Under the pieces are notes generated by a model. It ran no database searches. It worked only from the letters and a program-made list of their open reading frames with translations, and had not been told where the DNA came from. Source: Spirochaetia bacterium (lineage in GTDB: Bacteria > Spirochaetota > Spirochaetia > SZUA-6 > Bin103). From it: a stretch of 64,000 nt of DNA. Location of the stretch: contig CBDAOI010000004.1 of NCBI GenBank assembly GCA_965198005.1, positions 1,152,001 through 1,216,000 on the forward strand, given 5' to 3'. This document shows, one piece after another, positions 1-64,000 of this stretch. The stretch's first letter is position 1. The number at the start of each line of letters is the position of its first letter. The translations under genes were made by a program, and so were the position numbers.

Positions 1-103
1 GACCACGGCACGAACACGTAGCGTTGCCCGGCGCTACGCGTCAGGAACTGCCCGGCCCGGCGCGGACTTTGTGCAGTGCCGGCGACGCGGGTAAGATGGG
101 GCG

Positions 104-1729
104 ATGAGGCGACGCCGACTGCCGATCGGCATCCAGACCTTCCGCACCCTGCGCGAGCGGGACTGCTACTACGTGGACAAGACCGCCTACGTCGAGCGGT
201 TGCTCGATGAAGGCACGCACTACTTTCTGTCGCGCCCGCGGCGGTTCGGCAAGAGCCTGTTTCTGGACACACTGAAGGAGCTGTTCGAAGGCAGCGAGGA
301 GCTGTTCGAAGGGCTGCGCATTCACGCGGGCCACGACTGGTCGGAGCGGCATCCGGTGGTGCGGCTGAGCTTTGGCGGGAGCAGCTTCACGGAGCCCGAG
401 CATTTGCACGCGAACGTGATGGCGCAGTTGGACGGGGTAGCGGAACAACATGGCGTGAGCGCGCGCTACACCACCGGGCCAGAGCGGTTCGCGCATCTGC
501 TCAGGACCCTGCATGCGCGAGCTGGGCGGCGGGTGGTGGTGCTGGTGGACGAGTACGACAAGCCGATCCTGGACGCACTGGAGAGGCCGGAGGTGGCGCG
601 CGCCAACCGCGACTACCTGCGCGGACTGTACGGGGTGATCAAGGACAGCGACGCGCACGTGCGGTTCGCGTTTCTGACCGGCATCACCAAATTCTCGAAG
701 GCAAACCTGTTCTCGCAGTTGAACAACCTCACCGACATCACGCTGGATCCGGTCTACTCGACAATCTGCGGCTACACGGAGGGCGATCTGGACGCGGTGT
801 TCGCCCCGGAGCTGGCCGGCCTGGACCGGGAGCGGGTGCGGGAATGGTACAACGGCTACAGTTGGCTGGGCGCGGAGAAGGTGTACAACCCGTACGATGT
901 GCTGCTGCTGCTGCGCCGCCGCAAGTTCGCCGCCCACTGGTTCGAGACCGGGACGCCGGCGTTCCTGGTGGACACGCTGTTCGAACGGCAGGTCGCGTCG
1001 GTATCACTGGACCAGACGGTGAGCACGGAGGCGTTGCTGTCGGCGTTCGACGTGGGCGGCCGCTCCGCCGCTGAGCACATCGGCACCGAGGCGCTGCTGT
1101 TCCAGACCGGCTACCTGACGATCACGGGGGAGGAGGAGCTGGGAGGCAAGGCGCTGTACCGGCTGGGCTATCCGAACCGGGAGGTGCGGCAGAGCCTGAA
1201 TGAGTGTCTACTGCAGCATCTGGTGCAGGACGTGCAGCAACAGACGGCCAACAGCACGCGCCTGGCGCGCCTGCTGGAAGCCCACGACTGCGCGGGCCTG
1301 AAGGAGCTGTTCCACGCCTTCTTCGCCAGCATCCCGTACCAGTGGTACACGAACAACCGGATCGCCGACTACGAGGGCTTCTACGCGAGCGTGTTCTACT
1401 CCTACTTCGCGGCGTTGGGGTACGAGATCGCGGTGGAGGAATCGAGCAGCCACGGCCGGCTGGACATGGTGGTGAGGACTGGCGGGCACGTGTACCTGTT
1501 CGAGTTCAAGGTGGTGGAGATGGCGTCGCCGGGATCGGCCCTGGCGCAGTTGCGGGAGCGGGACTACGCAGCGAAGTACCGCGGCGGCGGCGAGCGGACA
1601 CCGCTGGGGAGCACCCGATCCGGTGGCGGGCCAACCGCTCCTGGTGGGGGGCAGCGGATCCATTTGATCGGGGTGGAGTTCAGCCGCGAGACGCGCAACG
1701 TGACGGCGTTCGAGGTGGCCGACGGCTGA
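104..1729 (+). CDS. AAA-ATPase-like protein with C-terminal PD-(D/E)xK nuclease domain
   Basis: LPIGIQTF..YYVDKT N-terminus, Walker A RPRRFGKS, Walker B VLVDEYDKP, C-terminal GRLDMVV..LFEFK nuclease motif. Confidence 0.9.
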   Translation: MRRRRLPIGIQTFRTLRERDCYYVDKTAYVERLLDEGTHYFLSRPRRFGKSLFLDTLKELFEGSEELFEGLRIHAGHDWSERHPVVRLSFGGSSFTEPEHLHANVMAQLDGVAEQHGVSARYTTGPERFAHLLRTLHARAGRRVVVLVDEYDKPILDALERPEVARANRDYLRGLYGVIKDSDAHVRFAFLTGITKFSKANLFSQLNNLTDITLDPVYSTICGYTEGDLDAVFAPELAGLDRERVREWYNGYSWLGAEKVYNPYDVLLLLRRRKFAAHWFETGTPAFLVDTLFERQVASVSLDQTVSTEALLSAFDVGGRSAAEHIGTEALLFQTGYLTITGEEELGGKALYRLGYPNREVRQSLNECLLQHLVQDVQQQTANSTRLARLLEAHDCAGLKELFHAFFASIPYQWYTNNRIADYEGFYASVFYSYFAALGYEIAVEESSSHGRLDMVVRTGGHVYLFEFKVVEMASPGSALAQLRERDYAAKYRGGGERTPLGSTRSGGGPTAPGGGQRIHLIGVEFSRETRNVTAFEVADG

Positions 1730-1759
1730 CGCCGGCTGGCGGTGGCGCGTCGTGACGGG

Positions 1760-2320
1760 TCATGACGTGCCGGTCGCGCCAGAAGTACAGCGGCGGCTGC
1801 AGCCGGTGATGACGAGATGGCAGGCGAGCCCGGTGTCGACCAGGTAGAGCTTCGGACTCTTCACCAGCCGCTTGTTGAAGTTGCGATGGTAGGGGCGGAG
1901 CAACCGTTCGAAGGTTTCCAGGTCACCGACGTTGAGCAGGGCCCGCACGTCGCGGGCGAGGTAGGTCTGAACGTAGTCGGGTAGCCAGATTTCGGGAGGG
2001 ATGGCCCGATCGTGGATGCGCGGGTAGAAACCGGTGCGCACGGTGGACCAGAGATCGAGTTGCGTGGCGCGGTTGGAGAACAACGCACCGGGCTGGCCGG
2101 GAGCGGCGTGCGGTTGCGACTCCAACTCCGCGCGTGACAGGGGCAACAGATGGAGGATTCCGGTTCGCCCCGCCAGAGTCTGCGATATTCTGTCCATCAG
2201 TAGGAGATTCTGAGATCCGGTTAGCACGTAGGTTCCCGCGTGGTCCGGGTGATCGACCGCAACCTGGATCGCGGAGAGGATGTCCGGGACCCGCTGGACC
2301 TCGTCGATGATGACCGGTGG
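1760..2320 (-). pseudogene. AAA_14/DUF4143 ATP-binding protein remnant, 5'-truncated and internally deleted
   Basis: PVIIDEVQRVP..YVLTGSQN..SQTLAGR, GFYP, then jumps directly to LRPYHRNFNKRLVKSPKLYLVDTGLACHL. Confidence 0.75.
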
Positions 2321-3014
2321 ACGGTAGCGGGACAGAAAGCCGTGGGGATGCTCGATCGGGGTGTGGGGAATGTAGCGCGCCGCGTCGGTCCGCGCGGACT
2401 CCTAAACGGGAATCAGCCCGAGCCCATAGTGGATCGGAACCGCGACCACTGGGTAGCAGCGTTTCGTCGGAAACCGCTCGGCCAGTCGCTCGACCTGCTG
2501 GACCCGCGGCTGCGCGGCGCCGGCGGCCGCTACGGGGGCGGGCGCCGCCCACGCCGCACGCGGCTGACCCGCCCAGCCAGCCTGTCTATTGGATTGACGC
2601 CCGCTCTCGCGGCGGGATACAATCAGATCCATGTCGACGAAATCAGACAGCCGGTCCCGGGCGAAAAGCGCTCGCGAACGCCGGATATCTGCAACGGAGG
2701 CGAGCCGCTCGTGGTTGGGCAGATCGATGCGCAACTGAGCGCGGCGGTTAGCGGCAACGTAACCGGCGTGTCCTACCCTTGCGCGGCGGGGGTTGACAAA
2801 TGGTGGGCCCCCCAGACTGTCTCTTCAGGCCATCGACTGCCGTTCACCGAGAATTGCTGGGGCGATTCGTGGTTGAAATCCACGGGAGCGGAGGTTATTC
2901 CAGGGTGGGATCCAGTCAATCGCGACATCGCGACTACATCTGGGTCTGGGTATAGCCGTGCCTCACCTGCGGAGGGCTTGAGTGACCTAACGTAGGGGTC
3001 TGGAAGCTCTATGT

Positions 3015-3728
3015 TTACTTCGCTATCCCCGTATCAATCTCGAACCACTTCCTTGCTTGACCTCCCACGAATCTCGTAAGCCAGTAATTCGCTGTCCCGC
3101 TAATGACGACCCCTACCCCGAATGGGATGGTCTTCTCAAGCGCCTTCCTCGTGAAGGTTACGCCGACTTTCTTGAATGCCTGCTTCACCGCCTGTATTGC
3201 TGCTCCCTGCAGGTACTGGCGCAACATCTTCACACCGGCCTTCGATCCTACTCGCACTGTACCTTCGACTCCTGCATGTCCAACAGCGCCGGTAGCCGCG
3301 ATCAGATATACCATATGCCGATTGTCTTCGGACGAAATATCATATCCGAAGACAGCCGCGAGACACATGCACATATTGACTTGGAGTTTCATACACGCCG
3401 CGGTATCCGCCAAGCCACCAGCAAGAGTCGCCAGCGCAGTCCCGATCCCGGGAACGACACCTGCGAGCGCTGTTGCGCTACCAAAAGACGCGGCGAGCCG
3501 ACTATATCGACGAATAATCCTGTCGGCGGCACGACGACGATCTCTTGGCATTGGTTCGTCAGGGGCCCCAGACCGGCCAGTGCCGTGCCCGTCCTTGCCA
3601 ACGCCACTCTTTATGAGGTACTGGTCAGCAAGCCGCTGAGCATCCGCTGGTGAGATCGCTATCGATTCTACGGCTCGTAGCAGACGTGAGTCTCGGTCGT
3701 CCGCGCCTTCGCTGCTGTTCGTATTCAC
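3015..3728 (-). CDS. EcsC-family protein
   Basis: 237-aa lower-GC ORF with GVVPGIG..AD and KTIPFGVGVVISGTANY motifs typical of the EcsC family. Confidence 0.65.
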   Translation of the reverse strand: MNTNSSEGADDRDSRLLRAVESIAISPADAQRLADQYLIKSGVGKDGHGTGRSGAPDEPMPRDRRRAADRIIRRYSRLAASFGSATALAGVVPGIGTALATLAGGLADTAACMKLQVNMCMCLAAVFGYDISSEDNRHMVYLIAATGAVGHAGVEGTVRVGSKAGVKMLRQYLQGAAIQAVKQAFKKVGVTFTRKALEKTIPFGVGVVISGTANYWLTRFVGGQARKWFEIDTGIAK

Positions 3729-3909
3729 TTGTTTATCTGCCTTGTCTGTAGCCGTGGGATTGTCAGTGCGCGTGTACCCAGACGGGCCGTAAGTATGCAG
3801 GCTCTCACGTTTACATGCTTCTTGTCGTGTTCCGGCATGGGTCGTGCATTATACCAGATCGCCCAAGTGCCATGTCAGGGACCGAAACTTCGAGCACCGT
3901 GTTTTAAGG

Positions 3910-4245
3910 CTACTGCGAGTAGGGGTCGGCGGCGTCGCGCAGGCCGTCGCCGACGAAGTTGAAGGCCAGCACGGTGACCACGATCGCCACCCCGGGCAGG
4001 AACAGCCACGGCGCCAGCGCCACCGCGCGGATGTTCTGCACCCCGGTCAGCAGCACACCGCAGCTTGTCACCGGTTCGCGCAGCCCCAGGCCGAGGAAGC
4101 TGAGGCTGGTCTCGGCCAGGATCATCTCCGGCACGCGCAGCGTGAGCACGGCGATCAGGTGGCTGCTGAACGACGGCACCATGTGCCGGACGATGATGCG
4201 CATCTCGCTGGCGCCCAGGTACTTGAGCCGCTTGACCCGACGCAC
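3910..4245 (-). pseudogene. C-terminal fragment of peptide ABC transporter permease (DppC/OppC)
   Basis: LGASEMRIIVRHMVP..ETSLSFLGLG..AFNFVGDGLRDAADP; the N-terminal two-thirds is missing. Confidence 0.85.
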
Positions 4246-4398
4246 AGGCGGTGAACTCCGTGCGCCGCATCTCAGGCAGAATCAGGTGACACCTCTGGCA
4301 GCTCGGACGCCGGCGACCTGCGCTGCCGGCAAGCCGGCCCCGCCACGCCTGCTCCACGCCTTGAAAGCGCCAGCGAACCACGCCCCGTGGAACAGGGT

Positions 4399-5368
4399 AT
4401 GGCTGGCGAGATCTCGAAGCCCCACGATCACCTGTTCCGTTCCGTGTTCCGTGACGAGTCCGAAGCAGCCGCCCTGCTGCGCGCCCACCTGCCGGAGCCG
4501 GTCGCCGGCGCCGTGCGGTGGTCCAGCCTCGCGCGCCAGGACGTCACCTTCATCGACGACCGCCTGCGCGACAGCGAGTCGGACCTCCTGTTCGCCGTCC
4601 GGCGCAAGACCGACGGCGCACCCGCCTGGCTGTACGTGTTGCTGGAGCACCAGTCGAAGCCGGACCCCTGGCTGCGGCTGCGGCTGCTGAAGTACAGCGT
4701 CAGGATCTGGGAACGCGATTCGCAGGCGGCACCCCAACGACAAGCTCCTGCGCCCGATCGTGCCGCTGGTGTTGTATCAGGGCCGCTACCGCTGGCGCGA
4801 GCCGGCGGAGTTCTCCGCACTGTTTACCGAGCCAGTGCGCGCCTGGCCCGGTGTGCCGCGTTACGCGCATCTGTTGATCGACCAGACCGGGGTGGCGCCC
4901 GAGCAATTGCGCGGCGACCTGCACGGTCGCAGCGCGCAACATGCGCTGCTGGCGGCGTACCGGAAGAGTTGGCCGATCCTGCAACGGTTGGTGCCGCTGC
5001 TGGCAGAATTAGGGCGGGCGGGGAGAGACGAGGACGTGCGGCAGATCGTAGTGTACATTGCGACCACGACGCGGGAGGCGAAGCGCTGGCAGCGATTCGC
5101 GGACGCGGTACGGCGGCAGGTGCCGGGAGGTGAAGAACTGATGAACGAGGCGACGGTGGAGATGCTCCACATCTACGGCGAGGTCAAAGAACAGGAGGCC
5201 ATTCGGAAGGGCGAGTTGAGGGGGAAGGTACAAGTCATCGAGGGACTCCTGAACCGCGATGTCCCGTGGTCCACGATCGAAGCGGCTACCGGAATCGACC
5301 AGGCCAGGTTCCGGCAGCTCAAGCAGCAACTGGAGGCCGCCCCCGACGGCCTCAGCCCCTCCAACTGA
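4399..5368 (+). pseudogene. Rpn (YhgA-like) recombination-promoting nuclease, frameshifted near 4720
   Basis: PHDHLFRSVF, SDLLF, LYVLLEHQS; one extra T at ~4720 shifts to the frame continuing PIVPLVLYQG. Confidence 0.85.
5141..5368 (+). CDS. Putative intragenic small Rpn protein (RpnS-like antitoxin), 75 aa
   Basis: GGAGGT Shine-Dalgarno at 5126-5131 ahead of an in-frame internal ATG at 5141 in the Rpn C-terminal region. Confidence 0.55.
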   Translation: MNEATVEMLHIYGEVKEQEAIRKGELRGKVQVIEGLLNRDVPWSTIEAATGIDQARFRQLKQQLEAAPDGLSPSN

Positions 5369-5395
5369 GCCCTCCGCTCCTGGTCCGGTTCTCGA

Positions 5396-5792
5396 TCAAT
5401 CCATCGCGGTGCGCCGGAACGCTCGTTGCAGGTCGAGCGACACGTTACGCAGCAGAACCCGGTTCAGGCTTTGGCGCACCTCCCGGTTGGGATAGCCGAG
5501 CCGATACAGCGCCTCGTCGCCGAGCCGCTCTTCCCCGGTGATGGTCAAGTAGCCGGTCTGGAACAGCAACGCCTCGGTGCCGATGTGCTCAGCGGCGGAG
5601 CGGCCGCCGACGTCGAACGCCGACAGCAGGGCTCCGGTGCTCACCATCTCGTCCAGTGACACCGACGAGACCCGTCGCTCAAACAGAGTGTCCACCAGAA
5701 ACGCCGGCGTGCCAGTCTCGAACCAGTGCGCTTCGAACTCGCCGCGGCGCAGCAGCAACAGCAGGTCGTACGGGTTGTACACCTTCTCCGGG
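5396..5792 (-). pseudogene. Partial inverted paralogue of the AAA-PDDEXK gene at 104-1729
   Basis: EKVYNPYD..WFETGTPAFLVD..LGYPNREVRQSLN, close to residues ~258-370 of the first ORF. Confidence 0.85.
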
Positions 5793-6528
5793 CCGCGCCA
5801 GCGCCGGCCTGGAGGAACGCGCCGGCATGATCCGCCGCCTCGGCGACAAGCTGCGCGCCCTGCTGGACTCCGACGCGTTGAACGGAATCGAGGCGGACCT
5901 GCAGGCACTCACCGAGGCCGAAGGTCTGGCGATGCGGGCGGGGCCGCGTCCGCGCCTGGAGGACGGCCTGCTCGCACTCCTGCGCCAAGCCGGCGCCTCA
6001 CCGAGATGTGCACCCGCCTCGCCACCCACCATGGAGCGGCGTAGGCGTCGGCGGGCAGCGGGCCGCGCAGCACCGCCGCATCGTCACCGCAAACGGGACT
6101 CCCTCACCGCGCCCTTGGGCTCGCATCGCAACAACACAGCGGGATTGCCCGTCGACCAGATCGTGGTATTCCCGTTTACCAAACTGTGTGCGCCAACAAT
6201 CACGATGAGGCCGCCGGGTGATCTGATTACCGTTGACGAAACCTCATGGATACTGTTCCCGATCACTCGTCTCATTCTACGAGCGAAAGCTTCGTTACTG
6301 ACCATTCGGTAAGCAGTTCCGGTGCATGACCAGTAGGCTTCCGTAGGTCTTTGCGGCTGCTAGTGCTAGTCCATTCTTGCTTCCACGGCTCGGCTTGCGG
6401 ACAGACCCGTTGCACACTGCCTTGAATCCGGCGAGGCGGTCTCCGCGCTGTGGGCGGGCGACTGCTCGCCGCCGTGGCCGCTCTCTGGTGAAGCCATACG
6501 CCTGCTCCTCGCCCGCGCCTACACCGTC

Positions 6529-6975
6529 TCAGTTCCCGGTGGACTTGGTGGGACTTGGTGGGGTACTGAGAAACGGGTTCTCGATGGTCAGACTCTCGAT
6601 CTTCTGGCCGTGCTGCAGATCCTCACTGAGGAGCCGAGTGCAACCTGCCTCCAGCGCCGCCGCGATGATCAACGCGTCGTAGAATCCGTATTGGTACCGG
6701 GACTGAATGTCGAGCCCGCGCCGGTACAACTCGACGCTGGGCGTGATGGACCAGAGCGGCAGGAGCACGGTGTTCAGAAAACGGCCCGCGTGGTCCGCGG
6801 TCACCGGCGTGGGAATCTTGCGGGTGATGACGTTCAGTGTCTCCTGGACAACCTGGAAGCTGATCGCCCAACTGCCATTCAGCGCCAATCGAACGATCTC
6901 CCGTGCTCGGTTCCGTTTCAACCGATCGGTCTCGTCGAACAGGTAGACGAATACGTTCGTGTCAATGAAACTCAT
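6529..6975 (-). CDS. PIN-domain (VapC) toxin
   Basis: FIDTNVFVY, QVVQE, FYDALIIAAA, LLSEDLQHGQ motifs. Confidence 0.9.
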   Translation of the reverse strand: MSFIDTNVFVYLFDETDRLKRNRAREIVRLALNGSWAISFQVVQETLNVITRKIPTPVTADHAGRFLNTVLLPLWSITPSVELYRRGLDIQSRYQYGFYDALIIAAALEAGCTRLLSEDLQHGQKIESLTIENPFLSTPPSPTKSTGN

Positions 6976-7196
6976 CGGTCGTTCATTGCATCGCGGCTGA
7001 AGGTCCGACCGCCGGTGCGTGCGTAGCGGCTGAGGTCATCGATCAGCGCAATCGCATCGGCTGCCTGACGATCGCGCCGCGCGTAGCTGGTCAGCCAGCG
7101 GCGAAACGCGTCGTTCAACGTCGTATGCTCGGCGCGGGCTCGCGTGCGAGCGGCCTCGATCAACGCTTCGTCGGCGTTTAGTGTGATGTTTTTCAT
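6972..7196 (-). CDS. Antitoxin (VapB/RHH-like)
   Basis: MKNITLNADEALIEAAR..; 4-nt overlap with the PIN gene; CACGA-aac-TCGTG inverted repeat at 7209-7221 upstream. Confidence 0.8.
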   Translation of the reverse strand: MKNITLNADEALIEAARTRARAEHTTLNDAFRRWLTSYARRDRQAADAIALIDDLSRYARTGGRTFSRDAMNDR

Positions 7197-7241
7197 GGAT
7201 CAAGGGTACACGAAACTCGTGCGCACGACAACCGGGTTAGG

Positions 7242-8882
7242 TCAGGTTGCCGGTTGCTGCGGCCAGACCAGGACCGGGCGGCGGGCGGCGGTGACCTCGT
7301 CGAGCCGGCCGAGGGGGGTGGAGTGGGGCGCCTCGCGCACCAGCTCGGGGGTGGCGGCGGCCTCGTGCAGGATGGCGCGCAGCGCGGCGACGAAGTGGTC
7401 GAGGGTGGCCTTGGACTCGGTTTCGGTGGGTTCGACCATCAGCGCTTCCGGCACGGTGAGGGGGAAGTAGATGGTCGGCGGGTGGATGCCGTAGTCGATC
7501 AGCCGCTTGGCGAGGTCGAGGGTGCGCACCTGGTGCTCTGCCGCCTGCCGCCGGGCGCTGAACACCACTTCGTGCTTGCAGGTGCGCGGGAAGGGCACCT
7601 CCAGCACCTCCTGCAGGCGCACGCGCAGGTAGTTGGCGTTGACCACCGCCAGGCGGCTGACCTCGGCGAGGCCGTCGCCGCCGAGCGATCGGAGGTAGGC
7701 GTACCCGCGCACGGCGTTGTTGACGTTGCCGTGGAAGGCGCGCACGCGGCCGATCGAGTGCGGGCGGTCGTAGTCGTAGCGGAAGCCGTCGCCGCGGCGG
7801 CACAGCACCGGTTCCGGCAGGAACGGGGCCAGCTCGGCGGTGACCGCGATCGCCCCGGCGCCGGGGCCGCCGCCGCCGTGCGGGACGCTGAAGGTCTTGT
7901 GCAGGTTGAAGTGCAGGATGTCCATCCCCAGGTCGCCGGGGCGGGCGGCGCCGAGCATGGCGTTCATGTTGGCGCCGTCCATGTAGATCAGGGCGCCGGC
8001 CGCGTGCACTGCGGCGGCGATCTCCAGGATGCGTTCCTCGAACAGCCCGAGCGTGTTGGGGTTGGTGATCATCAGGCCGGCCACCTCGCCGTCCAGCGCC
8101 TCCTGCAGGGCGGCGAAGTCGAGGTTGCCGTCGGCGCCGGTGGGCACCGTGCGCGTGCGGTAGCCGACCATGGCGACGGTGGCGGGGTTGGTGCCGTGGG
8201 CGGAGTCGGGCACCAGCATCGTGCTGCGGCGGCGGCCGGCGGCCGCATGGCAGGCGCGGATCATCAGCGCCCCGGTCAACTCGCCGTGGGCGCCCGCGGC
8301 GGGATGGAGCGACACCGCCGGCAGTCCCGCAATCTCGCCCAGCCACTCCTGCAGCTCGCCGAGCAGGCGCAGCATGCCGGGTAGGGTGGCTTGGTCCTGG
8401 TAGGGGTGGATCAGGGCCAGCCCCGGCAGGTCGGCGACGCGGTCGTTGATCTTGGGGTTGTACTTCATGGTGCACGAGCCGAGCGGATAGAACCCCTGGT
8501 CGATCGAGAAGTTGCGCCGCGAGGTGTTGGTGAAGTGGCGCACCACCTCCGGCTCCGACAGCTCCGGCAGCGGCAACTCGGCGCGCAGCAGCGCGGCCGG
8601 CAGCGGCGCGGCGCGCGGCACGTCGAGGGCGGCAAGCTGCACCCCCCGGCGGCCGGGGACCGACTGCTCGAACAAGAGCGGCTGGTCCGGCAGCAGTCCG
8701 GCCCCGGGCTGCGCGGCGACCGCCGGCGCGCCGGGCGCGGGCGCCGTCCGGGGTTCGCGGGTACCGGCAGGAGCGGGCGCGCCGCCGCTGCTGGACGCGG
8801 GCGCCGTGGGGCGTGGTGGGCCGGCTCCGGCTGGGGCGGGCATCCCGCCGCCGCTGCCGCCGGCAGAGGGCCGGACAGTCAC
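7242..8882 (-). CDS. gcvPB: Glycine dehydrogenase (decarboxylating) subunit 2
   Basis: YPLGSCTMKYNP, SAHGTNPA, HFNLHKTFSVPHGGGGPG (PLP lysine); Pro/Ala-rich N-terminal extension. Confidence 0.96.
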   Translation of the reverse strand: MTVRPSAGGSGGGMPAPAGAGPPRPTAPASSSGGAPAPAGTREPRTAPAPGAPAVAAQPGAGLLPDQPLLFEQSVPGRRGVQLAALDVPRAAPLPAALLRAELPLPELSEPEVVRHFTNTSRRNFSIDQGFYPLGSCTMKYNPKINDRVADLPGLALIHPYQDQATLPGMLRLLGELQEWLGEIAGLPAVSLHPAAGAHGELTGALMIRACHAAAGRRRSTMLVPDSAHGTNPATVAMVGYRTRTVPTGADGNLDFAALQEALDGEVAGLMITNPNTLGLFEERILEIAAAVHAAGALIYMDGANMNAMLGAARPGDLGMDILHFNLHKTFSVPHGGGGPGAGAIAVTAELAPFLPEPVLCRRGDGFRYDYDRPHSIGRVRAFHGNVNNAVRGYAYLRSLGGDGLAEVSRLAVVNANYLRVRLQEVLEVPFPRTCKHEVVFSARRQAAEHQVRTLDLAKRLIDYGIHPPTIYFPLTVPEALMVEPTETESKATLDHFVAALRAILHEAAATPELVREAPHSTPLGRLDEVTAARRPVLVWPQQPAT

Positions 8883-10231
8883 GCTGCCGCTTCCGCCAGG
8901 GCGGTTACCAGCCGGTCGATGGCCGCGCGCGAGTTCAACTCGGTCGCGGTCAGCAGCCAGCAGCCCTCAAGCCCGAGGTCGAACCGTCCCAGATCCAGCC
9001 CGCCGACGATGCCGTGCTCCTCCCAGAGGCGCCGGTTGATCTCCGCCGGCGGCCGCGGCGTGCGCAGTGCGAACTCGCGCAGGAACGGCCGCGAGAACCG
9101 TGGGCTGAAGCCGGGCAGCCGGCCCAGCTCGGCGGCCAGGTAGTGAGAGCGGTGGTAGCACTGGTCGGCCACCTCCCGCAGTCCGCGCGGCCCGAGGGCG
9201 GCCACGTAGATCGCGACCGCGGTGGCGATCAGCGCCTCGTTGGTGCAGATGTTGCTGGTGGCGCGTTCGCGCCGGATGTCCTGCTCGCGCGGCTTGAGGG
9301 TAAGCACGAAGCCGCGCCGGCCGGCGCCGTCGTACGCCACGCCCGCCAGCCGCCCCGGCATCTGCCGCACGTTGCGCATCGACGTGGCCAGCAGGCCGAC
9401 GTAGGGGCCGCCGTAGAACAGCGGTATGCCCAGCGGCTGCCCCTCGGCGGTGGCGATGTCCACGCCCAGCTCGCCCGGCGGACGCAGCGTGGCCAGCGCC
9501 ACCGGATCGGCGGACGCGACCGCCAGCGCGCCCGCGGCGTGGGTGATCTCGACCAGCTCCTCCAGCGGCTCGATCACCCCCAAGAAGTTCGGGTACTGGG
9601 TCAGAACGGCGGCGGTGTCGGCGTCGAGCGCTTCCTGCAGAGCGCCACGGTCGGTGGCACCGGTCTCCCGGTCGAAGGGGACGGTGACGATGCGCAGGCC
9701 GATCCCCGACAGATAGGTGGCCAGCACCTGCCGGTATTCCGGATGGACCGCCGCGCTGACCACCACCGTCCGGCGCCCCGCGCGCAGCCGCGCGGCCATC
9801 AGGGCGGCCTCGGCCAGCGCCGTGGAGCCGTCGTACAGCGACGCGTTGGCCACCTCCATCCCGAACAGGCGGGCGACCATGGTCTGAAACTCGAAGATCG
9901 TCTGCAGCGTCCCTTGGCTCACCTCCGGCTGATAAGGCGTATAAGCCGTGTACAGCTCGCTACGGAACAGGAGATGCGGCACCACCGCCGGCGTGTAGTG
10001 GTGGTAGGCGCCGGCCCCGAGGAAGCAGCTATGCGTATCCAGCGCACCGTTGGCGTCGGCATGGCGCCGGAACAGCGCCGCCACCTCCGGCTCGCTCATC
10101 CCGTCCGGCAGGTCGAGCCGCGGAAACCGCTGCGCGTGCGGCACGTCGGCGAACAACTCCTCGACCGACGCCACGCCGATGGTCTCCAGCATCGCCGCCA
10201 GCTCAGCCTCGGTGTGGGGGGTGTAGCGCAC
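8879..10231 (-). CDS. gcvPA: Glycine dehydrogenase subunit 1
   Basis: FLGAGAYHH, YTAYTPYQPEVSQG, NASLYDG, REQDIRRERATSNICTN. Confidence 0.96.
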   Translation of the reverse strand: MRYTPHTEAELAAMLETIGVASVEELFADVPHAQRFPRLDLPDGMSEPEVAALFRRHADANGALDTHSCFLGAGAYHHYTPAVVPHLLFRSELYTAYTPYQPEVSQGTLQTIFEFQTMVARLFGMEVANASLYDGSTALAEAALMAARLRAGRRTVVVSAAVHPEYRQVLATYLSGIGLRIVTVPFDRETGATDRGALQEALDADTAAVLTQYPNFLGVIEPLEELVEITHAAGALAVASADPVALATLRPPGELGVDIATAEGQPLGIPLFYGGPYVGLLATSMRNVRQMPGRLAGVAYDGAGRRGFVLTLKPREQDIRRERATSNICTNEALIATAVAIYVAALGPRGLREVADQCYHRSHYLAAELGRLPGFSPRFSRPFLREFALRTPRPPAEINRRLWEEHGIVGGLDLGRFDLGLEGCWLLTATELNSRAAIDRLVTALAEAAA

Positions 10232-10327
10232 GTGATCAAGCCTATTCCCACTGCCGGCAGCGAATCAACCGGCGGAGGAGGCCGGGGTCTGCCGGCGGTG
10301 TAGCTCAAACGGCCAGCCGCGAGTTCG

Positions 10328-10390
10328 TGGGGTGGTGGTGGTGATCAACCTGCTCATCGACCTGGTCTATGGTGTCCTGGACCCCAAGCT
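10328..10390 (+). pseudogene. Tiny C-terminal remnant of a DppB/OppB permease
   Basis: VVVINLLIDLVYGVLDP is the canonical DppB C-terminus. Confidence 0.6.
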
Positions 10391-10430
10391 CTATTGCATG
10401 CACTTGCATGCATGCAGTAGTGTCGTTGGC

Positions 10431-10667
10431 ATGCGTACCACCATCGAACTACCGGACGATCTTCGCCAGCGAGTCGTGTCGGAGGCAGCCGCGCGTAGCC
10501 TCAGAGGCTACTCCCAGGTCATCGCGGACGCGCTACGCGCCTACTTCGACGGTCGACCGGATGATCGGCAGAGCGTGGTAGCCTGTGTTCGCGGCTCACT
10601 CAGTGCGCAAGCGGCAGCGGTGGAAAACCGCCGCTTGGTCGAGGTAAGGGCCAACTGGCGCACGTGA
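10431..10667 (+). CDS. Ribbon-helix-helix antitoxin; its PIN partner is truncated after 6 codons
   Basis: MRTTIELPDDL..; stop overlaps GTG ATC GTC CTG GAT ACC (MIVLDT); TGCATGCA palindromes at ~10396-10416. Confidence 0.7.
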   Translation: MRTTIELPDDLRQRVVSEAAARSLRGYSQVIADALRAYFDGRPDDRQSVVACVRGSLSAQAAAVENRRLVEVRANWRT

Positions 10668-10680
10668 TCGTCCTGGATAC

Positions 10681-10719
10681 CAGACCGAACAGACCGAACA
10701 GACCGAACAGACCGAACAG
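10681..10719. repeat. 9-bp tandem repeat (CAGACCGAA) x4
   Basis: Read directly; lies at the VapC-stub/IS110 junction. Confidence 0.9.
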
Positions 10720-11842
10720 TGGTTCGTGGGGATCGATTGGGCGACCAGGCAACATCAGATCTGTGTGCTTGAGGGTGACGGCGCGGTGATCGCGGAACGG
10801 CAGGTGGACCATAGCGGCGCCGGCATCGCCGACTTGTGCGCATGGTTGCACGAGCTATCCGGCGGGCACCCGGAGCGCGTGCACGCGGGGATCGAGGTGC
10901 CGCATGGCGCGGTGGTCGAGATGCTGCTGGAGCGGGAGGTGCAGGTGTACGCGATCAATCCCAAGCAGCTGGATCGATTTCGTGATCGGTTTACGGTGGC
11001 CGGCGCCAAGGATGACCGGCGCGATGCGCGGGTGTTGGCAGACTCGCTGCGCACCGACCGACGCAGCTTTCGTCAGTTGCAGGTGCAGGCACCGCCGGTG
11101 ATCGAGTTGCGGGAATGGTCGCGCCTGACTGCCGAGTTGCAGGAGGAACGCAACGGGCTGATCAATCGCATGCGCGAGCAACTGCGCCGCTACTACCCGC
11201 AGCTGATCGAGCTGGGCGGTGACCTCGGCGCGGGCTGGGTTCCGGAGTTGTGGGAGAAGGCGCCGACGCCGGCGGAGGCAGCGCGGGTCCGGAAGGCGTC
11301 GGTCGCGGCCATCCTGAAGCGCAACCGCATCCGGCGCCATGATGCTGCCGGTGTGCTGCGCATCCTGCGGCAGCCGGCTCGACGAACTGCTGGCCGAGAT
11401 TGTGGCCGCCGACGACTCGGGTGAACCAGAAGAGCAGCGTGACGCCGTCATCCTGCGTTCGATGCCCGGTGTTGGTCGGATCGTGCTCGCCACGCTGTTC
11501 GCGGAGGCCTCACAGTTGCTGGCTGAGCGAGACTACCACAGTTTGCGGATTCTGACCGGAGTGGCGCCGGTGACCAAGCGGTCGGGGAAGAGTTGCCAGG
11601 TGAGCATGCGCCGTGCCTGCAACCAGCGGCTGAGCAACGCGATGTATCACTGGGCGCGGGTGGCGATCCAGCACGATCCGGTGAGTCGGGAGCGGTATGC
11701 GGAGTTGCGAGCGCGCGGGCAGCGCCATGGCCGGGCGCTGCGTACGGTCGCGGACCGGTTGCTCGCGGTGGCGTGCGCGATGCTGCGTGACCGCACGCAG
11801 TTTGATCCACAGCACCGGGCACCGCGACCGCTGACCGCCTGA
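10711..11842 (+). pseudogene. IS110-family transposase with internal deletion/frameshift near 11376
   Basis: WFVGIDWA, GIE, AKDDRRDARVLA (DEDD), SMPGVG, GVAPVTKRSG. Confidence 0.88.
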
Positions 11843-12003
11843 TGGGGGAAGGTGGGCCGGGCGAGGGAAGCGTCGTCCCCGCCGCTCACGGGAGCGACCG
11901 GAGACCCGGCTGGAGGCGCGGTGAGACTGCGCGGCGCGAACCGGCACCGGTGCACGGATAATCCGAACCTGTTACGTAACGGAGCGTAACGGGAAGTAGA
12001 GCA

Positions 12004-12186
12004 GTGGCGGTAAGTAACGCGGAACGACAACGGCGCTATCGAGAGCGCCGCAAGGCAGCGCAGCCCCGGGTGCAGTACCGCAGGCCGCAAGACCGCAGGT
12101 CCCGACCGCAGCGCTGGCAGGATGCGGTAGGCACCCTGCTCGACCTCCAGGGTGAGTATGCAGCCCGCACCTCACGTCGTTCCTGA
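12004..12186 (+). CDS. Small basic hypothetical protein, probably truncated
   Basis: MAVSNAERQRRYRERRKA..; resembles small basic proteins of mobile DNA. Confidence 0.4.
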   Translation: MAVSNAERQRRYRERRKAAQPRVQYRRPQDRRSRPQRWQDAVGTLLDLQGEYAARTSRRS

Positions 12187-12250
12187 CCTGCAAGCGCTGA
12201 TCAGTGCCGGTCTCGGATTGATGTTCAAGGTGGCACACGGGAGCCGGGTG

Positions 12251-12315
12251 GCGGACCGCGCGGCGTGTCAGCGGACCGCGCGGCGTGTCAGCGGTGTCAG
12301 CGGTGTCAGCGGTGG
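12251..12315. repeat. 20-bp duplication followed by 9-bp GCGGTGTCA tandem units
   Basis: gcggaccgcgcggcgtgtca x2, then gcggtgtca repeats. Confidence 0.8.
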
Positions 12316-12370
12316 TGGGAAACGGCTTTGACGGGCACTTTGCGGGATTCCGGGGGGTACCCTGGGGTAT

Positions 12371-14286
12371 GAGCGCCAGGCTAACTGGCATATGACAGAG
12401 GGTGAAAGTCCCTTGGAACGAAGGAGCAGCCAATCCACGTTTCTCCGCGAGCCGTGCGTTGGCACCTGCGAGGGTGCAGGCGAAGCGTCGGCAGCGGTGC
12501 GTGCGGGCAGAGTTATGGAGCGCCGCAAAATACGACATCTGGAGTGCCGAGACTCTGTACTCGGTCGAAGGCAACACCGGTCGAGCCAGTATGGTGAGGA
12601 TCGACCGGGCTCCACGGCGTCGAAGAACTCAGGCACGTACGTACGTCATATACCGGGACCTGGGAGGTCTTCGGGTCGTCCCGGCGGGTCGTCGCCGGGA
12701 CCGCGGAGGGAAGGCGTGAGGCTGGACCAAAGATGAACGACCCGAAGGAGTCGGACATGGGCATAGTAGCGGCGAAGCCGGCGAACAAGGGAGCGCAAGC
12801 GACTGCGGAGACGGTGGAGCGAAGGCCCATGACCAACGGGAATTCGCAAGGTCAAAGCACGGGCCGGACGCAGAGTCGGGCAACCGTGACACAGGCGGCC
12901 GAGCGGATACGGCAATTCGTAAAGAGAGAACCGCAGGAGAAACTCACTGCGCTGCTGCACCACGTGACGCCGGAAGCGCTGCGGGTGGCCTATTACGCGC
13001 TGAAGCGTGAAGCGGCCCCGGGGGTGGACGGGATGACGTGGCGGGAGTACGAGACGGGGTTGGAAGTGCGCTTGCACGACCTGCACCGGCGAGTACACAC
13101 AGGAGCGTACCGAGCGACCCCGGTACGGCGGGTCAACATCGACAAGCCGGACGGAGGCACACGACCGCTGGGGGTGGCCGCGCTGGAGGACAAGATCGTC
13201 CAGAAGGCCGTGGTGGATGTGATCCTGACACCGATCTATGAGGAGGAATTTCTCGGGATCAGCTATGGGTTTCGACCGGGGCGCGGGGCACACGATGCGT
13301 TGGACGCACTGGCCTACGCCATCGAACGGCGCGAAGTGAACTGGATATTGGACGCGGACATTCGCGCCTACTTCGACACGATCTCGCGGGACTGGTTGAT
13401 CAGATTCCTGGAGCATCGGATTGGAGATCGGCGGGTGCTGCGGCTGATAAAGAAGTGGCTGCGCGCTGGGGTACTGGAAGAAGGCCGACAGATCGACGCG
13501 GGGCGGGGTACAGCGCAAGGGTCGGTGATTTCACCGATGCTCGCGAATATATACTTGCACTACGTGTTGGACCTGTGGGTCACCAAGAAGTGGCGGCCGC
13601 AGGAGGCGCGCGGAGACATGATCATAGTGCGCTACGCAGATGACTATGTCGCCGGGTTCGAGCATCGTGACGATGCGGAACGCTTCCTGCGGGAACTGAA
13701 GGAGCGATTCAGAGGCTTCGAGCTGGAACTGAACGCCGACAAGACCCGACTCCTCGAGTTTGGACGGTATGCCGAAAGGAACCGCCGAGCACGTGGGGAA
13801 GGGCGACCGGAGACGTTCGACTTTCTGGGTTTCACGCATTATTGCAGGAAGGACAGGAAAGGACGCTTCGGGCTGGGGCGGAAGCCAATTCGGAAGCGGA
13901 TGAATCGTACGCTGAAGAGGATCAAGATCGAGCTCCGCAGACGAATGCATGATGACGTGATGGAAACCGGGCGCTGGCTGGGACGGGTACTGCGCGGATG
14001 GCTCAACTACTACGCGGTACCCACCAGCTACCGCTATCTGCACCGATTCGTGTGGCGTCTGCGAGGAATCTGGGTAAAGATTCTACGCCGGAGGTCCCAG
14101 AAGGACCGATTCTCCTGGGCTTGGATGCTGGCGATCAGCATCAAGCTGTGGCCCCAACCCCGAATCGTACACTCATGGCCGGACCGGCGATTTGCCGTCA
14201 ACCACCGAAGGTAGGAGCCGGATGGTTTAACGACCACGTCCGGATCTGTGCGGGGGGCGCCGGGTAACCGGCGTTCCTACCGCGAC
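12371..14286 (+). mobile_element. Group II intron, apparently complete
   Basis: 5' GAGCG CCAGG..GGGTGAAAGTCCC domain I; domain V GAGCCGGATG..CACGTCCGGATC; domain VI ending CCTACCGCGAC; internal RT. Confidence 0.88.
12733..14214 (+). CDS. ltrA: Group II intron reverse transcriptase/maturase with no endonuclease domain
   Basis: APGVDG, RPLGV, SYGFRPGR, DADIRAYFD, AQGSVISP, RYADD, FDFLGF, GWLNYY. Confidence 0.95.
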   Translation: MNDPKESDMGIVAAKPANKGAQATAETVERRPMTNGNSQGQSTGRTQSRATVTQAAERIRQFVKREPQEKLTALLHHVTPEALRVAYYALKREAAPGVDGMTWREYETGLEVRLHDLHRRVHTGAYRATPVRRVNIDKPDGGTRPLGVAALEDKIVQKAVVDVILTPIYEEEFLGISYGFRPGRGAHDALDALAYAIERREVNWILDADIRAYFDTISRDWLIRFLEHRIGDRRVLRLIKKWLRAGVLEEGRQIDAGRGTAQGSVISPMLANIYLHYVLDLWVTKKWRPQEARGDMIIVRYADDYVAGFEHRDDAERFLRELKERFRGFELELNADKTRLLEFGRYAERNRRARGEGRPETFDFLGFTHYCRKDRKGRFGLGRKPIRKRMNRTLKRIKIELRRRMHDDVMETGRWLGRVLRGWLNYYAVPTSYRYLHRFVWRLRGIWVKILRRRSQKDRFSWAWMLAISIKLWPQPRIVHSWPDRRFAVNHRR

Positions 14287-14544
14287 CTCCCTGGGTTTGG
14301 AAGGCCATCAGGGGGCCGCTATGAGGCCGCGAGCGGCCCGCTGCCGGCCAATCGGCCGTGAATGCCGGCCCTGAAGGGGTCCGAGTGCCGAGATCGTCGC
14401 CGCGGCGGCGCTCGTGCTGCCGCTCCTGTCCGAGCAGCCTCGAGCGCCGCGACGGCCGCAGCAACGGCCCCTGCCCCCGCGCGCGGCGACTGACGGAGCG
14501 GCGGCTTGACGCTCTCGAGGAGGTCTGCCGTCGCTAGAACCGAT

Positions 14545-14730
14545 CACCGTCAACATCGTGGTGGCGGTGCTGATAGGCGGCATCTCGGGATTCTTCGGCG
14601 GTAGACTGGACTTGGCGGTGCAGAGATTCGGCGACGCCTGGATGGCGTTTCCGGGGCTGCTGCCGTTGCTCACGACAATGTCGCTGGTGGGGCGGGGTTT
14701 GCCGCCGATCATCGTGGTGCTGGCCTGCCC
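14545..14730 (+). pseudogene. Internal fragment of peptide ABC permease (DppC-like)
   Basis: IGGISGFFGGRLDLAVQRFGDAWMAFPGL. Confidence 0.7.
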
Positions 14731-14860
14731 CTCCGACAAGGATTTCGGAGACTCGGACCAGATGTTTCTGCAACACGGCAGTCGAGTGCCGGACGCCGAC
14801 GTGCACCTGTTAGCGTTAGCAGTTAACGTAGCACGCTCGATCTTCAACGCACAGCCCAGA

Positions 14861-15259
14861 TTACCTGGGAGGGGTCAGGAACGCGCACCGGCAGCCCGAG
14901 GCCCGGGAGAGACGGAGGTCGACGGTCGCGAGTTCGAAACCCAGTGCCTCCGCCAGGGCTACGTACCAAGCGTCGTAGGCGGTCACGTTCCCGCGCAGCT
15001 CCCAGATCCGTTGCGCAAAGGGGGCGTAGGGAAACAGCGCAACGCCCAGTCCGAGCAGGTCGGCATGCGCCAACGTGGCCACGTCCTGCGAGATATCCCC
15101 GGCGAGGGCTGCTCGTCGCAGGATGTTGGTAGCTTCGACCGGCATCAGGTGCGGCGCCGCCAAGTTAGTGCCGACCAGCAACTCCTGTGCCCACCTGCCA
15201 TCCTCGGCGTCGTCAGCCAAGGCCGCCACGACGAACCCGGCGTCCACCACAAGGCTCAT
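14861..15259 (-). CDS. VapC PIN toxin
   Basis: LVVDAG, APHLMPVE, TAYDAWYVALAE, LATVDLRL. Confidence 0.9.
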   Translation of the reverse strand: MSLVVDAGFVVAALADDAEDGRWAQELLVGTNLAAPHLMPVEATNILRRAALAGDISQDVATLAHADLLGLGVALFPYAPFAQRIWELRGNVTAYDAWYVALAEALGFELATVDLRLSRASGCRCAFLTPPR

Positions 15260-15492
15260 CTTCGGTCGGCGTCGCGGTGACGGAGGATCGTCTCCGCCGG
15301 TAGGCGGCTTCCGGTACGCTGCTTGCGTTCCCGAACACGCGCCACGAGCACCTCCGGGTCGGGGCGTCCGGCCAGCGCGATGAGCTGCATTCGCAGGTAC
15401 TCCTGGAGTGACCGGCCGGTTGCCGCCGCCCTGGATGCCAACTCCTGGCAGGCGTCGTCCGGCACGTCACGAATCGTAACCGATCTCGCCAT
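15256..15492 (-). CDS. FitA-like RHH antitoxin
   Basis: MARSVTIRDVPD..LASRAAATGRSLQEYLR; overlaps vapC. Confidence 0.85.
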   Translation of the reverse strand: MARSVTIRDVPDDACQELASRAAATGRSLQEYLRMQLIALAGRPDPEVLVARVRERKQRTGSRLPAETILRHRDADRR

Positions 15493-15746
15493 GCCGCCAA
15501 TATGCACGATCTGAGCCACATCTACCATCATCGCTACACCCTTTCTATCCAGAGGGTGACCGCGAGCTGCCCGACCAATACTCCAATCCTGGCGTCGTGG
15601 TGCACCGGCGTTACCGGATGAAGTTCACCGGCATTTTCGCCAGCGAGTGGGCCCAGCGCCCTGTTCGCGACGAGCCCGGAGGCGAGTGGCTTGCTGCCGA
15701 GGCCTCCATCGGCGACCTGGCACACCAGAGGTAGTTTCTTGGAATT

Positions 15747-15806
15747 GTACGGTCTCGGACCGGTTGCTAGCGGTGGTGTGCGCGATGCTGCGCGATCGAA
15801 CCCCGT
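15747..15806 (+). pseudogene. Short diverged IS110 3' fragment
   Basis: Similar to 11742-11800 (TVxDRLLAVxCAMLRDRT). Confidence 0.65.
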
Positions 15807-15861
15807 GCCAACGTGAGCGTGCGCGGACGCGCGCGCATCCCGCCGGGACGTCGCGCAGCCG

Positions 15862-16155
15862 TCACGAACCGCCGGCCGGTGGCGGTTCCCACAACACGTC
15901 GAGCGCCGCCGCCAAGTCGAGTGACTCTCCATACCAGTCCAGCGTCGCCGTATGCGGGCCGATCGTGATCCCCGCCTGTCGCAGCCGCGCCTCGGTCGGC
16001 TCCAGCGGCGCCCCTTGCCAGCGAGGCGCCACCGCCACCGCCGGCAACGGCGCACCATCCGGCCGCCGGAACTCAAACTCCCCGTCCGCGCCAGAGACCA
16101 CCTGAAACCCCTCCTCGTGCACCGCCCGGTGGTGGTAGCGACAGAGCAAAACTAA
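15862..16155 (-). pseudogene. C-terminal fragment of an HNH (DUF222-type) endonuclease
   Basis: [22 protein letters not shown]. Confidence 0.7.
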
Positions 16156-16184
16156 TGCGGTGCACCGCATTAGTCCTCTTCTGG

Positions 16185-16760
16185 GGTCCGGCAGCAGTCC
16201 GGCCCCGGGCTGCGCGGCGACCGCCGGCGCGCCGGGCGCGGGCGCCGTCCGGGGTTCGCGGGTACCGGCAGGCGCGGGCGCGCCGCCGCTGCTGGACGCG
16301 GGCACCGTGGGGCGTGGTGGGCCGGCTCCGGCCGGGGCGGGCATCCCGCCGCCGCTGCCGCCGGCAGAATGCCGGACACCGGATGTCCTGCTCGCGCGGC
16401 TTGAGGGTAAGCACGAAGCCGCGCCGGCCGGCGCCGTCGTACGCCACGCCCGCCAGCCGCCCCGGCATCTGCCGCACGTTGCGCGATCACCCCCAAGAAG
16501 TTCGGGTACTGGGTCAGAACGGCGGCGGTGTCGGCGTCGAGCGCTTCCTGCAGAGCGCCACGGTCGGTGCCGCCGCGCTGACCACCACCGTCCGGCGCCC
16601 CGCGCGCAGCCGCGCGGCCATCAGGGCGGCCTCGGCCAGCGCCGTGGAGCCGTCGTACAGCGACGCGTTGGCCACCTCCATCCCGAACAGGCGGGCGACC
16701 ATTGATCGAGCCTATTCCCACTGCCGGCAGCGAATCAACCGGCGGAGGAGGCCGGGGTCT
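16185..16760 (-). pseudogene. Deletion-collapsed duplicate of gcvPA and the 5' part of gcvPB
   Basis: Five blocks matching 8684-8877, 9272-9377, 9572-9656, 9748-9880 and 10233-10290, with a few SNPs. Confidence 0.9.
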
Positions 16761-16877
16761 CTTCGGCGACGCGGTGCGCGACCTGCTGGATCCGAGGCTC
16801 AGGGGTGGCGGCGGGCGTTTCGGCGGTCGATAGCCGAATAAGAGCGATGACCGGCGCCGGGCGGCGGTTTTGGGGCG

Positions 16878-17261
16878 CTATTGCAGGAGCCGGCGGTAGG
16901 CGGCGGCGTCGAGCAGCGCGGGACGTTCGTCCGACAGGCGGGTGGGATTGAGCTTGATCAGCCAGCCGGCGTCGTAGGGGGCTTCGTTGACCTGTTGCGG
17001 CGCGGACTCCAGGGCGGTGTTCACCGCGGTGACGGCGCCGCTGACCGGCGCGTACAGGTCGCTGGCCGCCTTGACGCTTTCGATCACACCGAACGATTCG
17101 CCCTTGGTGACCTCCGCTCCCAGCGCCGGCAACTCCAGATAGACGATGTCGCCCAGCTCGGCCTGGGCGTGATCGGTGATGCCGACGGTCACCGTGCCGT
17201 CCGGTTCCTCGCGCAGCCATTCGTGCGCGGCGGTGTAACGCAGCTCTGCCGGAATGCTCAT
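16878..17261 (-). CDS. gcvH: Glycine cleavage system H protein
   Basis: HEWL, VGITDHAQAELGDIVY, IESVKAASDLYAPVSG (lipoyl Lys). Confidence 0.96.
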   Translation of the reverse strand: MSIPAELRYTAAHEWLREEPDGTVTVGITDHAQAELGDIVYLELPALGAEVTKGESFGVIESVKAASDLYAPVSGAVTAVNTALESAPQQVNEAPYDAGWLIKLNPTRLSDERPALLDAAAYRRLLQ

Positions 17262-18379
17262 CCGTCCTCCCGCTGATAGAATGGCCGCTTGACGACCGTG
17301 GCGGCGTGCGGCCGGCCGCGGATCACCACCGCCAGCTCGCCGCCGACCGCCGCATGGTGCCGTGCAACCAGCCCCATTGCCAAGCTGCGCTCCAGCCACG
17401 GCCCGTAGCCGCCGCTGGTCACGCTGCCGGCCGGGGTTCCCGCCGGCGTGGCGATGGGGTAGCCGGCGCGCGCCACCGCACGGCCGTGGAGCTGCAGATG
17501 GACCAGCGCGTGCTCCATGCCCGGCGCGCCGGCCGCGCGCAGCCGCCGGATCGCCGCCGCGCCGACGTACGTATCCGACTTCGCCACGAAGCGGCCGAGG
17601 CCCACCTCCAGCGGGGAGACTTCAGGCCCCAGCTCGTTGCCGTAGAGCGGCAGCGCCGCCTCCAGCCGTAGCGTGTCGCGCGCGCCCAGCCCCGCCGGCA
17701 CCAGGCCGGCCGGCGCACCCGCCTCGAGCAGGCGCGTCCACAGCGGTTCGGCCTGCTCGGCGGCCACGAACAGCTCGAAGCCGTCCTCACCGGTGTAGCC
17801 GGTGCGCGCCACCAGCGCGGGAATGCCCGCCACCTCGGCGCGCCGGCAGCGGTAGCGGCCGAGGGAGGCGACCTCGCCGGCGGCGGCGTCCTGCACCAGC
17901 GCCACGGCGCGCGGCCCCTGGACCGCGAGCAGGCCCAGTTCGGCGCCGGCGTCGCGCAACTCGGCGCCGGCGATGCCGGCGGCAACCGTCCCGGCGTGGT
18001 CGGCCACGGCCGCGGCGTTGGCGGCGTTGATCACGATCCGGTACCAGGCGTCGCCGAGCCGGTACACGATCACGTCGTCGATGATGCCGCCGGTCTCGTT
18101 GAGGATCATCGAGTAGCGCGCCTGCCCCACTTCCAGCCGCTCCACCGGCGCGCAGGTGAGCCGGGCCACGCAGGCCGCCGCCGCGGCTCCGGTACACTCC
18201 AGCTCCCCCATGTGGCTGACGTCGAACAGGCCGGCGGCGGTGCGCACGGCGCGGTGCTCGGCGATGATGCCGGCGTACTGCACCGGCATGCTCCAGCCGG
18301 CGAACGGCGTCAGGCGCGCGCCCAGGCGCTCGTGCGCCGCGTGCAGCGGGGTTCGTTGCAGCTCGGTGTGCGGGTTCAC
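17258..18379 (-). CDS. gcvT: Glycine cleavage aminomethyltransferase T
   Basis: RTPLH, GWSMPVQY, GLFDVSHMG, ARTGYTGEDGFE, GLGARDTLRLEA; start codon approximate. Confidence 0.96.
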   Translation of the reverse strand: MNPHTELQRTPLHAAHERLGARLTPFAGWSMPVQYAGIIAEHRAVRTAAGLFDVSHMGELECTGAAAAACVARLTCAPVERLEVGQARYSMILNETGGIIDDVIVYRLGDAWYRIVINAANAAAVADHAGTVAAGIAGAELRDAGAELGLLAVQGPRAVALVQDAAAGEVASLGRYRCRRAEVAGIPALVARTGYTGEDGFELFVAAEQAEPLWTRLLEAGAPAGLVPAGLGARDTLRLEAALPLYGNELGPEVSPLEVGLGRFVAKSDTYVGAAAIRRLRAAGAPGMEHALVHLQLHGRAVARAGYPIATPAGTPAGSVTSGGYGPWLERSLAMGLVARHHAAVGGELAVVIRGRPHAATVVKRPFYQREDG

Positions 18380-18516
18380 GCTCGCCACAAGCTCACTAAT
18401 ACCGCATGAACCGCACGTGCGCCAAACGTGACGGGCCGGCGCCTCCGCGAGAGGTGGCGTGCCGTGGCCAACGATTTGGGGAACCGGTAGGATGCTGACC
18501 ATGAACGAAGTCGACG

Positions 18517-21500
18517 GTGTCGATGCGCGGGTTGCACTTTCCCCAACCTGAACCGATCGACCTGCGGGCCGAATTCGAGTCGCTGTCGCCGCAGGCCCGG
18601 CTGACGGCGCTGGTCTGCGGGGTCGTCAGTCCGCTGCCCTACGAGGCCGCCGGCCTGGCCCGCATGCTGCGCCAGGCGGACCTCAAGGTGGACGGACGCC
18701 GCCCCACGGTCGCCGCCGTCGGGGACACCTGTGAGGAGTTGAGCAAGAGCGGACTCCTGTCCACCGGCCGCGTGCAGTCCCGGTTTGCGGCCGTTCCGCG
18801 CTGGGCGCCGTGGCTGACCATGGAAGCGGCGCGCACTGACCTGCTGGAGCGCATCCGGAGCGCCTACCAGCGGGTGGCCCCTCCCTCGGACTATTCGTAC
18901 TCCTGGAACAGACCTGAAGCCCCGGACTTGGTGGAGTTGCGTTACGCCACCGTCACCGGTCGGTTCGACCTCGTACCCGATGATGTCAAGCCGCAGCATT
19001 GGGTGTTCCTGATTCAACCGGGCGCCATCGAGCTGCTCGCAACGCTGCCGGAGCAGCATCGGGGCATTGCGCTCGCGGTGTGCCTGGCCGAGGTGATCGA
19101 GCATGCGGCGGCGGCGCCCGATCCGCTGGTCGCCGCCTGCCGGGAGCTCGCCGCGGACCTGGGTATGTTCGCCGCGGAGATCGCCATGATTCGCATCCTG
19201 CAAGGACGCCTGGACGATGCCGAGACCATCTTCGGCGAGCTTGCCCCGGGCCGCCGAGGCAGCAGCTCGATCCGGGTCGAGCAGGCCGCAGTGCGGGCCC
19301 TGGTCGCGACGCTACGCGGCGACGACCAACTTGCGCTGCGCTCGATCGAGGCAGCCGTCAGCGCCCATCAGGAGGGCACGGTCAGGCGTGACGTTCCCGC
19401 CTCGCTGCCGTTCGCCCTCTCCCTGTTGTCGCTGGTGCGTCTCGACACCCCCGCCGCCCGGGCCCTGCTCGCGCACATCCTGAGCCACGGCAGGTACTTC
19501 CGACTGGCCTCCAGGGTCGTGGGCGCTGCCGGCTTCGCCGCCGGACTGCGCGCCGGCGTGAAATCCGCTCCGATGCTCGAGATCGCGCCGGGGCTGGACG
19601 CGCTGCTGCTCGGCTGGGCCTGTTGTTGGGCCGGTCGGGCCAAGCCCGTCGTGCCGATCCACGTGCGCCGGGTTTTCGGGGACTACGTCGATCGACTTGC
19701 GGCCCACGGTTTCTTCTGGGCGCTGGCCGAGTGTCTGGCGATTATCGGTCACGCCGGTGCGGAGTTGGAATTCCGGGGCGACCGGTCGTTCCAGGCGGCC
19801 GGCAAGCAGGGCGCCGCGATGCACCGGCAACTCGGCACGCAGACCCTGGCGACCCTGGTGCCGCAGGTGGTGCCGGCATGGGAGTTTCGGCTCAAGGCGC
19901 TGGAGCAGTTCGGGTACGAGACCGGCGACCGACCGCCGCCGCCGGTCAAACGCGCCGCTCCCGACGACGCCGGCGGGCCCCGCCGGCTGGTATGGGAATT
20001 GGCCCAGGATGGCGGCCGGATCACCGTGAGCCCGCGCGAGCAGCGTGCTTCCCGGACCGGCCGGTGGTCCAAGGGCAGGCCGCGGTCGTTGGACTGGCTG
20101 GCCACCGCGGCCGTGACTGCCGATTACCTGCTGGTGCAGGACCGCGCCGTGGCGGCGGAGATCCAGGCCAGGCGCCACTCGTTCGGAGTGTCCCGGCACG
20201 CTCTGGCGCGGGCGCTGCTGGTCGAGCTTGTCGGCCACCCGCTGGTGTTCAACGCCGCCGGCGACCTGGTCGAGGTCGCGCGCGGCGATCTGGAGTTGGT
20301 GATAGAGCAACAGGGACGCGGCGTAACCGCCCGCATCGTCCCGGACGACCGGCAGGACGATCAGTTCGTCGCTCGGATGATAGGCGCGCGGAAGTGCGAG
20401 GTAGTGCGCCTCACGCCGGCGCACCGGCAGTTGCAGAAGATCATCCCCGTTGGGGGATTGGAGCTGCCGGCTGCGGCGCGCCCGCGTCTGCTGGAGGCGG
20501 TGTCCGCATTGGTGTCCGTGGTGCGCATTCACAGTGGGGTCGAGGGCAGCGCCCGCTCGGCGCGCCGGATCGAGGCCGATTCCCAGCCGCGGGCGCGGCT
20601 GGAGCCGCTCGCAGAGGGCGTCAGCGCGGAGCTGGTGGTGGAGCCGGTCGCCGGGTCCGAGATCTACTTCGCGCCGGGCGCGGGCGGCACGCTGGTGTTC
20701 GGACAGCTTGCGGGCGAGACCGTCCAGGCGCAGCGCGATCTGGCCGCCGAACGGGCCGCCGCCGACCGCCTCATGGCGGCCTGCCCGTTGCTCGGCAGTG
20801 GCGACGGCACGGGCGACGGCACGGGCAACGGCAACGGCGACGGCGACGGCGACGGCAGTGGCGACGGCGACGACGCGCCGTGGTCGGCCGCTTTGCCCGA
20901 GGCCGTCCGGGCCCTGGAGTTGCTGGAACAACTGGATGCGGCGGGCGTGCGCTGCCTGTGGCCCAGGGGCGAGCGGTTGAAGCTCAAGCGGGCCGAGACC
21001 CGCCAGCTCAGACTGCGCATCAAGAGCGCCGGGGAATGGTTGCGCGCCTCCGGCGAGCTGCGCGTGGATCAGCAGCGGGTGCTCGACCTGAAACAGTTGT
21101 TCGCGCTGCTCGACGCAGACCCGCACGGGCGCTTCCTGGAGCTGGGCGCCGGCGAGTTCCTGGCGTTGACGGAGTCGTTCCGGCGCCAGTTGGACGATCT
21201 GCGCAGCCTGTCCTCACCCGCGGCGCAGGGGGCGCTGCGCCTGCATACGATGGCCGCCCTCGCCCTCGACGAGTTCGTCGAGCAAACCGAACTCGACGCG
21301 GACCGGGAGTGGCGTGCGTTGCAGCAGCGGCTGCGCGATGCGCAGGACTACACCCCGGACCTGCCGAGCACACTGCGGGCGGAGTTGCGCCCCTACCAGC
21401 GGGTGGGATTCGACTGGCTGGCGCGTCTGAGCCGCTGGGGGGTCGGCGCGTGTCTGGCCGATGACATGGGGCTCGGCAAGACGGTGCAGGTGCTCGCGCT

Positions 21501-22770
21501 CCTGCTGGAGCGCGCACCCGCCGGGCCCGCGCTGGTGGTCGTGCCGACGTCGGTGATCGCCAACTGGCTCGACGAAACCAGCCGCTTCGCGCCGGCGCTC
21601 AACCCGCTGGCCTACGTCGGCCCCGCCCGCGCCTCCGTACTCACTGAGCCGGGACCGTTCGATCTGGTCATTACCACCTACACCCTGTTGCAGCGTGACG
21701 CGGAGCGGCTGGGTGAGGTCACTTGGCAGACCGCGGTACTCGACGAAGCGCAGGCGATCAAGAATCCGGCCACCAAACGCGCGCGCGCGGCCCGCGGGCT
21801 CGACGCGCGCTTTCGTCTGGTGACTACCGGCACTCCGGTTCAGAACGACGTGATGGACCTGTACTCGCTGTTCAGCTTCGCCAACCCGGGGCTGCTCGGT
21901 TCGTCGCAACAGTTTCGCCGCAACTTCGCCGCGGCCATCGACGGCGGCGCGGATGACGCGGCGCGGACGCGCTTGCGGCGTCTGCTGGCGCCGTTCATCC
22001 TGCGCCGGCTCAAGACCGAGGTGCTGACCGAGTTGCCGCCGCGCACCGAGATCACGCTGCAGGTGGAGATGTCGCCGGCCGAAGCGGACTTCTACGAGGC
22101 GCTGCGCCGGCGAGCCATGGAGGACCTGGAAGCGCTCGCCGCCCGCGGTCCCGAGGCGGAAGAGGGCCGGATACGGATCCTCGCGCACCTCATGCGGCTG
22201 CGCCGCGCGTGCTGCAACCCGGCCCTGGTGCACACCGGCGCCGCCCCGCCCAGCTCCAAGCTGGCCATCTTCGGGGAGACCCTCGCCGAGTTGCTGGTCA
22301 ACCGCCACAAGGTGCTGGTGTTCTCCCAGTTCGTGGGCCATCTGAAGCTGATCGAGGCCTACCTGAAGCAAGTCGGGGTCAGCTACCAGTATCTGGACGG
22401 CGCCACCTCCCTCAGCGCACGGCGGGAGCGGATCGCGGCCTTTCAGGCGGGGCAGGGAGACGTGTTCCTGATCTCGCTGACGGCCGGCGGCGTCGGGCTC
22501 AACCTGACCGCGGCCGACTACGTTATTCACATGGACCCGTGGTGGAATCCGGCGGTGGAGGATCAGGCGTCGGACCGTGCCCACCGCATCGGCCAGACCC
22601 GTCCGGTGACCATCTACCGCCTGGTCACCAAGGGCACCATCGAGGAGCAGATCGTGGACCTGCACCAGCGCAAACGCGACCTTGCCGAACGGCTGCTGGA
22701 GGCCGGTGACGCGCCGGCCCGGCTCGACGCCGCCGAGTTGCTGGAATTGCTGCGGCAACCCCTGGTCTGA
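18517..22770 (+). CDS. SNF2/DEAH-box helicase with long N-terminal region
   Basis: LRPYQ, LADDMGLGKT, LDEAQAIKN, TGTP, VLVFSQF, GGVGLNLTAAD, DRAHRIGQ. Confidence 0.92.
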   Translation: MSMRGLHFPQPEPIDLRAEFESLSPQARLTALVCGVVSPLPYEAAGLARMLRQADLKVDGRRPTVAAVGDTCEELSKSGLLSTGRVQSRFAAVPRWAPWLTMEAARTDLLERIRSAYQRVAPPSDYSYSWNRPEAPDLVELRYATVTGRFDLVPDDVKPQHWVFLIQPGAIELLATLPEQHRGIALAVCLAEVIEHAAAAPDPLVAACRELAADLGMFAAEIAMIRILQGRLDDAETIFGELAPGRRGSSSIRVEQAAVRALVATLRGDDQLALRSIEAAVSAHQEGTVRRDVPASLPFALSLLSLVRLDTPAARALLAHILSHGRYFRLASRVVGAAGFAAGLRAGVKSAPMLEIAPGLDALLLGWACCWAGRAKPVVPIHVRRVFGDYVDRLAAHGFFWALAECLAIIGHAGAELEFRGDRSFQAAGKQGAAMHRQLGTQTLATLVPQVVPAWEFRLKALEQFGYETGDRPPPPVKRAAPDDAGGPRRLVWELAQDGGRITVSPREQRASRTGRWSKGRPRSLDWLATAAVTADYLLVQDRAVAAEIQARRHSFGVSRHALARALLVELVGHPLVFNAAGDLVEVARGDLELVIEQQGRGVTARIVPDDRQDDQFVARMIGARKCEVVRLTPAHRQLQKIIPVGGLELPAAARPRLLEAVSALVSVVRIHSGVEGSARSARRIEADSQPRARLEPLAEGVSAELVVEPVAGSEIYFAPGAGGTLVFGQLAGETVQAQRDLAAERAAADRLMAACPLLGSGDGTGDGTGNGNGDGDGDGSGDGDDAPWSAALPEAVRALELLEQLDAAGVRCLWPRGERLKLKRAETRQLRLRIKSAGEWLRASGELRVDQQRVLDLKQLFALLDADPHGRFLELGAGEFLALTESFRRQLDDLRSLSSPAAQGALRLHTMAALALDEFVEQTELDADREWRALQQRLRDAQDYTPDLPSTLRAELRPYQRVGFDWLARLSRWGVGACLADDMGLGKTVQVLALLLERAPAGPALVVVPTSVIANWLDETSRFAPALNPLAYVGPARASVLTEPGPFDLVITTYTLLQRDAERLGEVTWQTAVLDEAQAIKNPATKRARAARGLDARFRLVTTGTPVQNDVMDLYSLFSFANPGLLGSSQQFRRNFAAAIDGGADDAARTRLRRLLAPFILRRLKTEVLTELPPRTEITLQVEMSPAEADFYEALRRRAMEDLEALAARGPEAEEGRIRILAHLMRLRRACCNPALVHTGAAPPSSKLAIFGETLAELLVNRHKVLVFSQFVGHLKLIEAYLKQVGVSYQYLDGATSLSARRERIAAFQAGQGDVFLISLTAGGVGLNLTAADYVIHMDPWWNPAVEDQASDRAHRIGQTRPVTIYRLVTKGTIEEQIVDLHQRKRDLAERLLEAGDAPARLDAAELLELLRQPLV
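20793..20874. repeat. GGCGAC-type low-complexity repeat encoding a Gly-Asp linker
   Basis: GSGDGTGDGTGNGNGDGDGDGSGDGDD in frame. Confidence 0.8.
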
Positions 22771-22877
22771 CGCTACACTTGTTGACGCCGCGTTGTCGAT
22801 GAAGGCGCTGGCGGAGAGTCGGCACACGCAGCGCGCGCCGGTAGACTCCGTTAGACTGATCTGCGGGGAGGGTCGAG

Positions 22878-23516
22878 ATGGCGGTTGACCGATCGACGAT
22901 GCCGGCCGCCGAGCCGGAGGACGACCGGCCGGTGGCATTCGGCGTGCCGAAGCTGAGGCGGCAGATCCTGCAGCGCTTGGCCGACGCCTACGCCAGCGAC
23001 AACCTGGAACTGGCGGAGTACGAGCGCCGGGTGCGGCAGGCGGAGCAGGCGACTACCGTGGAGCAACTGGAAGCGGTCGTGGCCGACTTTCCGGACCGCC
23101 GCACCGCGCCGGAGCGGCCCGCCTCCGCAGCCCCGGTGCCGGCGGCCGGCGCGGCCGTCACGCTGATGGGCAGGCGCGATCTGGTGGTGGAGGCGGCGCA
23201 GGACCTGCCGCGGCAGGTGATCAACGTCATGGGGGAAACCCGGATCGACCTCAGCGGCGCGCCGCCCGGCGTGTACGAGCTGCGGGTGTGCAACGTGATG
23301 GGCGAGCTGCAGGTGGCCGTTCCGTGCGGCACCGAGGTCAGCCGCACGTTGTGGAATCTGCTGAGCGACGTTTCCCTGCGCCCGTGGAAGAGCAAGCGGC
23401 GGCGCCGGCGGGAGCAGGGCGAGCGCGCCGCCGGCGTCCGGGTCACCAGACATCGGGTAACGCTGTCCGGGTTCAGCCTGATGGGCGAGGTCACGATCCG
23501 CGAGGAGCCCGCATGA
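22878..23516 (+). CDS. DUF1707 (SHOCT-like) + LiaF-like C-terminal domain protein
   Basis: LADAYASDNLELAEYERRV..QLEAVVAD; MGETRIDL, MGELQVAVP, MGEVTI. Confidence 0.7.
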   Translation: MAVDRSTMPAAEPEDDRPVAFGVPKLRRQILQRLADAYASDNLELAEYERRVRQAEQATTVEQLEAVVADFPDRRTAPERPASAAPVPAAGAAVTLMGRRDLVVEAAQDLPRQVINVMGETRIDLSGAPPGVYELRVCNVMGELQVAVPCGTEVSRTLWNLLSDVSLRPWKSKRRRRREQGERAAGVRVTRHRVTLSGFSLMGEVTIREEPA

Positions 23517-23574
23517 CGCCGCCCACGTGCAGCGTAGCTGGATTGAAGCCGGCAGGTGGCGTAAGCTGATCGCC

Positions 23575-24033
23575 ATGCACCCGACGAAACCCGACTCCGA
23601 TGCCGGCTACCTGGAGGCCGCCGCACGGATCATCTTCATGGGCGGACTGAACCGCCAGGTAGTGGACGGGAAGTGGCCCGGCTTTCGCGAGGTGTTCGCG
23701 AACTTCGCGGTGCCGGTGGTAGCCGAACTGACGCCGGACGACCTCGATCTCATCGCCGCCGACGACCGCGTGATCAAGTACCGCGCCAAGCTGGCCGCAG
23801 TGGTCAGAAATGCGCAGCTCATGGTCGCGATCGCGGATCAGCATGGTTCGTTCGCCGTCTACGTGGAGGAACTGTACGACCGCACGGGGCCGGCGGGCAC
23901 CGGCGCCGTGCTCGCCAAGGAATTTGCCTACATATCGGAACAGGGCGCCCGCCACTGGCTGTACGCCACCGGCTACGACATCGGACCGGTGACCGAGAAG
24001 GTGCAGCGCAAGTACGCACCGTTCAGCGGGTGA
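23575..24033 (+). CDS. DNA-3-methyladenine glycosylase I-like protein
   Basis: IFMGGLN..KWPGFREVFANF..VIKYRAKLAAVVRNA. Confidence 0.65.
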   Translation: MHPTKPDSDAGYLEAAARIIFMGGLNRQVVDGKWPGFREVFANFAVPVVAELTPDDLDLIAADDRVIKYRAKLAAVVRNAQLMVAIADQHGSFAVYVEELYDRTGPAGTGAVLAKEFAYISEQGARHWLYATGYDIGPVTEKVQRKYAPFSG

Positions 24034-24039
24034 CCGCCG

Positions 24040-25158
24040 GTGGCCGTCGATGCCGTCGAGCTGGCGCAGCGGCTGATCGCCATCGACTCGGTCAGCCGGC
24101 GCAGCAATCTGCCCGCGTGCGACCTGCTGCAGGAGGTGCTGGAGGGGGCCGGGTTCGAGGTCGAGCGGCTGGAGTACTCCGACCGGGCCGGCGTGCGCAA
24201 AGCCAATCTGGTGGCGCGGCGCGGCGCGGGTAGGGGCGGCCTCGGTTTCTTCTCGCACGTCGATACGGTGCCGGGGGACAACTGGGCATCCGATCCGTTC
24301 ACGCCGCGCCAGGCGGCAGGCCGCCTGATCGGACTCGGGAGCTGCGACATGAAGGGACCGCTGGCCGCCACCATCGAGGCCGCGGCCGCGGCGGACCTGG
24401 ACACCCTGGAGCGGCCGGTCTACGTGGTGGTCACCGCCGACGAGGAGGTCACCAGCCAGGGCGCGTTCACCGTAGCCGCCGAGTCGCGGCTCTACCGCAA
24501 CGGTCCTGCCCTGGGGGTGGTGGCCGAGCCGACCGCGCTCACCCCCGTATACGCCCACAAGGGGATCACGCACGCCGTGGTCACCGCCCGCGGGCGCGCC
24601 GCCCACAGCAGCACCGGCACCGGCGTCAACGCGACCTTTCTGATGGCGCCGTTCCTGCTGGAGATTACGGAATTGGCGACCCGCCTGCAGCGCGACGAGG
24701 CGTTCCACAACCGGGAGTTCGACCCGCCGCATCACTGTCTCAACGTCACCATCGACGACGGCGGCACGCGTCCGAACGTGACCGCGGCGAAGACCGTGTG
24801 CCGGCTCAGCCTGCGGTCGATGCCGGATGATCGCAGCGCGGAGGTGCTGGCCATGATCCGGCGGCGCGCCGAACGGCACGGCCTCGAGTTCCGCGGCCGG
24901 CACGGGGCGCCGTTCCGGGTGGCACCGGACAGTCGCGTGGTGCGGATCGCGCTGCAGGCCACCGGCGCCGCGCGCGCCCGCACCGTGAGCTTCGCCACCG
25001 ACGCGGTGGCCTTCATGGACGATCTGGAGCTGGTGGTGCTCGGTCCCGGAGACATCGCCCAGGCGCACACCGAGGACGAGTGGATCGCGCTGGCCCAGTT
25101 GCGGGCCGCGGTGCGGGTCTACGGCAGCATGATCGACGCGGCGTGCGGGGCCGCCTGA
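24040..25158 (+). CDS. argE: M20 metallopeptidase, acetylornithine deacetylase-like
   Basis: SHVDTVP, GLGSCDMKG, ADEE, AEPT, AHKG, GPGDIAQAHTEDE. Confidence 0.8.
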   Translation: MAVDAVELAQRLIAIDSVSRRSNLPACDLLQEVLEGAGFEVERLEYSDRAGVRKANLVARRGAGRGGLGFFSHVDTVPGDNWASDPFTPRQAAGRLIGLGSCDMKGPLAATIEAAAAADLDTLERPVYVVVTADEEVTSQGAFTVAAESRLYRNGPALGVVAEPTALTPVYAHKGITHAVVTARGRAAHSSTGTGVNATFLMAPFLLEITELATRLQRDEAFHNREFDPPHHCLNVTIDDGGTRPNVTAAKTVCRLSLRSMPDDRSAEVLAMIRRRAERHGLEFRGRHGAPFRVAPDSRVVRIALQATGAARARTVSFATDAVAFMDDLELVVLGPGDIAQAHTEDEWIALAQLRAAVRVYGSMIDAACGAA

Positions 25159-25610
25159 TGCCCGCTGCCACGGCACCGGCCGCGCCCCCGCTGTTCACCC
25201 TGGAAATGACGGTGCGCGACTACGAGTGCGACCTGCAGCAGATCGTGAACAACGCGGTCTACCAGCACTACTTCGAGCACACCCGGCACGAGTTCCTCCG
25301 GCGGTGCGGGCTCGACTTCGCCGCGCTGCACCGGCGCGGGGTCGATCTGGTGCTGGTGCGCGCGGAGCTGGACTACGTGCTGCCGCTACGCAGCGGCGAC
25401 CGCTTCCTGGTCACCCTCGAGCTGGCCCGCAGGGGCCGGCTGCGCTACGTGTTCGATCAGACCATCCTGCGCCTGCCCGACCGCAGCCCGGTGGTGACCG
25501 CCCGGTTCCACGCCGCCAGCCTCCGGCGCGGGCGGCCGGCGGTGGTGGAAGAGGTGGACGCCGCCCTGCGCGCGGGCGGCGTTTTCGGTCGCAATTCGAC
25601 CGCTACCTAA
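25158..25610 (+). CDS. Acyl-CoA thioesterase (YbgC/FadM family)
   Basis: VRDYECDLQQIVNNAVYQHYFEHTR. Confidence 0.88.
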   Translation: MPAATAPAAPPLFTLEMTVRDYECDLQQIVNNAVYQHYFEHTRHEFLRRCGLDFAALHRRGVDLVLVRAELDYVLPLRSGDRFLVTLELARRGRLRYVFDQTILRLPDRSPVVTARFHAASLRRGRPAVVEEVDAALRAGGVFGRNSTAT

Positions 25611-26398
25611 CGCCCCTCGCGGCCGTGGCGGCGGGCGCTGAGCACCACCCCGGCGACGTTGTGCAGGATTCGCTCCAGCCGTTGCGCCTCCCGGTCCACC
25701 ACGTCGGCGCGGGTGACGATGTCGGTCAGGAACCGTTGCACGCTGCGGGCGCCGGCGGCGCTGAAGAACCCCACCTCGGCCAGCGCCCCGGTGAGCGGCT
25801 CGAGGGCGCGTGCCAGCCGTTCGGGCGTGACCGGCCGCTGCCGCGGCAGGCGCCGCTCCGCGACCGGCTGCCGTGCCGGCCAAGCCCGATGCTTGTAGAC
25901 TTCGTAGGCCACGATCTGCACCGCGTGCGACAGGTTGAGCGAGGGAAACCGGGGCGCGGAGGGGATCGCCACGGCCACCTGACACGGCTCCAGCTCGGCG
26001 TCCGACAGCCCGTTCTTTTCGTTGCCGAACACCAGCGCCACCGGTCCGGCCGAGCGCGCGGCCACGCGCCGGCCGAGCTGCTCCGCGGTCCAGATCCGGT
26101 ACTTGCGCTTCTTGCCGTCGCGCCGGGTAACGGCGGCGGCCAGCGTGCAGTCGCGCACCGCGTCGGCCACGGTCGCGCACTCCACCGCGTGGTCCAGCAG
26201 GTCGGCGGCATGCACCGCCACCACCCGCGCCCGCTGGCGGTCGATGGCGCCGGCCCCGACCAGATAGAGCCGCTCGATGCCCATCGTCTTGGCGGCCCGG
26301 CAGGCGGCGCCGACGTTGCGGCTCTCCTCCGGGCGGACCAGCACGATGCGCACCGCGTCTCCGGTCGCACCACCGGCGGTCGTACGTTTTCCTGTCAT
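25607..26398 (-). CDS. SPOUT RNA methyltransferase, TrmJ/TrmH family
   Basis: IVLVRP..NVGAACRA, VFGNEKNGL, PSLNLSHAV. Confidence 0.88.
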   Translation of the reverse strand: MTGKRTTAGGATGDAVRIVLVRPEESRNVGAACRAAKTMGIERLYLVGAGAIDRQRARVVAVHAADLLDHAVECATVADAVRDCTLAAAVTRRDGKKRKYRIWTAEQLGRRVAARSAGPVALVFGNEKNGLSDAELEPCQVAVAIPSAPRFPSLNLSHAVQIVAYEVYKHRAWPARQPVAERRLPRQRPVTPERLARALEPLTGALAEVGFFSAAGARSVQRFLTDIVTRADVVDREAQRLERILHNVAGVVLSARRHGREGR

Positions 26399-26425
26399 GG
26401 CACGCACCATGCTACAGTGTCCGGC

Positions 26426-26728
26426 GTGGGTCAGTGCCATGCCTGCGGCGCGCTGTTGCCGCGCGACCTGCCGATCTTCCGCGAGACCGAGTGTCCGCAG
26501 TGCGCCCGGCCGCTCAAGGTGTGCCTGAACTGCACGTTCTACGAGAAAGGCGCGCAGTGGGACTGCCGCGAGTCGATCCCGGAACCGGTGCGGGAGAAGG
26601 ACCGCGCCAACTTCTGCGACTACTTTCGCCTGCGCCCGGCCGCCGCCGGCGGAGCGGATGCCGCCGCCGGGCGGGCAGCGCGGCGCGCGGCGCAATCGCG
26701 CGCGGACTTCGACCAGCTGTTCGGCTGA
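26426..26728 (+). CDS. Small Cys-rich zinc-ribbon protein
   Basis: CHAC, CPQC, CLNC, NFCDYF. Confidence 0.75.
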   Translation: MGQCHACGALLPRDLPIFRETECPQCARPLKVCLNCTFYEKGAQWDCRESIPEPVREKDRANFCDYFRLRPAAAGGADAAAGRAARRAAQSRADFDQLFG

Positions 26729-26818
26729 ACCCGCGCCGAGTCGATCCTCCGATAATTTAGAAATCTTAACCACCGATTCACGATACGTTCACCCGAGTGT
26801 GCCATCGTGGGTAGTGTT

Positions 26819-27676
26819 ATGAGAACGCAAAAACGACAGGCACCCACGGACGATGACTCTCTCGCCGCGTATCTCAAGGACATCAAGCGCTATCCGCTGT
26901 TGACCAGAGAGGAAGAGACGCGGTTCGCGCGCGCGTGCAGGGCCGGCGACGCGGCCGCCAGGGAGAAGCTGATCAACGGCAATCTCCGCTTCGTGATCAA
27001 CGTCGCGCGCCAGTACTGCCACTGCGGGGTTCCGCTGATCGATCTGGTCGGCGAGGGCAACGTCGGGTTGCTCAAGGCGGCCGAGCGGTTCGACCCCGAG
27101 CGCGGCTTCCACTTCACCACCTACGCCGTCTGGTGGATTCGGCAGTCGATCCTGAAGGCGCTGGACGCGCAGTCGCGCACCATTCGCCTGCCGGCGCACG
27201 CCGGCAGCGCGGTGGAGCGCATCGGCTGGGCGCACACCGAGCTGCGCGAGCGGCTCCGGCGGGATCCGACCAGTACCGAGATCGCGGCCTTCCTGGGCGT
27301 GCCGGCGCGTCGGGTGATCGACCTGATGACGGTGTCCCGCGACGTGCTGTCCTTGGAATCGCCGGCGTTTCACGACGGCGCGCCGGTGCAGCTTGGCGAC
27401 ACCGTGGAGAGCCCCGACACGAAGTTGCCGGAGGACGAGGCGCTGGCCAACGTGTTGGCCGACGACATCAACCAGGTGCTGGGGACGCTGTCGCGGCGCG
27501 AGTCGGAGATCATCCAGAGCCGGTTCGGACTGAACGGACGCAAGCGCCTCACGCTGACCGAATTGGGCCGGCGCGCCCATCTCACCAAGGAGCGCGTGCG
27601 CCAGATCGAGAAGCGGGCGCTGCAGCGGCTGCGGATGTCGCTGCGCATGCAACTCCTCGAGGAATACCTGGACTGA
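26819..27676 (+). CDS. RNA polymerase sigma-70 factor (RpoD/RpoS-like, lacking region 1.1)
   Basis: NLRFVINVA, DLVGEGNVGL, FTTYAVWWIRQ, RTIRLP, TKERVRQIE. Confidence 0.92.
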   Translation: MRTQKRQAPTDDDSLAAYLKDIKRYPLLTREEETRFARACRAGDAAAREKLINGNLRFVINVARQYCHCGVPLIDLVGEGNVGLLKAAERFDPERGFHFTTYAVWWIRQSILKALDAQSRTIRLPAHAGSAVERIGWAHTELRERLRRDPTSTEIAAFLGVPARRVIDLMTVSRDVLSLESPAFHDGAPVQLGDTVESPDTKLPEDEALANVLADDINQVLGTLSRRESEIIQSRFGLNGRKRLTLTELGRRAHLTKERVRQIEKRALQRLRMSLRMQLLEEYLD

Positions 27677-27730
27677 CCGGCGGCCAACCTCATGCTACCC
27701 ACGGAAACAGCCGATACTTATCCGTGGATC

Positions 27731-28267
27731 ATGGCGGAAGCCGCGGCAGTACGCGCCACCGCGACGTTGGGCGGTGGCTGCTTCTGGTGCATCGAGGCGG
27801 TGTTCCTGCGCGTGTCCGGCGTCACCGGCGTGCGCTCGGGATACGCCGGCGGGCACACGGAGAATCCCACCTACGACCTGGTGTGCAGCGGCCGCACCGG
27901 CCATGCGGAAGTCGTTCAAGTCGAGTTCGATCCTGAGATAATCGGCTATGACCGGATCCTGGAGGTGTTCTGGCAGGCGCACGATCCCACCACCAGGAAC
28001 CGCCAGGGACATGACATCGGTTCCCAGTACCGTTCCGTCATCCTCGCCCACGACGAGCAGCAGCTCCACTGCGCCCACGCCTCGCGCGAGCGCGCCCAGC
28101 AGCAGTTCAGCCGTCCCATCGTGACGGAAATCATGCCGCTCGAGCGGTTCCATCCCGCCGAGCCCTACCATCATGACTACTACGCGCGCAATCCGTACGC
28201 CCCCTACTGCCGGGCGGTGATCGCGCCCAAGCTGCGCAAGCTGGAGCGTTCCGGAACCGCCCACTGA
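27731..28267 (+). CDS. msrA: Peptide-methionine (S)-S-oxide reductase
   Basis: GGGCFWC, GHAEVV, HDPT, AEPYHHDY. Confidence 0.96.
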   Translation: MAEAAAVRATATLGGGCFWCIEAVFLRVSGVTGVRSGYAGGHTENPTYDLVCSGRTGHAEVVQVEFDPEIIGYDRILEVFWQAHDPTTRNRQGHDIGSQYRSVILAHDEQQLHCAHASRERAQQQFSRPIVTEIMPLERFHPAEPYHHDYYARNPYAPYCRAVIAPKLRKLERSGTAH

Positions 28268-28272
28268 GTCCG

Positions 28273-29559
28273 ATGCGCCCGCTGAACGTCGGCTTCATGT
28301 CCTTCAGATTCACCGGCACCGACGGGGTGTCGCTGGAGAGCAAGAAGTGGGCGGCGGTGCTGGAACGGATGGGCCACCGCTGCTTCTACTGCGGCGGCGA
28401 GCTCGATACCGACCCCGGCAGCTCGCTGCTGCTGCCCACGGCCCATTTCAAGCACCCGGACGTGCGCGAGATCCAGGCCGAGCTGTTCGGCACCGACGTG
28501 CGGCCGCGCTGGGTCGGCGGGCGCATCCACGAGCTGCGCGAGGAGCTGAAGCGGGGGCTGTTCGAGTTCATCGAGCGGTTCGCGATCGACGTGCTGATCC
28601 CCGAGAACACGCTGACCATTCCCCTGAACCTCCCGCTCGGGCTGGCCATTACCGAGGTGATCGCCGAGACCTGCATCCCGACCATCGCCCATCACCACGA
28701 CTTCGCCTGGGAGCGCAAGCGGTTCATGGTCAACTGCGTGTCCGACTATCTGCGGATGGCCTACCCGCCGCGCCTGAACTCGGTATGCCACGTGGTGATC
28801 AACAGCGTCGCGCGCAACCAGTTGGCCCTGCGCTCCGGCGCCAACGCGTACCTGATTCCGAACGCGATGGACTTCCACAACCCGCCGAACGGGCTGGACG
28901 GGTACAACGCCGACGTGCGCGCGGCGCTGGGCCTGGAGGAGCAGGACACGTTCGTGCTGCAGCCGACGCGGGTGGTGCAGCGCAAGGGGATCGAGCACGC
29001 GGTGGAGCTGGTCAAGCGGCTGGACGGCACGGTGCCGGGCAGGGACCGCACCGTCCTGGTGATCTCACACGCCTCCGGGGACGAGGGGTTCGAGTACGAG
29101 ACCCGAGTCAAGAGCTACACGCGGCTGCTCGGCGTGCGCGCGCGGTTCGTGGAGGATTCGATCAGCTACCGTCGCGGGACCACCGCCGACGGGCGCAAGG
29201 TCTATACGCTCGACGACGTCTATCCGCACGCCGACCTGGTGACCTACCCTTCGCTGGTGGAAGGGTTCGGCAACGCGTTGCTCGAGACCCTGTACCACCG
29301 CAAGCCGATCTTCATGAACAACTATCTGGTGTACGCGCGCGACATCCGGCCCAAGGGGTTTCGCACGGTCCTGATGGAGGAGTTCATCACCGATGACGTG
29401 GTCGAGCTCGCCCGGCGCTACCTGGCCGACGCCGAGTTCCGGCAGCGCGCGGTGGAGCACAACTTCGCGCTCGGGCGCAAGCACTTTTCCTACCGGGTGC
29501 TGGAAAACAGCCTCGCGCACATCCTGATGAGCTTCTTCGGGCTGGAGAACGACGACTGA
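28273..29559 (+). CDS. GT4 glycosyltransferase (mannosylglucosylglycerate synthase-like)
   Basis: GTDGVSLE, HHHDFAWER, QPTRVVQRKGIE, YPSLVEGFGNA. Confidence 0.85.
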   Translation: MRPLNVGFMSFRFTGTDGVSLESKKWAAVLERMGHRCFYCGGELDTDPGSSLLLPTAHFKHPDVREIQAELFGTDVRPRWVGGRIHELREELKRGLFEFIERFAIDVLIPENTLTIPLNLPLGLAITEVIAETCIPTIAHHHDFAWERKRFMVNCVSDYLRMAYPPRLNSVCHVVINSVARNQLALRSGANAYLIPNAMDFHNPPNGLDGYNADVRAALGLEEQDTFVLQPTRVVQRKGIEHAVELVKRLDGTVPGRDRTVLVISHASGDEGFEYETRVKSYTRLLGVRARFVEDSISYRRGTTADGRKVYTLDDVYPHADLVTYPSLVEGFGNALLETLYHRKPIFMNNYLVYARDIRPKGFRTVLMEEFITDDVVELARRYLADAEFRQRAVEHNFALGRKHFSYRVLENSLAHILMSFFGLENDD

Positions 29560-29571
29560 ACCCGCGCGGCG

Positions 29572-31920
29572 TCAGCCGGACCGGTCGGGCGGCGCGGCCA
29601 GCGCGGACAGCGCGGCCAGGACCCGCGGCGGCGTCATCGGCAGCACCGTGAGGCGGGCGCCGGTGGCGTCGCGGATGGCGTTGGCCACCGCCCCGGCGGT
29701 GGCGGTCACCGGCGGCTCGCCCACGCCGCGCGCCCCGTAGATGCCGTGGTCGGAGGGCACTTCGACCAGCACCGGCTCCAGCTCGCGCGCGGCCTGGGTG
29801 ACGTTGGGCACCGCATAGTCCATGAGCGAGCCGGTCAGCAACTGCCCCTCCGCGTCGTACTGCATCCCTTCGTACAGCGCCCAGCCCAGGCCCTGCGTCG
29901 CCCCGCCCATCATCTGGCCGCCCACGGTCAGCGGGTTGATCGCCTTGCCCACGTCCTGCACCACCGCCAGGCGATGGACGGTCACCGTCCCGGTCTCGGC
30001 GTCTACCTCGACCTCGGCGAGTTGCACGCAGAACGCCGGCGAGCGGCCCGCGGGCACGGTGCGTCCGGTGCCGGTCACTGGGACGTAGGGACTGAGGAAC
30101 GCCATCGTCCGGGCCGCGATCTCGGCCAACGCCAGCTCCTTGCCCGGCACTCCCTTCACGCGCACCGCTCCGTCCGCGATCTCGAGGTCGGCCGGATCGG
30201 CCTCGAACTCGCTGGCCGCGACCCGCAGGGTCTGCTCGCGTGCCTGCCGCGCGGCGGCGAACACCGCGGCTCCCACGGTGTAGACGATCTTGCTGCCGCC
30301 GGAGGCGCCTGAGTAGTAGCCGCCGTCGCTGTCGGCGCTGATCACCCGCACCGCCGACGGGTCGACGCCGAACGCCTCGGCCGCGATCAGGGCGAACGAG
30401 GTGGTAGTGCCGGTGAGGTCGATCGAGCCCACGTGGACGTGCAGCGTGCCGTCGCGGTGCAGGGTGCAGGCGGCGGTGGCCCCTTCGACGCCGCCCAGCC
30501 AGCCGCCCATCGCCACCCCGACGCCGCGCCCCGCCCGGCGCACGGCCTCCCGGTCGCGCCAGATCGGATGCGCGCGCGCCGCTTCGAGGGTCGGGCGCAG
30601 GCCGATGTTGGGCCACGGCTTGCCGTCGGCCATCGGGTCGCCGGTGCGGGACGCGTTGCGCAGGCGCAACTCGAGCGGGTCGAGCGCCAGCGCCCGCGCC
30701 AGGTCGTCCAGCGTGCTTTCCAGCGCGAACACCTGCTGCGGCATGCCCGGCGCGCGGTAGGCGCCGGTGGAGGGCTTGTGGGTCAGCACCGCGGCGGCGC
30801 GCAGGTCGAGGTTCGCGCACTGGTACAGGCTGCCGGCCATCAGCGCCGCCATGGAGTGGGGGGTGGTCGGGAAGCAGCCGCAGTCGAAGGTGAAGTCGCC
30901 GGTGATCGCGGTCAGGGTGCCGTCGGCGGCGGCGCCGACCTTGAGCGAGATGCGCGCGGCGGGGGCGGGGATCGCCGCCAGCATCTCCTCCTGGCGGGTC
31001 AGCACCAGGCGCAACGGGGCGCCGACGGCGCGCGCCGCGAGCGCCACCAGCGGCTCGTAGAGCATGAACTTGGCGCCGAAGCCGCCGCCCACCGGCATCG
31101 GCTTGACGTGCACGTCGGATTCGGCCAGCTCCAGCACCGCGGCCACCTCCCGGCGCACCGCGAACTGGGCCTGGGTGCAGGTCCGGACCGTCACCTCGCC
31201 GGGCGGCGCGGCGGGGTCCACCACCGTGGCATGCGGCTCGAGGTAGCTCTGATGCACCATCGACGTGTCGTAGCTGCGCTCCACCACCACGTGGGCGGCG
31301 GCCAGCGCCGCCTCCGGGTCGCCGCGCCGCAGCCGGTTGACGCCGCTCAGGTTGCTGAGCGGCGCGGCCTGCCGCTCGCCGGACACCGCGGCGCCGTGGG
31401 CCGCGGCCTCGTCATCGTCGCCGGGCACCCCGTCCGGCCACACCCGCGGCGCGCCCGCCGCCAGCGCCTGGTCAATGGTCGCGGCCGCGGGCAGCGGTTC
31501 ACAGGCCAGGGTCACCGCGGGCGCGGCGTCGGCCGCGGCCTCCTCCGACTCGGCGATCACCAGCGCGACCGGCTGGCCGACGAAGATCACGCGGTCGCGC
31601 GCCAGCAGCAGGCGGGCGCGGCTGACCGGGGCCAGCGCCGGCAGATCGGCGGCCGTGAGCACCCGCACCACGCCGGGCAGCGCCGCCGCGGCCGCGGTGT
31701 CGACGCCGGTGAGGCGCGCGTGCGCGTGCGGACTGGTCACCAGCCGCGCGTGCAGCAGGCCGGGGTAGGGGAGGTCGGCGGTGTACCGCAGGGTGCCCGT
31801 GACCCGCGCGCGGCCGTCGATGAGCCGGTGCGGCCGGCCGACGTGTTTACCGCCATGGATTCTCGGATCGACGGAGTTTCTCTCCAACAGGTCGGTCTCG
31901 TTCACGGCAATTCCGACCAC
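29572..31920 (-). CDS. Xanthine dehydrogenase-family molybdopterin-binding subunit (CoxL-like)
   Basis: SPHAHA, HQSYLEP, GGGFGAK, GAYRAPG, DVGKAINP, GARGVGE; start approximate. Confidence 0.9.
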   Translation of the reverse strand: MVGIAVNETDLLERNSVDPRIHGGKHVGRPHRLIDGRARVTGTLRYTADLPYPGLLHARLVTSPHAHARLTGVDTAAAAALPGVVRVLTAADLPALAPVSRARLLLARDRVIFVGQPVALVIAESEEAAADAAPAVTLACEPLPAAATIDQALAAGAPRVWPDGVPGDDDEAAAHGAAVSGERQAAPLSNLSGVNRLRRGDPEAALAAAHVVVERSYDTSMVHQSYLEPHATVVDPAAPPGEVTVRTCTQAQFAVRREVAAVLELAESDVHVKPMPVGGGFGAKFMLYEPLVALAARAVGAPLRLVLTRQEEMLAAIPAPAARISLKVGAAADGTLTAITGDFTFDCGCFPTTPHSMAALMAGSLYQCANLDLRAAAVLTHKPSTGAYRAPGMPQQVFALESTLDDLARALALDPLELRLRNASRTGDPMADGKPWPNIGLRPTLEAARAHPIWRDREAVRRAGRGVGVAMGGWLGGVEGATAACTLHRDGTLHVHVGSIDLTGTTTSFALIAAEAFGVDPSAVRVISADSDGGYYSGASGGSKIVYTVGAAVFAAARQAREQTLRVAASEFEADPADLEIADGAVRVKGVPGKELALAEIAARTMAFLSPYVPVTGTGRTVPAGRSPAFCVQLAEVEVDAETGTVTVHRLAVVQDVGKAINPLTVGGQMMGGATQGLGWALYEGMQYDAEGQLLTGSLMDYAVPNVTQAARELEPVLVEVPSDHGIYGARGVGEPPVTATAGAVANAIRDATGARLTVLPMTPPRVLAALSALAAPPDRSG

Positions 31921-31981
31921 CGATTCTCGACCGGCGCAGGACGCGTGTCAATGCCGCGCATGCAAGAGCGGAACGGACGGC

Positions 31982-32377
31982 TTACCGGATTTGGGAGGAC
32001 GCGGCAGGAGAGAGTTCGATCCCGGTCCGGAGAGCGCTGGCAGCCAGGGGAATGGTTCCGGCGGCCAGCTCCTGCTCGGTGTACACGAAGAGGTCGACCC
32101 CTACCCCGATATCGGAGAAGTAATCGCGAAACTGGCCGGCACGATCGATGAACGGCGTCTCGGAGTCTCGCACCACCACCAGGATATCCGCATCGCTCGA
32201 CGGAAGGGCGCGGTCGGAGGCTACCGAACCGAACAGGACAACCCGGACTACCGCTTCATGGTCGCGGGTCAGATTCCTCGCCGCCCGCCTGATCCGGCTC
32301 TTCAGCAGGCTCCGGTCCAGCCAGAACACCTTCACAAAACCGTAGGATTGCTTCTGAATGACCGATCGCTCGGCCAT
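31982..32377 (-). CDS. Minimal nucleotidyltransferase (MNT) domain protein
   Basis: VVLFGSVA..SDADILVV..VDLFVYT. Confidence 0.85.
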   Translation of the reverse strand: MAERSVIQKQSYGFVKVFWLDRSLLKSRIRRAARNLTRDHEAVVRVVLFGSVASDRALPSSDADILVVVRDSETPFIDRAGQFRDYFSDIGVGVDLFVYTEQELAAGTIPLAASALRTGIELSPAASSQIR

Positions 32378-32492
32378 AGCTTATCATACGTGCCCTTCCG
32401 GCCACCGTCGCCCCGTGCTATGGCCGCCGCGATGCCAATGATGCGGCCGGCGGCCGATTGACCGGCGGCGGGGGGGCGCATAGGGTAGGGGG

Positions 32493-33019
32493 GTGTCCGA
32501 CCCGGCCCCGATCCCGATTTCAGTTACCGTGAACGGCCGCCGCTACCAGCGCGCCGTGGCGCCGCGCACGCTGCTGGTGCACTTCCTGCGCGACGCGCTG
32601 GGCCTTACCGGCACCCACGTGGGATGCGAGACCAGCCTGTGCGGCGCCTGCACCGTGCTGGTCGACGGCGCGGTCACCAAGTCGTGCACGCGGTTGGCGG
32701 TGCAGACCGACGGCTGTGCGGTGACCACGATCGAAGGCGTGCCACCGACGGCTGTGCGGTGACCACGATCGAAGGCGTGGCCCGCAACGGCGTGCTGCAC
32801 GCGGTGCAGGAAGAGCTGTGGCGCCACCACGGCCTGCAGTGCGGGTACTGCACGCCCGGCATGGTGATGGCGGCGCTGGGGCTGCTGGCGCGCGCGCCGC
32901 GGCCGGACGCGGCCGCGGTCCGGGCGGGGCTGAAGGGCAACCTGTGCCGCTGCACCGGCTACCAGAGCATCGTGCAGGCGGTAACCGCGGCGGCGGCCGC
33001 AACCGCGGCGGACGCCTGA
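32493..33019 (+). pseudogene. CoxS-like 2Fe-2S subunit, frameshifted by a 38-bp tandem duplication
   Basis: [12 protein letters not shown] and QCGYCTPG..NLCRCTGY lie in different frames; duplicated unit at 32706 and 32744. Confidence 0.85.
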
Positions 33020-33918
33020 TGCATCCGGCGCCGTTCGCCTACGTGCGGGTGGACAGCGTGGCCGAGGCGCTGGCAGCCCTGGCCGATCGCCCCGACGCCC
33101 GGCTGCTGGCCGGCGGCCACAGCCTGCTGCCGGCGTTGAAGCTGCGCCTGGCGCAGCCGGCGACGCTGATCGACATCGGCCGCGTGGCCGAGCTGACCGG
33201 CATCGCCGCCGGGGATGAGCGCCTCCGCATCGGCGCGCTGGCCACCCACGACCGGATCGCCCGGGCGCCGGAGGTGGCGAGCGCCGCCACCGCGCTGGCC
33301 GAGGCGTGCGCGCAGGTCGGCGATCCCGCGGTGCGCAACTGGGGCACGCTGGGCGGCAACGTGGCCCACGCCGACCCCGCCTCCGACCCGCCGGCGGCGC
33401 TGGCGGCGCTGGGCGCCACGCTGGAGTTGACGTCCCGCAACGGCGTCCGCCGCGTCCTGGCGGCGGAGTTCTTCGTCGATCTGTTTCTCACGCAGCTCGG
33501 GGCGGACGAGATCATCACCGCGATCGAGCTGCCGGCCGGTGGCGCGGCCGCGGGAACCGGCGCTGCGGTCGGGTCGGCCTACGTCAAGCAGCCGCACCCG
33601 GCGTCGGGCTACGCCGTGTGCGGGGCGGCGGCGGTGGTCAGGCTGGACCAGGCGGGCAGGTGCGGCGCGGCCCGGCTGGCCATCGGCGGCGCCGCCGCGG
33701 CGCCGGTGACCGCCGATCTCCCGGCCCTGGCGGGCGCCGCGCCGGACCGGCTGCAGCCGGGGCTGGTCGGCGACGTGCTGGCCGCGCTCAGGATCGACGA
33801 TCCCCTGGAGGATGCGTACGCTCCCGGCTCATACCGGGTCCACCTAGCGCGCGTGCTTGGCCGCCGCGCCCTGCTCCGGGCCGCCGCCCGCGCCGCTCCG
33901 CCGCCCGCCTCGGCGTAG
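33019..33918 (+). CDS. CoxM-like FAD-binding subunit
   Basis: LAGGHSLLP, VRNWGTLGGNVAHADPASD. Confidence 0.92.
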   Translation: MHPAPFAYVRVDSVAEALAALADRPDARLLAGGHSLLPALKLRLAQPATLIDIGRVAELTGIAAGDERLRIGALATHDRIARAPEVASAATALAEACAQVGDPAVRNWGTLGGNVAHADPASDPPAALAALGATLELTSRNGVRRVLAAEFFVDLFLTQLGADEIITAIELPAGGAAAGTGAAVGSAYVKQPHPASGYAVCGAAAVVRLDQAGRCGAARLAIGGAAAAPVTADLPALAGAAPDRLQPGLVGDVLAALRIDDPLEDAYAPGSYRVHLARVLGRRALLRAAARAAPPPASA

Positions 33919-33985
33919 CGCGCAGGCTGACTGGCCGCCGCCCGCGCTGGCCGCGCCGGCCGGGAACGGCCGGGATCAGCCGGGA

Positions 33986-34528
33986 TCAGATCGCGCCGAA
34001 CTGGTCGTAGCTCTCCTCGAGCGTGAACGAGCGGGTGCGGCCGCCGCGCGGGGCGTGGGCGATGCCGTTGTAGCCGCCAGCGTAGAACAACAGCGGCTTG
34101 CCGCCGCTCAGGCCGCCGCCGACGATCGCCCCGACCACGATCTCGTGATCGCCGCCGGCATGGCGGCTGTGCACGGTGCAGTCCAGGTAGCCGAGACAGT
34201 CCGCCAGAATCGGCGCGCCGCTGTCCCCGGTCACGAGCTCGAGACCGCGGTAGTCCTTGGGACCGGGCGTGGCGAAGCGCTGCGACAGCGCCTCCTGGTC
34301 GGCCCGCAGGAGATTGATCGCGAACGCCGGCGTGGCGCTCAGTTGCTGCCGCATCCGGTTGCGCAGGTCGATCGCGAACAGCACCAGCGGCGGTTCCAGC
34401 GACAGCGAGGTGATCGAGTTGGCGGTCATTACGTGCATGCTGCCGCCTGCGGCGCCGGTGGTGATCACCGCCACGCCGGTGGCGAAGTGTCCCATGATGC
34501 GGCGCTGCAGAGTGGTATCGATTGCCAT
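33986..34528 (-). CDS. Flavin reductase family protein
   Basis: GHFATGVAVIT, SLSLEPPLV, GGDHEIVVG. Confidence 0.92.
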   Translation of the reverse strand: MAIDTTLQRRIMGHFATGVAVITTGAAGGSMHVMTANSITSLSLEPPLVLFAIDLRNRMRQQLSATPAFAINLLRADQEALSQRFATPGPKDYRGLELVTGDSGAPILADCLGYLDCTVHSRHAGGDHEIVVGAIVGGGLSGGKPLLFYAGGYNGIAHAPRGGRTRSFTLEESYDQFGAI

Positions 34529-34571
34529 TCGGTCGTCTGTGGCGTGTGTGGTGTCTGTGGCGTCCGGCCGG

Positions 34572-35648
34572 CTACGACCGGGCCACGGCGGGAACCACTT
34601 CGCCGGCCAGCAGCTCCAGCGACCGCCGCCAGCGCGCGCGGTGGTCCCAATCGTGGGCGATCATCAGCAACGTCCCGAACCCGCCGGTGGTCTTCTGCAG
34701 TGCGCGCAGGCGGTCGATGCAGGTCTGCACGCTGCCGATGATACACAGCTTGCGCATCACGTACTCGACCGTGATCTCGGCATCGGGCTGCTCGGGGTAT
34801 TCCTTCATCACGTAGAGCACGTTGCCGGCCTCCAGGATCCTGATCAGATACTCGAGCGCGCCCGCGAACGATCCGCCGCGGGCATGCTCCCAGGCCGCCG
34901 CATCGGACTCCGCCACCAGGATGCTGCGCGAGATCCGCCACAGGCGGCGGTCGGGAGCGGGGCGCCCGGCTTCGGCCGCGCCCCGGCAGTAGGTCTCCCA
35001 GTGGGCGGCCAGGGTGGATTCGGGCACCAGGTTGATGCTGAGCGGCAGGAACCCGCGCTTGCCGGCGGTGCGCGCCGCCAGCGAGGCGGCCTTGATCACG
35101 CTCATCCCGATCGGCGGATGCGGCTGCTGATAGGGCTTGAGCAGCGTGCCGATGCCCAACTCGGGATCGGGCTCGCCGGCGTGGACGTGCCAGAACTTGC
35201 CGCGAAAGTCGAACGGCGGGTCGGTGCGCCACAGCTTCATCACCAGATCCATCCCCTCCAGCGTCATCAGGCCCTGCGTCTTGCCGTCCGGCAGGTCGAA
35301 CAGCGGCCAGTCACTGGGCACGCCGCTCTGGCCGAACCCGACGTTGATGCGGCCGCGCGACAGATGGTCGAGAAACGCCAGCCGCACCGCCACGTTCACC
35401 GGGTGGTCGTGGGGAATGATCGACACTCCGGTGCCCAGACGGATCGTGCTGGTGCGGGGCAGCAGGGTGGCGATGAACAGGTCGTTGGCGGGAATCGGCT
35501 CCCATGCCACCGAGTGGTGCTGCCCGATCCAGGCCTCGGTGAAGCCCAGCGACTCGGCCAGCACCACCTGCTCGATGTCCTCGTCGAAGCATTGCGTGCG
35601 GTCCTTGGCCGGCGGGTGCAGCGGCATCATGAACATCCCGAGCTTCAT
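34572..35648 (-). CDS. Luciferase-like (LLM) flavin-dependent monooxygenase
   Basis: MKLGMFMMPLHP, AWIGQHH, IRLGTGV, LDHLSRGR, PYQQPHPP. Confidence 0.9.
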   Translation of the reverse strand: MKLGMFMMPLHPPAKDRTQCFDEDIEQVVLAESLGFTEAWIGQHHSVAWEPIPANDLFIATLLPRTSTIRLGTGVSIIPHDHPVNVAVRLAFLDHLSRGRINVGFGQSGVPSDWPLFDLPDGKTQGLMTLEGMDLVMKLWRTDPPFDFRGKFWHVHAGEPDPELGIGTLLKPYQQPHPPIGMSVIKAASLAARTAGKRGFLPLSINLVPESTLAAHWETYCRGAAEAGRPAPDRRLWRISRSILVAESDAAAWEHARGGSFAGALEYLIRILEAGNVLYVMKEYPEQPDAEITVEYVMRKLCIIGSVQTCIDRLRALQKTTGGFGTLLMIAHDWDHRARWRRSLELLAGEVVPAVARS

Positions 35649-35750
35649 CGCGGCCCAATATACCTCCGCGCTTCCGGTGTTTACACGGCGGCCGGAATTT
35701 GGTATGTATTGACCGCGTGTGCGGCCCCGGCGGCGTGGGTCTCCGCACGG

Positions 35751-35823
35751 TCCCCTGTAGCTCAGTTGGTAGAGCGGGTGGCTGTTAACCACTAGGTCGG
35801 CAGTTCGAGTCTGTCCGGGGGAG
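35751..35823 (+). tRNA. tRNA-Asn (GTT), CCA not encoded
   Basis: TCCCCTG/CGGGGGA acceptor stem, GTAGCTCAGTTGGTAGAGC D-arm, GTGG-CTGTTAA-CCAC anticodon arm, GTTCGAGT T-loop. Confidence 0.96.
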
Positions 35824-36116
35824 CAAGCTCCGATAATCGTCTGAACGTGAACATCGGGCCGTGGCGGCAACGAAGGCGTGCCGCTTGACAAGTGGTTCGG
35901 CAGCTTCCACGACGGGTCGCCGGCGGCGCACGCGGCGATGCGCGCCCGCAAGCGCAAACTCGGCAACCGCGGGGCACCGGCCGCCATCGACGGGTAGGGC
36001 CGCTGCCGCCACGGACGCCGCTGAGAGAGTCGCGCCCCAAAACAAGCTGGCGCCAATTACGTAAGGGTTACTCAGCATGCCCACCAAGTCACCCCGACTC
36101 AGAGGAGGCACTCGCG

Positions 36117-36335
36117 ATGAAGTGCAGTATTGACGGATGTCCCGGCACGTACGAATCAGAGAGAGTAGTGCATACGGTACGGCACGCTGGTCAACTGGTG
36201 GTCATTGCCCACGTCCCTGCTGACGTCTGTTCCGTATGTGGAGATGTGCTTCTGAAACCGGACACGGTACGCAGGATCGAATTACTGCTTGACGAGCAAC
36301 AAGAGCCCACCACGACCGTACCTCTTTACGAATAA
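36117..36335 (+). CDS. YgiT-type zinc-finger protein
   Basis: MKCSIDGC..VPADVCSVCGD; GGAGG Shine-Dalgarno. Confidence 0.85.
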   Translation: MKCSIDGCPGTYESERVVHTVRHAGQLVVIAHVPADVCSVCGDVLLKPDTVRRIELLLDEQQEPTTTVPLYE

Positions 36336-37013
36336 GCCTGACCGGGCCCCTGATCTTCTCCACACGAATCCTCCTGCGTGCCATGCTGCTCCCTCCTGTA
36401 CGGATTTGGGGGGAGCGTAGCGGAGGATCGGCCGACCCCGTCCGGAAATCAACCTCCAAGTGGCTTTTTTCCGCCGGACGGGTGGCTTTTTATTTGGGGA
36501 TTATATACCAAGGTACCCACGGGCTCCGACGGGTAGCCGGCCCGCTCCGGGCGGAAATCGAACTCTGCCTGTCCGCCGCCTGCGGCCTTCAATGAGGCCT
36601 CGGCCCCCAATGCTTCGGTGGCCGGAGAACCGCCTGTAGCAGCTGCTCCACCGGCACGTTGAGCGGTTTCCAGAGATCAGGGTCCCTGGGCGGACGCCCC
36701 GGCCCGCGCTTTTCCCCGCTCTCGTCCTTACCCTTCTTCTTCCCTCGTCCCATCTCAGCCTCCTCCGGCCAGCCCCGTTACGGTTTCGAGGATTCTGGTG
36801 ACACTTGCGGTCCAAGCCGTCGAGCCGGACGTTGATCCCGGATACGTCCTGCCGCAGGTTCTCCTGCCCCTCCGCGAGGCGGAGCAGAAGGCCGTCGCGT
36901 TCATTATCCGTCATGTCTCCCCCCTCATAATGGTGTCGCACTCGATATAGTATACCACCCCGGCAGGATAGCGCAAACCGGGGGGAGGTAGGGGAAGGGT
37001 AAGTAATTACGTG

Positions 37014-37304
37014 CTAATCACTTGGCGGCGGGGGCGCAGGCGGCCCATGATGGCTCCGTATCGCGTCGATAACCTCGCGCGGCCAGACTCGCTCCACCGG
37101 GCGGTTCCGGGAGAGCCCCAGATGGTAGGCTGCGTCCTTGTAGTCGTAGTACCCGTAGTGTTGCGCCAGCCGGGTAGCTTCCTTGCGCTTCAGCATCGTG
37201 TTGATCGCACCCCGATGCAGACGACTCCCAGTAGGTTCAGGAACAATATGAACAGGATAATAAACACGGCTATCCACCTCGTTGCTCGACCTCGGCAGGT
37301 GCAT
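37014..37304 (-). CDS. Hypothetical protein
   Basis: 96-aa ORF inside the cargo element; no motif recognised. Confidence 0.35.
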   Translation of the reverse strand: MHLPRSSNEVDSRVYYPVHIVPEPTGSRLHRGAINTMLKRKEATRLAQHYGYYDYKDAAYHLGLSRNRPVERVWPREVIDAIRSHHGPPAPPPPSD

Positions 37305-37352
37305 TCTCTCCGCCCCGTTATAGGGTATTATACCATATCGAGTGAGATATAG

Positions 37353-39174
37353 CCCTAAATAAGCGATTCGCTCTGAATGGGTTGAAAAAGATCCTCCTAA
37401 GTGCTCTAATGGGAAGTATCTAAACCGATCCGGTCAAGCACCGAGGAGGATCCAAATAGATGCAGTCACCAGACTACCACACCGATGACGATGCTGGTCA
37501 ACCCCAATTCACGAATCCACGAATAGAAGTGACCGAGCACGGCGGCGCTCCGCTGCTGAGCTGGTCAGGGATCGCCATCATACAGCAGCTCATGGAACAC
37601 CTTGGGGTCGCAGGTGCGCTCGATGCTGGGGTCCGGGTGTTGCGCCGTTGCAAGTGGTACACGGAGTCGGATCACATTCTTACCGTGATCTACAACATGC
37701 TTACGGGAGGGAGCCGGCTGAGCGACATCAACCGGCTCCGGGAGGACCCGGGAGTACAGCGAGTGTTGGGCACGGAGCGGATTCCGCATGCGACCACAGT
37801 AGGCGACTTCCTGGCGCGCTTCGGAGAGGAACGGAATAAGGTAGCGCTCAGTGAGTTACGCGAGGTGGGTGAGGCCTTGCAGCAGGATGAGTTCGCGCTG
37901 CTACCACGGGAGCGGCGCGCGATGGCGACCATCGATATGGACTCATCGATCCATGAGGTGTATGGGAAGAAGAAGGAAGGGGCGGACTATGCGTACGACA
38001 ATACGTGGAGCTACAACGCCTTGTACGGGACGCTGGCAGAGACCGGGGACGTGCTCTATATTGGGCTGAGGGAAGGCTGCCGGTACACCAGCTACGGCAC
38101 CAAGGAAGTGCTACCGGGAATCATCGACCGGGTGGGCGACCATTTTCGGGCAGTGCGGATGCGCGGTGACAGCGGCTTCTACGACCAAGAGATTGTGAAG
38201 GTCTGCGAGGCTCGGGGAGTGGAGTTCTTCATCGTCGTCAAGAAGCATGAGAATGTGATGAAGGCGGTGCATGGGATCCCGGAACAGGCATGGAATCCAT
38301 TTCAGCCCAATCAATTAACCAGAGGGGGCCGTAGCGGCCGCCGGCGTAGGCGGCGGGAGAACCTGAAGCGCAAGATCAGCATAGCACGCCGGCCCAGAAG
38401 CACGTTCAAAGGCCAACCCGAGATCGCGACCATCATGTTTCAACCTGAGACCTGGAGCAAGCCGTACCGGTTGGTGATCAAGCGGACGCCGATCATCGAC
38501 AAGGATGACCAGCAATTGTACTTGGACGATGGCATGAGGAAGTACGTCTACTGGATCGTAGTGACCAACTCGACGCGCAGCAACACGGCGGTGCTGCGGA
38601 TCGCGCAGGGTCGGGGCAACCAAGAGAATCTCATTAAGGACTTCAAGCATGGGTTGGGACTGTCCCATATCCCCACCGGCTCCCTGGCCGCGAACCAAGC
38701 TTACTTTCTGATCGCAGCCCTGGCCTGGAATCTGAAGACGTGGATGCTGAATCTGCTTGAGCTTGGCGATGGAGCGGTGCTGCGCTTCAAGCGCTTTCTG
38801 TATCTGTGGATCTGCCAAGCGAGGATCGTGGCAAAGACGGGGCGGGGCAGCGTGCTGCTCAAGCTGCCTGCGGGAGAATACTACCAGAGGTTTGGCAGCG
38901 CGCTTGGCCGGCTGGCTGCGCTCCGGATCTAGCTCGGCGTCGGCTGCTCGGTGATCCGAGTTACAGGGAGCAGTATGCCCGGAAACTACCACAGAGGGTC
39001 AATTTGGCCGCCGAACAGCCGCATGAACCTGTTCATCCCCAGGCGCCAGACAATTTCGCCGACGGATGCTGTCCGAGCCACGCTCGCCACACCGATGAGC
39101 GCGCAAAAACTGCCGCAAAATGACGATTTTGTTCACTCCCGCATACGATCCACCATCTTATCGCTTATTTTGCG
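37353..39174 (+). mobile_element. IS1380-family insertion sequence
   Basis: TIRs CCCTAAATAAGCGAT / CGCAAAATAAGCGAT (rc); ATATAG flanks both ends. Confidence 0.85.
37460..38932 (+). CDS. IS1380 DDE transposase
   Basis: TIDMDSS, RGDSGFY, RGNQENLIKDFK, LAWNL. Confidence 0.9.
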   Translation: MQSPDYHTDDDAGQPQFTNPRIEVTEHGGAPLLSWSGIAIIQQLMEHLGVAGALDAGVRVLRRCKWYTESDHILTVIYNMLTGGSRLSDINRLREDPGVQRVLGTERIPHATTVGDFLARFGEERNKVALSELREVGEALQQDEFALLPRERRAMATIDMDSSIHEVYGKKKEGADYAYDNTWSYNALYGTLAETGDVLYIGLREGCRYTSYGTKEVLPGIIDRVGDHFRAVRMRGDSGFYDQEIVKVCEARGVEFFIVVKKHENVMKAVHGIPEQAWNPFQPNQLTRGGRSGRRRRRRENLKRKISIARRPRSTFKGQPEIATIMFQPETWSKPYRLVIKRTPIIDKDDQQLYLDDGMRKYVYWIVVTNSTRSNTAVLRIAQGRGNQENLIKDFKHGLGLSHIPTGSLAANQAYFLIAALAWNLKTWMLNLLELGDGAVLRFKRFLYLWICQARIVAKTGRGSVLLKLPAGEYYQRFGSALGRLAALRI

Positions 39175-39236
39175 ATATAGTCTACCCCATCCCCCCCTTG
39201 AAGGAGGGGGGGATGGGTCACAAGGAGGCATGGAAC

Positions 39237-40031
39237 ATGGCAGATATTCAAGAGAGTGCTCAGTCGGAGAGCGCTCAGCGACGCAGACGGCGGCGCGTCT
39301 GGGCCGTAGTCGGAATCCCGGTCGGTGCATTTATTGCGTATCTTTTCATATACGCAGCTATTAACCCGAAACCCGATCCGATCAGCTTGTCGGCTAAGGT
39401 CAGAATTATAGGCCAGTTGCTGGTTGTGTACAATGACGACGACGCCTACTGGACGCCAGTCCATTTCACAATCAATAACGAGTACCGCTACACCCATGAC
39501 ATGCTTGCCGCTACAGGCGAGATAGATATTCCGTTGCATGACTTCGTTACTGATGAGGGGGTACGATTCAACCCGCAGACACATCAGATATTAAATCTGA
39601 GCATCGTTGCCCTGGATGCTTCGTACGAAGATGGCAAGCAGGTAGGCAGCTGGTATTATTCCAGAGACGGCATAAATGATGGCTTTATAGATGATCTATA
39701 CGCATGGTATGAGGGAGGCACCTTACATGAGGTTGACGGGGATACTTGGCTTTGGGCTCCACGGATAGACAAGCTCGCCACCGCAGCTGATTGGGCGGCT
39801 ACTTGGGGATGGATTAAAGCAGGCAACGAGGAGCCGCTTACCGCCGCCCAGTTCATCTCCATGATGCTTATAGCCGAAGGGAAAGGGGGCGAAGCTCATG
39901 CGCTTCGAATTCTTCTCCAAGGCGCAACCGATCTCGTTGCGTGCCTTGATACGGCGTATTCGCCGGATGGCGAGGGCGCACCCTTATCCAATGTGGTCGC
40001 CGGAAGGTGTTTGAAGATGATGGATCCGTAA
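39237..40031 (+). CDS. Hypothetical membrane-anchored protein (cargo)
   Basis: Poly-Arg then a TM segment (VWAVVGIPVGAFIAYLFIYAAI); AAGGAGG upstream; lower GC. Confidence 0.7.
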   Translation: MADIQESAQSESAQRRRRRRVWAVVGIPVGAFIAYLFIYAAINPKPDPISLSAKVRIIGQLLVVYNDDDAYWTPVHFTINNEYRYTHDMLAATGEIDIPLHDFVTDEGVRFNPQTHQILNLSIVALDASYEDGKQVGSWYYSRDGINDGFIDDLYAWYEGGTLHEVDGDTWLWAPRIDKLATAADWAATWGWIKAGNEEPLTAAQFISMMLIAEGKGGEAHALRILLQGATDLVACLDTAYSPDGEGAPLSNVVAGRCLKMMDP

Positions 40032-40231
40032 TGAGTAAGGCAGGACTAACCTACCCGTCGGAGCCCGTGGGTACCTTGGTATATAATTCCCTTTTATTTG
40101 GGGATTATACAATCTTACCCATAGCTGGGTAACGGGCAGATTACGCCATTTCGTACCACTGCCCACTGCCAGGCATCCTCGAACGCGACCCACCTGACGC
40201 CAATCGCCAGAGGTTCAGACGATTCACGCGG

Positions 40232-40426
40232 CTACTTCTTGGCTTTGAGGTAGTCCCATTCCTTTTTGGGTGGCCCCTGCATGATCGCGCGGGCCAACTC
40301 ATCCAGCGTCGCCGGAATCGGTGTGGGCATGATCTTGGGCGGTCGCCCGGGTCCCCGCTTTGACCCGCTGGCCCCTGATTGCTGTTTGCGCGGACGGCCC
40401 CGCTCGCGCTTCGTGGTCCTCCCCAT
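40232..40426 (-). CDS. Small basic passenger protein of IS1595
   Basis: MGRTTKRERGRPRK..GRPPK (AT-hook-like)..IPATLDELARAIM. Confidence 0.5.
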   Translation of the reverse strand: MGRTTKRERGRPRKQQSGASGSKRGPGRPPKIMPTPIPATLDELARAIMQGPPKKEWDYLKAKK

Positions 40427-40479
40427 GGCGGCTGAATTACAGATTCGGGGAACTATCCCCAATGTCAAGTCGCGGTGCT

Positions 40480-41269
40480 GGTGCGGCGCGGTCGCCCGAC
40501 CGCCAAGTCTTGGTAGCGCAGGCGCTTCCCGACCATTCCTTGCGCCATGATTCGTCATTTGCAGTTCGGTGTCGCATGGCCGCTGGTTGTGCCGGCCTGA
40601 AAACTCGTTTACGTAGCGTTGGATGTGGGCAGGGCTCATCCGGTGGTAGGTACCGTAGTAGCCCCGCTTGAGCATCGACCAGAACGATTCCATCCCGTTG
40701 ACGTGCACCTTGTCGTTCACGTACTCGCCCACCGAGTGCCGCACTTGGTGCCGGTTGGGCATCCCGTCGTAGGACTGCAGATCGTCGGTGAACACGTCCG
40801 CCTCCTGCGCTACGCGGTCGGCGGCAAAGTCCCTTGCAGCTCGCGCTTGCTGGTCCCCGCTACCACGGCCGCGCTGCGCCAAGTGCCACGCGGTTTTCTG
40901 CGTGACGCCCAGGTCTCGATGGAGCTTCATGCTGGAGGTTCCCTTCAACCCCGTGGTCAGCAGGTAGAGCGCGATTACCCAGGTCTGGAAACCGAGGTTG
41001 GAACCCTGCATCAGGGTGCCGGTCTTGGCGGAGAAGTCGGTGCGGCAGGAGCGGCACCGGTAGGGCTGGGGCTTGCGCGTCGGTCGCGCCTGCACGTTGT
41101 CCGAGGCGCAGGCGGGGCACTGAACACCAGACGGCCAGCGGGTTTCAACGAACCACTGTTCGGCCGTGGCGTTATCTGGGAACCGCTGGAAGCATTCCAT
41201 GAGCGACATCCCGATCCGGTAGTACTTGCCGGGTCCTTTCTGCGGCGGCCCCCGTCCTTTCTTTGCCAT
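40480..41269 (-). pseudogene. IS1595 transposase, internally deleted
   Basis: Zn ribbon CPAC..CRSC, KLHRDLGVTQKTAW, VFTDD, HVNGMESFWS, YVNEFSGRHN; the first catalytic VEVDE segment is absent. Confidence 0.85.
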
Positions 41270-41393
41270 TACGGTAGTATTTTACCCGCCCCGGGCCGGC
41301 GGCGTCAAGCACCCTTGGGTAAAACCGTATATAATTCCCGAAGCTTACGTCCGGACAGCCTGGAGTCGATGCGCTGCGCGGCGGGGAAGTATC

Positions 41394-41645
41394 TCACTGT
41401 GGCGTATACTTCTGCGCCGTGTCGCGCGCCTCCATATGGATATCAACATCCTCGCCCCCTATTCTGACGCAGACTGATGTCGGCACTTCCTTAGAGCGTC
41501 CCGCTTGAGTCTCCACGAGGATTCGTAGTCCTCGGCCGTCCAGTGGTATCGAGAGCTGTGCGTCGGGGTTGCCGATTATCCAAAGAAGTTTCATCGGATC
41601 CGAAGTCAACAAATCCCTGAGATCACTATACGTGGCTCGCCTCAT
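41394..41645 (-). CDS. Hypothetical protein
   Basis: 83-aa ORF with AGGAG Shine-Dalgarno, downstream of the protease remnant. Confidence 0.5.
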   Translation of the reverse strand: MRRATYSDLRDLLTSDPMKLLWIIGNPDAQLSIPLDGRGLRILVETQAGRSKEVPTSVCVRIGGEDVDIHMEARDTAQKYTPQ

Positions 41646-41670
41646 CGTCGGCTCCTGACTGCCTTCCGTG

Positions 41671-42088
41671 CTAGACGTGCACCACTCGCAGCGATGGAAT
41701 ATTGGCAGCGTTGCGCAATCCACAAATAACGACGTCGATCGGGTTCAGGAGGGTGCGAGCCGGACTCCCGGCAAACAGAAGTCCTACCAGCTCATGGCGA
41801 TCGCTCAGTACCCCGCTACCGCTATCTCACATCGAGATCATCTTTGCTGTCTGGTGAGTTCTCGGCTGCAGCCTCGAAGGCTTGATCAAAGGATTGCACA
41901 CCTTGATTCTGCAACTCGTCTCGTGTCAGCTTCTGCGTTACGAACGCAGTGACGCAATACTGGGATTCCGCACTCAAAGCTCCGCCATCCTTTCGCCCGA
42001 TGGCTACGCCGTTCACGCCGTTTGCCGGATCCAAAATGATCGGCACACCGTGTCGTGCCACGAGATCCCTGGCGTCTTCGAATTTCAT
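41671..42088 (-). pseudogene. Trypsin-like serine protease, collapsed by a large internal deletion
   Basis: N-terminal VNGVAIGRK..CVTAFVTQK joined out of frame to DSGSGVL..LVGLLFAGS..NPIDVV. Confidence 0.6.
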
Positions 42089-42134
42089 TTCGTCTCACCT
42101 CCTCGCGTCGACTTGCCATGCAAACACCGCATCG

Positions 42135-43478
42135 TCACTCTGGGTATATTATCAACGGCTTGTAATGCGTGCAAGTGCCTGCTCCAATTGATGCTTGATC
42201 TCCCGGGTCAGGCGCACCCCGCCGCATGGCGGTGATCCGGCGCACGGTGAAATCGCGCCGACGGTAGCCCGCGCCGCGCCGCCCCTGCGTAGCCCATTCG
42301 CTTGCGGATCGTGGAGCAGGGCCATCGGCTTGCGGCGCAGGGCATGGATGAGATGGTGGTAGTTGACCACGTGGCGACGGCGCCCGTCGCTCCGGGCGTG
42401 TGGCACGCATCTGCCGAGTCGTGTGCCTGGACCGGTGATGGACAAGCGCCGTCCCCGGTCCCGGCCTGGGGTGCACGACTTTGAATGGGCGGCCCCCTTG
42501 GCGGCGCGGCCGTAACCGATGGGATCGAGAGATGGCGGCGCGGAAGGCCGCCTCGTCCTCGCAGGCGAGCGCCGCCGCAATCAGCACGTCCCCGGGCGCG
42601 GCGGCGAACGCCGCGTCGGCCAGGACCCCCGCCGAGACCTCGATACCCCGCGACACCAGTATGTGGCGGACCATCTCCGCGCGGGCATTCCGCACGCCTT
42701 CAATGAGCCCTTCCGCGTGGCCTTCCGCGTGGCCGCGCTCGAACCCCTGGCGCCGCTGCGAGCGCAACAGTGGGTCGTCATCCGGTCCCGTTCCTTCCCG
42801 CGCCCCCTGCACTCCGCCCACCCGCTCCAACACCACGCTGGTCCGCGCCGACGGCGCCGCCCCGTTCAGCGCCTCGTGGATCTCCGCCGCCGTCCAGCCC
42901 GGAAACGCGGGGCTCTCCGCCGCGACCCGATCGCGACCGTCCTCCAGCGGATGGATCGTCAACCCCGGTCGCCGCGCGCGCGGCCGGCTCGGCGACGGCG
43001 CGTCCGGCACGTCCACCCACACTTCCGGGAACCCCCACGACTCGTACAGCGGCAGCTTGCCGCGGCGCGCGTCGGTGGTGTGGTCCACCTCCAGCACGAC
43101 GTCGGGAAAGTCGTCCTCGCCCACCACCATGGCGGCGCCCGGCAGCCTGGCGTGGGCCGGATGCAGGTACAGGGACTCGTCGGCCTGCATGATACGGTAC
43201 GGCTCGCCGCGCGCGTCGCGCAGCAGCAGGTCCATCGAGCCGTAGCATTCGACGTGCGAACCGCGCACCCGGGCGATCACCTCAGCCAACCGCGTCAAGA
43301 GACGTGCCGGGCGCTCGTGATAGGAAGTGGTCGGCTCGCAGATCCAGGCGATCTCGGTGGTTGCGTCCCAGTACTCCAGCCGCCCTTCGAAGCGTTCGAT
43401 CGCGGCGCGCGGCAGGGGGACCGGCTTGCAGCCGGGGAACTCCGGCGGCTCACTACTCTGCGTCTGTCTTTGATGCAT
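42135..43478 (-). CDS. Uma2-family PD-(D/E)xK endonuclease; the ORF runs on past ~42510 into unrelated remnants
   Basis: GRLEYWD, QADESLY, PDVVLEVD, KLPLYESWGFPEVW. Confidence 0.75.
   Translation of the reverse strand: MHQRQTQSSEPPEFPGCKPVPLPRAAIERFEGRLEYWDATTEIAWICEPTTSYHERPARLLTRLAEVIARVRGSHVECYGSMDLLLRDARGEPYRIMQADESLYLHPAHARLPGAAMVVGEDDFPDVVLEVDHTTDARRGKLPLYESWGFPEVWVDVPDAPSPSRPRARRPGLTIHPLEDGRDRVAAESPAFPGWTAAEIHEALNGAAPSARTSVVLERVGGVQGAREGTGPDDDPLLRSQRRQGFERGHAEGHAEGLIEGVRNARAEMVRHILVSRGIEVSAGVLADAAFAAAPGDVLIAAALACEDEAAFRAAISRSHRLRPRRQGGRPFKVVHPRPGPGTALVHHRSRHTTRQMRATRPERRAPSPRGQLPPSHPCPAPQADGPAPRSASEWATQGRRGAGYRRRDFTVRRITAMRRGAPDPGDQASIGAGTCTHYKPLIIYPE
42305..42400 (-). pseudogene. IS21 IstA C-terminal fragment
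   Basis: RHVVNYHHLIHALRRKPMALL. Confidence 0.55.
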
Positions 43479-43890
43479 CCGAGTCTTCTTCCGTCGTCTT
43501 TCTTACAGCACGTTCGGCGAAGCGGTACAATTCAGTAGCGAGCGTAAAGAATCGCTTGACAATTTCCCCGGTGGGCGGCCCGCCCGGCAATAATCCGAAG
43601 TCGGCCGGGTACCGCGCTTCGATGTAGATCTGATTCATTTCATCCAGCACGTCTTCGTCCACTTGCGGATTGAGCCCCAGCGCTCGGATCGATTCCATGA
43701 GGACCCGAAGGTTGTGAATCTTCGGAATCCGTTCTCCCCGCAGTTCGAGGATCGCTTTGATTGACTTCTCAGTGCATTGGTGAGCGTGAAAGGCTGTAGC
43801 TTGAGACAGATATTAATCATCTCTTAGTTTCTCCGCTGCTCGGAGATCAACGTCCGCGAACTCAAGCCATTCTTCAGCTCGCTCTCTCAT
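43453..43890 (-). pseudogene. HEPN-domain toxin with premature TAA at 43814-43816
   Basis: WLEFADVDL..*..FHAHQCTEKSIKA..KIHNL..YIEARYP. Confidence 0.85.
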
Positions 43891-44227
43891 AGATGACTTT
43901 TCCGTAATCGTGCACGTCTTTCATGAACGAACTCATATCCTGCGTGAGTATCTCATATTCTGGTCGCGTGTATATGAGCAGGTCAAGCGGTATTCTGTTC
44001 CCAACAGCACGAACTTTCCTCAGTATCTGCAGCCGATACTCCATTCTTTCCTGATATGTTTTCGGCAGGTAGTCGGTGTCCACCACGACGAGCAGGTCCA
44101 AATCGCTGTCGATTCCAATTTCACCTGACGTTGCCGAGCCAAAGAGGATAATCTTCTTAACGGGCTCATCGTTCAACGCCGCGAGGACTTGCTGCAGATA
44201 CTCGTCGACGGAATGGCCTATGCTCAT
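43874..44227 (-). CDS. MNT nucleotidyltransferase (antitoxin of the MNT-HEPN pair)
   Basis: IILFGS..DSDLDLLVV..LDLLIYT..GKVIYE. Confidence 0.88.
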   Translation of the reverse strand: MSIGHSVDEYLQQVLAALNDEPVKKIILFGSATSGEIGIDSDLDLLVVVDTDYLPKTYQERMEYRLQILRKVRAVGNRIPLDLLIYTRPEYEILTQDMSSFMKDVHDYGKVIYERAS

Positions 44228-44333
44228 CGTAATCACTGTACACCGCGGCCGAGGGAGTGTCAACCTATCACCGTAGCTGGACACGGTCTCGATCCGGCTG
44301 GTTCCAAAGGCCGTGCGCCACGCCGGTTCGCCC

Positions 44334-45170
44334 TTATGTCGGCTCGTCCTTCGCCGCCGCCGGGCTGGCGTCGGTGTCGGATGCCGGCACCTCGGGCGGC
44401 GCGCACGACGCAGGCGTTGCCGGGGACCTTCGTCTGGCGAGCGCTCGGTCCAATGGAATGGCATGCCGGTCGTCATCGAAGCTGGATCGGCGGATGGACC
44501 ACAGTGCCGCACGCCGTCCGCGGCGGGACCGGAAGGACGCCGCCGGCTTGCCCCGTTTCTCGAAAGCGCCGCTTTCCTGGACGTTGCGCTGGAAGTTGCC
44601 CGGGTCGAGGCGCTCGCCCCAGACGGCCTCGTAGACCCGGCGAAGCTGGGCGATCGTGAACTCCGGCGGGCAGAACTTCGCGGCGAGGGCGGTGTACTCC
44701 AGCTTGGACCGCATCCGCTCGACGGCGTCCCGCACGATGCGTTCGTGGTCGAACGCCAGGCGAACGTTGCCGAACTCGATCTCCTCGACCGGCACCAGGA
44801 GCGCGGTGGCCGCGTCCCCGCCGGCGCGCGGCTTCGGCAGATCGGCGCAGATTGCCCAGTAGGCGACGGTGACCACCCGCATGCGCGGGTCCCGGTCCGG
44901 AGCGCCGTAGCTCCCAAGCTGCTCCAGGTGCCAGGATCCGTCTCGCAGACCGGTCTCCTCGGCCAGCTCCCGGGCCGCGGCCTGATCCAGGTCCTCGTCC
45001 GGCTTCACGAAGCCGCCCGGCAGCGCAAGGGCGCCCTCGAAGGGGTCTTCTGCCCGCCCGATCAGCAACACGTGGAGCGCCTCGTCCCGGATCGTGAACA
45101 CGGCTACGTCCACGGTAACGGCAAACGGCGGAAAACGGTGGGGATCGTAGCCGGATGAGGAGGTGCCCAC
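44334..45170 (-). CDS. nrtR: NrtR-family Nudix + winged-HTH regulator
   Basis: VTVDVAVF, LPGGFV..AAARELAEETG, RDPRMRVV, LAFDH, FTIAQL..YE..LDPGNFQR. Confidence 0.85.
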   Translation of the reverse strand: MGTSSSGYDPHRFPPFAVTVDVAVFTIRDEALHVLLIGRAEDPFEGALALPGGFVKPDEDLDQAAARELAEETGLRDGSWHLEQLGSYGAPDRDPRMRVVTVAYWAICADLPKPRAGGDAATALLVPVEEIEFGNVRLAFDHERIVRDAVERMRSKLEYTALAAKFCPPEFTIAQLRRVYEAVWGERLDPGNFQRNVQESGAFEKRGKPAASFRSRRGRRAALWSIRRSSFDDDRHAIPLDRALARRRSPATPASCAPPEVPASDTDASPAAAKDEPT

Positions 45171-45184
45171 GAAGGAAAAATATA

Positions 45185-45235
45185 TTGTCGAGTTGACAAA
45201 ATCAAGGGCGACCGGTATTATTGTCCAATCGACAA
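45185..45235 (+). promoter_or_regulatory. Two NrtR-type boxes (TTGTC-N5-GACAA) overlapping a TTGACA-17-TATTAT promoter
   Basis: Boxes at 45185-45199 and 45221-45235; -35 at 45193-45198, -10 at 45216-45221. Confidence 0.8.
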
Positions 45236-45253
45236 GAACGTGATGGAGGTGCC

Positions 45254-46159
45254 ATGAAAATTCCGAAGCTCGACACCGTCGCCGTCGGTTCGCCGATCAC
45301 GCGCCTGGGCGTGTCCTTCTTCCCGCTCTACTTGGCGGCCAACGACCTGCCGCCGATCGCCACCGGCGAAGCCTCGGGTCTTGTTGTCGACGAGCTCGAC
45401 GAGGCATCGGTGCAGACTCTGAGGGTGCGCAACCCCGGCGGCAGGCCGGTGCTCGTCGTCGAGGGCGAGCACTTCCTCGGCGGCAAGCAGAACCGCGCCC
45501 TGAACGCAACCGTCCTGGTGCCGGCCGGGGCCGAGCTGGAAATCCCGGTGTCCTGCCTGGAGCAGGGCCGCTGGGGTCGCCGCCAGGCTTACCGCCGCGA
45601 CGACGCGTTCGCGGCGGCCGCGGTACGCGCCGCACAGCATGCCGGCGTGGCCAAGTCCATGGGACGGAGGGCCTCTCGCGAGGGCGATCAGTCGGCGGTC
45701 TGGCACGCGGTCGACCAGATGCTGGACCGTGCCGAGGTGAACTCGTCCACCGCAGCGGCGGCCGACCTGCACCGGGAGGCGTACCGGCGCGAGCCGTCTC
45801 GGGCCACCGCGGTGGAGAAGCTCGCCGTCGCCGGCCCGCTCCCCGGCCAGTGCGGAATCGTCGTCACCCACGGGCGCTGGGTGCAGGCGATGGACCTGTT
45901 CGGTGCGCCGCACCTGCTCGCCGTTCACTGGCCCGCGCTGATCCGCTCGCACCTGCTCGAATCACCCGCCGTGGACGGCCGCCCGTCCCCCACGCGTGTG
46001 CTGGAACTCGTGCAACGCTTCTCGTCGGCGCCGGGTCAGGAGGTTCCCGGCGTGGGCCTCGGGGTCGAGCACCGCGTGGCCGACAAGCGACTCATCGGCC
46101 AGGCCCTGGCCCTCGACGGCGCGCTCGTGCACGCGGCGTTCTTCACCAGACAGCCGTGA
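45254..46159 (+). CDS. DUF6569 / ARPP-1-like protein
   Basis: VLVVEGEHFLGGKQNR..IPVSCLEQGRW, QSAVW; GGAGGT Shine-Dalgarno. Confidence 0.75.
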   Translation: MKIPKLDTVAVGSPITRLGVSFFPLYLAANDLPPIATGEASGLVVDELDEASVQTLRVRNPGGRPVLVVEGEHFLGGKQNRALNATVLVPAGAELEIPVSCLEQGRWGRRQAYRRDDAFAAAAVRAAQHAGVAKSMGRRASREGDQSAVWHAVDQMLDRAEVNSSTAAAADLHREAYRREPSRATAVEKLAVAGPLPGQCGIVVTHGRWVQAMDLFGAPHLLAVHWPALIRSHLLESPAVDGRPSPTRVLELVQRFSSAPGQEVPGVGLGVEHRVADKRLIGQALALDGALVHAAFFTRQP

Positions 46160-46201
46160 GAGAAGGACCCGACCGGGACTCATATGACATTTGTTACACA
46201 C

Positions 46202-46228
46202 CGCTTGACTCGCCTGACAAGTCAAGCG
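46202..46228. promoter_or_regulatory. Inverted repeat CGCTTGACT-N9-AGTCAAGCG upstream of the defence operon
   Basis: Perfect 9-bp arms 45 bp upstream of the HTH-helicase start. Confidence 0.55.
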
Positions 46229-46272
46229 ATGTACGACATAATTCTGGCTGAACGGTCCAACGAACTATCGGC

Positions 46273-49200
46273 ATGCGCTATCCATCCGTTACGTCAACCG
46301 GCTCGCCCGATGACGTTGCTTTCAGAATAAAGAGCCTGCGCGGGGTGCGGGAGCTCACTCAGGGGCAGTTGGCGGAGCTGATCGGCGTATCCTATGCCAC
46401 GGTCAACCGCTGGGAGAACGAGCAGTCCCGCCCGAACCAGTTGGCTTGGCGGCGCATCATCGAACTCGAAGACCAGGCCACCCACCGGATCGCAGAGCAG
46501 CCGGCGTCGTACGACGTGCGAGAGCCGCCGCCCAGCATGGACTTCGCCGCCGACCCCAACGCCGTCGCGGCCGTCGCCGAGGCCCATCGCCTTGCCTACG
46601 GGCACCTGTTCAATCCTGCGTTCGCTACGGAAACCGCGCTGATCGACCCGCTGCCGCATCAGCGCATTGCCGTGTACGAGCATATGCTGCGGCAAGCCCC
46701 GCTCCGATTCCTGCTGGCCGACGACGCCGGCGCCGGCAAGACCATCATGACGGGCCTGTACGTACGCGAAATGCTGTCCCGACGGCTCATTCGCCGCGTG
46801 CTGATCGTGCCGCCCGCGGGGCTGGTCGGCAACTGGGAACGGGAACTGCGCTCGCTGTTCCGGCTTCCGTTCCGTATCGTCGGAGGTGCCGACGCCCGCT
46901 TCGGCAATCCCTTCGTCGGGCCGGACAGCGACCTGGTGATCACCAGCATCGACACCCTGGCCGGCGAACGCATGTTCAGCCGTCTCGCGGATCCGGCAAC
47001 CTCACCCTACGATCTGGTCGTCTTCGACGAGGCGCACAAGCTGTCAGCCCATCGCGAGCCCGACTACCGGGTACGGAAGACCGACCGCTACCGGCTCGCG
47101 GAAGCCATCGGAGGCGCCGGCGCCGACAGCGGGCGATGGTCGCTGCACTGGTCGGCGCAGCATCTCCTGCTGCTCACGGCCACGCCGCACATGGGCAAGG
47201 ACGACCCGTACTACTTCCTGTGGCGCCTCCTGCTTCCGGACGCGCTCTCGACCAGCGATGCGTTCGACCAGTTCCCGCAGGAGTCGCGGCGCCGGCACTT
47301 CATCCGGCGGACCAAGGAGGAGATGGTCCGCTTCGACTGCACTCCCCTGTACCCACAGCGGAACTGCGACACCCTGAGCTACGAGCTGTCGCAGGGTCCC
47401 GGCAGCGAGCAGGAACTCTACGACGCCACCACCGATTACATCCGCTACTACTACAACCGGGCGCGGGTGCTGAACCGATCCGCCGCACGCCTGGCGATGA
47501 GCGTGTTCCAGCGGCGTCTCGCCAGCTCGACTTATGCTCTGATGCGCTCGTTCGAACGGCGCCAGGAGAAGCTCCAGGCTCTGATCAACGAGATCCGGGA
47601 GGGGCGGCTCTCCGAAGAACAGCTCATGCGGGCGCAGCGCAGGTTCGACGATCTCGACGACGAGTTCGAGACGCGGACGGCCGACGAGGATTCCAAGCCC
47701 GACGGCGACGGCGAACGTCACGAGACGTTCGAGGACTGTGCGTTGGGTGCCACGGTTGCGGCCAGCCTCGGCGAGTTGGAGGCGGAGCTTCTCAAGGTGG
47801 ACTCTCTCCTCGACATGGCGCGGAGCCGGGTCGCGGGAGCGGATGAGTCCAAGTTCGAAAAGCTTCGCGAGGTGCTCCGCGATCCGCGGTTCGGTGACCA
47901 CAAACTGATCGTCTTCACCGAGCACCGCGATACCGCGGAGTTTCTGGTGCGGCGGCTGGAGGGTCTCGGGTTCGCCGGTCGCGTGGCGCTGATTCACGGC
48001 GGCCTGCCCTATCAGGAGCGAGACCGTCAGGTGGAGTTCTTTCGCCGCTCCGTGGCGGAAGGCGGCGCCAGCTACCTGGTGGCCACCGACGCCGCCGGCG
48101 AGGGAATCAATCTACAGTTCTGCTGGCTGATGGCGAACTACGACATCCCCTGGAACCCGGCGCGACTCGAGCAGCGCATGGGCCGCATCCACCGCTACGG
48201 CCAGGAGCACGATCCGGTGATCATCGTCAATCTGGTGGCGGGTGGCACGCGCGAGGGGCGCGTCCTCAAGACGCTGCTCGACAAGCTGGAGGCGATCCGA
48301 CGGCAGCTCCAGTCGGACAAGGTGTTCGACGTGGTCGGGCGCCTGTTCGAGGGTGTGTCCGTTCGCGACTATCTGGAGCAGGCGGTGACGGAAGATGGGG
48401 ACGGCGACACCGAGCGGTTTGACGGGCGCCTGACCGAGGAACAGGTCCTGGCGTTGGAGCAGCGGGAGCGGGTGCTGTACGGGGAAGGCGGCGACGTTCG
48501 CCGGCGAGTCGCGGATCTTGCGGACGAGGCGGAGCAGGAACAATTCCTCCGGCTTCTGCCCGGCTACGTACGCTGCTTCGTGGAGAAGGCCGCGCCGTTG
48601 CTGGACTTGAGAATCGAGGGAGATCTGGAACAGACGTTTTCGCTTGCACCCCGCGGCGCCGGTGCGGCCGATGCCTTGCTTCCCGCGCTTGAGACGTACG
48701 CGCAACCGGCGCGGAATCGGCTCACGGTGTACAAGCCGGGGAGTCGGGAGCAGGTATCATGGCTGCACCCAGGCGAGCCGGTGTTCGACAGCATCTCGGC
48801 ATCGATCCTGGGCCGCTTCGGAGATCACGCCCTGCGCGGTGCCGTGTTCGTCGATCCCTGCGCAACGGAATCGTACCTGTTCCACCTCGCCGTGGCGAGC
48901 GTCATACAGAATGGAGCGGTGAGCGACGGTAGCGAGCACGCAACGGCGGGCAGACTGCTGGAGTCACGTCTCATCGGCCTTCGGCAGTCATCCGACGGCA
49001 CCGTGGAGGAGTCTCCCGTCGAGCGCTTGCTGCTGCTGCGCGGCGCTGAAGGCTACGCGCCAAGTCGGGTACCGCTTGCTGGCCGCGCTCGCGAGATGAT
49101 CCGCGCTGCAGCCGACTATGCCGGCGAGGCAGTGGCGGAGCAGTTCGCAGACGCCCATCGGCAGCGACTCAGGGCGGAGCTACCCTCCCGCGTGGAGTTC

Positions 49201-49890
49201 GTCAGTCGCGGCTTCGACTTTCAGGCAGCCGAACTTGCTGCCTCGCGAGCCCGGCTCACGGCGCAAGGTCGCGCCGGCGTCCCCGCTGCCCAGACGGAGC
49301 TGACCCGTGTAAAGGAACGCCAGCGCAACCTCACGGCCAGCCGCACGCGTCGCCTGGCAGAACTCCACGAAGAAGCGGACTCTGTCCGTACCGGTGACGT
49401 GGAGTTCCTGCTCCATGCCCTGATCGTTCCCGCAGACGATCCCAAGGAGATGGAGCGCTACAACGCCGAAGTGGAAGCCGTCGCCGTGCGGGTCGCGACC
49501 GCATATGAAGAAGCCTCCGGCGCCGAAGTAAAGGACGTGTCGCGACCGGCTCAGGCTCGGCAGGCTGGGCTCTCCGACTGGCCGGGCTTCGATTTGCTCT
49601 CCATCCGCGCCGCCAGCGAACGCCGCTGTATCGAGGTAAAAGGGCGCGCCGGGAGCGGCGGCGTCGAGGTGAGCGACAACGAATGGGCCAAAGCATGTAA
49701 CCTGCGCAACAAGTACTGGTTATACGTTGTCTACGGCTGCGCCACTCCCCAACCCCGACTGCTGCGCGTACACGACCCGTTCGGAAAGCTCCTCTTACGC
49801 AGCGGCCAGTCATTCGCATTCGTTGTTGCAGAACATGACATTATCGCTGTTTCCGAATCGACAGGAATCCAACAATATAAGCACATCTGA
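46273..49890 (+). CDS. XRE-HTH + SNF2 helicase + DUF3883 nuclease
   Basis: LTQGQLAELIGVSYATVNRWE; LLADDAGAGKT, DEAHK, TATPH, EQRMGRIHRYGQ; GFDLLS..IEVKGR. Confidence 0.9.
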   Translation: MRYPSVTSTGSPDDVAFRIKSLRGVRELTQGQLAELIGVSYATVNRWENEQSRPNQLAWRRIIELEDQATHRIAEQPASYDVREPPPSMDFAADPNAVAAVAEAHRLAYGHLFNPAFATETALIDPLPHQRIAVYEHMLRQAPLRFLLADDAGAGKTIMTGLYVREMLSRRLIRRVLIVPPAGLVGNWERELRSLFRLPFRIVGGADARFGNPFVGPDSDLVITSIDTLAGERMFSRLADPATSPYDLVVFDEAHKLSAHREPDYRVRKTDRYRLAEAIGGAGADSGRWSLHWSAQHLLLLTATPHMGKDDPYYFLWRLLLPDALSTSDAFDQFPQESRRRHFIRRTKEEMVRFDCTPLYPQRNCDTLSYELSQGPGSEQELYDATTDYIRYYYNRARVLNRSAARLAMSVFQRRLASSTYALMRSFERRQEKLQALINEIREGRLSEEQLMRAQRRFDDLDDEFETRTADEDSKPDGDGERHETFEDCALGATVAASLGELEAELLKVDSLLDMARSRVAGADESKFEKLREVLRDPRFGDHKLIVFTEHRDTAEFLVRRLEGLGFAGRVALIHGGLPYQERDRQVEFFRRSVAEGGASYLVATDAAGEGINLQFCWLMANYDIPWNPARLEQRMGRIHRYGQEHDPVIIVNLVAGGTREGRVLKTLLDKLEAIRRQLQSDKVFDVVGRLFEGVSVRDYLEQAVTEDGDGDTERFDGRLTEEQVLALEQRERVLYGEGGDVRRRVADLADEAEQEQFLRLLPGYVRCFVEKAAPLLDLRIEGDLEQTFSLAPRGAGAADALLPALETYAQPARNRLTVYKPGSREQVSWLHPGEPVFDSISASILGRFGDHALRGAVFVDPCATESYLFHLAVASVIQNGAVSDGSEHATAGRLLESRLIGLRQSSDGTVEESPVERLLLLRGAEGYAPSRVPLAGRAREMIRAAADYAGEAVAEQFADAHRQRLRAELPSRVEFVSRGFDFQAAELAASRARLTAQGRAGVPAAQTELTRVKERQRNLTASRTRRLAELHEEADSVRTGDVEFLLHALIVPADDPKEMERYNAEVEAVAVRVATAYEEASGAEVKDVSRPAQARQAGLSDWPGFDLLSIRAASERRCIEVKGRAGSGGVEVSDNEWAKACNLRNKYWLYVVYGCATPQPRLLRVHDPFGKLLLRSGQSFAFVVAEHDIIAVSESTGIQQYKHI

Positions 49891-49928
49891 CAAGACGAAT
49901 ACTGTAACAACACCAAGAGAGATACCAG

Positions 49929-52900
49929 ATGAATATAGATTTTCGAACGATCGTAGCACGGAGTGGAGGACAGCGTGACGCTTTCGAGGAGTTGTGTTGT
50001 CAACTCGCTCGTCGCACTATTTCAGACGGCATGCCGTGCACCCGACTTCGCGGCGCTGGTGGCGACGGAGGTGTTGAATTCATCGCAGACTTGCACAGTG
50101 GCCAGCGCATCGGATGGCAGGCGAAGTATGTTTTTAGTGTTGAGTCACTCCTCGACCAATCCAAATCGTCACTAGAAACTGCTGTGGAAGTTCATCCGAA
50201 CCTCACCAAGTACGTAATCTGTTTTCCTTTTGACTTAACAGGTCCGACACGACGCGGCGGACGAAGTGGTGTCGAGAAGATCGAAGATTGGAAACAGATT
50301 CAGGAACAGCGCTTGGTTGCAAACGGTCGTACTCTGAACATTGAGTTTTGGTCGGCATTCAAAATTCGTGATCTGCTGCATTCATACGATACCTCGGGGG
50401 GTATACGTGAATATTTCTTTAATCAGCGAGTTTTGACTCATCAATGGTTTTCGGACCACTTGAAGGATGCCTATCAGGACGCTGGTCCTCGATATACCCC
50501 TGACCTCAATGTTGAAACAAGTTTGTACAAATGGTTCGACGCTTTTGGACGTACGAGTACTTGGTCCGATATGTCCTACAAGAAAATAAGTACGTGTCGG
50601 AAGATGTGTAAACGTCTCGCGTCCGAGTCACGAGAGACTTCATCCGACACAGATTCACCCAAGTGGCCAGCGGCGGTACACGACGAACCTCCGACACTGT
50701 TGGAAGATATGGAAAGAACATGCCGTGATTCCGATCGCATCATTGCTACATATGACGCTCAGTTGTTTAGCTCTGTTACTACCAGCTTAGAGAGCCTTTT
50801 GGAGCGCCTCCGGAGTGTCGAGTCGGAACTTGCCATTGACCTAGAAACGAAGCATGGCGAAGGAATGGCAGATTCACCAGGATTTAGGCAGTTTATGGCA
50901 GAGTATATGGCGTCGTTTCCGACAGGTAATCTTGACACTATACGAGACGTTATTTCTTCATATAGTGATCTGTATGAATGGCTCTTATCTCCGAGTTGTG
51001 CATTGGCTTTTGACCGTGTCTTTGTCCTCTCTGGAGCCGCTGGATCTGGGAAGACGCATGGGGTGTGCGATGTCGCAAGAGCGAGGCACGTTAGAGGATT
51101 TCGGACGTGTGTGGTGTTCGGGCATCAATTCGGCGGGGAGCCAGATCCGTGGACACGACTACTGGAGACGCTCAATCTATCGGCAACACTGAGAGGAGAT
51201 GGTTTCCTAGATATGCTCGATGCTGCCGGCGCAGCTTCTGGTGCACACGTTCTTCTGTGTATCGACGCGATTAACGACACGCGTCCGTTGCGATACTGGC
51301 GTGATCGTCTATTGCCAATAGTACAATCAGCGGCACGGAGATTATTCGTGCGCGTGTGTTTCACATGTAGGTCGCCGTTCATATCAGTTTGTATTCCAAA
51401 AAGTAATGAGTTGAGAATAGTTGAGCATGAAGGTTTTACTGGTATAGAACATTATGCATGCCGCTCGTTCTTCGATTACTACAATCTTGATCCACCTGTA
51501 GTCCCCGTGCTTCATTCGGAGTTTTCGAATCCTCTTTATCTGCGTCTGGTGTGCGAAACAATGCGTTCGAGCGGTCGTCGTAGCCTGCCAACAGGTTGGC
51601 ATGGTATTGCTCCGGCGATACGCGGATTTCTTGATGAGAAAGAGCGCCAGTTTGCAGCAGATCACGATACTAGTCCAGGAAGCCAAATAATCAGGGGAAG
51701 TCTTGTTGCGATTATACGAAAGATCGCAAAGTCTGGTAGATCGGATCTGGCGTGGTCAGATGCGGAGAACGCGATCACGGAACGGCGATCGTTTGCGGCA
51801 AACTTACCGGTTCTGGAGTGGCTTGTTCGAAGTGATTTGTTGATCGAAGATGTTTCATCTCATTTGGAATCATTAGATGTCGAGCCTGTTGTAAGACCTG
51901 CATTCGAGCGGCTAGCGGATTTTCTTATTGCTCATGAGTTGTTGAAGGAGCACGGTGATAGCGATGTCAGAAATGAGGATCTGTCGTGTGGTTCTCTGTG
52001 CTCTCTTCAGTGCGGAGAACGCGACAATCGTTTGCGGCAACTTAGTGGACGGTGGCATTTGGAATCATTAGATGTCGAGCCTGTTGTAAGACCTGCATTC
52101 GAGCGGCTAGCGGATTTTCTTATTGCTCATGAGTTGTTGAAGGAGCACGGTGATAGCGATGTCAGAAATGAGGATCTGTCGTGTGGTTCTCTGTGCTCTC
52201 TTGTGACAAGCAAAGTGACGGTGGCAAAGAACAGTGGTGTTCTTTCGGCACTTTCGGTTGTGGGTCCAGAGTTTTTCCCAGGATTCGAGATAACGGGCCT
52301 TACTGACGATAAGAGGATTCGCAGATTGTTGTTGGAGATTTTCATAAAGACGATTCCTTCGAGAGATCCTGCGACGTTCGGAGTAACGTCAGAGACGTTG
52401 GTGCGGGAAGCACTTGGCACCCGTGACCTATCGTTCGAGACAATGGACTCAGTGCTTGCGTTGTCATGGCATGTGTCCGCTATTGACGCGTTTTGGCTCC
52501 ACGAGCTGTTGATGGAACAGAGCATGGCTAAACGTGATTCGTATTGGTGTGCATACTTACATGATTCATTTGAGAAAAGAGGAAGTGTGTACCGATTAGT
52601 TCAAGCTGCGTTCGAGTTGCCGTTAGATCAATTGGAGCAGGACGTGGCGGAACGATGGATAATCGCGTTATTGTGGTTTACCGCAGCGACAGATCGACGA
52701 GTGAAGGATCGCGCTACGCGGTCTATAGTCGCCGTTTTTTCGGCCAATCCTTGTCTAATAGAACGTACGATAATACGGATACTTCTTGAGTCTGATGACG
52801 ACGAAGTGCGCGAGCGAGCTCTCTTGAGCGGCTATGGCGCATTAATTAAGTCGAGAGACCCTGAACAATCCCTCAATATGGCGTCAGCGTTACTCAAGGC

Positions 52901-54365
52901 GATAAAAAGTGATCCAAAGTCCTTCCAGAACGCGATGATTCGGGATCACGTGAGATGCATCTTTGAGTTAAGCGCTCAATTAAAGTCTATCTCCCATGGT
53001 GTCAGCTACAAAGACGTAAGCATGACTGGATCCGAGTGGCCGTTGGTCATTCCGTCCAATGACGAGACTAAGATGTGGGAAAAACTGTTGCACTTTTGGC
53101 CTGACGAGTACAGGAGCGATTTTTTCAAATACTCGATGGGATGTCTTCGACCGTGGGAGCATTCAATTTCAAGATCCGACATGGCTAAGTGGATGATCAA
53201 GCGCATTGCAACAGATTTTCGTTATGTGTCTTCTGGTTGTGAACGCTATGACAGATACATGCTGGGTAAGTTTGGCGGAGGACGATCCAAGCCCAAGTGG
53301 GCGGAACGAATCGGAAAGAAATACCAGTGGCTCGCGATGTACCAGATCGCATCCCGACTGCATGATAATGTTGAACGCCAGAAGGAGCCATGGGATCATA
53401 CTCCTGATCTTCCCGCGCCGCCTCTAATATTGTTGGAAGAGCGTAAACTCGATCCTACTTTGCCGCGACAACTCATGGACCACAAAGATGTCTCTGATTC
53501 ATGGTGGGTGGCGACGACCGCTGATCTTGGCTTGAACCGTACACCATCGGATGAAGATTGGGTAAGAAGCAAGCAGGGAGTGCCGAACTTGAGTGACTTT
53601 CTTACACGCGTCGCTAGTGATTCACAGGAGTGGCTTCCCCTTTTGTCATTCCCCACGTGGGAAAAGCGACCGGAAGACGAAAGTATCTGGGAGACATCAT
53701 ATCGACAAGTGTGGATACATGTCAAGAGTTATTTGGTTTCTATACACGATGTAGAATCCGTGTACAAGGGTTTACGCGGACGTAATTTTTTTGGACAATG
53801 GTTGCCTAATGGAGCAGATTTACCTTATGGATTTGCGGGTGAATATCCATGGGCTACTTCATTCAAGAACGAGTTAGATAGCTGGTATGGTAGTGAAGAT
53901 TCGATCGATGGAATGCCGTGGAGATTGGAGCCATGCTGGAATCAGCTGGTTGTTGAGTGGGAGTATGACTCGTCGTTGGAGAAAAGCCATCATATGGCGG
54001 TGCCCGCGCGTCTATTCTTTTCATCTGATGATTTGTGGTGGGACGGAAAGGATGGTTACCGGGTTTTGGAAGGGAGGACTGTTTTTCGGGATCCATCACT
54101 TACCGATGGAGGTCCTACGTCTCTCATGGTCGATGCAAACGAACTCAACTTACGCCTCAATGATTTGAAACTCGGAATCATATGGACATTGCTTGGCGAG
54201 AAGTGGATTGTGGGTGGTCGCCACAGCACTAGGAGGTCGAGAAGGAGCTTTAGTCAGGTTGCGTATCGAAAGTGTGATGGCTCGACGGAAGTTGGAGAAC
54301 TTACTTTTTTCGATGACTTTGATGCTAGCACGGGACCGCGAGCGGTTGAGCCGATTAGAAAATAG
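49929..54365 (+). CDS. STAND-type NTPase with N-terminal Mrr-like nuclease (Avs/AVAST-like)
   Basis: FEELCCQ..DGGVE..GWQAKY; GAAGSGKT; LCIDAIND; NPLYL; ERIGKKYQW; distinctly lower GC. Confidence 0.7.
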   Translation: MNIDFRTIVARSGGQRDAFEELCCQLARRTISDGMPCTRLRGAGGDGGVEFIADLHSGQRIGWQAKYVFSVESLLDQSKSSLETAVEVHPNLTKYVICFPFDLTGPTRRGGRSGVEKIEDWKQIQEQRLVANGRTLNIEFWSAFKIRDLLHSYDTSGGIREYFFNQRVLTHQWFSDHLKDAYQDAGPRYTPDLNVETSLYKWFDAFGRTSTWSDMSYKKISTCRKMCKRLASESRETSSDTDSPKWPAAVHDEPPTLLEDMERTCRDSDRIIATYDAQLFSSVTTSLESLLERLRSVESELAIDLETKHGEGMADSPGFRQFMAEYMASFPTGNLDTIRDVISSYSDLYEWLLSPSCALAFDRVFVLSGAAGSGKTHGVCDVARARHVRGFRTCVVFGHQFGGEPDPWTRLLETLNLSATLRGDGFLDMLDAAGAASGAHVLLCIDAINDTRPLRYWRDRLLPIVQSAARRLFVRVCFTCRSPFISVCIPKSNELRIVEHEGFTGIEHYACRSFFDYYNLDPPVVPVLHSEFSNPLYLRLVCETMRSSGRRSLPTGWHGIAPAIRGFLDEKERQFAADHDTSPGSQIIRGSLVAIIRKIAKSGRSDLAWSDAENAITERRSFAANLPVLEWLVRSDLLIEDVSSHLESLDVEPVVRPAFERLADFLIAHELLKEHGDSDVRNEDLSCGSLCSLQCGERDNRLRQLSGRWHLESLDVEPVVRPAFERLADFLIAHELLKEHGDSDVRNEDLSCGSLCSLVTSKVTVAKNSGVLSALSVVGPEFFPGFEITGLTDDKRIRRLLLEIFIKTIPSRDPATFGVTSETLVREALGTRDLSFETMDSVLALSWHVSAIDAFWLHELLMEQSMAKRDSYWCAYLHDSFEKRGSVYRLVQAAFELPLDQLEQDVAERWIIALLWFTAATDRRVKDRATRSIVAVFSANPCLIERTIIRILLESDDDEVRERALLSGYGALIKSRDPEQSLNMASALLKAIKSDPKSFQNAMIRDHVRCIFELSAQLKSISHGVSYKDVSMTGSEWPLVIPSNDETKMWEKLLHFWPDEYRSDFFKYSMGCLRPWEHSISRSDMAKWMIKRIATDFRYVSSGCERYDRYMLGKFGGGRSKPKWAERIGKKYQWLAMYQIASRLHDNVERQKEPWDHTPDLPAPPLILLEERKLDPTLPRQLMDHKDVSDSWWVATTADLGLNRTPSDEDWVRSKQGVPNLSDFLTRVASDSQEWLPLLSFPTWEKRPEDESIWETSYRQVWIHVKSYLVSIHDVESVYKGLRGRNFFGQWLPNGADLPYGFAGEYPWATSFKNELDSWYGSEDSIDGMPWRLEPCWNQLVVEWEYDSSLEKSHHMAVPARLFFSSDDLWWDGKDGYRVLEGRTVFRDPSLTDGGPTSLMVDANELNLRLNDLKLGIIWTLLGEKWIVGGRHSTRRSRRSFSQVAYRKCDGSTEVGELTFFDDFDASTGPRAVEPIRK
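51861..52202. repeat. In-frame direct duplication (~147 bp, 195-bp period) in the NTPase gene
   Basis: HLESLDVEPVVRPAFERLADFLIAHELL..SLCSL occurs twice. Confidence 0.9.
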
Positions 54366-54398
54366 ATCGCTCATGGTAATGTGTGGTAGTACGCGAGC

Positions 54399-57300
54399 AT
54401 GAGTGATAACGACAAGCGTCTCATTGAGGTTGGGTTTCCGGTGAAGCAGGTGTCGCTCGATTCGGTGCACGAGAAGAACGTGCGGCATGGGCATGTTTCG
54501 ACGCTGCACATCTGGCCGGCGAGGCGGCCGTTGGCGGCGTGTCGCGCGGCGCTGATTGGGACGCTGCTCGCGGCTCCGGGTGATGCGGAACGACGCACGG
54601 CGATTCTGGAGCGGATGGCCGGTCGGGTGGTCAAGAAGGTGGAGCGCAAGCGGGTGAACGGCCGCTTGGTGGAGAAGGTGAAGGAGGAGACCGCCGGCGG
54701 TATTCTGCACTGGGGCCGGGAGAGCGACGAGGATCTGCAGTGGTTTCGGGAGGAGATTCGCAGGGCCTATGGCGGGCGGGCACCACGCGTGCTCGACCCG
54801 TTTGCGGGAGGGGGCGCCGTACCTCTGGAAGCACTGCGGCTGGGCTGCGACGTGACGGCTATCGACATCAATCCGGTGGCGTGGTTCATTCTCAAGTGCA
54901 CGCTCGAATACCCGCAAAGACTCGCTGGCGAGAAGCACGCGCTTCCGGATTCTGCGTTGCGCGACGCGGAGTTCATGGCCGCGTTCTTCAAGGCGCGTGG
55001 TTTCAAGGGAGCAATGTTGCGCACGTTGCTCCAGCGGCTAGGGCACGGCAGCGGTAGCGAAGTTCAGCTCGACCTGATCAGCGTCGACGATCCGCTGCTC
55101 GATGCGGACCTTGCGTGGCATATGCGTGCGTGGGGGCGATGGGTGCTTGCTCGTGCGCGCAAGGATCTGGCGTCTCATTACCCCACCCATGCCGAGTTCG
55201 TACCTCTGAGTGGTGGCAGCGAGTACGAGGCGGGACCGAGGCGGCTGCTTGTAGAGGTCGATGAGAGCGGAAACCCACAGATTGACTCACTGAATGTCGA
55301 GTACGACACCGCCTACCTGAACGATCCCCGCAACCCTCGATGGGTGGCGAAGCCTACGGTCGCGTATCTGCATGCGCGGACGGTTGCCTGCAAGCAGTGT
55401 CGCGCCATGCTTCCGCTCCTCAAGACGCGCTGGCTGTGCAGGAAGGAGCGCAAGCGCGTGTTGCTGACGATGGAGCGCGACGCCGCGGAGACCAATGTGG
55501 CATTCGGCGTGCAGACGGACGTGCCGCAGGCCGGCGGCAATGCGGCACAGCGACGGGAACACGACAAGCGCATAGGGGCCGGTACGATGTCACGCACCGG
55601 CGCGACCTGTCCGTGGTGCCATGCCATCATGACCATGGAAGATATCCGCCTGGAAGGACGCGCCGGCAGGTTGGGTACGGTGATGACGGCGGTGGTAGTC
55701 GACGGCCCTCGGGGCAAGGAGTACCGTCTGCCTACCGAGCACGAGCGTGTAGCTGCGGAAGTAACCGACGAGCAGCTTCAAGCCATGTTTGCGCATATCC
55801 CCTTTGGTTTGCCGGAAGAACCGCTAGCGAGCAAGGAGGCTCTCGGGTTTCGCGTCCCGCTGTACGGATTCGACACATGGAGAAAGCTGTTTACCAACCG
55901 CCAACTCTTGGCGCTGGGCGAGTTCACCCGAGCGCTGCGGTGCTTGCCGCAGGAACTGCGCGACTATCCGCCCGCGTGGCGGGAGTCGATCGTCGCGATG
56001 TGCGCACCGATCATCAGTCGCATGGCCGACCGAGGGAGCACGTTGGCAACTTGGACAAGCAATGCTGAACAGACCAGTCACACATTTGCGAGATTCGCGT
56101 TGCCCATGACCTGGGACTTCTCGGAGTACGCTCCGCTCTCGGACACTACGGGCGGCTTCCTGCAATCGGTCGACTGGGTGTTCAAGGTGTGCCGGCACCT
56201 CCAGAGCAGCGTCCAAGCTGCCTGCAGCGGAACCAGCGTACTTGGCTCGGCAACCTCCCGCGACGTTGCCGACATCGACCTCGTAGTGACCGACCCGCCC
56301 TACTACGACGCGATCCCCTACTCCGACCTGATGGATTTCTTTTATGTTTGGCTGAGGCGGTCGCTGGCCGGTCTGTCCGCCGAGATCGACGCGGCATTCT
56401 CCAGTGTTCTTGGCCCCAAGTGGGATCACCAGGCCGACGACGGTGAGTTGATCGACGACGCAAGTCGGTTCGAGGGTGACAAGGAGCGATCCAAGCGCAA
56501 CTACGAGGACGGCATGGCACGCGCGTTCCGCTCGTGCCACGTGGCGTTGCGGCCGGAGGGGCGGCTGGTGGTCGTGTTCGCCAACAAGCAGCCCGACGCC
56601 TGGGAGACACTGGTCGGCGCTTTGATCCGGGCCGGATTCGTGGTTGACGGCTCCTGGCCGCTTCAGACGGAACGAAGCAGCCGCAGCCGCGCGATGTCAT
56701 CCGCCGCCTTGTCATCGTCGGTATGGATCGTCTGCAAGAAGCGCGCCGCCGGTCGTCACGGGTGGGACAGCAGCGTCTTGGACGAGATGAGGGAGAACAT
56801 CACCGAGAAGCTACGCGACTTCTGGGACGCGGGGATTCGCGGGCCGGACTTCGTGTGGGCGGCGACCGGACCGGCGCTGGAGGCGTTCAGCAAGTACCCG
56901 GTGGTCAAGAAGGCGAACGCCCCGAACCAGCTCATGACCGTCTCCGAGTTCCTGCGCGAGGTGCGGCGGATGGTGGTCGATTTCGTCGTCGGACGCGTCC
57001 TCACCCACGACGAAGCCAAGGAAGCGGCAACCGGTCTTGATGACGTGACTACCTATTACTTGCTGCATCGTAACGACTTCGGCATGGGTGAGGCGCCGGT
57101 GGGGGGCTGCATTCTCTATGCGCTGTCGTGCAACCTCTCCGACTCTGCGCTGGTCAACCAGCACGACCTGCTGGCGCAGTCCGGACGTGGGAACGCGGAG
57201 GAGTCCGAGGACGACGATCCGGCAGCGGACGAGGAACGGTCTGAGGGCGGTGGCGCCAAGGTCAAGCTCAAGCCGTGGAGCCGAAGGCAGGGACGCAACC

Positions 57301-57575
57301 TCGGCCTGGAAGCGGCGGGCGGGCGCCCGCCACCCCTCATCGACCAGGTGCACCGGTTGATGCACCTGTGGCGAGCCGGGGACCAAGTCAAGGTTGACGA
57401 CTACCTCGACACCCGTGGCCTCCCGCGCAACGCCCTGTTCCACCGCATCCTGCAAGCGCTCATCGAGCTGGCCGAGGGTGACTCCGAGGAGCGCTCTCTG
57501 CTGGAAGCCCTGAGTAACCGCGCGGCTGACCGTGGCGGTATCGGCTATCGTCAAGGCGAGCTGATTCCGAGATGA
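54399..57575 (+). CDS. DUF1156 adenine-specific DNA methyltransferase
   Basis: LHIWPARRPL, DPFAGGGAVP, Zn-finger CKQC/CPWC, TDPPYYD. Confidence 0.9.
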   Translation: MSDNDKRLIEVGFPVKQVSLDSVHEKNVRHGHVSTLHIWPARRPLAACRAALIGTLLAAPGDAERRTAILERMAGRVVKKVERKRVNGRLVEKVKEETAGGILHWGRESDEDLQWFREEIRRAYGGRAPRVLDPFAGGGAVPLEALRLGCDVTAIDINPVAWFILKCTLEYPQRLAGEKHALPDSALRDAEFMAAFFKARGFKGAMLRTLLQRLGHGSGSEVQLDLISVDDPLLDADLAWHMRAWGRWVLARARKDLASHYPTHAEFVPLSGGSEYEAGPRRLLVEVDESGNPQIDSLNVEYDTAYLNDPRNPRWVAKPTVAYLHARTVACKQCRAMLPLLKTRWLCRKERKRVLLTMERDAAETNVAFGVQTDVPQAGGNAAQRREHDKRIGAGTMSRTGATCPWCHAIMTMEDIRLEGRAGRLGTVMTAVVVDGPRGKEYRLPTEHERVAAEVTDEQLQAMFAHIPFGLPEEPLASKEALGFRVPLYGFDTWRKLFTNRQLLALGEFTRALRCLPQELRDYPPAWRESIVAMCAPIISRMADRGSTLATWTSNAEQTSHTFARFALPMTWDFSEYAPLSDTTGGFLQSVDWVFKVCRHLQSSVQAACSGTSVLGSATSRDVADIDLVVTDPPYYDAIPYSDLMDFFYVWLRRSLAGLSAEIDAAFSSVLGPKWDHQADDGELIDDASRFEGDKERSKRNYEDGMARAFRSCHVALRPEGRLVVVFANKQPDAWETLVGALIRAGFVVDGSWPLQTERSSRSRAMSSAALSSSVWIVCKKRAAGRHGWDSSVLDEMRENITEKLRDFWDAGIRGPDFVWAATGPALEAFSKYPVVKKANAPNQLMTVSEFLREVRRMVVDFVVGRVLTHDEAKEAATGLDDVTTYYLLHRNDFGMGEAPVGGCILYALSCNLSDSALVNQHDLLAQSGRGNAEESEDDDPAADEERSEGGGAKVKLKPWSRRQGRNLGLEAAGGRPPPLIDQVHRLMHLWRAGDQVKVDDYLDTRGLPRNALFHRILQALIELAEGDSEERSLLEALSNRAADRGGIGYRQGELIPR

Positions 57576-57688
57576 CCACGTGCACAGCTTCTGGGACGGC
57601 GCCCCTCGTCCACCTTTTCACATCTGGCCGTTTCTGACATGATAGAGGTTATCCGTGACGTAACGCGTATCGTAGGATGCGGTGGGCG

Positions 57689-57973
57689 ATGATCGCCACC
57701 TATCGCGACAACCGAACGCGGGATTTCGCGTCGGGAAAGTGGGTCAGTGCGTTCTCCGGCTTCGAACATGCGGCGAGGCTAAAGATCGACCGACTGGAAG
57801 TGGCAACGTCAATCATGGATCTGGCGGCATTGCCGGGTAACCGTTTTGAATCCCTGACGGGGGATCGAAAAGGGCAGTACAGCATTCGCATCAACGATCA
57901 GTGGCGCATCTGCTTCGAGTGGACGAAACGGAGCTCAGGGCCGACCAACGTCGAGATCGCAGACTATCACTAG
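57689..57973 (+). CDS. higB: HigB (RelE-family) toxin
   Basis: PGNRFESLTGDRKGQYSIRINDQWRICFEW..DYH. Confidence 0.93.
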   Translation: MIATYRDNRTRDFASGKWVSAFSGFEHAARLKIDRLEVATSIMDLAALPGNRFESLTGDRKGQYSIRINDQWRICFEWTKRSSGPTNVEIADYH

Positions 57974-57986
57974 CAACGGGAGGGCC

Positions 57987-58292
57987 GTGATGGGAATACC
58001 AGCTATCCATGCGGGAGAACATCTCGCCGAAGAACTGAAGGCGCTCGACATGAGTGCCAGCACGCTCGCAAGACAAGTGAGCGTGCCTACGAAGCGAATC
58101 ACCGAGATTCTCAATGGGAGCCGTGCAATCACTGGGGACACGGCGCTGAGGTTGGCCCACTTTTTCGGCACCAGCGCGGAGTTCTGGCTCAACCTCCAGA
58201 AGCTCTACGAGCTCCGGCTTGCAGAGGAAACGGTGGGAGACGATATCGACTCCCTGCCGACACTCAAGAGCTACGACGCGGTTCGCACGTGA
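57987..58292 (+). CDS. higA: HigA antitoxin
   Basis: HAGEHL..RAITGDTALRLAHFFGTSAEFWLNLQ. Confidence 0.93.
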   Translation: MMGIPAIHAGEHLAEELKALDMSASTLARQVSVPTKRITEILNGSRAITGDTALRLAHFFGTSAEFWLNLQKLYELRLAEETVGDDIDSLPTLKSYDAVRT

Positions 58293-61200
58293 GTCCCTGG
58301 CATGAGGTCGTGCAAGTGCGCGACGATCTGAAGAGTGGCGAGCTGTCGCTGGCGGTGTTTGCCGCCGATCTGTACGACGTGGTGATGCAGAAGGGGCAGA
58401 GGCCGGTGTACGAGCAACCGGCTCAGTTTTTTGCCCTCACCTACCCGACCCTCAATCTGCGCGAACTGGTCAAGGACGTGGCCCTTCGCTTGGCCGGGCA
58501 GAGCGACAAGGCGTACCGTAAGCTGGCCGTCAATTACGGCGGCGGCAAGACGCACACACTTATCGCGCTCCGGCATCTGGTACATGCCCCCCACGAGTTG
58601 CCCGACCTGCCGGCGGTTCGTGAGTTCGAGGCGCACATCGGGTTCAAGGCTCCACGGGCGCGCGTCGCGGCGCTGTGCTTCGACAAGATCGACATTGAAA
58701 AAGGTGTGGAGATACCCGGCCCGGACGGGAAGTTGCGGATGCTCAGGTACCCATGGAGCGTGCTGGCCTGGCAGCTTGCCGGGTCGGACGGGCTGCGGCT
58801 GCTCCACGCCGCCGGCCAGGACGCCGAACGAGAGACGCCGCCGGCCGAACCCCTCCTGGTGAAGCTGCTGGCGAAGCCGCAAGCCGACGATCTCTCCACG
58901 CTGGTGCTGCTCGACGAGGTGTTGACGTACCTCCGCGTGCAGGTCGAAGTGGATCCGAACTGGCGCGGCAGGTCGATCAGCTTCTTCCAGTACCTCACGC
59001 AGGCGGTGGTCAAGGTGGACCGTTGCGCCATGGTGGCGTCGCTGCTCGCCTCCGATCAGCGGAGGCATGACGCGTTGGGCAACGAGCTGTTGCGCGACGT
59101 GTCCGAAGTGTTCGGCCGGCAGATGGAGGAGGACGCAAGTCCGGTGAGCAAGGAGGACGTGGCGCAGGTGTTGCGGCGCCGGTTCTTCACGCCCGAGTCG
59201 ATACGCGATCAGGGCGTATTCCGGCCACACGTGGCGGCGACGGTCGGCAGCATCGCGGATCTCGACGAGCAGACTGCCAAGGAGCGGGTGGCCGCCGAGC
59301 AGCGCTATCTCGACAGTTATCCCTTTCACCCGGAACTCACCGAGATCTTCTACACGCGGTGGACCCAGCTCGACGGATTCCAGCGCACGCGCGGCATCCT
59401 GCGCACGTTCGCCATCGCCCTGCGCGATGCGGAGCGATGGGACACCAGCCCTCTGATCGGCCCGAACGTGTTTCTGAACGAGCCGGGCACGAACGACTTG
59501 GCCGAAGCGGCAAGCGAGCTGGCCTCGTTCGCCAGTGTCGATACTGACGGCGGTGCGCACCAGCAGTGGCGGCCGATCCTCGAAGGCGAGCTGGCCAAGG
59601 CACGTGCGATTCAGTCCGACGCCGTGCGTCTCCGCCACCGGGAGTTGGAACAGGCGGTGGTAGCGGTGTTTCTGAGCTGTCAGCCGATCGGGCAGAAAGC
59701 GTTGACGCCGGAGCTGATGGTACTGCTCGGGGCAGCGAAGCCCGACCGGATAGAGCTTGAGACAGGGTTGCAGCGCTGGACCGAGGTGTCGTGGTTTCTG
59801 GATGAGGCGGAGGTCGCGACGCGGGGGGATGACTCCGGCGCAACCGGGGAACTGCCCAAGACATGGCGCCTGGGTAATCGTCCCAACCTGCGGCAGATGC
59901 ACGACGACGCCTGCCGCAACCGGGTGCCGCCGACGCTGGTCGAGTCGCAACTCGTCGACGCCATCGAAAGACAGCGAACCCTCACCTCCGGAGCCAGCGC
60001 CGCCGGTGCAAGAGTACACAACCTGCCGGCACGCCCGCGCGACGTCGCCGATGACGGGGCTTTTCACTACGTCGTGCTTGGCCCGCGGGCGGCCTCGGAC
60101 CCGGGCAAGCCGAGCGCGGAGGCGCGCAAGGTCATAGACCAGACGACGACCCCGGATCGACCCCGGGTGTACCGCAACGCAGTCGTCCTCGCGGTACCCT
60201 CGCGGGATGGTCTCGAGGCTTTGCGGACACGAGTACGCGACTACCTGGGTTGGGAGGAAGTTCGCGCCCAGTTGATAGACCAGCCGATCGACCCGTTGCG
60301 CGAGCAGATGCTGGCCGCCGAAACGGCCGCGGCCAGGAAGCGGGTGCCGGATGCGGTCAGGTCAGCCTACTGCATGGTGGTGACGGTCAGCGAGAGCGAT
60401 GCCATCCACGCCTTCCGGGTCGTGGTCAGCGACCAACCGTTGTTCACGACGATCAAGGCCGATCGTCGATCGCGCATTCAGGAGACTGCCATCAGTTCGG
60501 ACGCCATGCTGCCGGGCGGGCCCTACGACCTGTGGCGCGAGGACGAGCAGTCGCGGCGGGTCAAGGATCTGGTGGGGGCGTTCGCACAGTTCCCCAAGCT
60601 TCCGAAGATGCTGCGGACCAGAGAGATACTCGATACCGTGCTGGATGGCGTTCGAAACGGGATCTGGGTGGCTCAGCTTGCCCGCCCGGATCGAACGGTC
60701 AGGACGTTCTGGCGTATTGGCATCGACGAGCCGGCGCTCGATGACGCCGGTCTGGAACTGGTGCTACCCGAAGCCGCAAAGCTGAGCGGTCTCGAATCCG
60801 ACCTTCTCCGGCAAGGCAACCTGCCGGGACTTTGGTCGTCCGACGCCATTTCCGTCCAGGACGTGTACGACTACTTTGCCGGCGGTCGCGAGGTTTCTCT
60901 TCCTCGCGAAGGCTACGAGGAGACCCTGCGTGTCCCCGCATGCGAACCGGCTCACGTCGAGGCCGCGGTGCTGCAGGCAGTGGAGCAGGGTCTGCTGTGG
61001 CTGACCAGCGGCCCGGCGTCAATCCTGAATGAGCCGGTGCCGACCGGCGTGCTCAGCGCTGCCGCGACCCTGCGGCCGCCCCCGGCGCGGATGCCGGTAG
61101 ACGAAATGATGGCCGAATCGATCCCCGATGCGTGGCGTGACGGGACGACCAATGCGCTCGCCGTTGCCACGGCTCTTTCGACCAAACACGGCGCTACCCT

Positions 61201-61588
61201 GCCCTGGGCGGCGGTGCGTGCGGTGATTGAGGACGCGATCCGCGCCCACTGGGTCGAGCTCTCCGCCGACAGCGCCGCGTGGCCTTGTGATCTTGCCGGT
61301 GCCCGGCACGTGATCCTGAGAGTACCGACCGACCAAGAGTCGCGTGGCGGTAGTCGCCACTCTCGCCAGACACGGCCCGGGCTGCTCACAGCCGAGGCAG
61401 TCCTGGAAGCCAACGGCATCCAGGACCTCGCGGATCAGATTCCCGAAATCGCCAAGGCCGCTGTCGGCAACGACCTCAAGTTCAACATCCGCGTCGAGTT
61501 CGGCGGCAAGGACTCGCCCCCGGCCGAGGCGGTGGCGAGAATCAACGATCTGCTGTCCGACGTGTCGGACGCGCTGCGACTCCGGTGA
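58289..61588 (+). CDS. DUF499 AAA+ ATPase
   Basis: PWHEVVQVR..FAADL, NYGGGKTH, LLDE, SYPFHPE, FQRTRGILR. Confidence 0.9.
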   Translation: MSPWHEVVQVRDDLKSGELSLAVFAADLYDVVMQKGQRPVYEQPAQFFALTYPTLNLRELVKDVALRLAGQSDKAYRKLAVNYGGGKTHTLIALRHLVHAPHELPDLPAVREFEAHIGFKAPRARVAALCFDKIDIEKGVEIPGPDGKLRMLRYPWSVLAWQLAGSDGLRLLHAAGQDAERETPPAEPLLVKLLAKPQADDLSTLVLLDEVLTYLRVQVEVDPNWRGRSISFFQYLTQAVVKVDRCAMVASLLASDQRRHDALGNELLRDVSEVFGRQMEEDASPVSKEDVAQVLRRRFFTPESIRDQGVFRPHVAATVGSIADLDEQTAKERVAAEQRYLDSYPFHPELTEIFYTRWTQLDGFQRTRGILRTFAIALRDAERWDTSPLIGPNVFLNEPGTNDLAEAASELASFASVDTDGGAHQQWRPILEGELAKARAIQSDAVRLRHRELEQAVVAVFLSCQPIGQKALTPELMVLLGAAKPDRIELETGLQRWTEVSWFLDEAEVATRGDDSGATGELPKTWRLGNRPNLRQMHDDACRNRVPPTLVESQLVDAIERQRTLTSGASAAGARVHNLPARPRDVADDGAFHYVVLGPRAASDPGKPSAEARKVIDQTTTPDRPRVYRNAVVLAVPSRDGLEALRTRVRDYLGWEEVRAQLIDQPIDPLREQMLAAETAAARKRVPDAVRSAYCMVVTVSESDAIHAFRVVVSDQPLFTTIKADRRSRIQETAISSDAMLPGGPYDLWREDEQSRRVKDLVGAFAQFPKLPKMLRTREILDTVLDGVRNGIWVAQLARPDRTVRTFWRIGIDEPALDDAGLELVLPEAAKLSGLESDLLRQGNLPGLWSSDAISVQDVYDYFAGGREVSLPREGYEETLRVPACEPAHVEAAVLQAVEQGLLWLTSGPASILNEPVPTGVLSAAATLRPPPARMPVDEMMAESIPDAWRDGTTNALAVATALSTKHGATLPWAAVRAVIEDAIRAHWVELSADSAAWPCDLAGARHVILRVPTDQESRGGSRHSRQTRPGLLTAEAVLEANGIQDLADQIPEIAKAAVGNDLKFNIRVEFGGKDSPPAEAVARINDLLSDVSDALRLR

Positions 61589-61806
61589 GTCTCTACGCAG
61601 CTACTGCAGGTGGGTCAGCCCGGCGGGGCAACCCGGCGCCGCCGGCGGCACCGTTCGATGTTGCCGAGCCATCGCAAGAACGATACGATTACATGACGAG
61701 TTGCACGGAACGGTAAGTAGTCCATTATGATGGTCACGTCTGGAATTCTGGTTCTGGAAACTTGTCGTCTACAGGATGAACGAGTCGGTAAGACGAGTCT
61801 CGCATA

Positions 61807-62235
61807 ATGGCACCAGATATCCCTGATCAAGAACCGGACAACCGAGGAGTCGGCCAAGAACCCGCGCAGGAGTCGAAGGGGCGCCCCTCATTCTCCCGCC
61901 TGCTCAGGCCGTTGACCGACGATGAGATGTCAGCGTCGGGTGTGCAGAAGCTGCTCGTGGCGGAGATCGATCGGCTGGAAGAGGAGAATAGAGGACTCAA
62001 GGCAATCAGCAGGGAGTTCGGTGCTTCTCAGCGAAGGATCGGCATCCTGGAAGAGAAGCTCAAGAGCCACACAGCTCTCGATGTGATCTCCGGAGGTTGC
62101 ATAACGGTAGGTGGAGTGGCACTCGGTGCCATTCCAGCGCTGTCGTCTGTACAACCTTATGGTTTGGTCGCGGCAGGGTTCGGCATAACGCTGATCGCGG
62201 TTGGTTTCGTATCACAGGTGGTGAAACGGAGATGA
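61807..62235 (+). CDS. Hypothetical coiled-coil protein with two C-terminal TM helices
   Basis: EIDRLEEENRGLK coiled coil; two hydrophobic segments. Confidence 0.75.
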   Translation: MAPDIPDQEPDNRGVGQEPAQESKGRPSFSRLLRPLTDDEMSASGVQKLLVAEIDRLEEENRGLKAISREFGASQRRIGILEEKLKSHTALDVISGGCITVGGVALGAIPALSSVQPYGLVAAGFGITLIAVGFVSQVVKRR

Positions 62236-62621
62236 AGGTCAGGGTAGACAGGATTCGGGATCCGGGCGTTCTCGATAAGGAACGGCTGGTGTTGAGAGTA
62301 CTCGCAACGACTGACATCGGTGACTACGTATTGCTCCGCACCAAGTATGATGCGGAGACCGTATTGGCAGGGAACTGTGATGCGTTCTGGTTTCCTTTCC
62401 GGGCCGTGTACAAGGACGACTTGGTGGTCGTCTACACGAAACCCGGAGTCATGAAGGAGAAAGTCTTGGAGGATGGCGTCAAGGCCCGCTTTTTTTACTG
62501 GGGTCTTGCGTATCCGATCTGGGATGCAGATGACCGGGGCGCGGTAATCCTTTACGCCCCTAACTGGGAAGACAAGCACCAGCACCTGATGCGCCAACCG
62601 TCGGCAAGCGCTACGACGTAG
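62232..62621 (+). CDS. Hypothetical beta-rich protein, possibly lamin-tail-domain-like
   Basis: ATGA overlap; KERLVLRV..FWFP..VVVYTKPG..FYWGL..IW..AVIL. Confidence 0.6.
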   Translation: MKVRVDRIRDPGVLDKERLVLRVLATTDIGDYVLLRTKYDAETVLAGNCDAFWFPFRAVYKDDLVVVYTKPGVMKEKVLEDGVKARFFYWGLAYPIWDADDRGAVILYAPNWEDKHQHLMRQPSASATT

Positions 62622-62638
62622 CCGAGAACGGCCGCCAC

Positions 62639-62743
62639 GCCCGGCAGCTTGGCGTGCGCCGGATGCAGGTACAGGGACTCGTGGGCTTGCATGATGCGTT
62701 GCGGTTCGCCGTGCCGGGTCGCGCAGCAGCAGGTCCATCGAGC
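62639..62743 (-). pseudogene. Uma2 paralogue fragment
   Basis: Similar to 43137-43242. Confidence 0.7.
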
Positions 62744-62751
62744 CGACCCGT

Positions 62752-63763
62752 CATGGCTGGGACAGCAGCGTCCTGGATGAGATGCACGAGAACATCACCG
62801 AGAAGCTGCGCGACTTCTGGGACGCGGGGATACGCGGGCCGGACTTCGTGTGGGCGGCAACCGGCCCGGCGCTCGAAGCGTTCAGCAAGTACCCGGCGGT
62901 CAAGAAGGCGAACGCCCGGAACCAGCTCATGACCGTCTCGGAGTTCCTGCGCGAGGTGCGGCGGATGGTGGTCGACTTCGTCGTCGGACGTGTGCTGACC
63001 CGCGACGACGGCAAGGAAGCGGCACCCGGCCTCGACGACGTAACCACCTATTACTTGCTGCATCGTAACGACTTCGGCATGGGTGAGGCGCCGGTGGGGG
63101 GCTGCATCCTCTATGCGCTGTCTTGCAACCTCTCCGACACGGCGCTGGTCAACCAGCACGACCTACTGGCGCAGTCGGGACGCGGGGCTGCGGAAGAGTC
63201 CGAGGACGATGATCCGGTAGGGGACAAGGAACGGTCTCAGGGCGGTGGCGCTAAGGTCAAGCTCAAGCCGTGGAGCCGGAGGCGGGGCCGCAACCTCGGC
63301 GTGGAAGGGCCGGGCGGGCGGCCACCATCGCTCATCGACCAAGTGCACCGGTTGATGCACCTGTGGCGAGCCGGAGACCACGTCAAGGTCGACGCCGAAC
63401 GAGAGACGCCGCCGGCCGAACCCCTCCTGGTGGAGTTGCTGGCGAAGCCGCAAGCCGACGATCTCTCCACGCTGGTGCTGCTCGACGAGGTGTTGACGTA
63501 CCTCCGCGTGCAGGTCGAAGTGGATCCGAGCTGGCGCGGCAGGTCGATCAGCTTCTTCCAGTACCGCCGAGGCTGTTCTGGAGGCCAACGGCATCCAGGA
63601 CCTGGCAGACCAGATTCCTGAAATCGCCAAGGCCGCCGTCGGCAACGACCTGAAGTTCAACGTGCGCGTCGAGTTCGGCGGCGAGGAGCCTCCCTCAGCC
63701 GAGGCCGTCGAAAAAATCAACGAGCTACTGGCCGAGGTGCCGGGTATGCCGCAACTTCAATGA
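62752..63763 (+). pseudogene. Deletion-collapsed diverged duplicate of the DUF1156 3' end and DUF499 pieces
   Basis: Blocks match ~56755-57398, ~58820-58993 and ~61391-61588. Confidence 0.88.
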
Positions 63764-64000
63764 GGTCTGTGGACGGCGTACGATCGCATCGACGCGGACA
63801 GGGGCGGTCCGTGGTGACCGTGGTGACGACTATCTGGCCGATCCAAGGCTGATGGTGTATGCAAGTTGCCGAAGTGGATCACCTCTTTCCGCGGCGGTCG
63901 TCGCAGGCGCGACTACTGCATCTCCCGCACTTGGCGGCCCTCGGGCGCGCGTCGGCGTGAGCCGAGCGGGATGACGTTGCCGGCGGAGATCGTTTCGTTC

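Follow-up and report, generated by a model that had tools for sequence, protein, structure and literature searches.

A coupled pair of small genes encoding a coiled-coil membrane protein and a lamin-tail-like protein as a candidate new anti-phage system

Two small genes, here called A and B, lie directly after a DUF499 gene in a 64,000-nt stretch of DNA from a Spirochaetia bacterium (the window, i.e., the whole stretch analysed), and they raise the question of what such a pair encodes and what it is for. A sequence-only reading had proposed a sensor and a pore-forming effector, together making up an anti-phage module that it could not match to any named system.

Both genes lie on the same strand, the stop codon of A overlapping the start codon of B (Table 1). 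The coordinates, the GC windows, and the position of the HmaC gene agree with the earlier description of a lower-GC, ATGA-overlapping pair behind the DUF499 gene: GC is 0.547–0.585 in the pair region (400-nt windows, 61600 to 62599), 0.63–0.70 across hmaC, and 0.62–0.67 downstream of the pair, and a 218-nt gap separates the DUF499/HmaC gene from A. An upstream TTG start of the B frame (62097, 174 aa) was set aside; the ATG at 62232 is taken as the start because its M1 is invariant in the family alignment (16 of 16 rows). The pair had also been described as bracketed by a duplicate of the defence operon, which is true in one sense, with an intact hmaB–higBA–hmaC set on the left and a patchwork of remnants on the right. 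From 62638 onward, RNA-library contigs from two studies carry identical letters that are unlike those of the window, which indicates that strains differ in what follows the right end of the pair. The repeat fragment found there has a very high summed depth in RNA-library contigs.

Table 1. Features of the pair and its surroundings, in positions of the window.
Feature	Position	Strand	Remarks
Gene A	61807-62235	+	142 aa; ORF
Gene B	62232-62621	+	129 aa; ORF
ATGA overlap of A stop with B start, translational coupling	62232-62235	+	from the sequence
Spacer, hmaC to A	61589-61806	+	
Right junction of the pair and 108-nt repeat fragment	62638-62745	.	89.8% like 43136-43242
Remnants of a second hmaB/hmaC copy	62749-63743	+	patchwork, outside the module
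hmaB remnant	62749-63394		like hmaB 56754-57399, 90.7%
hmaC remnant	63391-63565		like hmaC 58820-58994, 98.3%
hmaC remnant	63563-63743		like hmaC 61388-61568, 84.5%
Defence island left of the pair	46273-61588	+	
SNF2 helicase with HTH and NOV_C	46273-49890	+	
Avs2	49929-54365	+	low GC
HmaB/DUF1156 methylase	54399-57575	+	
HigB	57677-57973	+	
HigA	57987-58292	+	
HmaC/DUF499	58289-61588	+	

Contigs from four RNA libraries (two studies) cover A and B with a match of about 99%, and one RNA-library piece spans the A–B junction. The left ends of the four pair-matching contigs (61707, 61707, 61722, and 61734, positions for which no loose end is listed) give a weak hint that a promoter belonging to the pair itself, along with its 5′ end, may lie in the spacer before A. 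In consensus scans of the surrounding DNA, neither a sigma-70-like site nor, on the + strand, a terminator turned up. The bins from 61456 to 61669 are uncovered in four RNA-library runs, a gap that should not be read as absent transcription. The hmaC pieces in these runs are only about 90% identical and may stem from other organisms.

A and B are real, conserved genes; both proteins have conserved relatives in many phyla, which places the pair far beyond chance. The product of A starts with a disordered head that carries a PDQEP-type motif, continues as a single long helix, and closes with a Gly-rich hairpin made up of two membrane helices, the last residues being KRR. In its AlphaFold2 model (pLDDT 70.8), residues 1–37 are without structure and helices run from 44 to 107, starting with a conserved VQKLL motif, and from 118 to 141. 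Hydropathy places the membrane helices at about 92–112 and 119–139 (two segments above 1.4) and finds both segments in four of four relatives tested, so that the C-terminal two-helix membrane domain suggested earlier is supported by profile and model alike. In an alignment with 15 relatives, V46, K48, L49, L50, L81, G102, G107, G126, L129, and G133 are invariant, and the coiled-coil part is conserved across phyla. An Atlas search with the A homologue P0024 returned only unnamed clusters and sub-threshold helical look-alikes.

The product of B is predicted to be soluble and cytoplasmic, with no signal peptide and no hydrophobic window in its hydropathy profile, and its AlphaFold2 model (pLDDT 84.6) is all-beta with eight strands. 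The best Foldseek rows from the PDB are the Ig-folds of lamins A/C and B1 (E 7e-4 to 3e-3, TM 0.45–0.60), the probability being 1.00 in all but one of the lamin rows. VIA (wide) aligns B to lamin B1 (7dtg_A) with Z 8.9 and rmsd 3.0 over 93 aligned positions, the next row having Z 5.1, and the Atlas model of a B homologue (P0017) aligns to bacterial LTD clusters with TM 0.66–0.68 by query. As modelled, B has the lamin Ig-like beta-sandwich fold, and the lamin-tail-like label once given to it is supported by the Foldseek search and by the two alignments.

Although the fold of the B model is that of the LTD, the Ig-like tail of nuclear lamins, sequence profiles do not place B in the Pfam LTD family. 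It falls short of the gathering score of PF00932 and has no Pfam row up to E 1, and a PF00932 search of the window's own genome finds two other places, B not among them. Aligning 130 B-family sequences with 23 LTD domains in hhalign gave a probability of 0.46% and E 0.13, with an LTD set that is taxonomically narrow (23 of 29 domains extracted from relatives' genomes, six with stops being dropped). Bacterial LTDs usually occur within secreted multidomain proteins, whereas B stands alone in the cytoplasm without a signal peptide. Across the 130 sequences, E17 is invariant and G12, R18, G30, W53, D63, Y68, K70, G72, F87, Y89, W97, and W112 are at least 90% conserved; the B profile matches 659 clusters at 50% identity (E up to 1e-10), and the B family comprises 1,062 clusters when E values up to 0.001 are admitted. 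In the literature, bioRxiv supplements excluded, we found no paper connecting lamin tail domains with defence against phages, and none on a pair built in this way.

Neither protein has a curated-level family match in Pfam, NCBIfam, PADLOC (2.0), or PHROGs, and the earlier statement that the pair matches no named system can therefore be kept. Weak matches of A to Leu_zip, Trimer_CC, LeoBC (E 0.006), and a tape-measure PHROG were set aside, as all fall on the coiled coil. Searches of PDB sequences with the A and B profiles gave chance-level rows only.

Do the two genes belong together? Among 64 loci fetched via B, 54 have an A relative directly upstream, and where at least 450 nt of upstream DNA is available the count is 51 of 53, the loci coming from many phyla; the homologues are thus linked, as a pair-conservation check proposed at the outset had asked. 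One of the two unpaired exceptions (L061) has a divergent ORF of A-like architecture before B. Both loci found via A (L081 and L082) have B downstream, and the ATGA junction recurs in 45 of 54 A–B junctions from other genomes and metagenomes. The identities of A and B co-vary over 56 loci (r 0.70, a value reached by none of 999 permutations), and no recurrent third gene was found beside the pair among the scanned loci. These data support a conserved, translationally coupled, and self-contained pair.

We read this pair as a self-contained, mobile two-gene conflict module, most likely anti-phage and of the abortive-infection or toxin-antidote type, a tentative reading to which we give somewhat less than an even chance. 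Since a defence operon adjoins the pair, one should first consider the Hma system (HmaA helicase, HmaB DUF1156 methylase, and HmaC DUF499 ATPase), which lies beside it in the window and in a congener (G006). DUF499 or DUF1156 genes are found next to the pair only in these two places (L080 being the G006 locus) and in none of the 32 other scanned loci. The pair as a fourth Hma gene was rejected, there being no regular co-occurrence; it is separate cargo that landed next to Hma, and the link is local.

The wider neighbourhoods show how such cargo travels. L082 has 14 copies of an attC 5′ core on one strand (0 expected), with the pair filling the space between two of them; both of these flanking sites form strong hairpins when folded (z -5.25 and -4.85). 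In L003, an integron integrase (TIGR02249, 390.5 bits against a cut-off of 265) is found two cassettes away, and attC-like hairpins flank the pair on both sides (z -2.7 and -6.3). The pair is thus a single integron cassette in two unrelated genomes; in the window, its ends bear no attC-like hairpin (z -0.5 and +0.6).

Defence genes are among its neighbours. The pair lies between the P2 portal gene gpQ and gpA together with AbiV, a CBASS cyclase, and a 2TM effector (L022), an interval described as the P2 defence hotspot (PMC9122126). Elsewhere, it is flanked by a type II methylase and HsdM, HsdS being close by (L076), adjoins a GmrSD-like gene (L077), has a TrlF/Ppl-like ATPase on one side and a type IIG enzyme on the other (L054), and adjoins PDC-M45 in an array that also holds restriction-modification (RM) genes and a PD-T4-6-like kinase (L082). 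A non-generic PADLOC match occurs within about 5 kb in 11 of 33 scanned loci, which is a raw count and not a measured enrichment. Rows left out as generic are DnaG-like and mad8 in L006, a RecD-like relaxase helicase and mad8 on a coupling protein in L016, and capH on an HTH repressor and PtuA on Sel1 repeats in L004. The suggestion that relatives gather near defence genes fares only in part: they often occupy defence or mobile contexts, but about a third of the loci (some 10 of 33, e.g., L008, L010, L011, L026, L034, L050, L055, L060, and L079) have housekeeping neighbours only.

Those loci, and a single syntenic site shared by three or four congeners that carry the pair, would suit a housekeeping or envelope-related pair outside genetic conflict, whose mobile contexts are incidental. 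We consider this highly improbable in view of the patchy distribution: the pair is present in eight of 11 genomes of the genus (own included), in none of 30 genomes from other genera of the order, and in two of 401 sampled genomes of the phylum, again with its own. Its GC3 is low relative to its hosts, its genes decay frequently (see below), and it occurs as an integron cassette.

Phage contexts invite another explanation, namely that the pair serves the phage or element (anti-defence, lysis timing) and not the host. Six viral contigs carry it, and in a Mu-like phage contig (L021) it lies between a virion-morphogenesis gene and a protease gene, an accessory position that probably corresponds to the anti-CRISPR slot of Pseudomonas Mu-like phages. 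Anti-CRISPR genes are described in an accessory slot of these phages (PMC4378225). Most loci, however, are chromosomal and without phage genes, others lie inside RM loci and integron arrays, and a tblastn search of 50,697 cultured phage records with four B-family members gave no match. No lysozyme, amidase, transglycosylase, or endolysin family was found beside the pair in the scanned loci, and a service to the phage is very improbable. A holin or lysis cassette was rejected outright, given the lack of lysin neighbours and the 90-residue cytoplasmic N-terminal part of A. Two further searches were without a match, namely P0002 against 72,556 plasmids (tblastn) and the L022 pair against complete E. 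coli genomes (megablast).

The decay of the pair bears on the division of labour between its genes. In four congeners, A is truncated, frameshifted, or lost while B is intact, and the reverse was seen once (G008, with B frameshifted and A intact), counts that are biased by the fact that the loci were mostly found via B. The dN/dS of B is 0.14 (G001 vs G005) and 0.16 (window vs G006); purifying selection acts on B in relatives with a truncated or missing A. This complicates the proposed "sensor plus effector", as a pure sensor would not be kept in this way, and it fits an antidote or an independent role for B. The intact A beside a frameshifted B in G008 argues against a constitutively lethal A, unless it reflects an assembly error.

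Retention of B in the manner of an orphan antitoxin is one of several points in favour of a plain toxin-antitoxin addiction module, in which a membrane toxin (A) is countered by a protein antidote (B) and which serves mainly to keep integron arrays, prophages, and islands stable, without a phage-specific trigger. The tight coupling and co-divergence of A and B, their status as a single cassette in two integrons, and the toxin-antitoxin neighbours in L082 and L036 (ParE, HicB, and RES-Xre) point the same way; toxin-antitoxin cassettes are known stabilisers of integron arrays (bioRxiv 10.1101/2024.07.02.601686). Nevertheless, B lacks a DNA-binding domain for autoregulation, neither protein matches a toxin-antitoxin family, G008 keeps A although its B is frameshifted, and the pair also resides in dedicated defence loci (the P2 hotspot and RM loci). 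We regard addiction as unlikely, while acknowledging that the line between it and abortive infection is blurred.

The independent role is the basis of a further alternative, superinfection exclusion or interference, in which B is the active partner, binding some component of a phage or mobile element, and A merely tethers or concentrates B at the inner membrane. B is better conserved than A (mean pairwise identity 0.40 vs 0.31), has conserved aromatic and charged residues, and persists under selection without a full-length A; in L044, G006, and G001, only a short membrane ORF or remnant precedes it, and three loci (L015, L021, and L022) place the pair in prophage accessory slots. A mere tether, however, accords poorly with a coiled coil conserved across phyla and with a full-length A in nearly all of the informative loci, and the absence of four family members from the cultured phage records also counts against this alternative, which we judge distinctly unlikely.

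How does the conflict module that we favour compare with known two-gene systems? RexAB of phage lambda and Sucellos (SclA/SclB) resemble it as two-gene, prophage- or integron-borne combinations of a cytosolic and a small membrane protein. RexB is a four-helix membrane channel, whereas A is a coiled coil followed by two C-terminal membrane helices; B is a 129-aa lamin-fold sandwich and not RexA-like, the membrane gene comes first, and neither the Pfam matches up to E 1 nor the PADLOC matches, both of them sequence-family searches, include RexA or RexB. Sucellos is described as RexAB-like, with two genes in one integron cassette, both of which are required and which kill infected cells (bioRxiv 10.1101/2024.07.02.601686).

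The 2TM effectors of CBASS, Pycsar, and retrons (SLATT, Cap15-type) are likewise small, with a helical hairpin thought to damage the membrane on activation. In A, however, the hairpin is C-terminal and the partner protein is a beta-sandwich; the pair lacks both a cyclase and any nucleotide-sensing domain, and A matches no PADLOC effector model and no SLATT Pfam family. A CBASS-type 2TM effector lies three genes from the pair in L022. Kiwa is a two-gene defence system that also encodes its membrane protein first and its soluble partner second; KwaA has four membrane helices and KwaB carries DUF4868. Neither A nor B has a PADLOC Kiwa match, and the families are unrelated.

Our best reading is that A is a membrane effector and B is its cytosolic controller. 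A would be anchored in the inner membrane by its C-terminal hairpin, with the coiled-coil stalk and disordered head facing the cytoplasm, and ATGA coupling would ensure that B is made in fixed proportion to A. B may bind the cytoplasmic part of A and hold it inactive until an infection cue removes or alters B; the freed hairpins of A would then assemble and damage the membrane, and the infected cell would stop supporting the phage. The pair is a good candidate for a new anti-phage system.

A bolder version, which we consider doubtful, makes the lamin-fold B both phage sensor and antidote for A as a tail-anchored coiled-coil pore protein, in a new and widespread anti-phage system. The same version, held with the same reserve, has the system move as a single integron cassette and B remain protective by itself after the loss of A. 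Far less likely is that the A–B pair is a split prokaryotic counterpart of the rod-plus-tail arrangement of lamins.

If the pair defends against phages, it would be a small system, about 0.8 kb long, whose two protein families are both unnamed, and the lamin-tail fold would gain its first role in the immunity of bacteria. The pair would further serve as a clear-cut case of two defence genes that spread together as a single integron cassette and that travel via the P2 hotspot and into RM loci as well. At this size it is readily cloned and tested, and the cases in which B is kept without A allow a direct look at whether modules of this kind act as toxin-antidote pairs. Even if the pair were an addiction module only, it would still represent a new membrane-toxin family.

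The pair consists of gene A, encoding a membrane-anchored coiled-coil protein, and gene B, encoding a protein with a lamin-tail fold, the stop codon of A overlapping the start of B as ATGA. An ORF listing takes the frame of B back to an upstream TTG; because the methionine at 62232 is invariant in the alignment of 16 relatives, we place the start at this ATG. The GC content of the pair is 0.55–0.59, as against 0.63–0.70 in the preceding DUF499 gene and 0.62–0.67 after the pair. Together with the repeat data, these ORF and GC values confirm the sequence-only reading of two small lower-GC ORFs that share an ATGA, follow the DUF499 gene, and are flanked by a duplicate.

Features of the pair's locus and of the island around it (window positions)
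Feature	Position	Strand	Remarks
Transposases			further upstream
Second copy of 108-nt repeat	43136-43242		89.8% identity to right-hand copy
ARPP-1 domain gene	45221-46159		further upstream; E 1.3e-62; just upstream of Hma helicase
SNF2 helicase			left neighbour; HTH and NOV_C domains
Avs2	49929-54365		left neighbour; low GC
Direct repeat in Avs2	51861-52007, 52056-52202		147 nt, exact; start-to-start 195
HmaB			left neighbour; DUF1156 methylase
HigB/HigA pair	57677-58292		left neighbour
HmaC			left neighbour; DUF499
Gene A	61807-62235	+	142 aa ORF
Gene B	62232-62621	+	129 aa ORF
Repeat copy, 108 nt	62638-62745		right of pair
Three hmaB/hmaC second-copy remnants	62749-63743		beyond repeat; joined head to tail
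Transposase fragment, then oligopeptide transporter			further downstream

Given its neighbours on both sides, the pair occupies the margin of a defence island. The remnants to its right (90.7%, 98.3%, and 84.5% identity to intact hmaB/hmaC) are left from a recombination or deletion event involving two Hma cassettes. The ARPP-1 gene and the NTP_transf_2 and Uma2-like genes near it are likely further conflict genes of the island; the left-hand copy of the 108-nt repeat lies within a Uma2-like ORF. The Hma operon is broken twice, by Avs2 (GC 0.46–0.52) between the helicase and hmaB and by HigB/HigA between hmaB and hmaC; in the congener G006, the hmaB–hmaC gap holds about 2.2 kb of different DNA, including a HigA-like gene. 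The direct repeat in Avs2, which duplicates a stretch of the protein, may be a true duplication or an assembly artefact.

Four metatranscriptomic libraries, drawn from two studies, contain contigs about 99% identical to the pair. The A/B junction is bridged by one of these, 1,048 nt long, which spans 61707–62638; the left ends fall at 61707–61734, where no loose end is listed. The pattern is consistent with a bicistronic transcript starting within the hmaC–A spacer, bearing in mind that RNA libraries can contain DNA. At 62638, contigs from both studies run on in a shared sequence unlike that of the window, which is compatible with a strain-variable right junction. In the RNA-library contigs, the summed depth over the bin of the 108-nt repeat reaches 376, far above that of any other bin, and many contigs have loose ends at 62638–62641; the repeat therefore belongs to an element that is either highly expressed or present in many copies.

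Neither protein has a curated-family match in Pfam, PADLOC, NCBIfam, or PHROGs, in keeping with the first impression that the pair matches no named system. Word-based searches returned 16 clusters for B and 15 for A. An exhaustive profile search with B returned 1,062 representative clusters at E ≤0.001, 659 at E ≤1e-10, and 81 at E ≤1e-30; the 150 top-ranking ones consist almost entirely of stand-alone proteins some 120 aa long, and one longer match joins A to B through a frameshift. Through B, we fetched 64 loci (15 in reference genomes spanning many phyla, 6 on viral contigs, and 43 on metagenome contigs). A relative of A lies directly upstream of B in 54 of these, and in 51 of the 53 whose upstream DNA extends to 450 nt or more, so that the pairing proposed from sequence holds among homologues; the ATGA overlap is found at 45 of the 54 junctions. 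The two exceptions among the 53 are L061, with a divergent 154-aa ORF of the same coiled-coil and two-helix layout, and L044 (1026–1593), with just a 64-aa membrane ORF before an intact B. The reverse search from A reached one viral contig and one genome of the 400 others in the phylum, both with B downstream. The identities of A and B co-vary over 56 loci (r 0.70, equalled or exceeded in 0 of 999 permutations), and, near-identical loci aside, no third gene recurs beside the pair.

Protein A carries two hydrophobic segments near its C-terminus, conserved among relatives. In its AlphaFold2 model (pLDDT 70.8), a head without structure (residues 1–37) is followed by a single long helix (44–107), a cytoplasmic coiled coil continuing into the first membrane helix, and, after a short turn, by the second membrane helix (118–141). 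Hydropathy and model thus agree with the coiled coil and C-terminal 2TM region first proposed. The VQKLL motif opening the helix and four glycines of the hairpin are invariant in the alignment of relatives, and the KRR at the C-terminus, being basic, points to a cytoplasmic location for both ends of the protein. The nearest structural analogue of the hairpin is found in the 2TM effectors of CBASS and related systems.

Protein B is soluble by hydropathy, and its model is confident (pLDDT 84.6), with eight strands. Foldseek against the PDB placed the Ig-like tails of lamin A/C, B1, and B2 on top; exhaustive VIA-align ranked lamin B1 first (Z 8.9, rmsd 3.0, 93 residues; next row Z 5.1); and the Atlas model of a B homologue matched bacterial LTD clusters with a TM of 0.66–0.68 by query. 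As the three structure searches concur, B has the lamin-tail fold, as the sequence-only reading had it, and the lamin tail domain is its nearest known analogue. Yet B is not a demonstrable member of the Pfam LTD family, since all three sequence-level tests fail: Pfam gave no rows for B up to E 1, the LTD model run over the window's whole genome matched other genes and not B, and hhalign of 130 B-family members against 23 LTD domains from related genomes gave a probability of 0.46%.

Two relatives place the pair in integrons. In L082, from a genome of the window's own class, an 18-nt attC core occurs in 14 copies on one strand over 20 kb (0 expected), and the pair fills exactly one attC interval (9740–10718), flanked by sites with strong single-strand hairpins and consensus-like ends. 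This array is sedentary-integron-like; its other cassettes include a type II RM, ParE, a PD-T4-6/Stk2-like kinase, HicB, two copies of the candidate system PDC-M45 (DuOB and two DUF488 genes), a PFIN fertility-inhibition gene, and a Cass2 regulator. The Zoogloeaceae MAG of L003 encodes an integron integrase (TIGR02249, 390.5 bits, cut-off 265), after which come, in order, a single ORF, an attC-like hairpin, the pair, another hairpin that is stronger (z -6.3), and a last ORF bearing its own hairpin; “attC-like” was judged by the hairpins and by consensus ends. Two unrelated integrons thus handle A and B as one cassette. At the window's own pair, no attC-like hairpins were found. Among the membership tests run, those on the fold of B and, for relatives only, on integron-cassette status were positive, and the remainder were negative.

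Neighbours within about 5 kb were scanned at 33 loci: the window, L002–L016, 13 viral or metagenome loci, and 4 genome loci, with the near-duplicates L019, L023, and L048 excluded. PADLOC matches counted as defence occur in 11 of the 33, a descriptive count and not an enrichment. They comprise Hma and Avs2 in the window; a RAMA/HSDR_N nuclease-like gene (PDC-S14) within a prophage (L004); PD-T4-6-like kinases (L013, L014); a CBASS cyclase with 2TM effector and AbiV (L022); ApaLI RM (L042); a TrlF/Ppl-like ATPase and a type IIG enzyme flanking the pair (L054); a caspase-like gene (L064); a type II methylase and HsdM on either side of the pair, with HsdS near (L076); an adjoining GmrSD-like gene (L077); and the RM, kinase, and PDC-M45 of L082. 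Pfam alone adds RHS (L002), Fic (L012), and RES-Xre with a nuclease-like gene (L036).

Mobile-element genes are also common: the integron integrase of L003, integrases and relaxases (L004, L006, L014, L016), P2-like prophages (L015, L022), and Mu-like phages (L020, L021). In L021, a Mu-like viral contig, the pair (7540–8375) is flanked by a virion-morphogenesis gene (Phage_tail_S family) on one side and the Mu I protease on the other. We take this position to be the anti-CRISPR accessory slot of Pseudomonas Mu-like phages. An accessory slot with anti-CRISPR genes is described for such phages in PMC4378225. The most telling locus is L022, where the pair sits between the portal gene gpQ and the replication gene gpA of a P2-like phage, an interval that Rousset et al. 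(PMC9122126) describe as the P2 anti-phage hotspot. A later study (PMC13586616) took 8 P4 satellites at random whose defence loci held nothing but unknown genes, and reports phage protection from 6 of them.

About 10 of the 33 scanned loci, again a descriptive count, have housekeeping neighbours only. A housekeeping role for the pair is nevertheless very improbable, given its rarity, turnover, and cassette status. In Loktanella gaetbuli (L008, about 8400–11250), genes for ribosomal proteins enclose the pair and, with it, a 2OG-Fe(II) oxygenase gene: L24 on one side and L16, S3, L22, S19, and L2 on the other. The arrangement looks like an insertion into a ribosomal protein gene cluster.

B was detected in 7 of 10 other species genomes of the window's genus and in none of 30 genomes of the order's other genera; for A, sampling 401 genomes across the phylum, the window's among them, gave 2 carriers. 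G006 keeps the HmaC–pair arrangement of the window, with a 492-nt deletion in which the spacer and codons 1–102 of A are lost; G001, G005, G009, and partly G003 share a syntenic site unlike the window's, and G010 has the pair within a type I RM locus. Both genes are intact in G000, G009, and G010; B is intact and A truncated, frameshifted, or lost in G001, G003, G005, and G006; A is intact and B split in G008; and G013 retains only a remnant of A with a stop codon. This asymmetry is biased, because loci were found via B. About 40 codons of A precede the intact B in G006 (L080) and about 46 in G001 (L075); these short forms and that of L044 may be decay products or a minimal variant. B is under purifying selection even between genomes without full-length A (dN/dS 0.14 for G001 versus G005; 0.16 for the window versus G006), and the loss of A may be recent within each lineage.

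That B persists where A does not agrees better with an antidote, or with B having a role of its own, than with a pure sensor, and we therefore entertained three other readings: a plain addiction module, which seems unlikely; an exclusion module whose active member is B, which is more doubtful; and a phage-serving function, which is improbable. Tentatively, we favour an anti-phage module of abortive-infection or toxin-antidote type, in which A would be the membrane effector and B would hold it in check. This mechanism is suggested by the gene coupling, the decay pattern, and the architecture, namely the coiled-coil stalk, the glycine-rich hairpins, and a beta-sandwich of a type capable of binding coiled coils. 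The pair's nearest functional analogues are RexAB and the RexAB-like integron cassette Sucellos (bioRxiv 10.1101/2024.07.02.601686). Among the article texts searched, no paper had this architecture or a link between the lamin tail domain and anti-phage defence. On these data, A and B form a small, self-sufficient module with the behaviour of cargo from the pool of defence and mobile genes.
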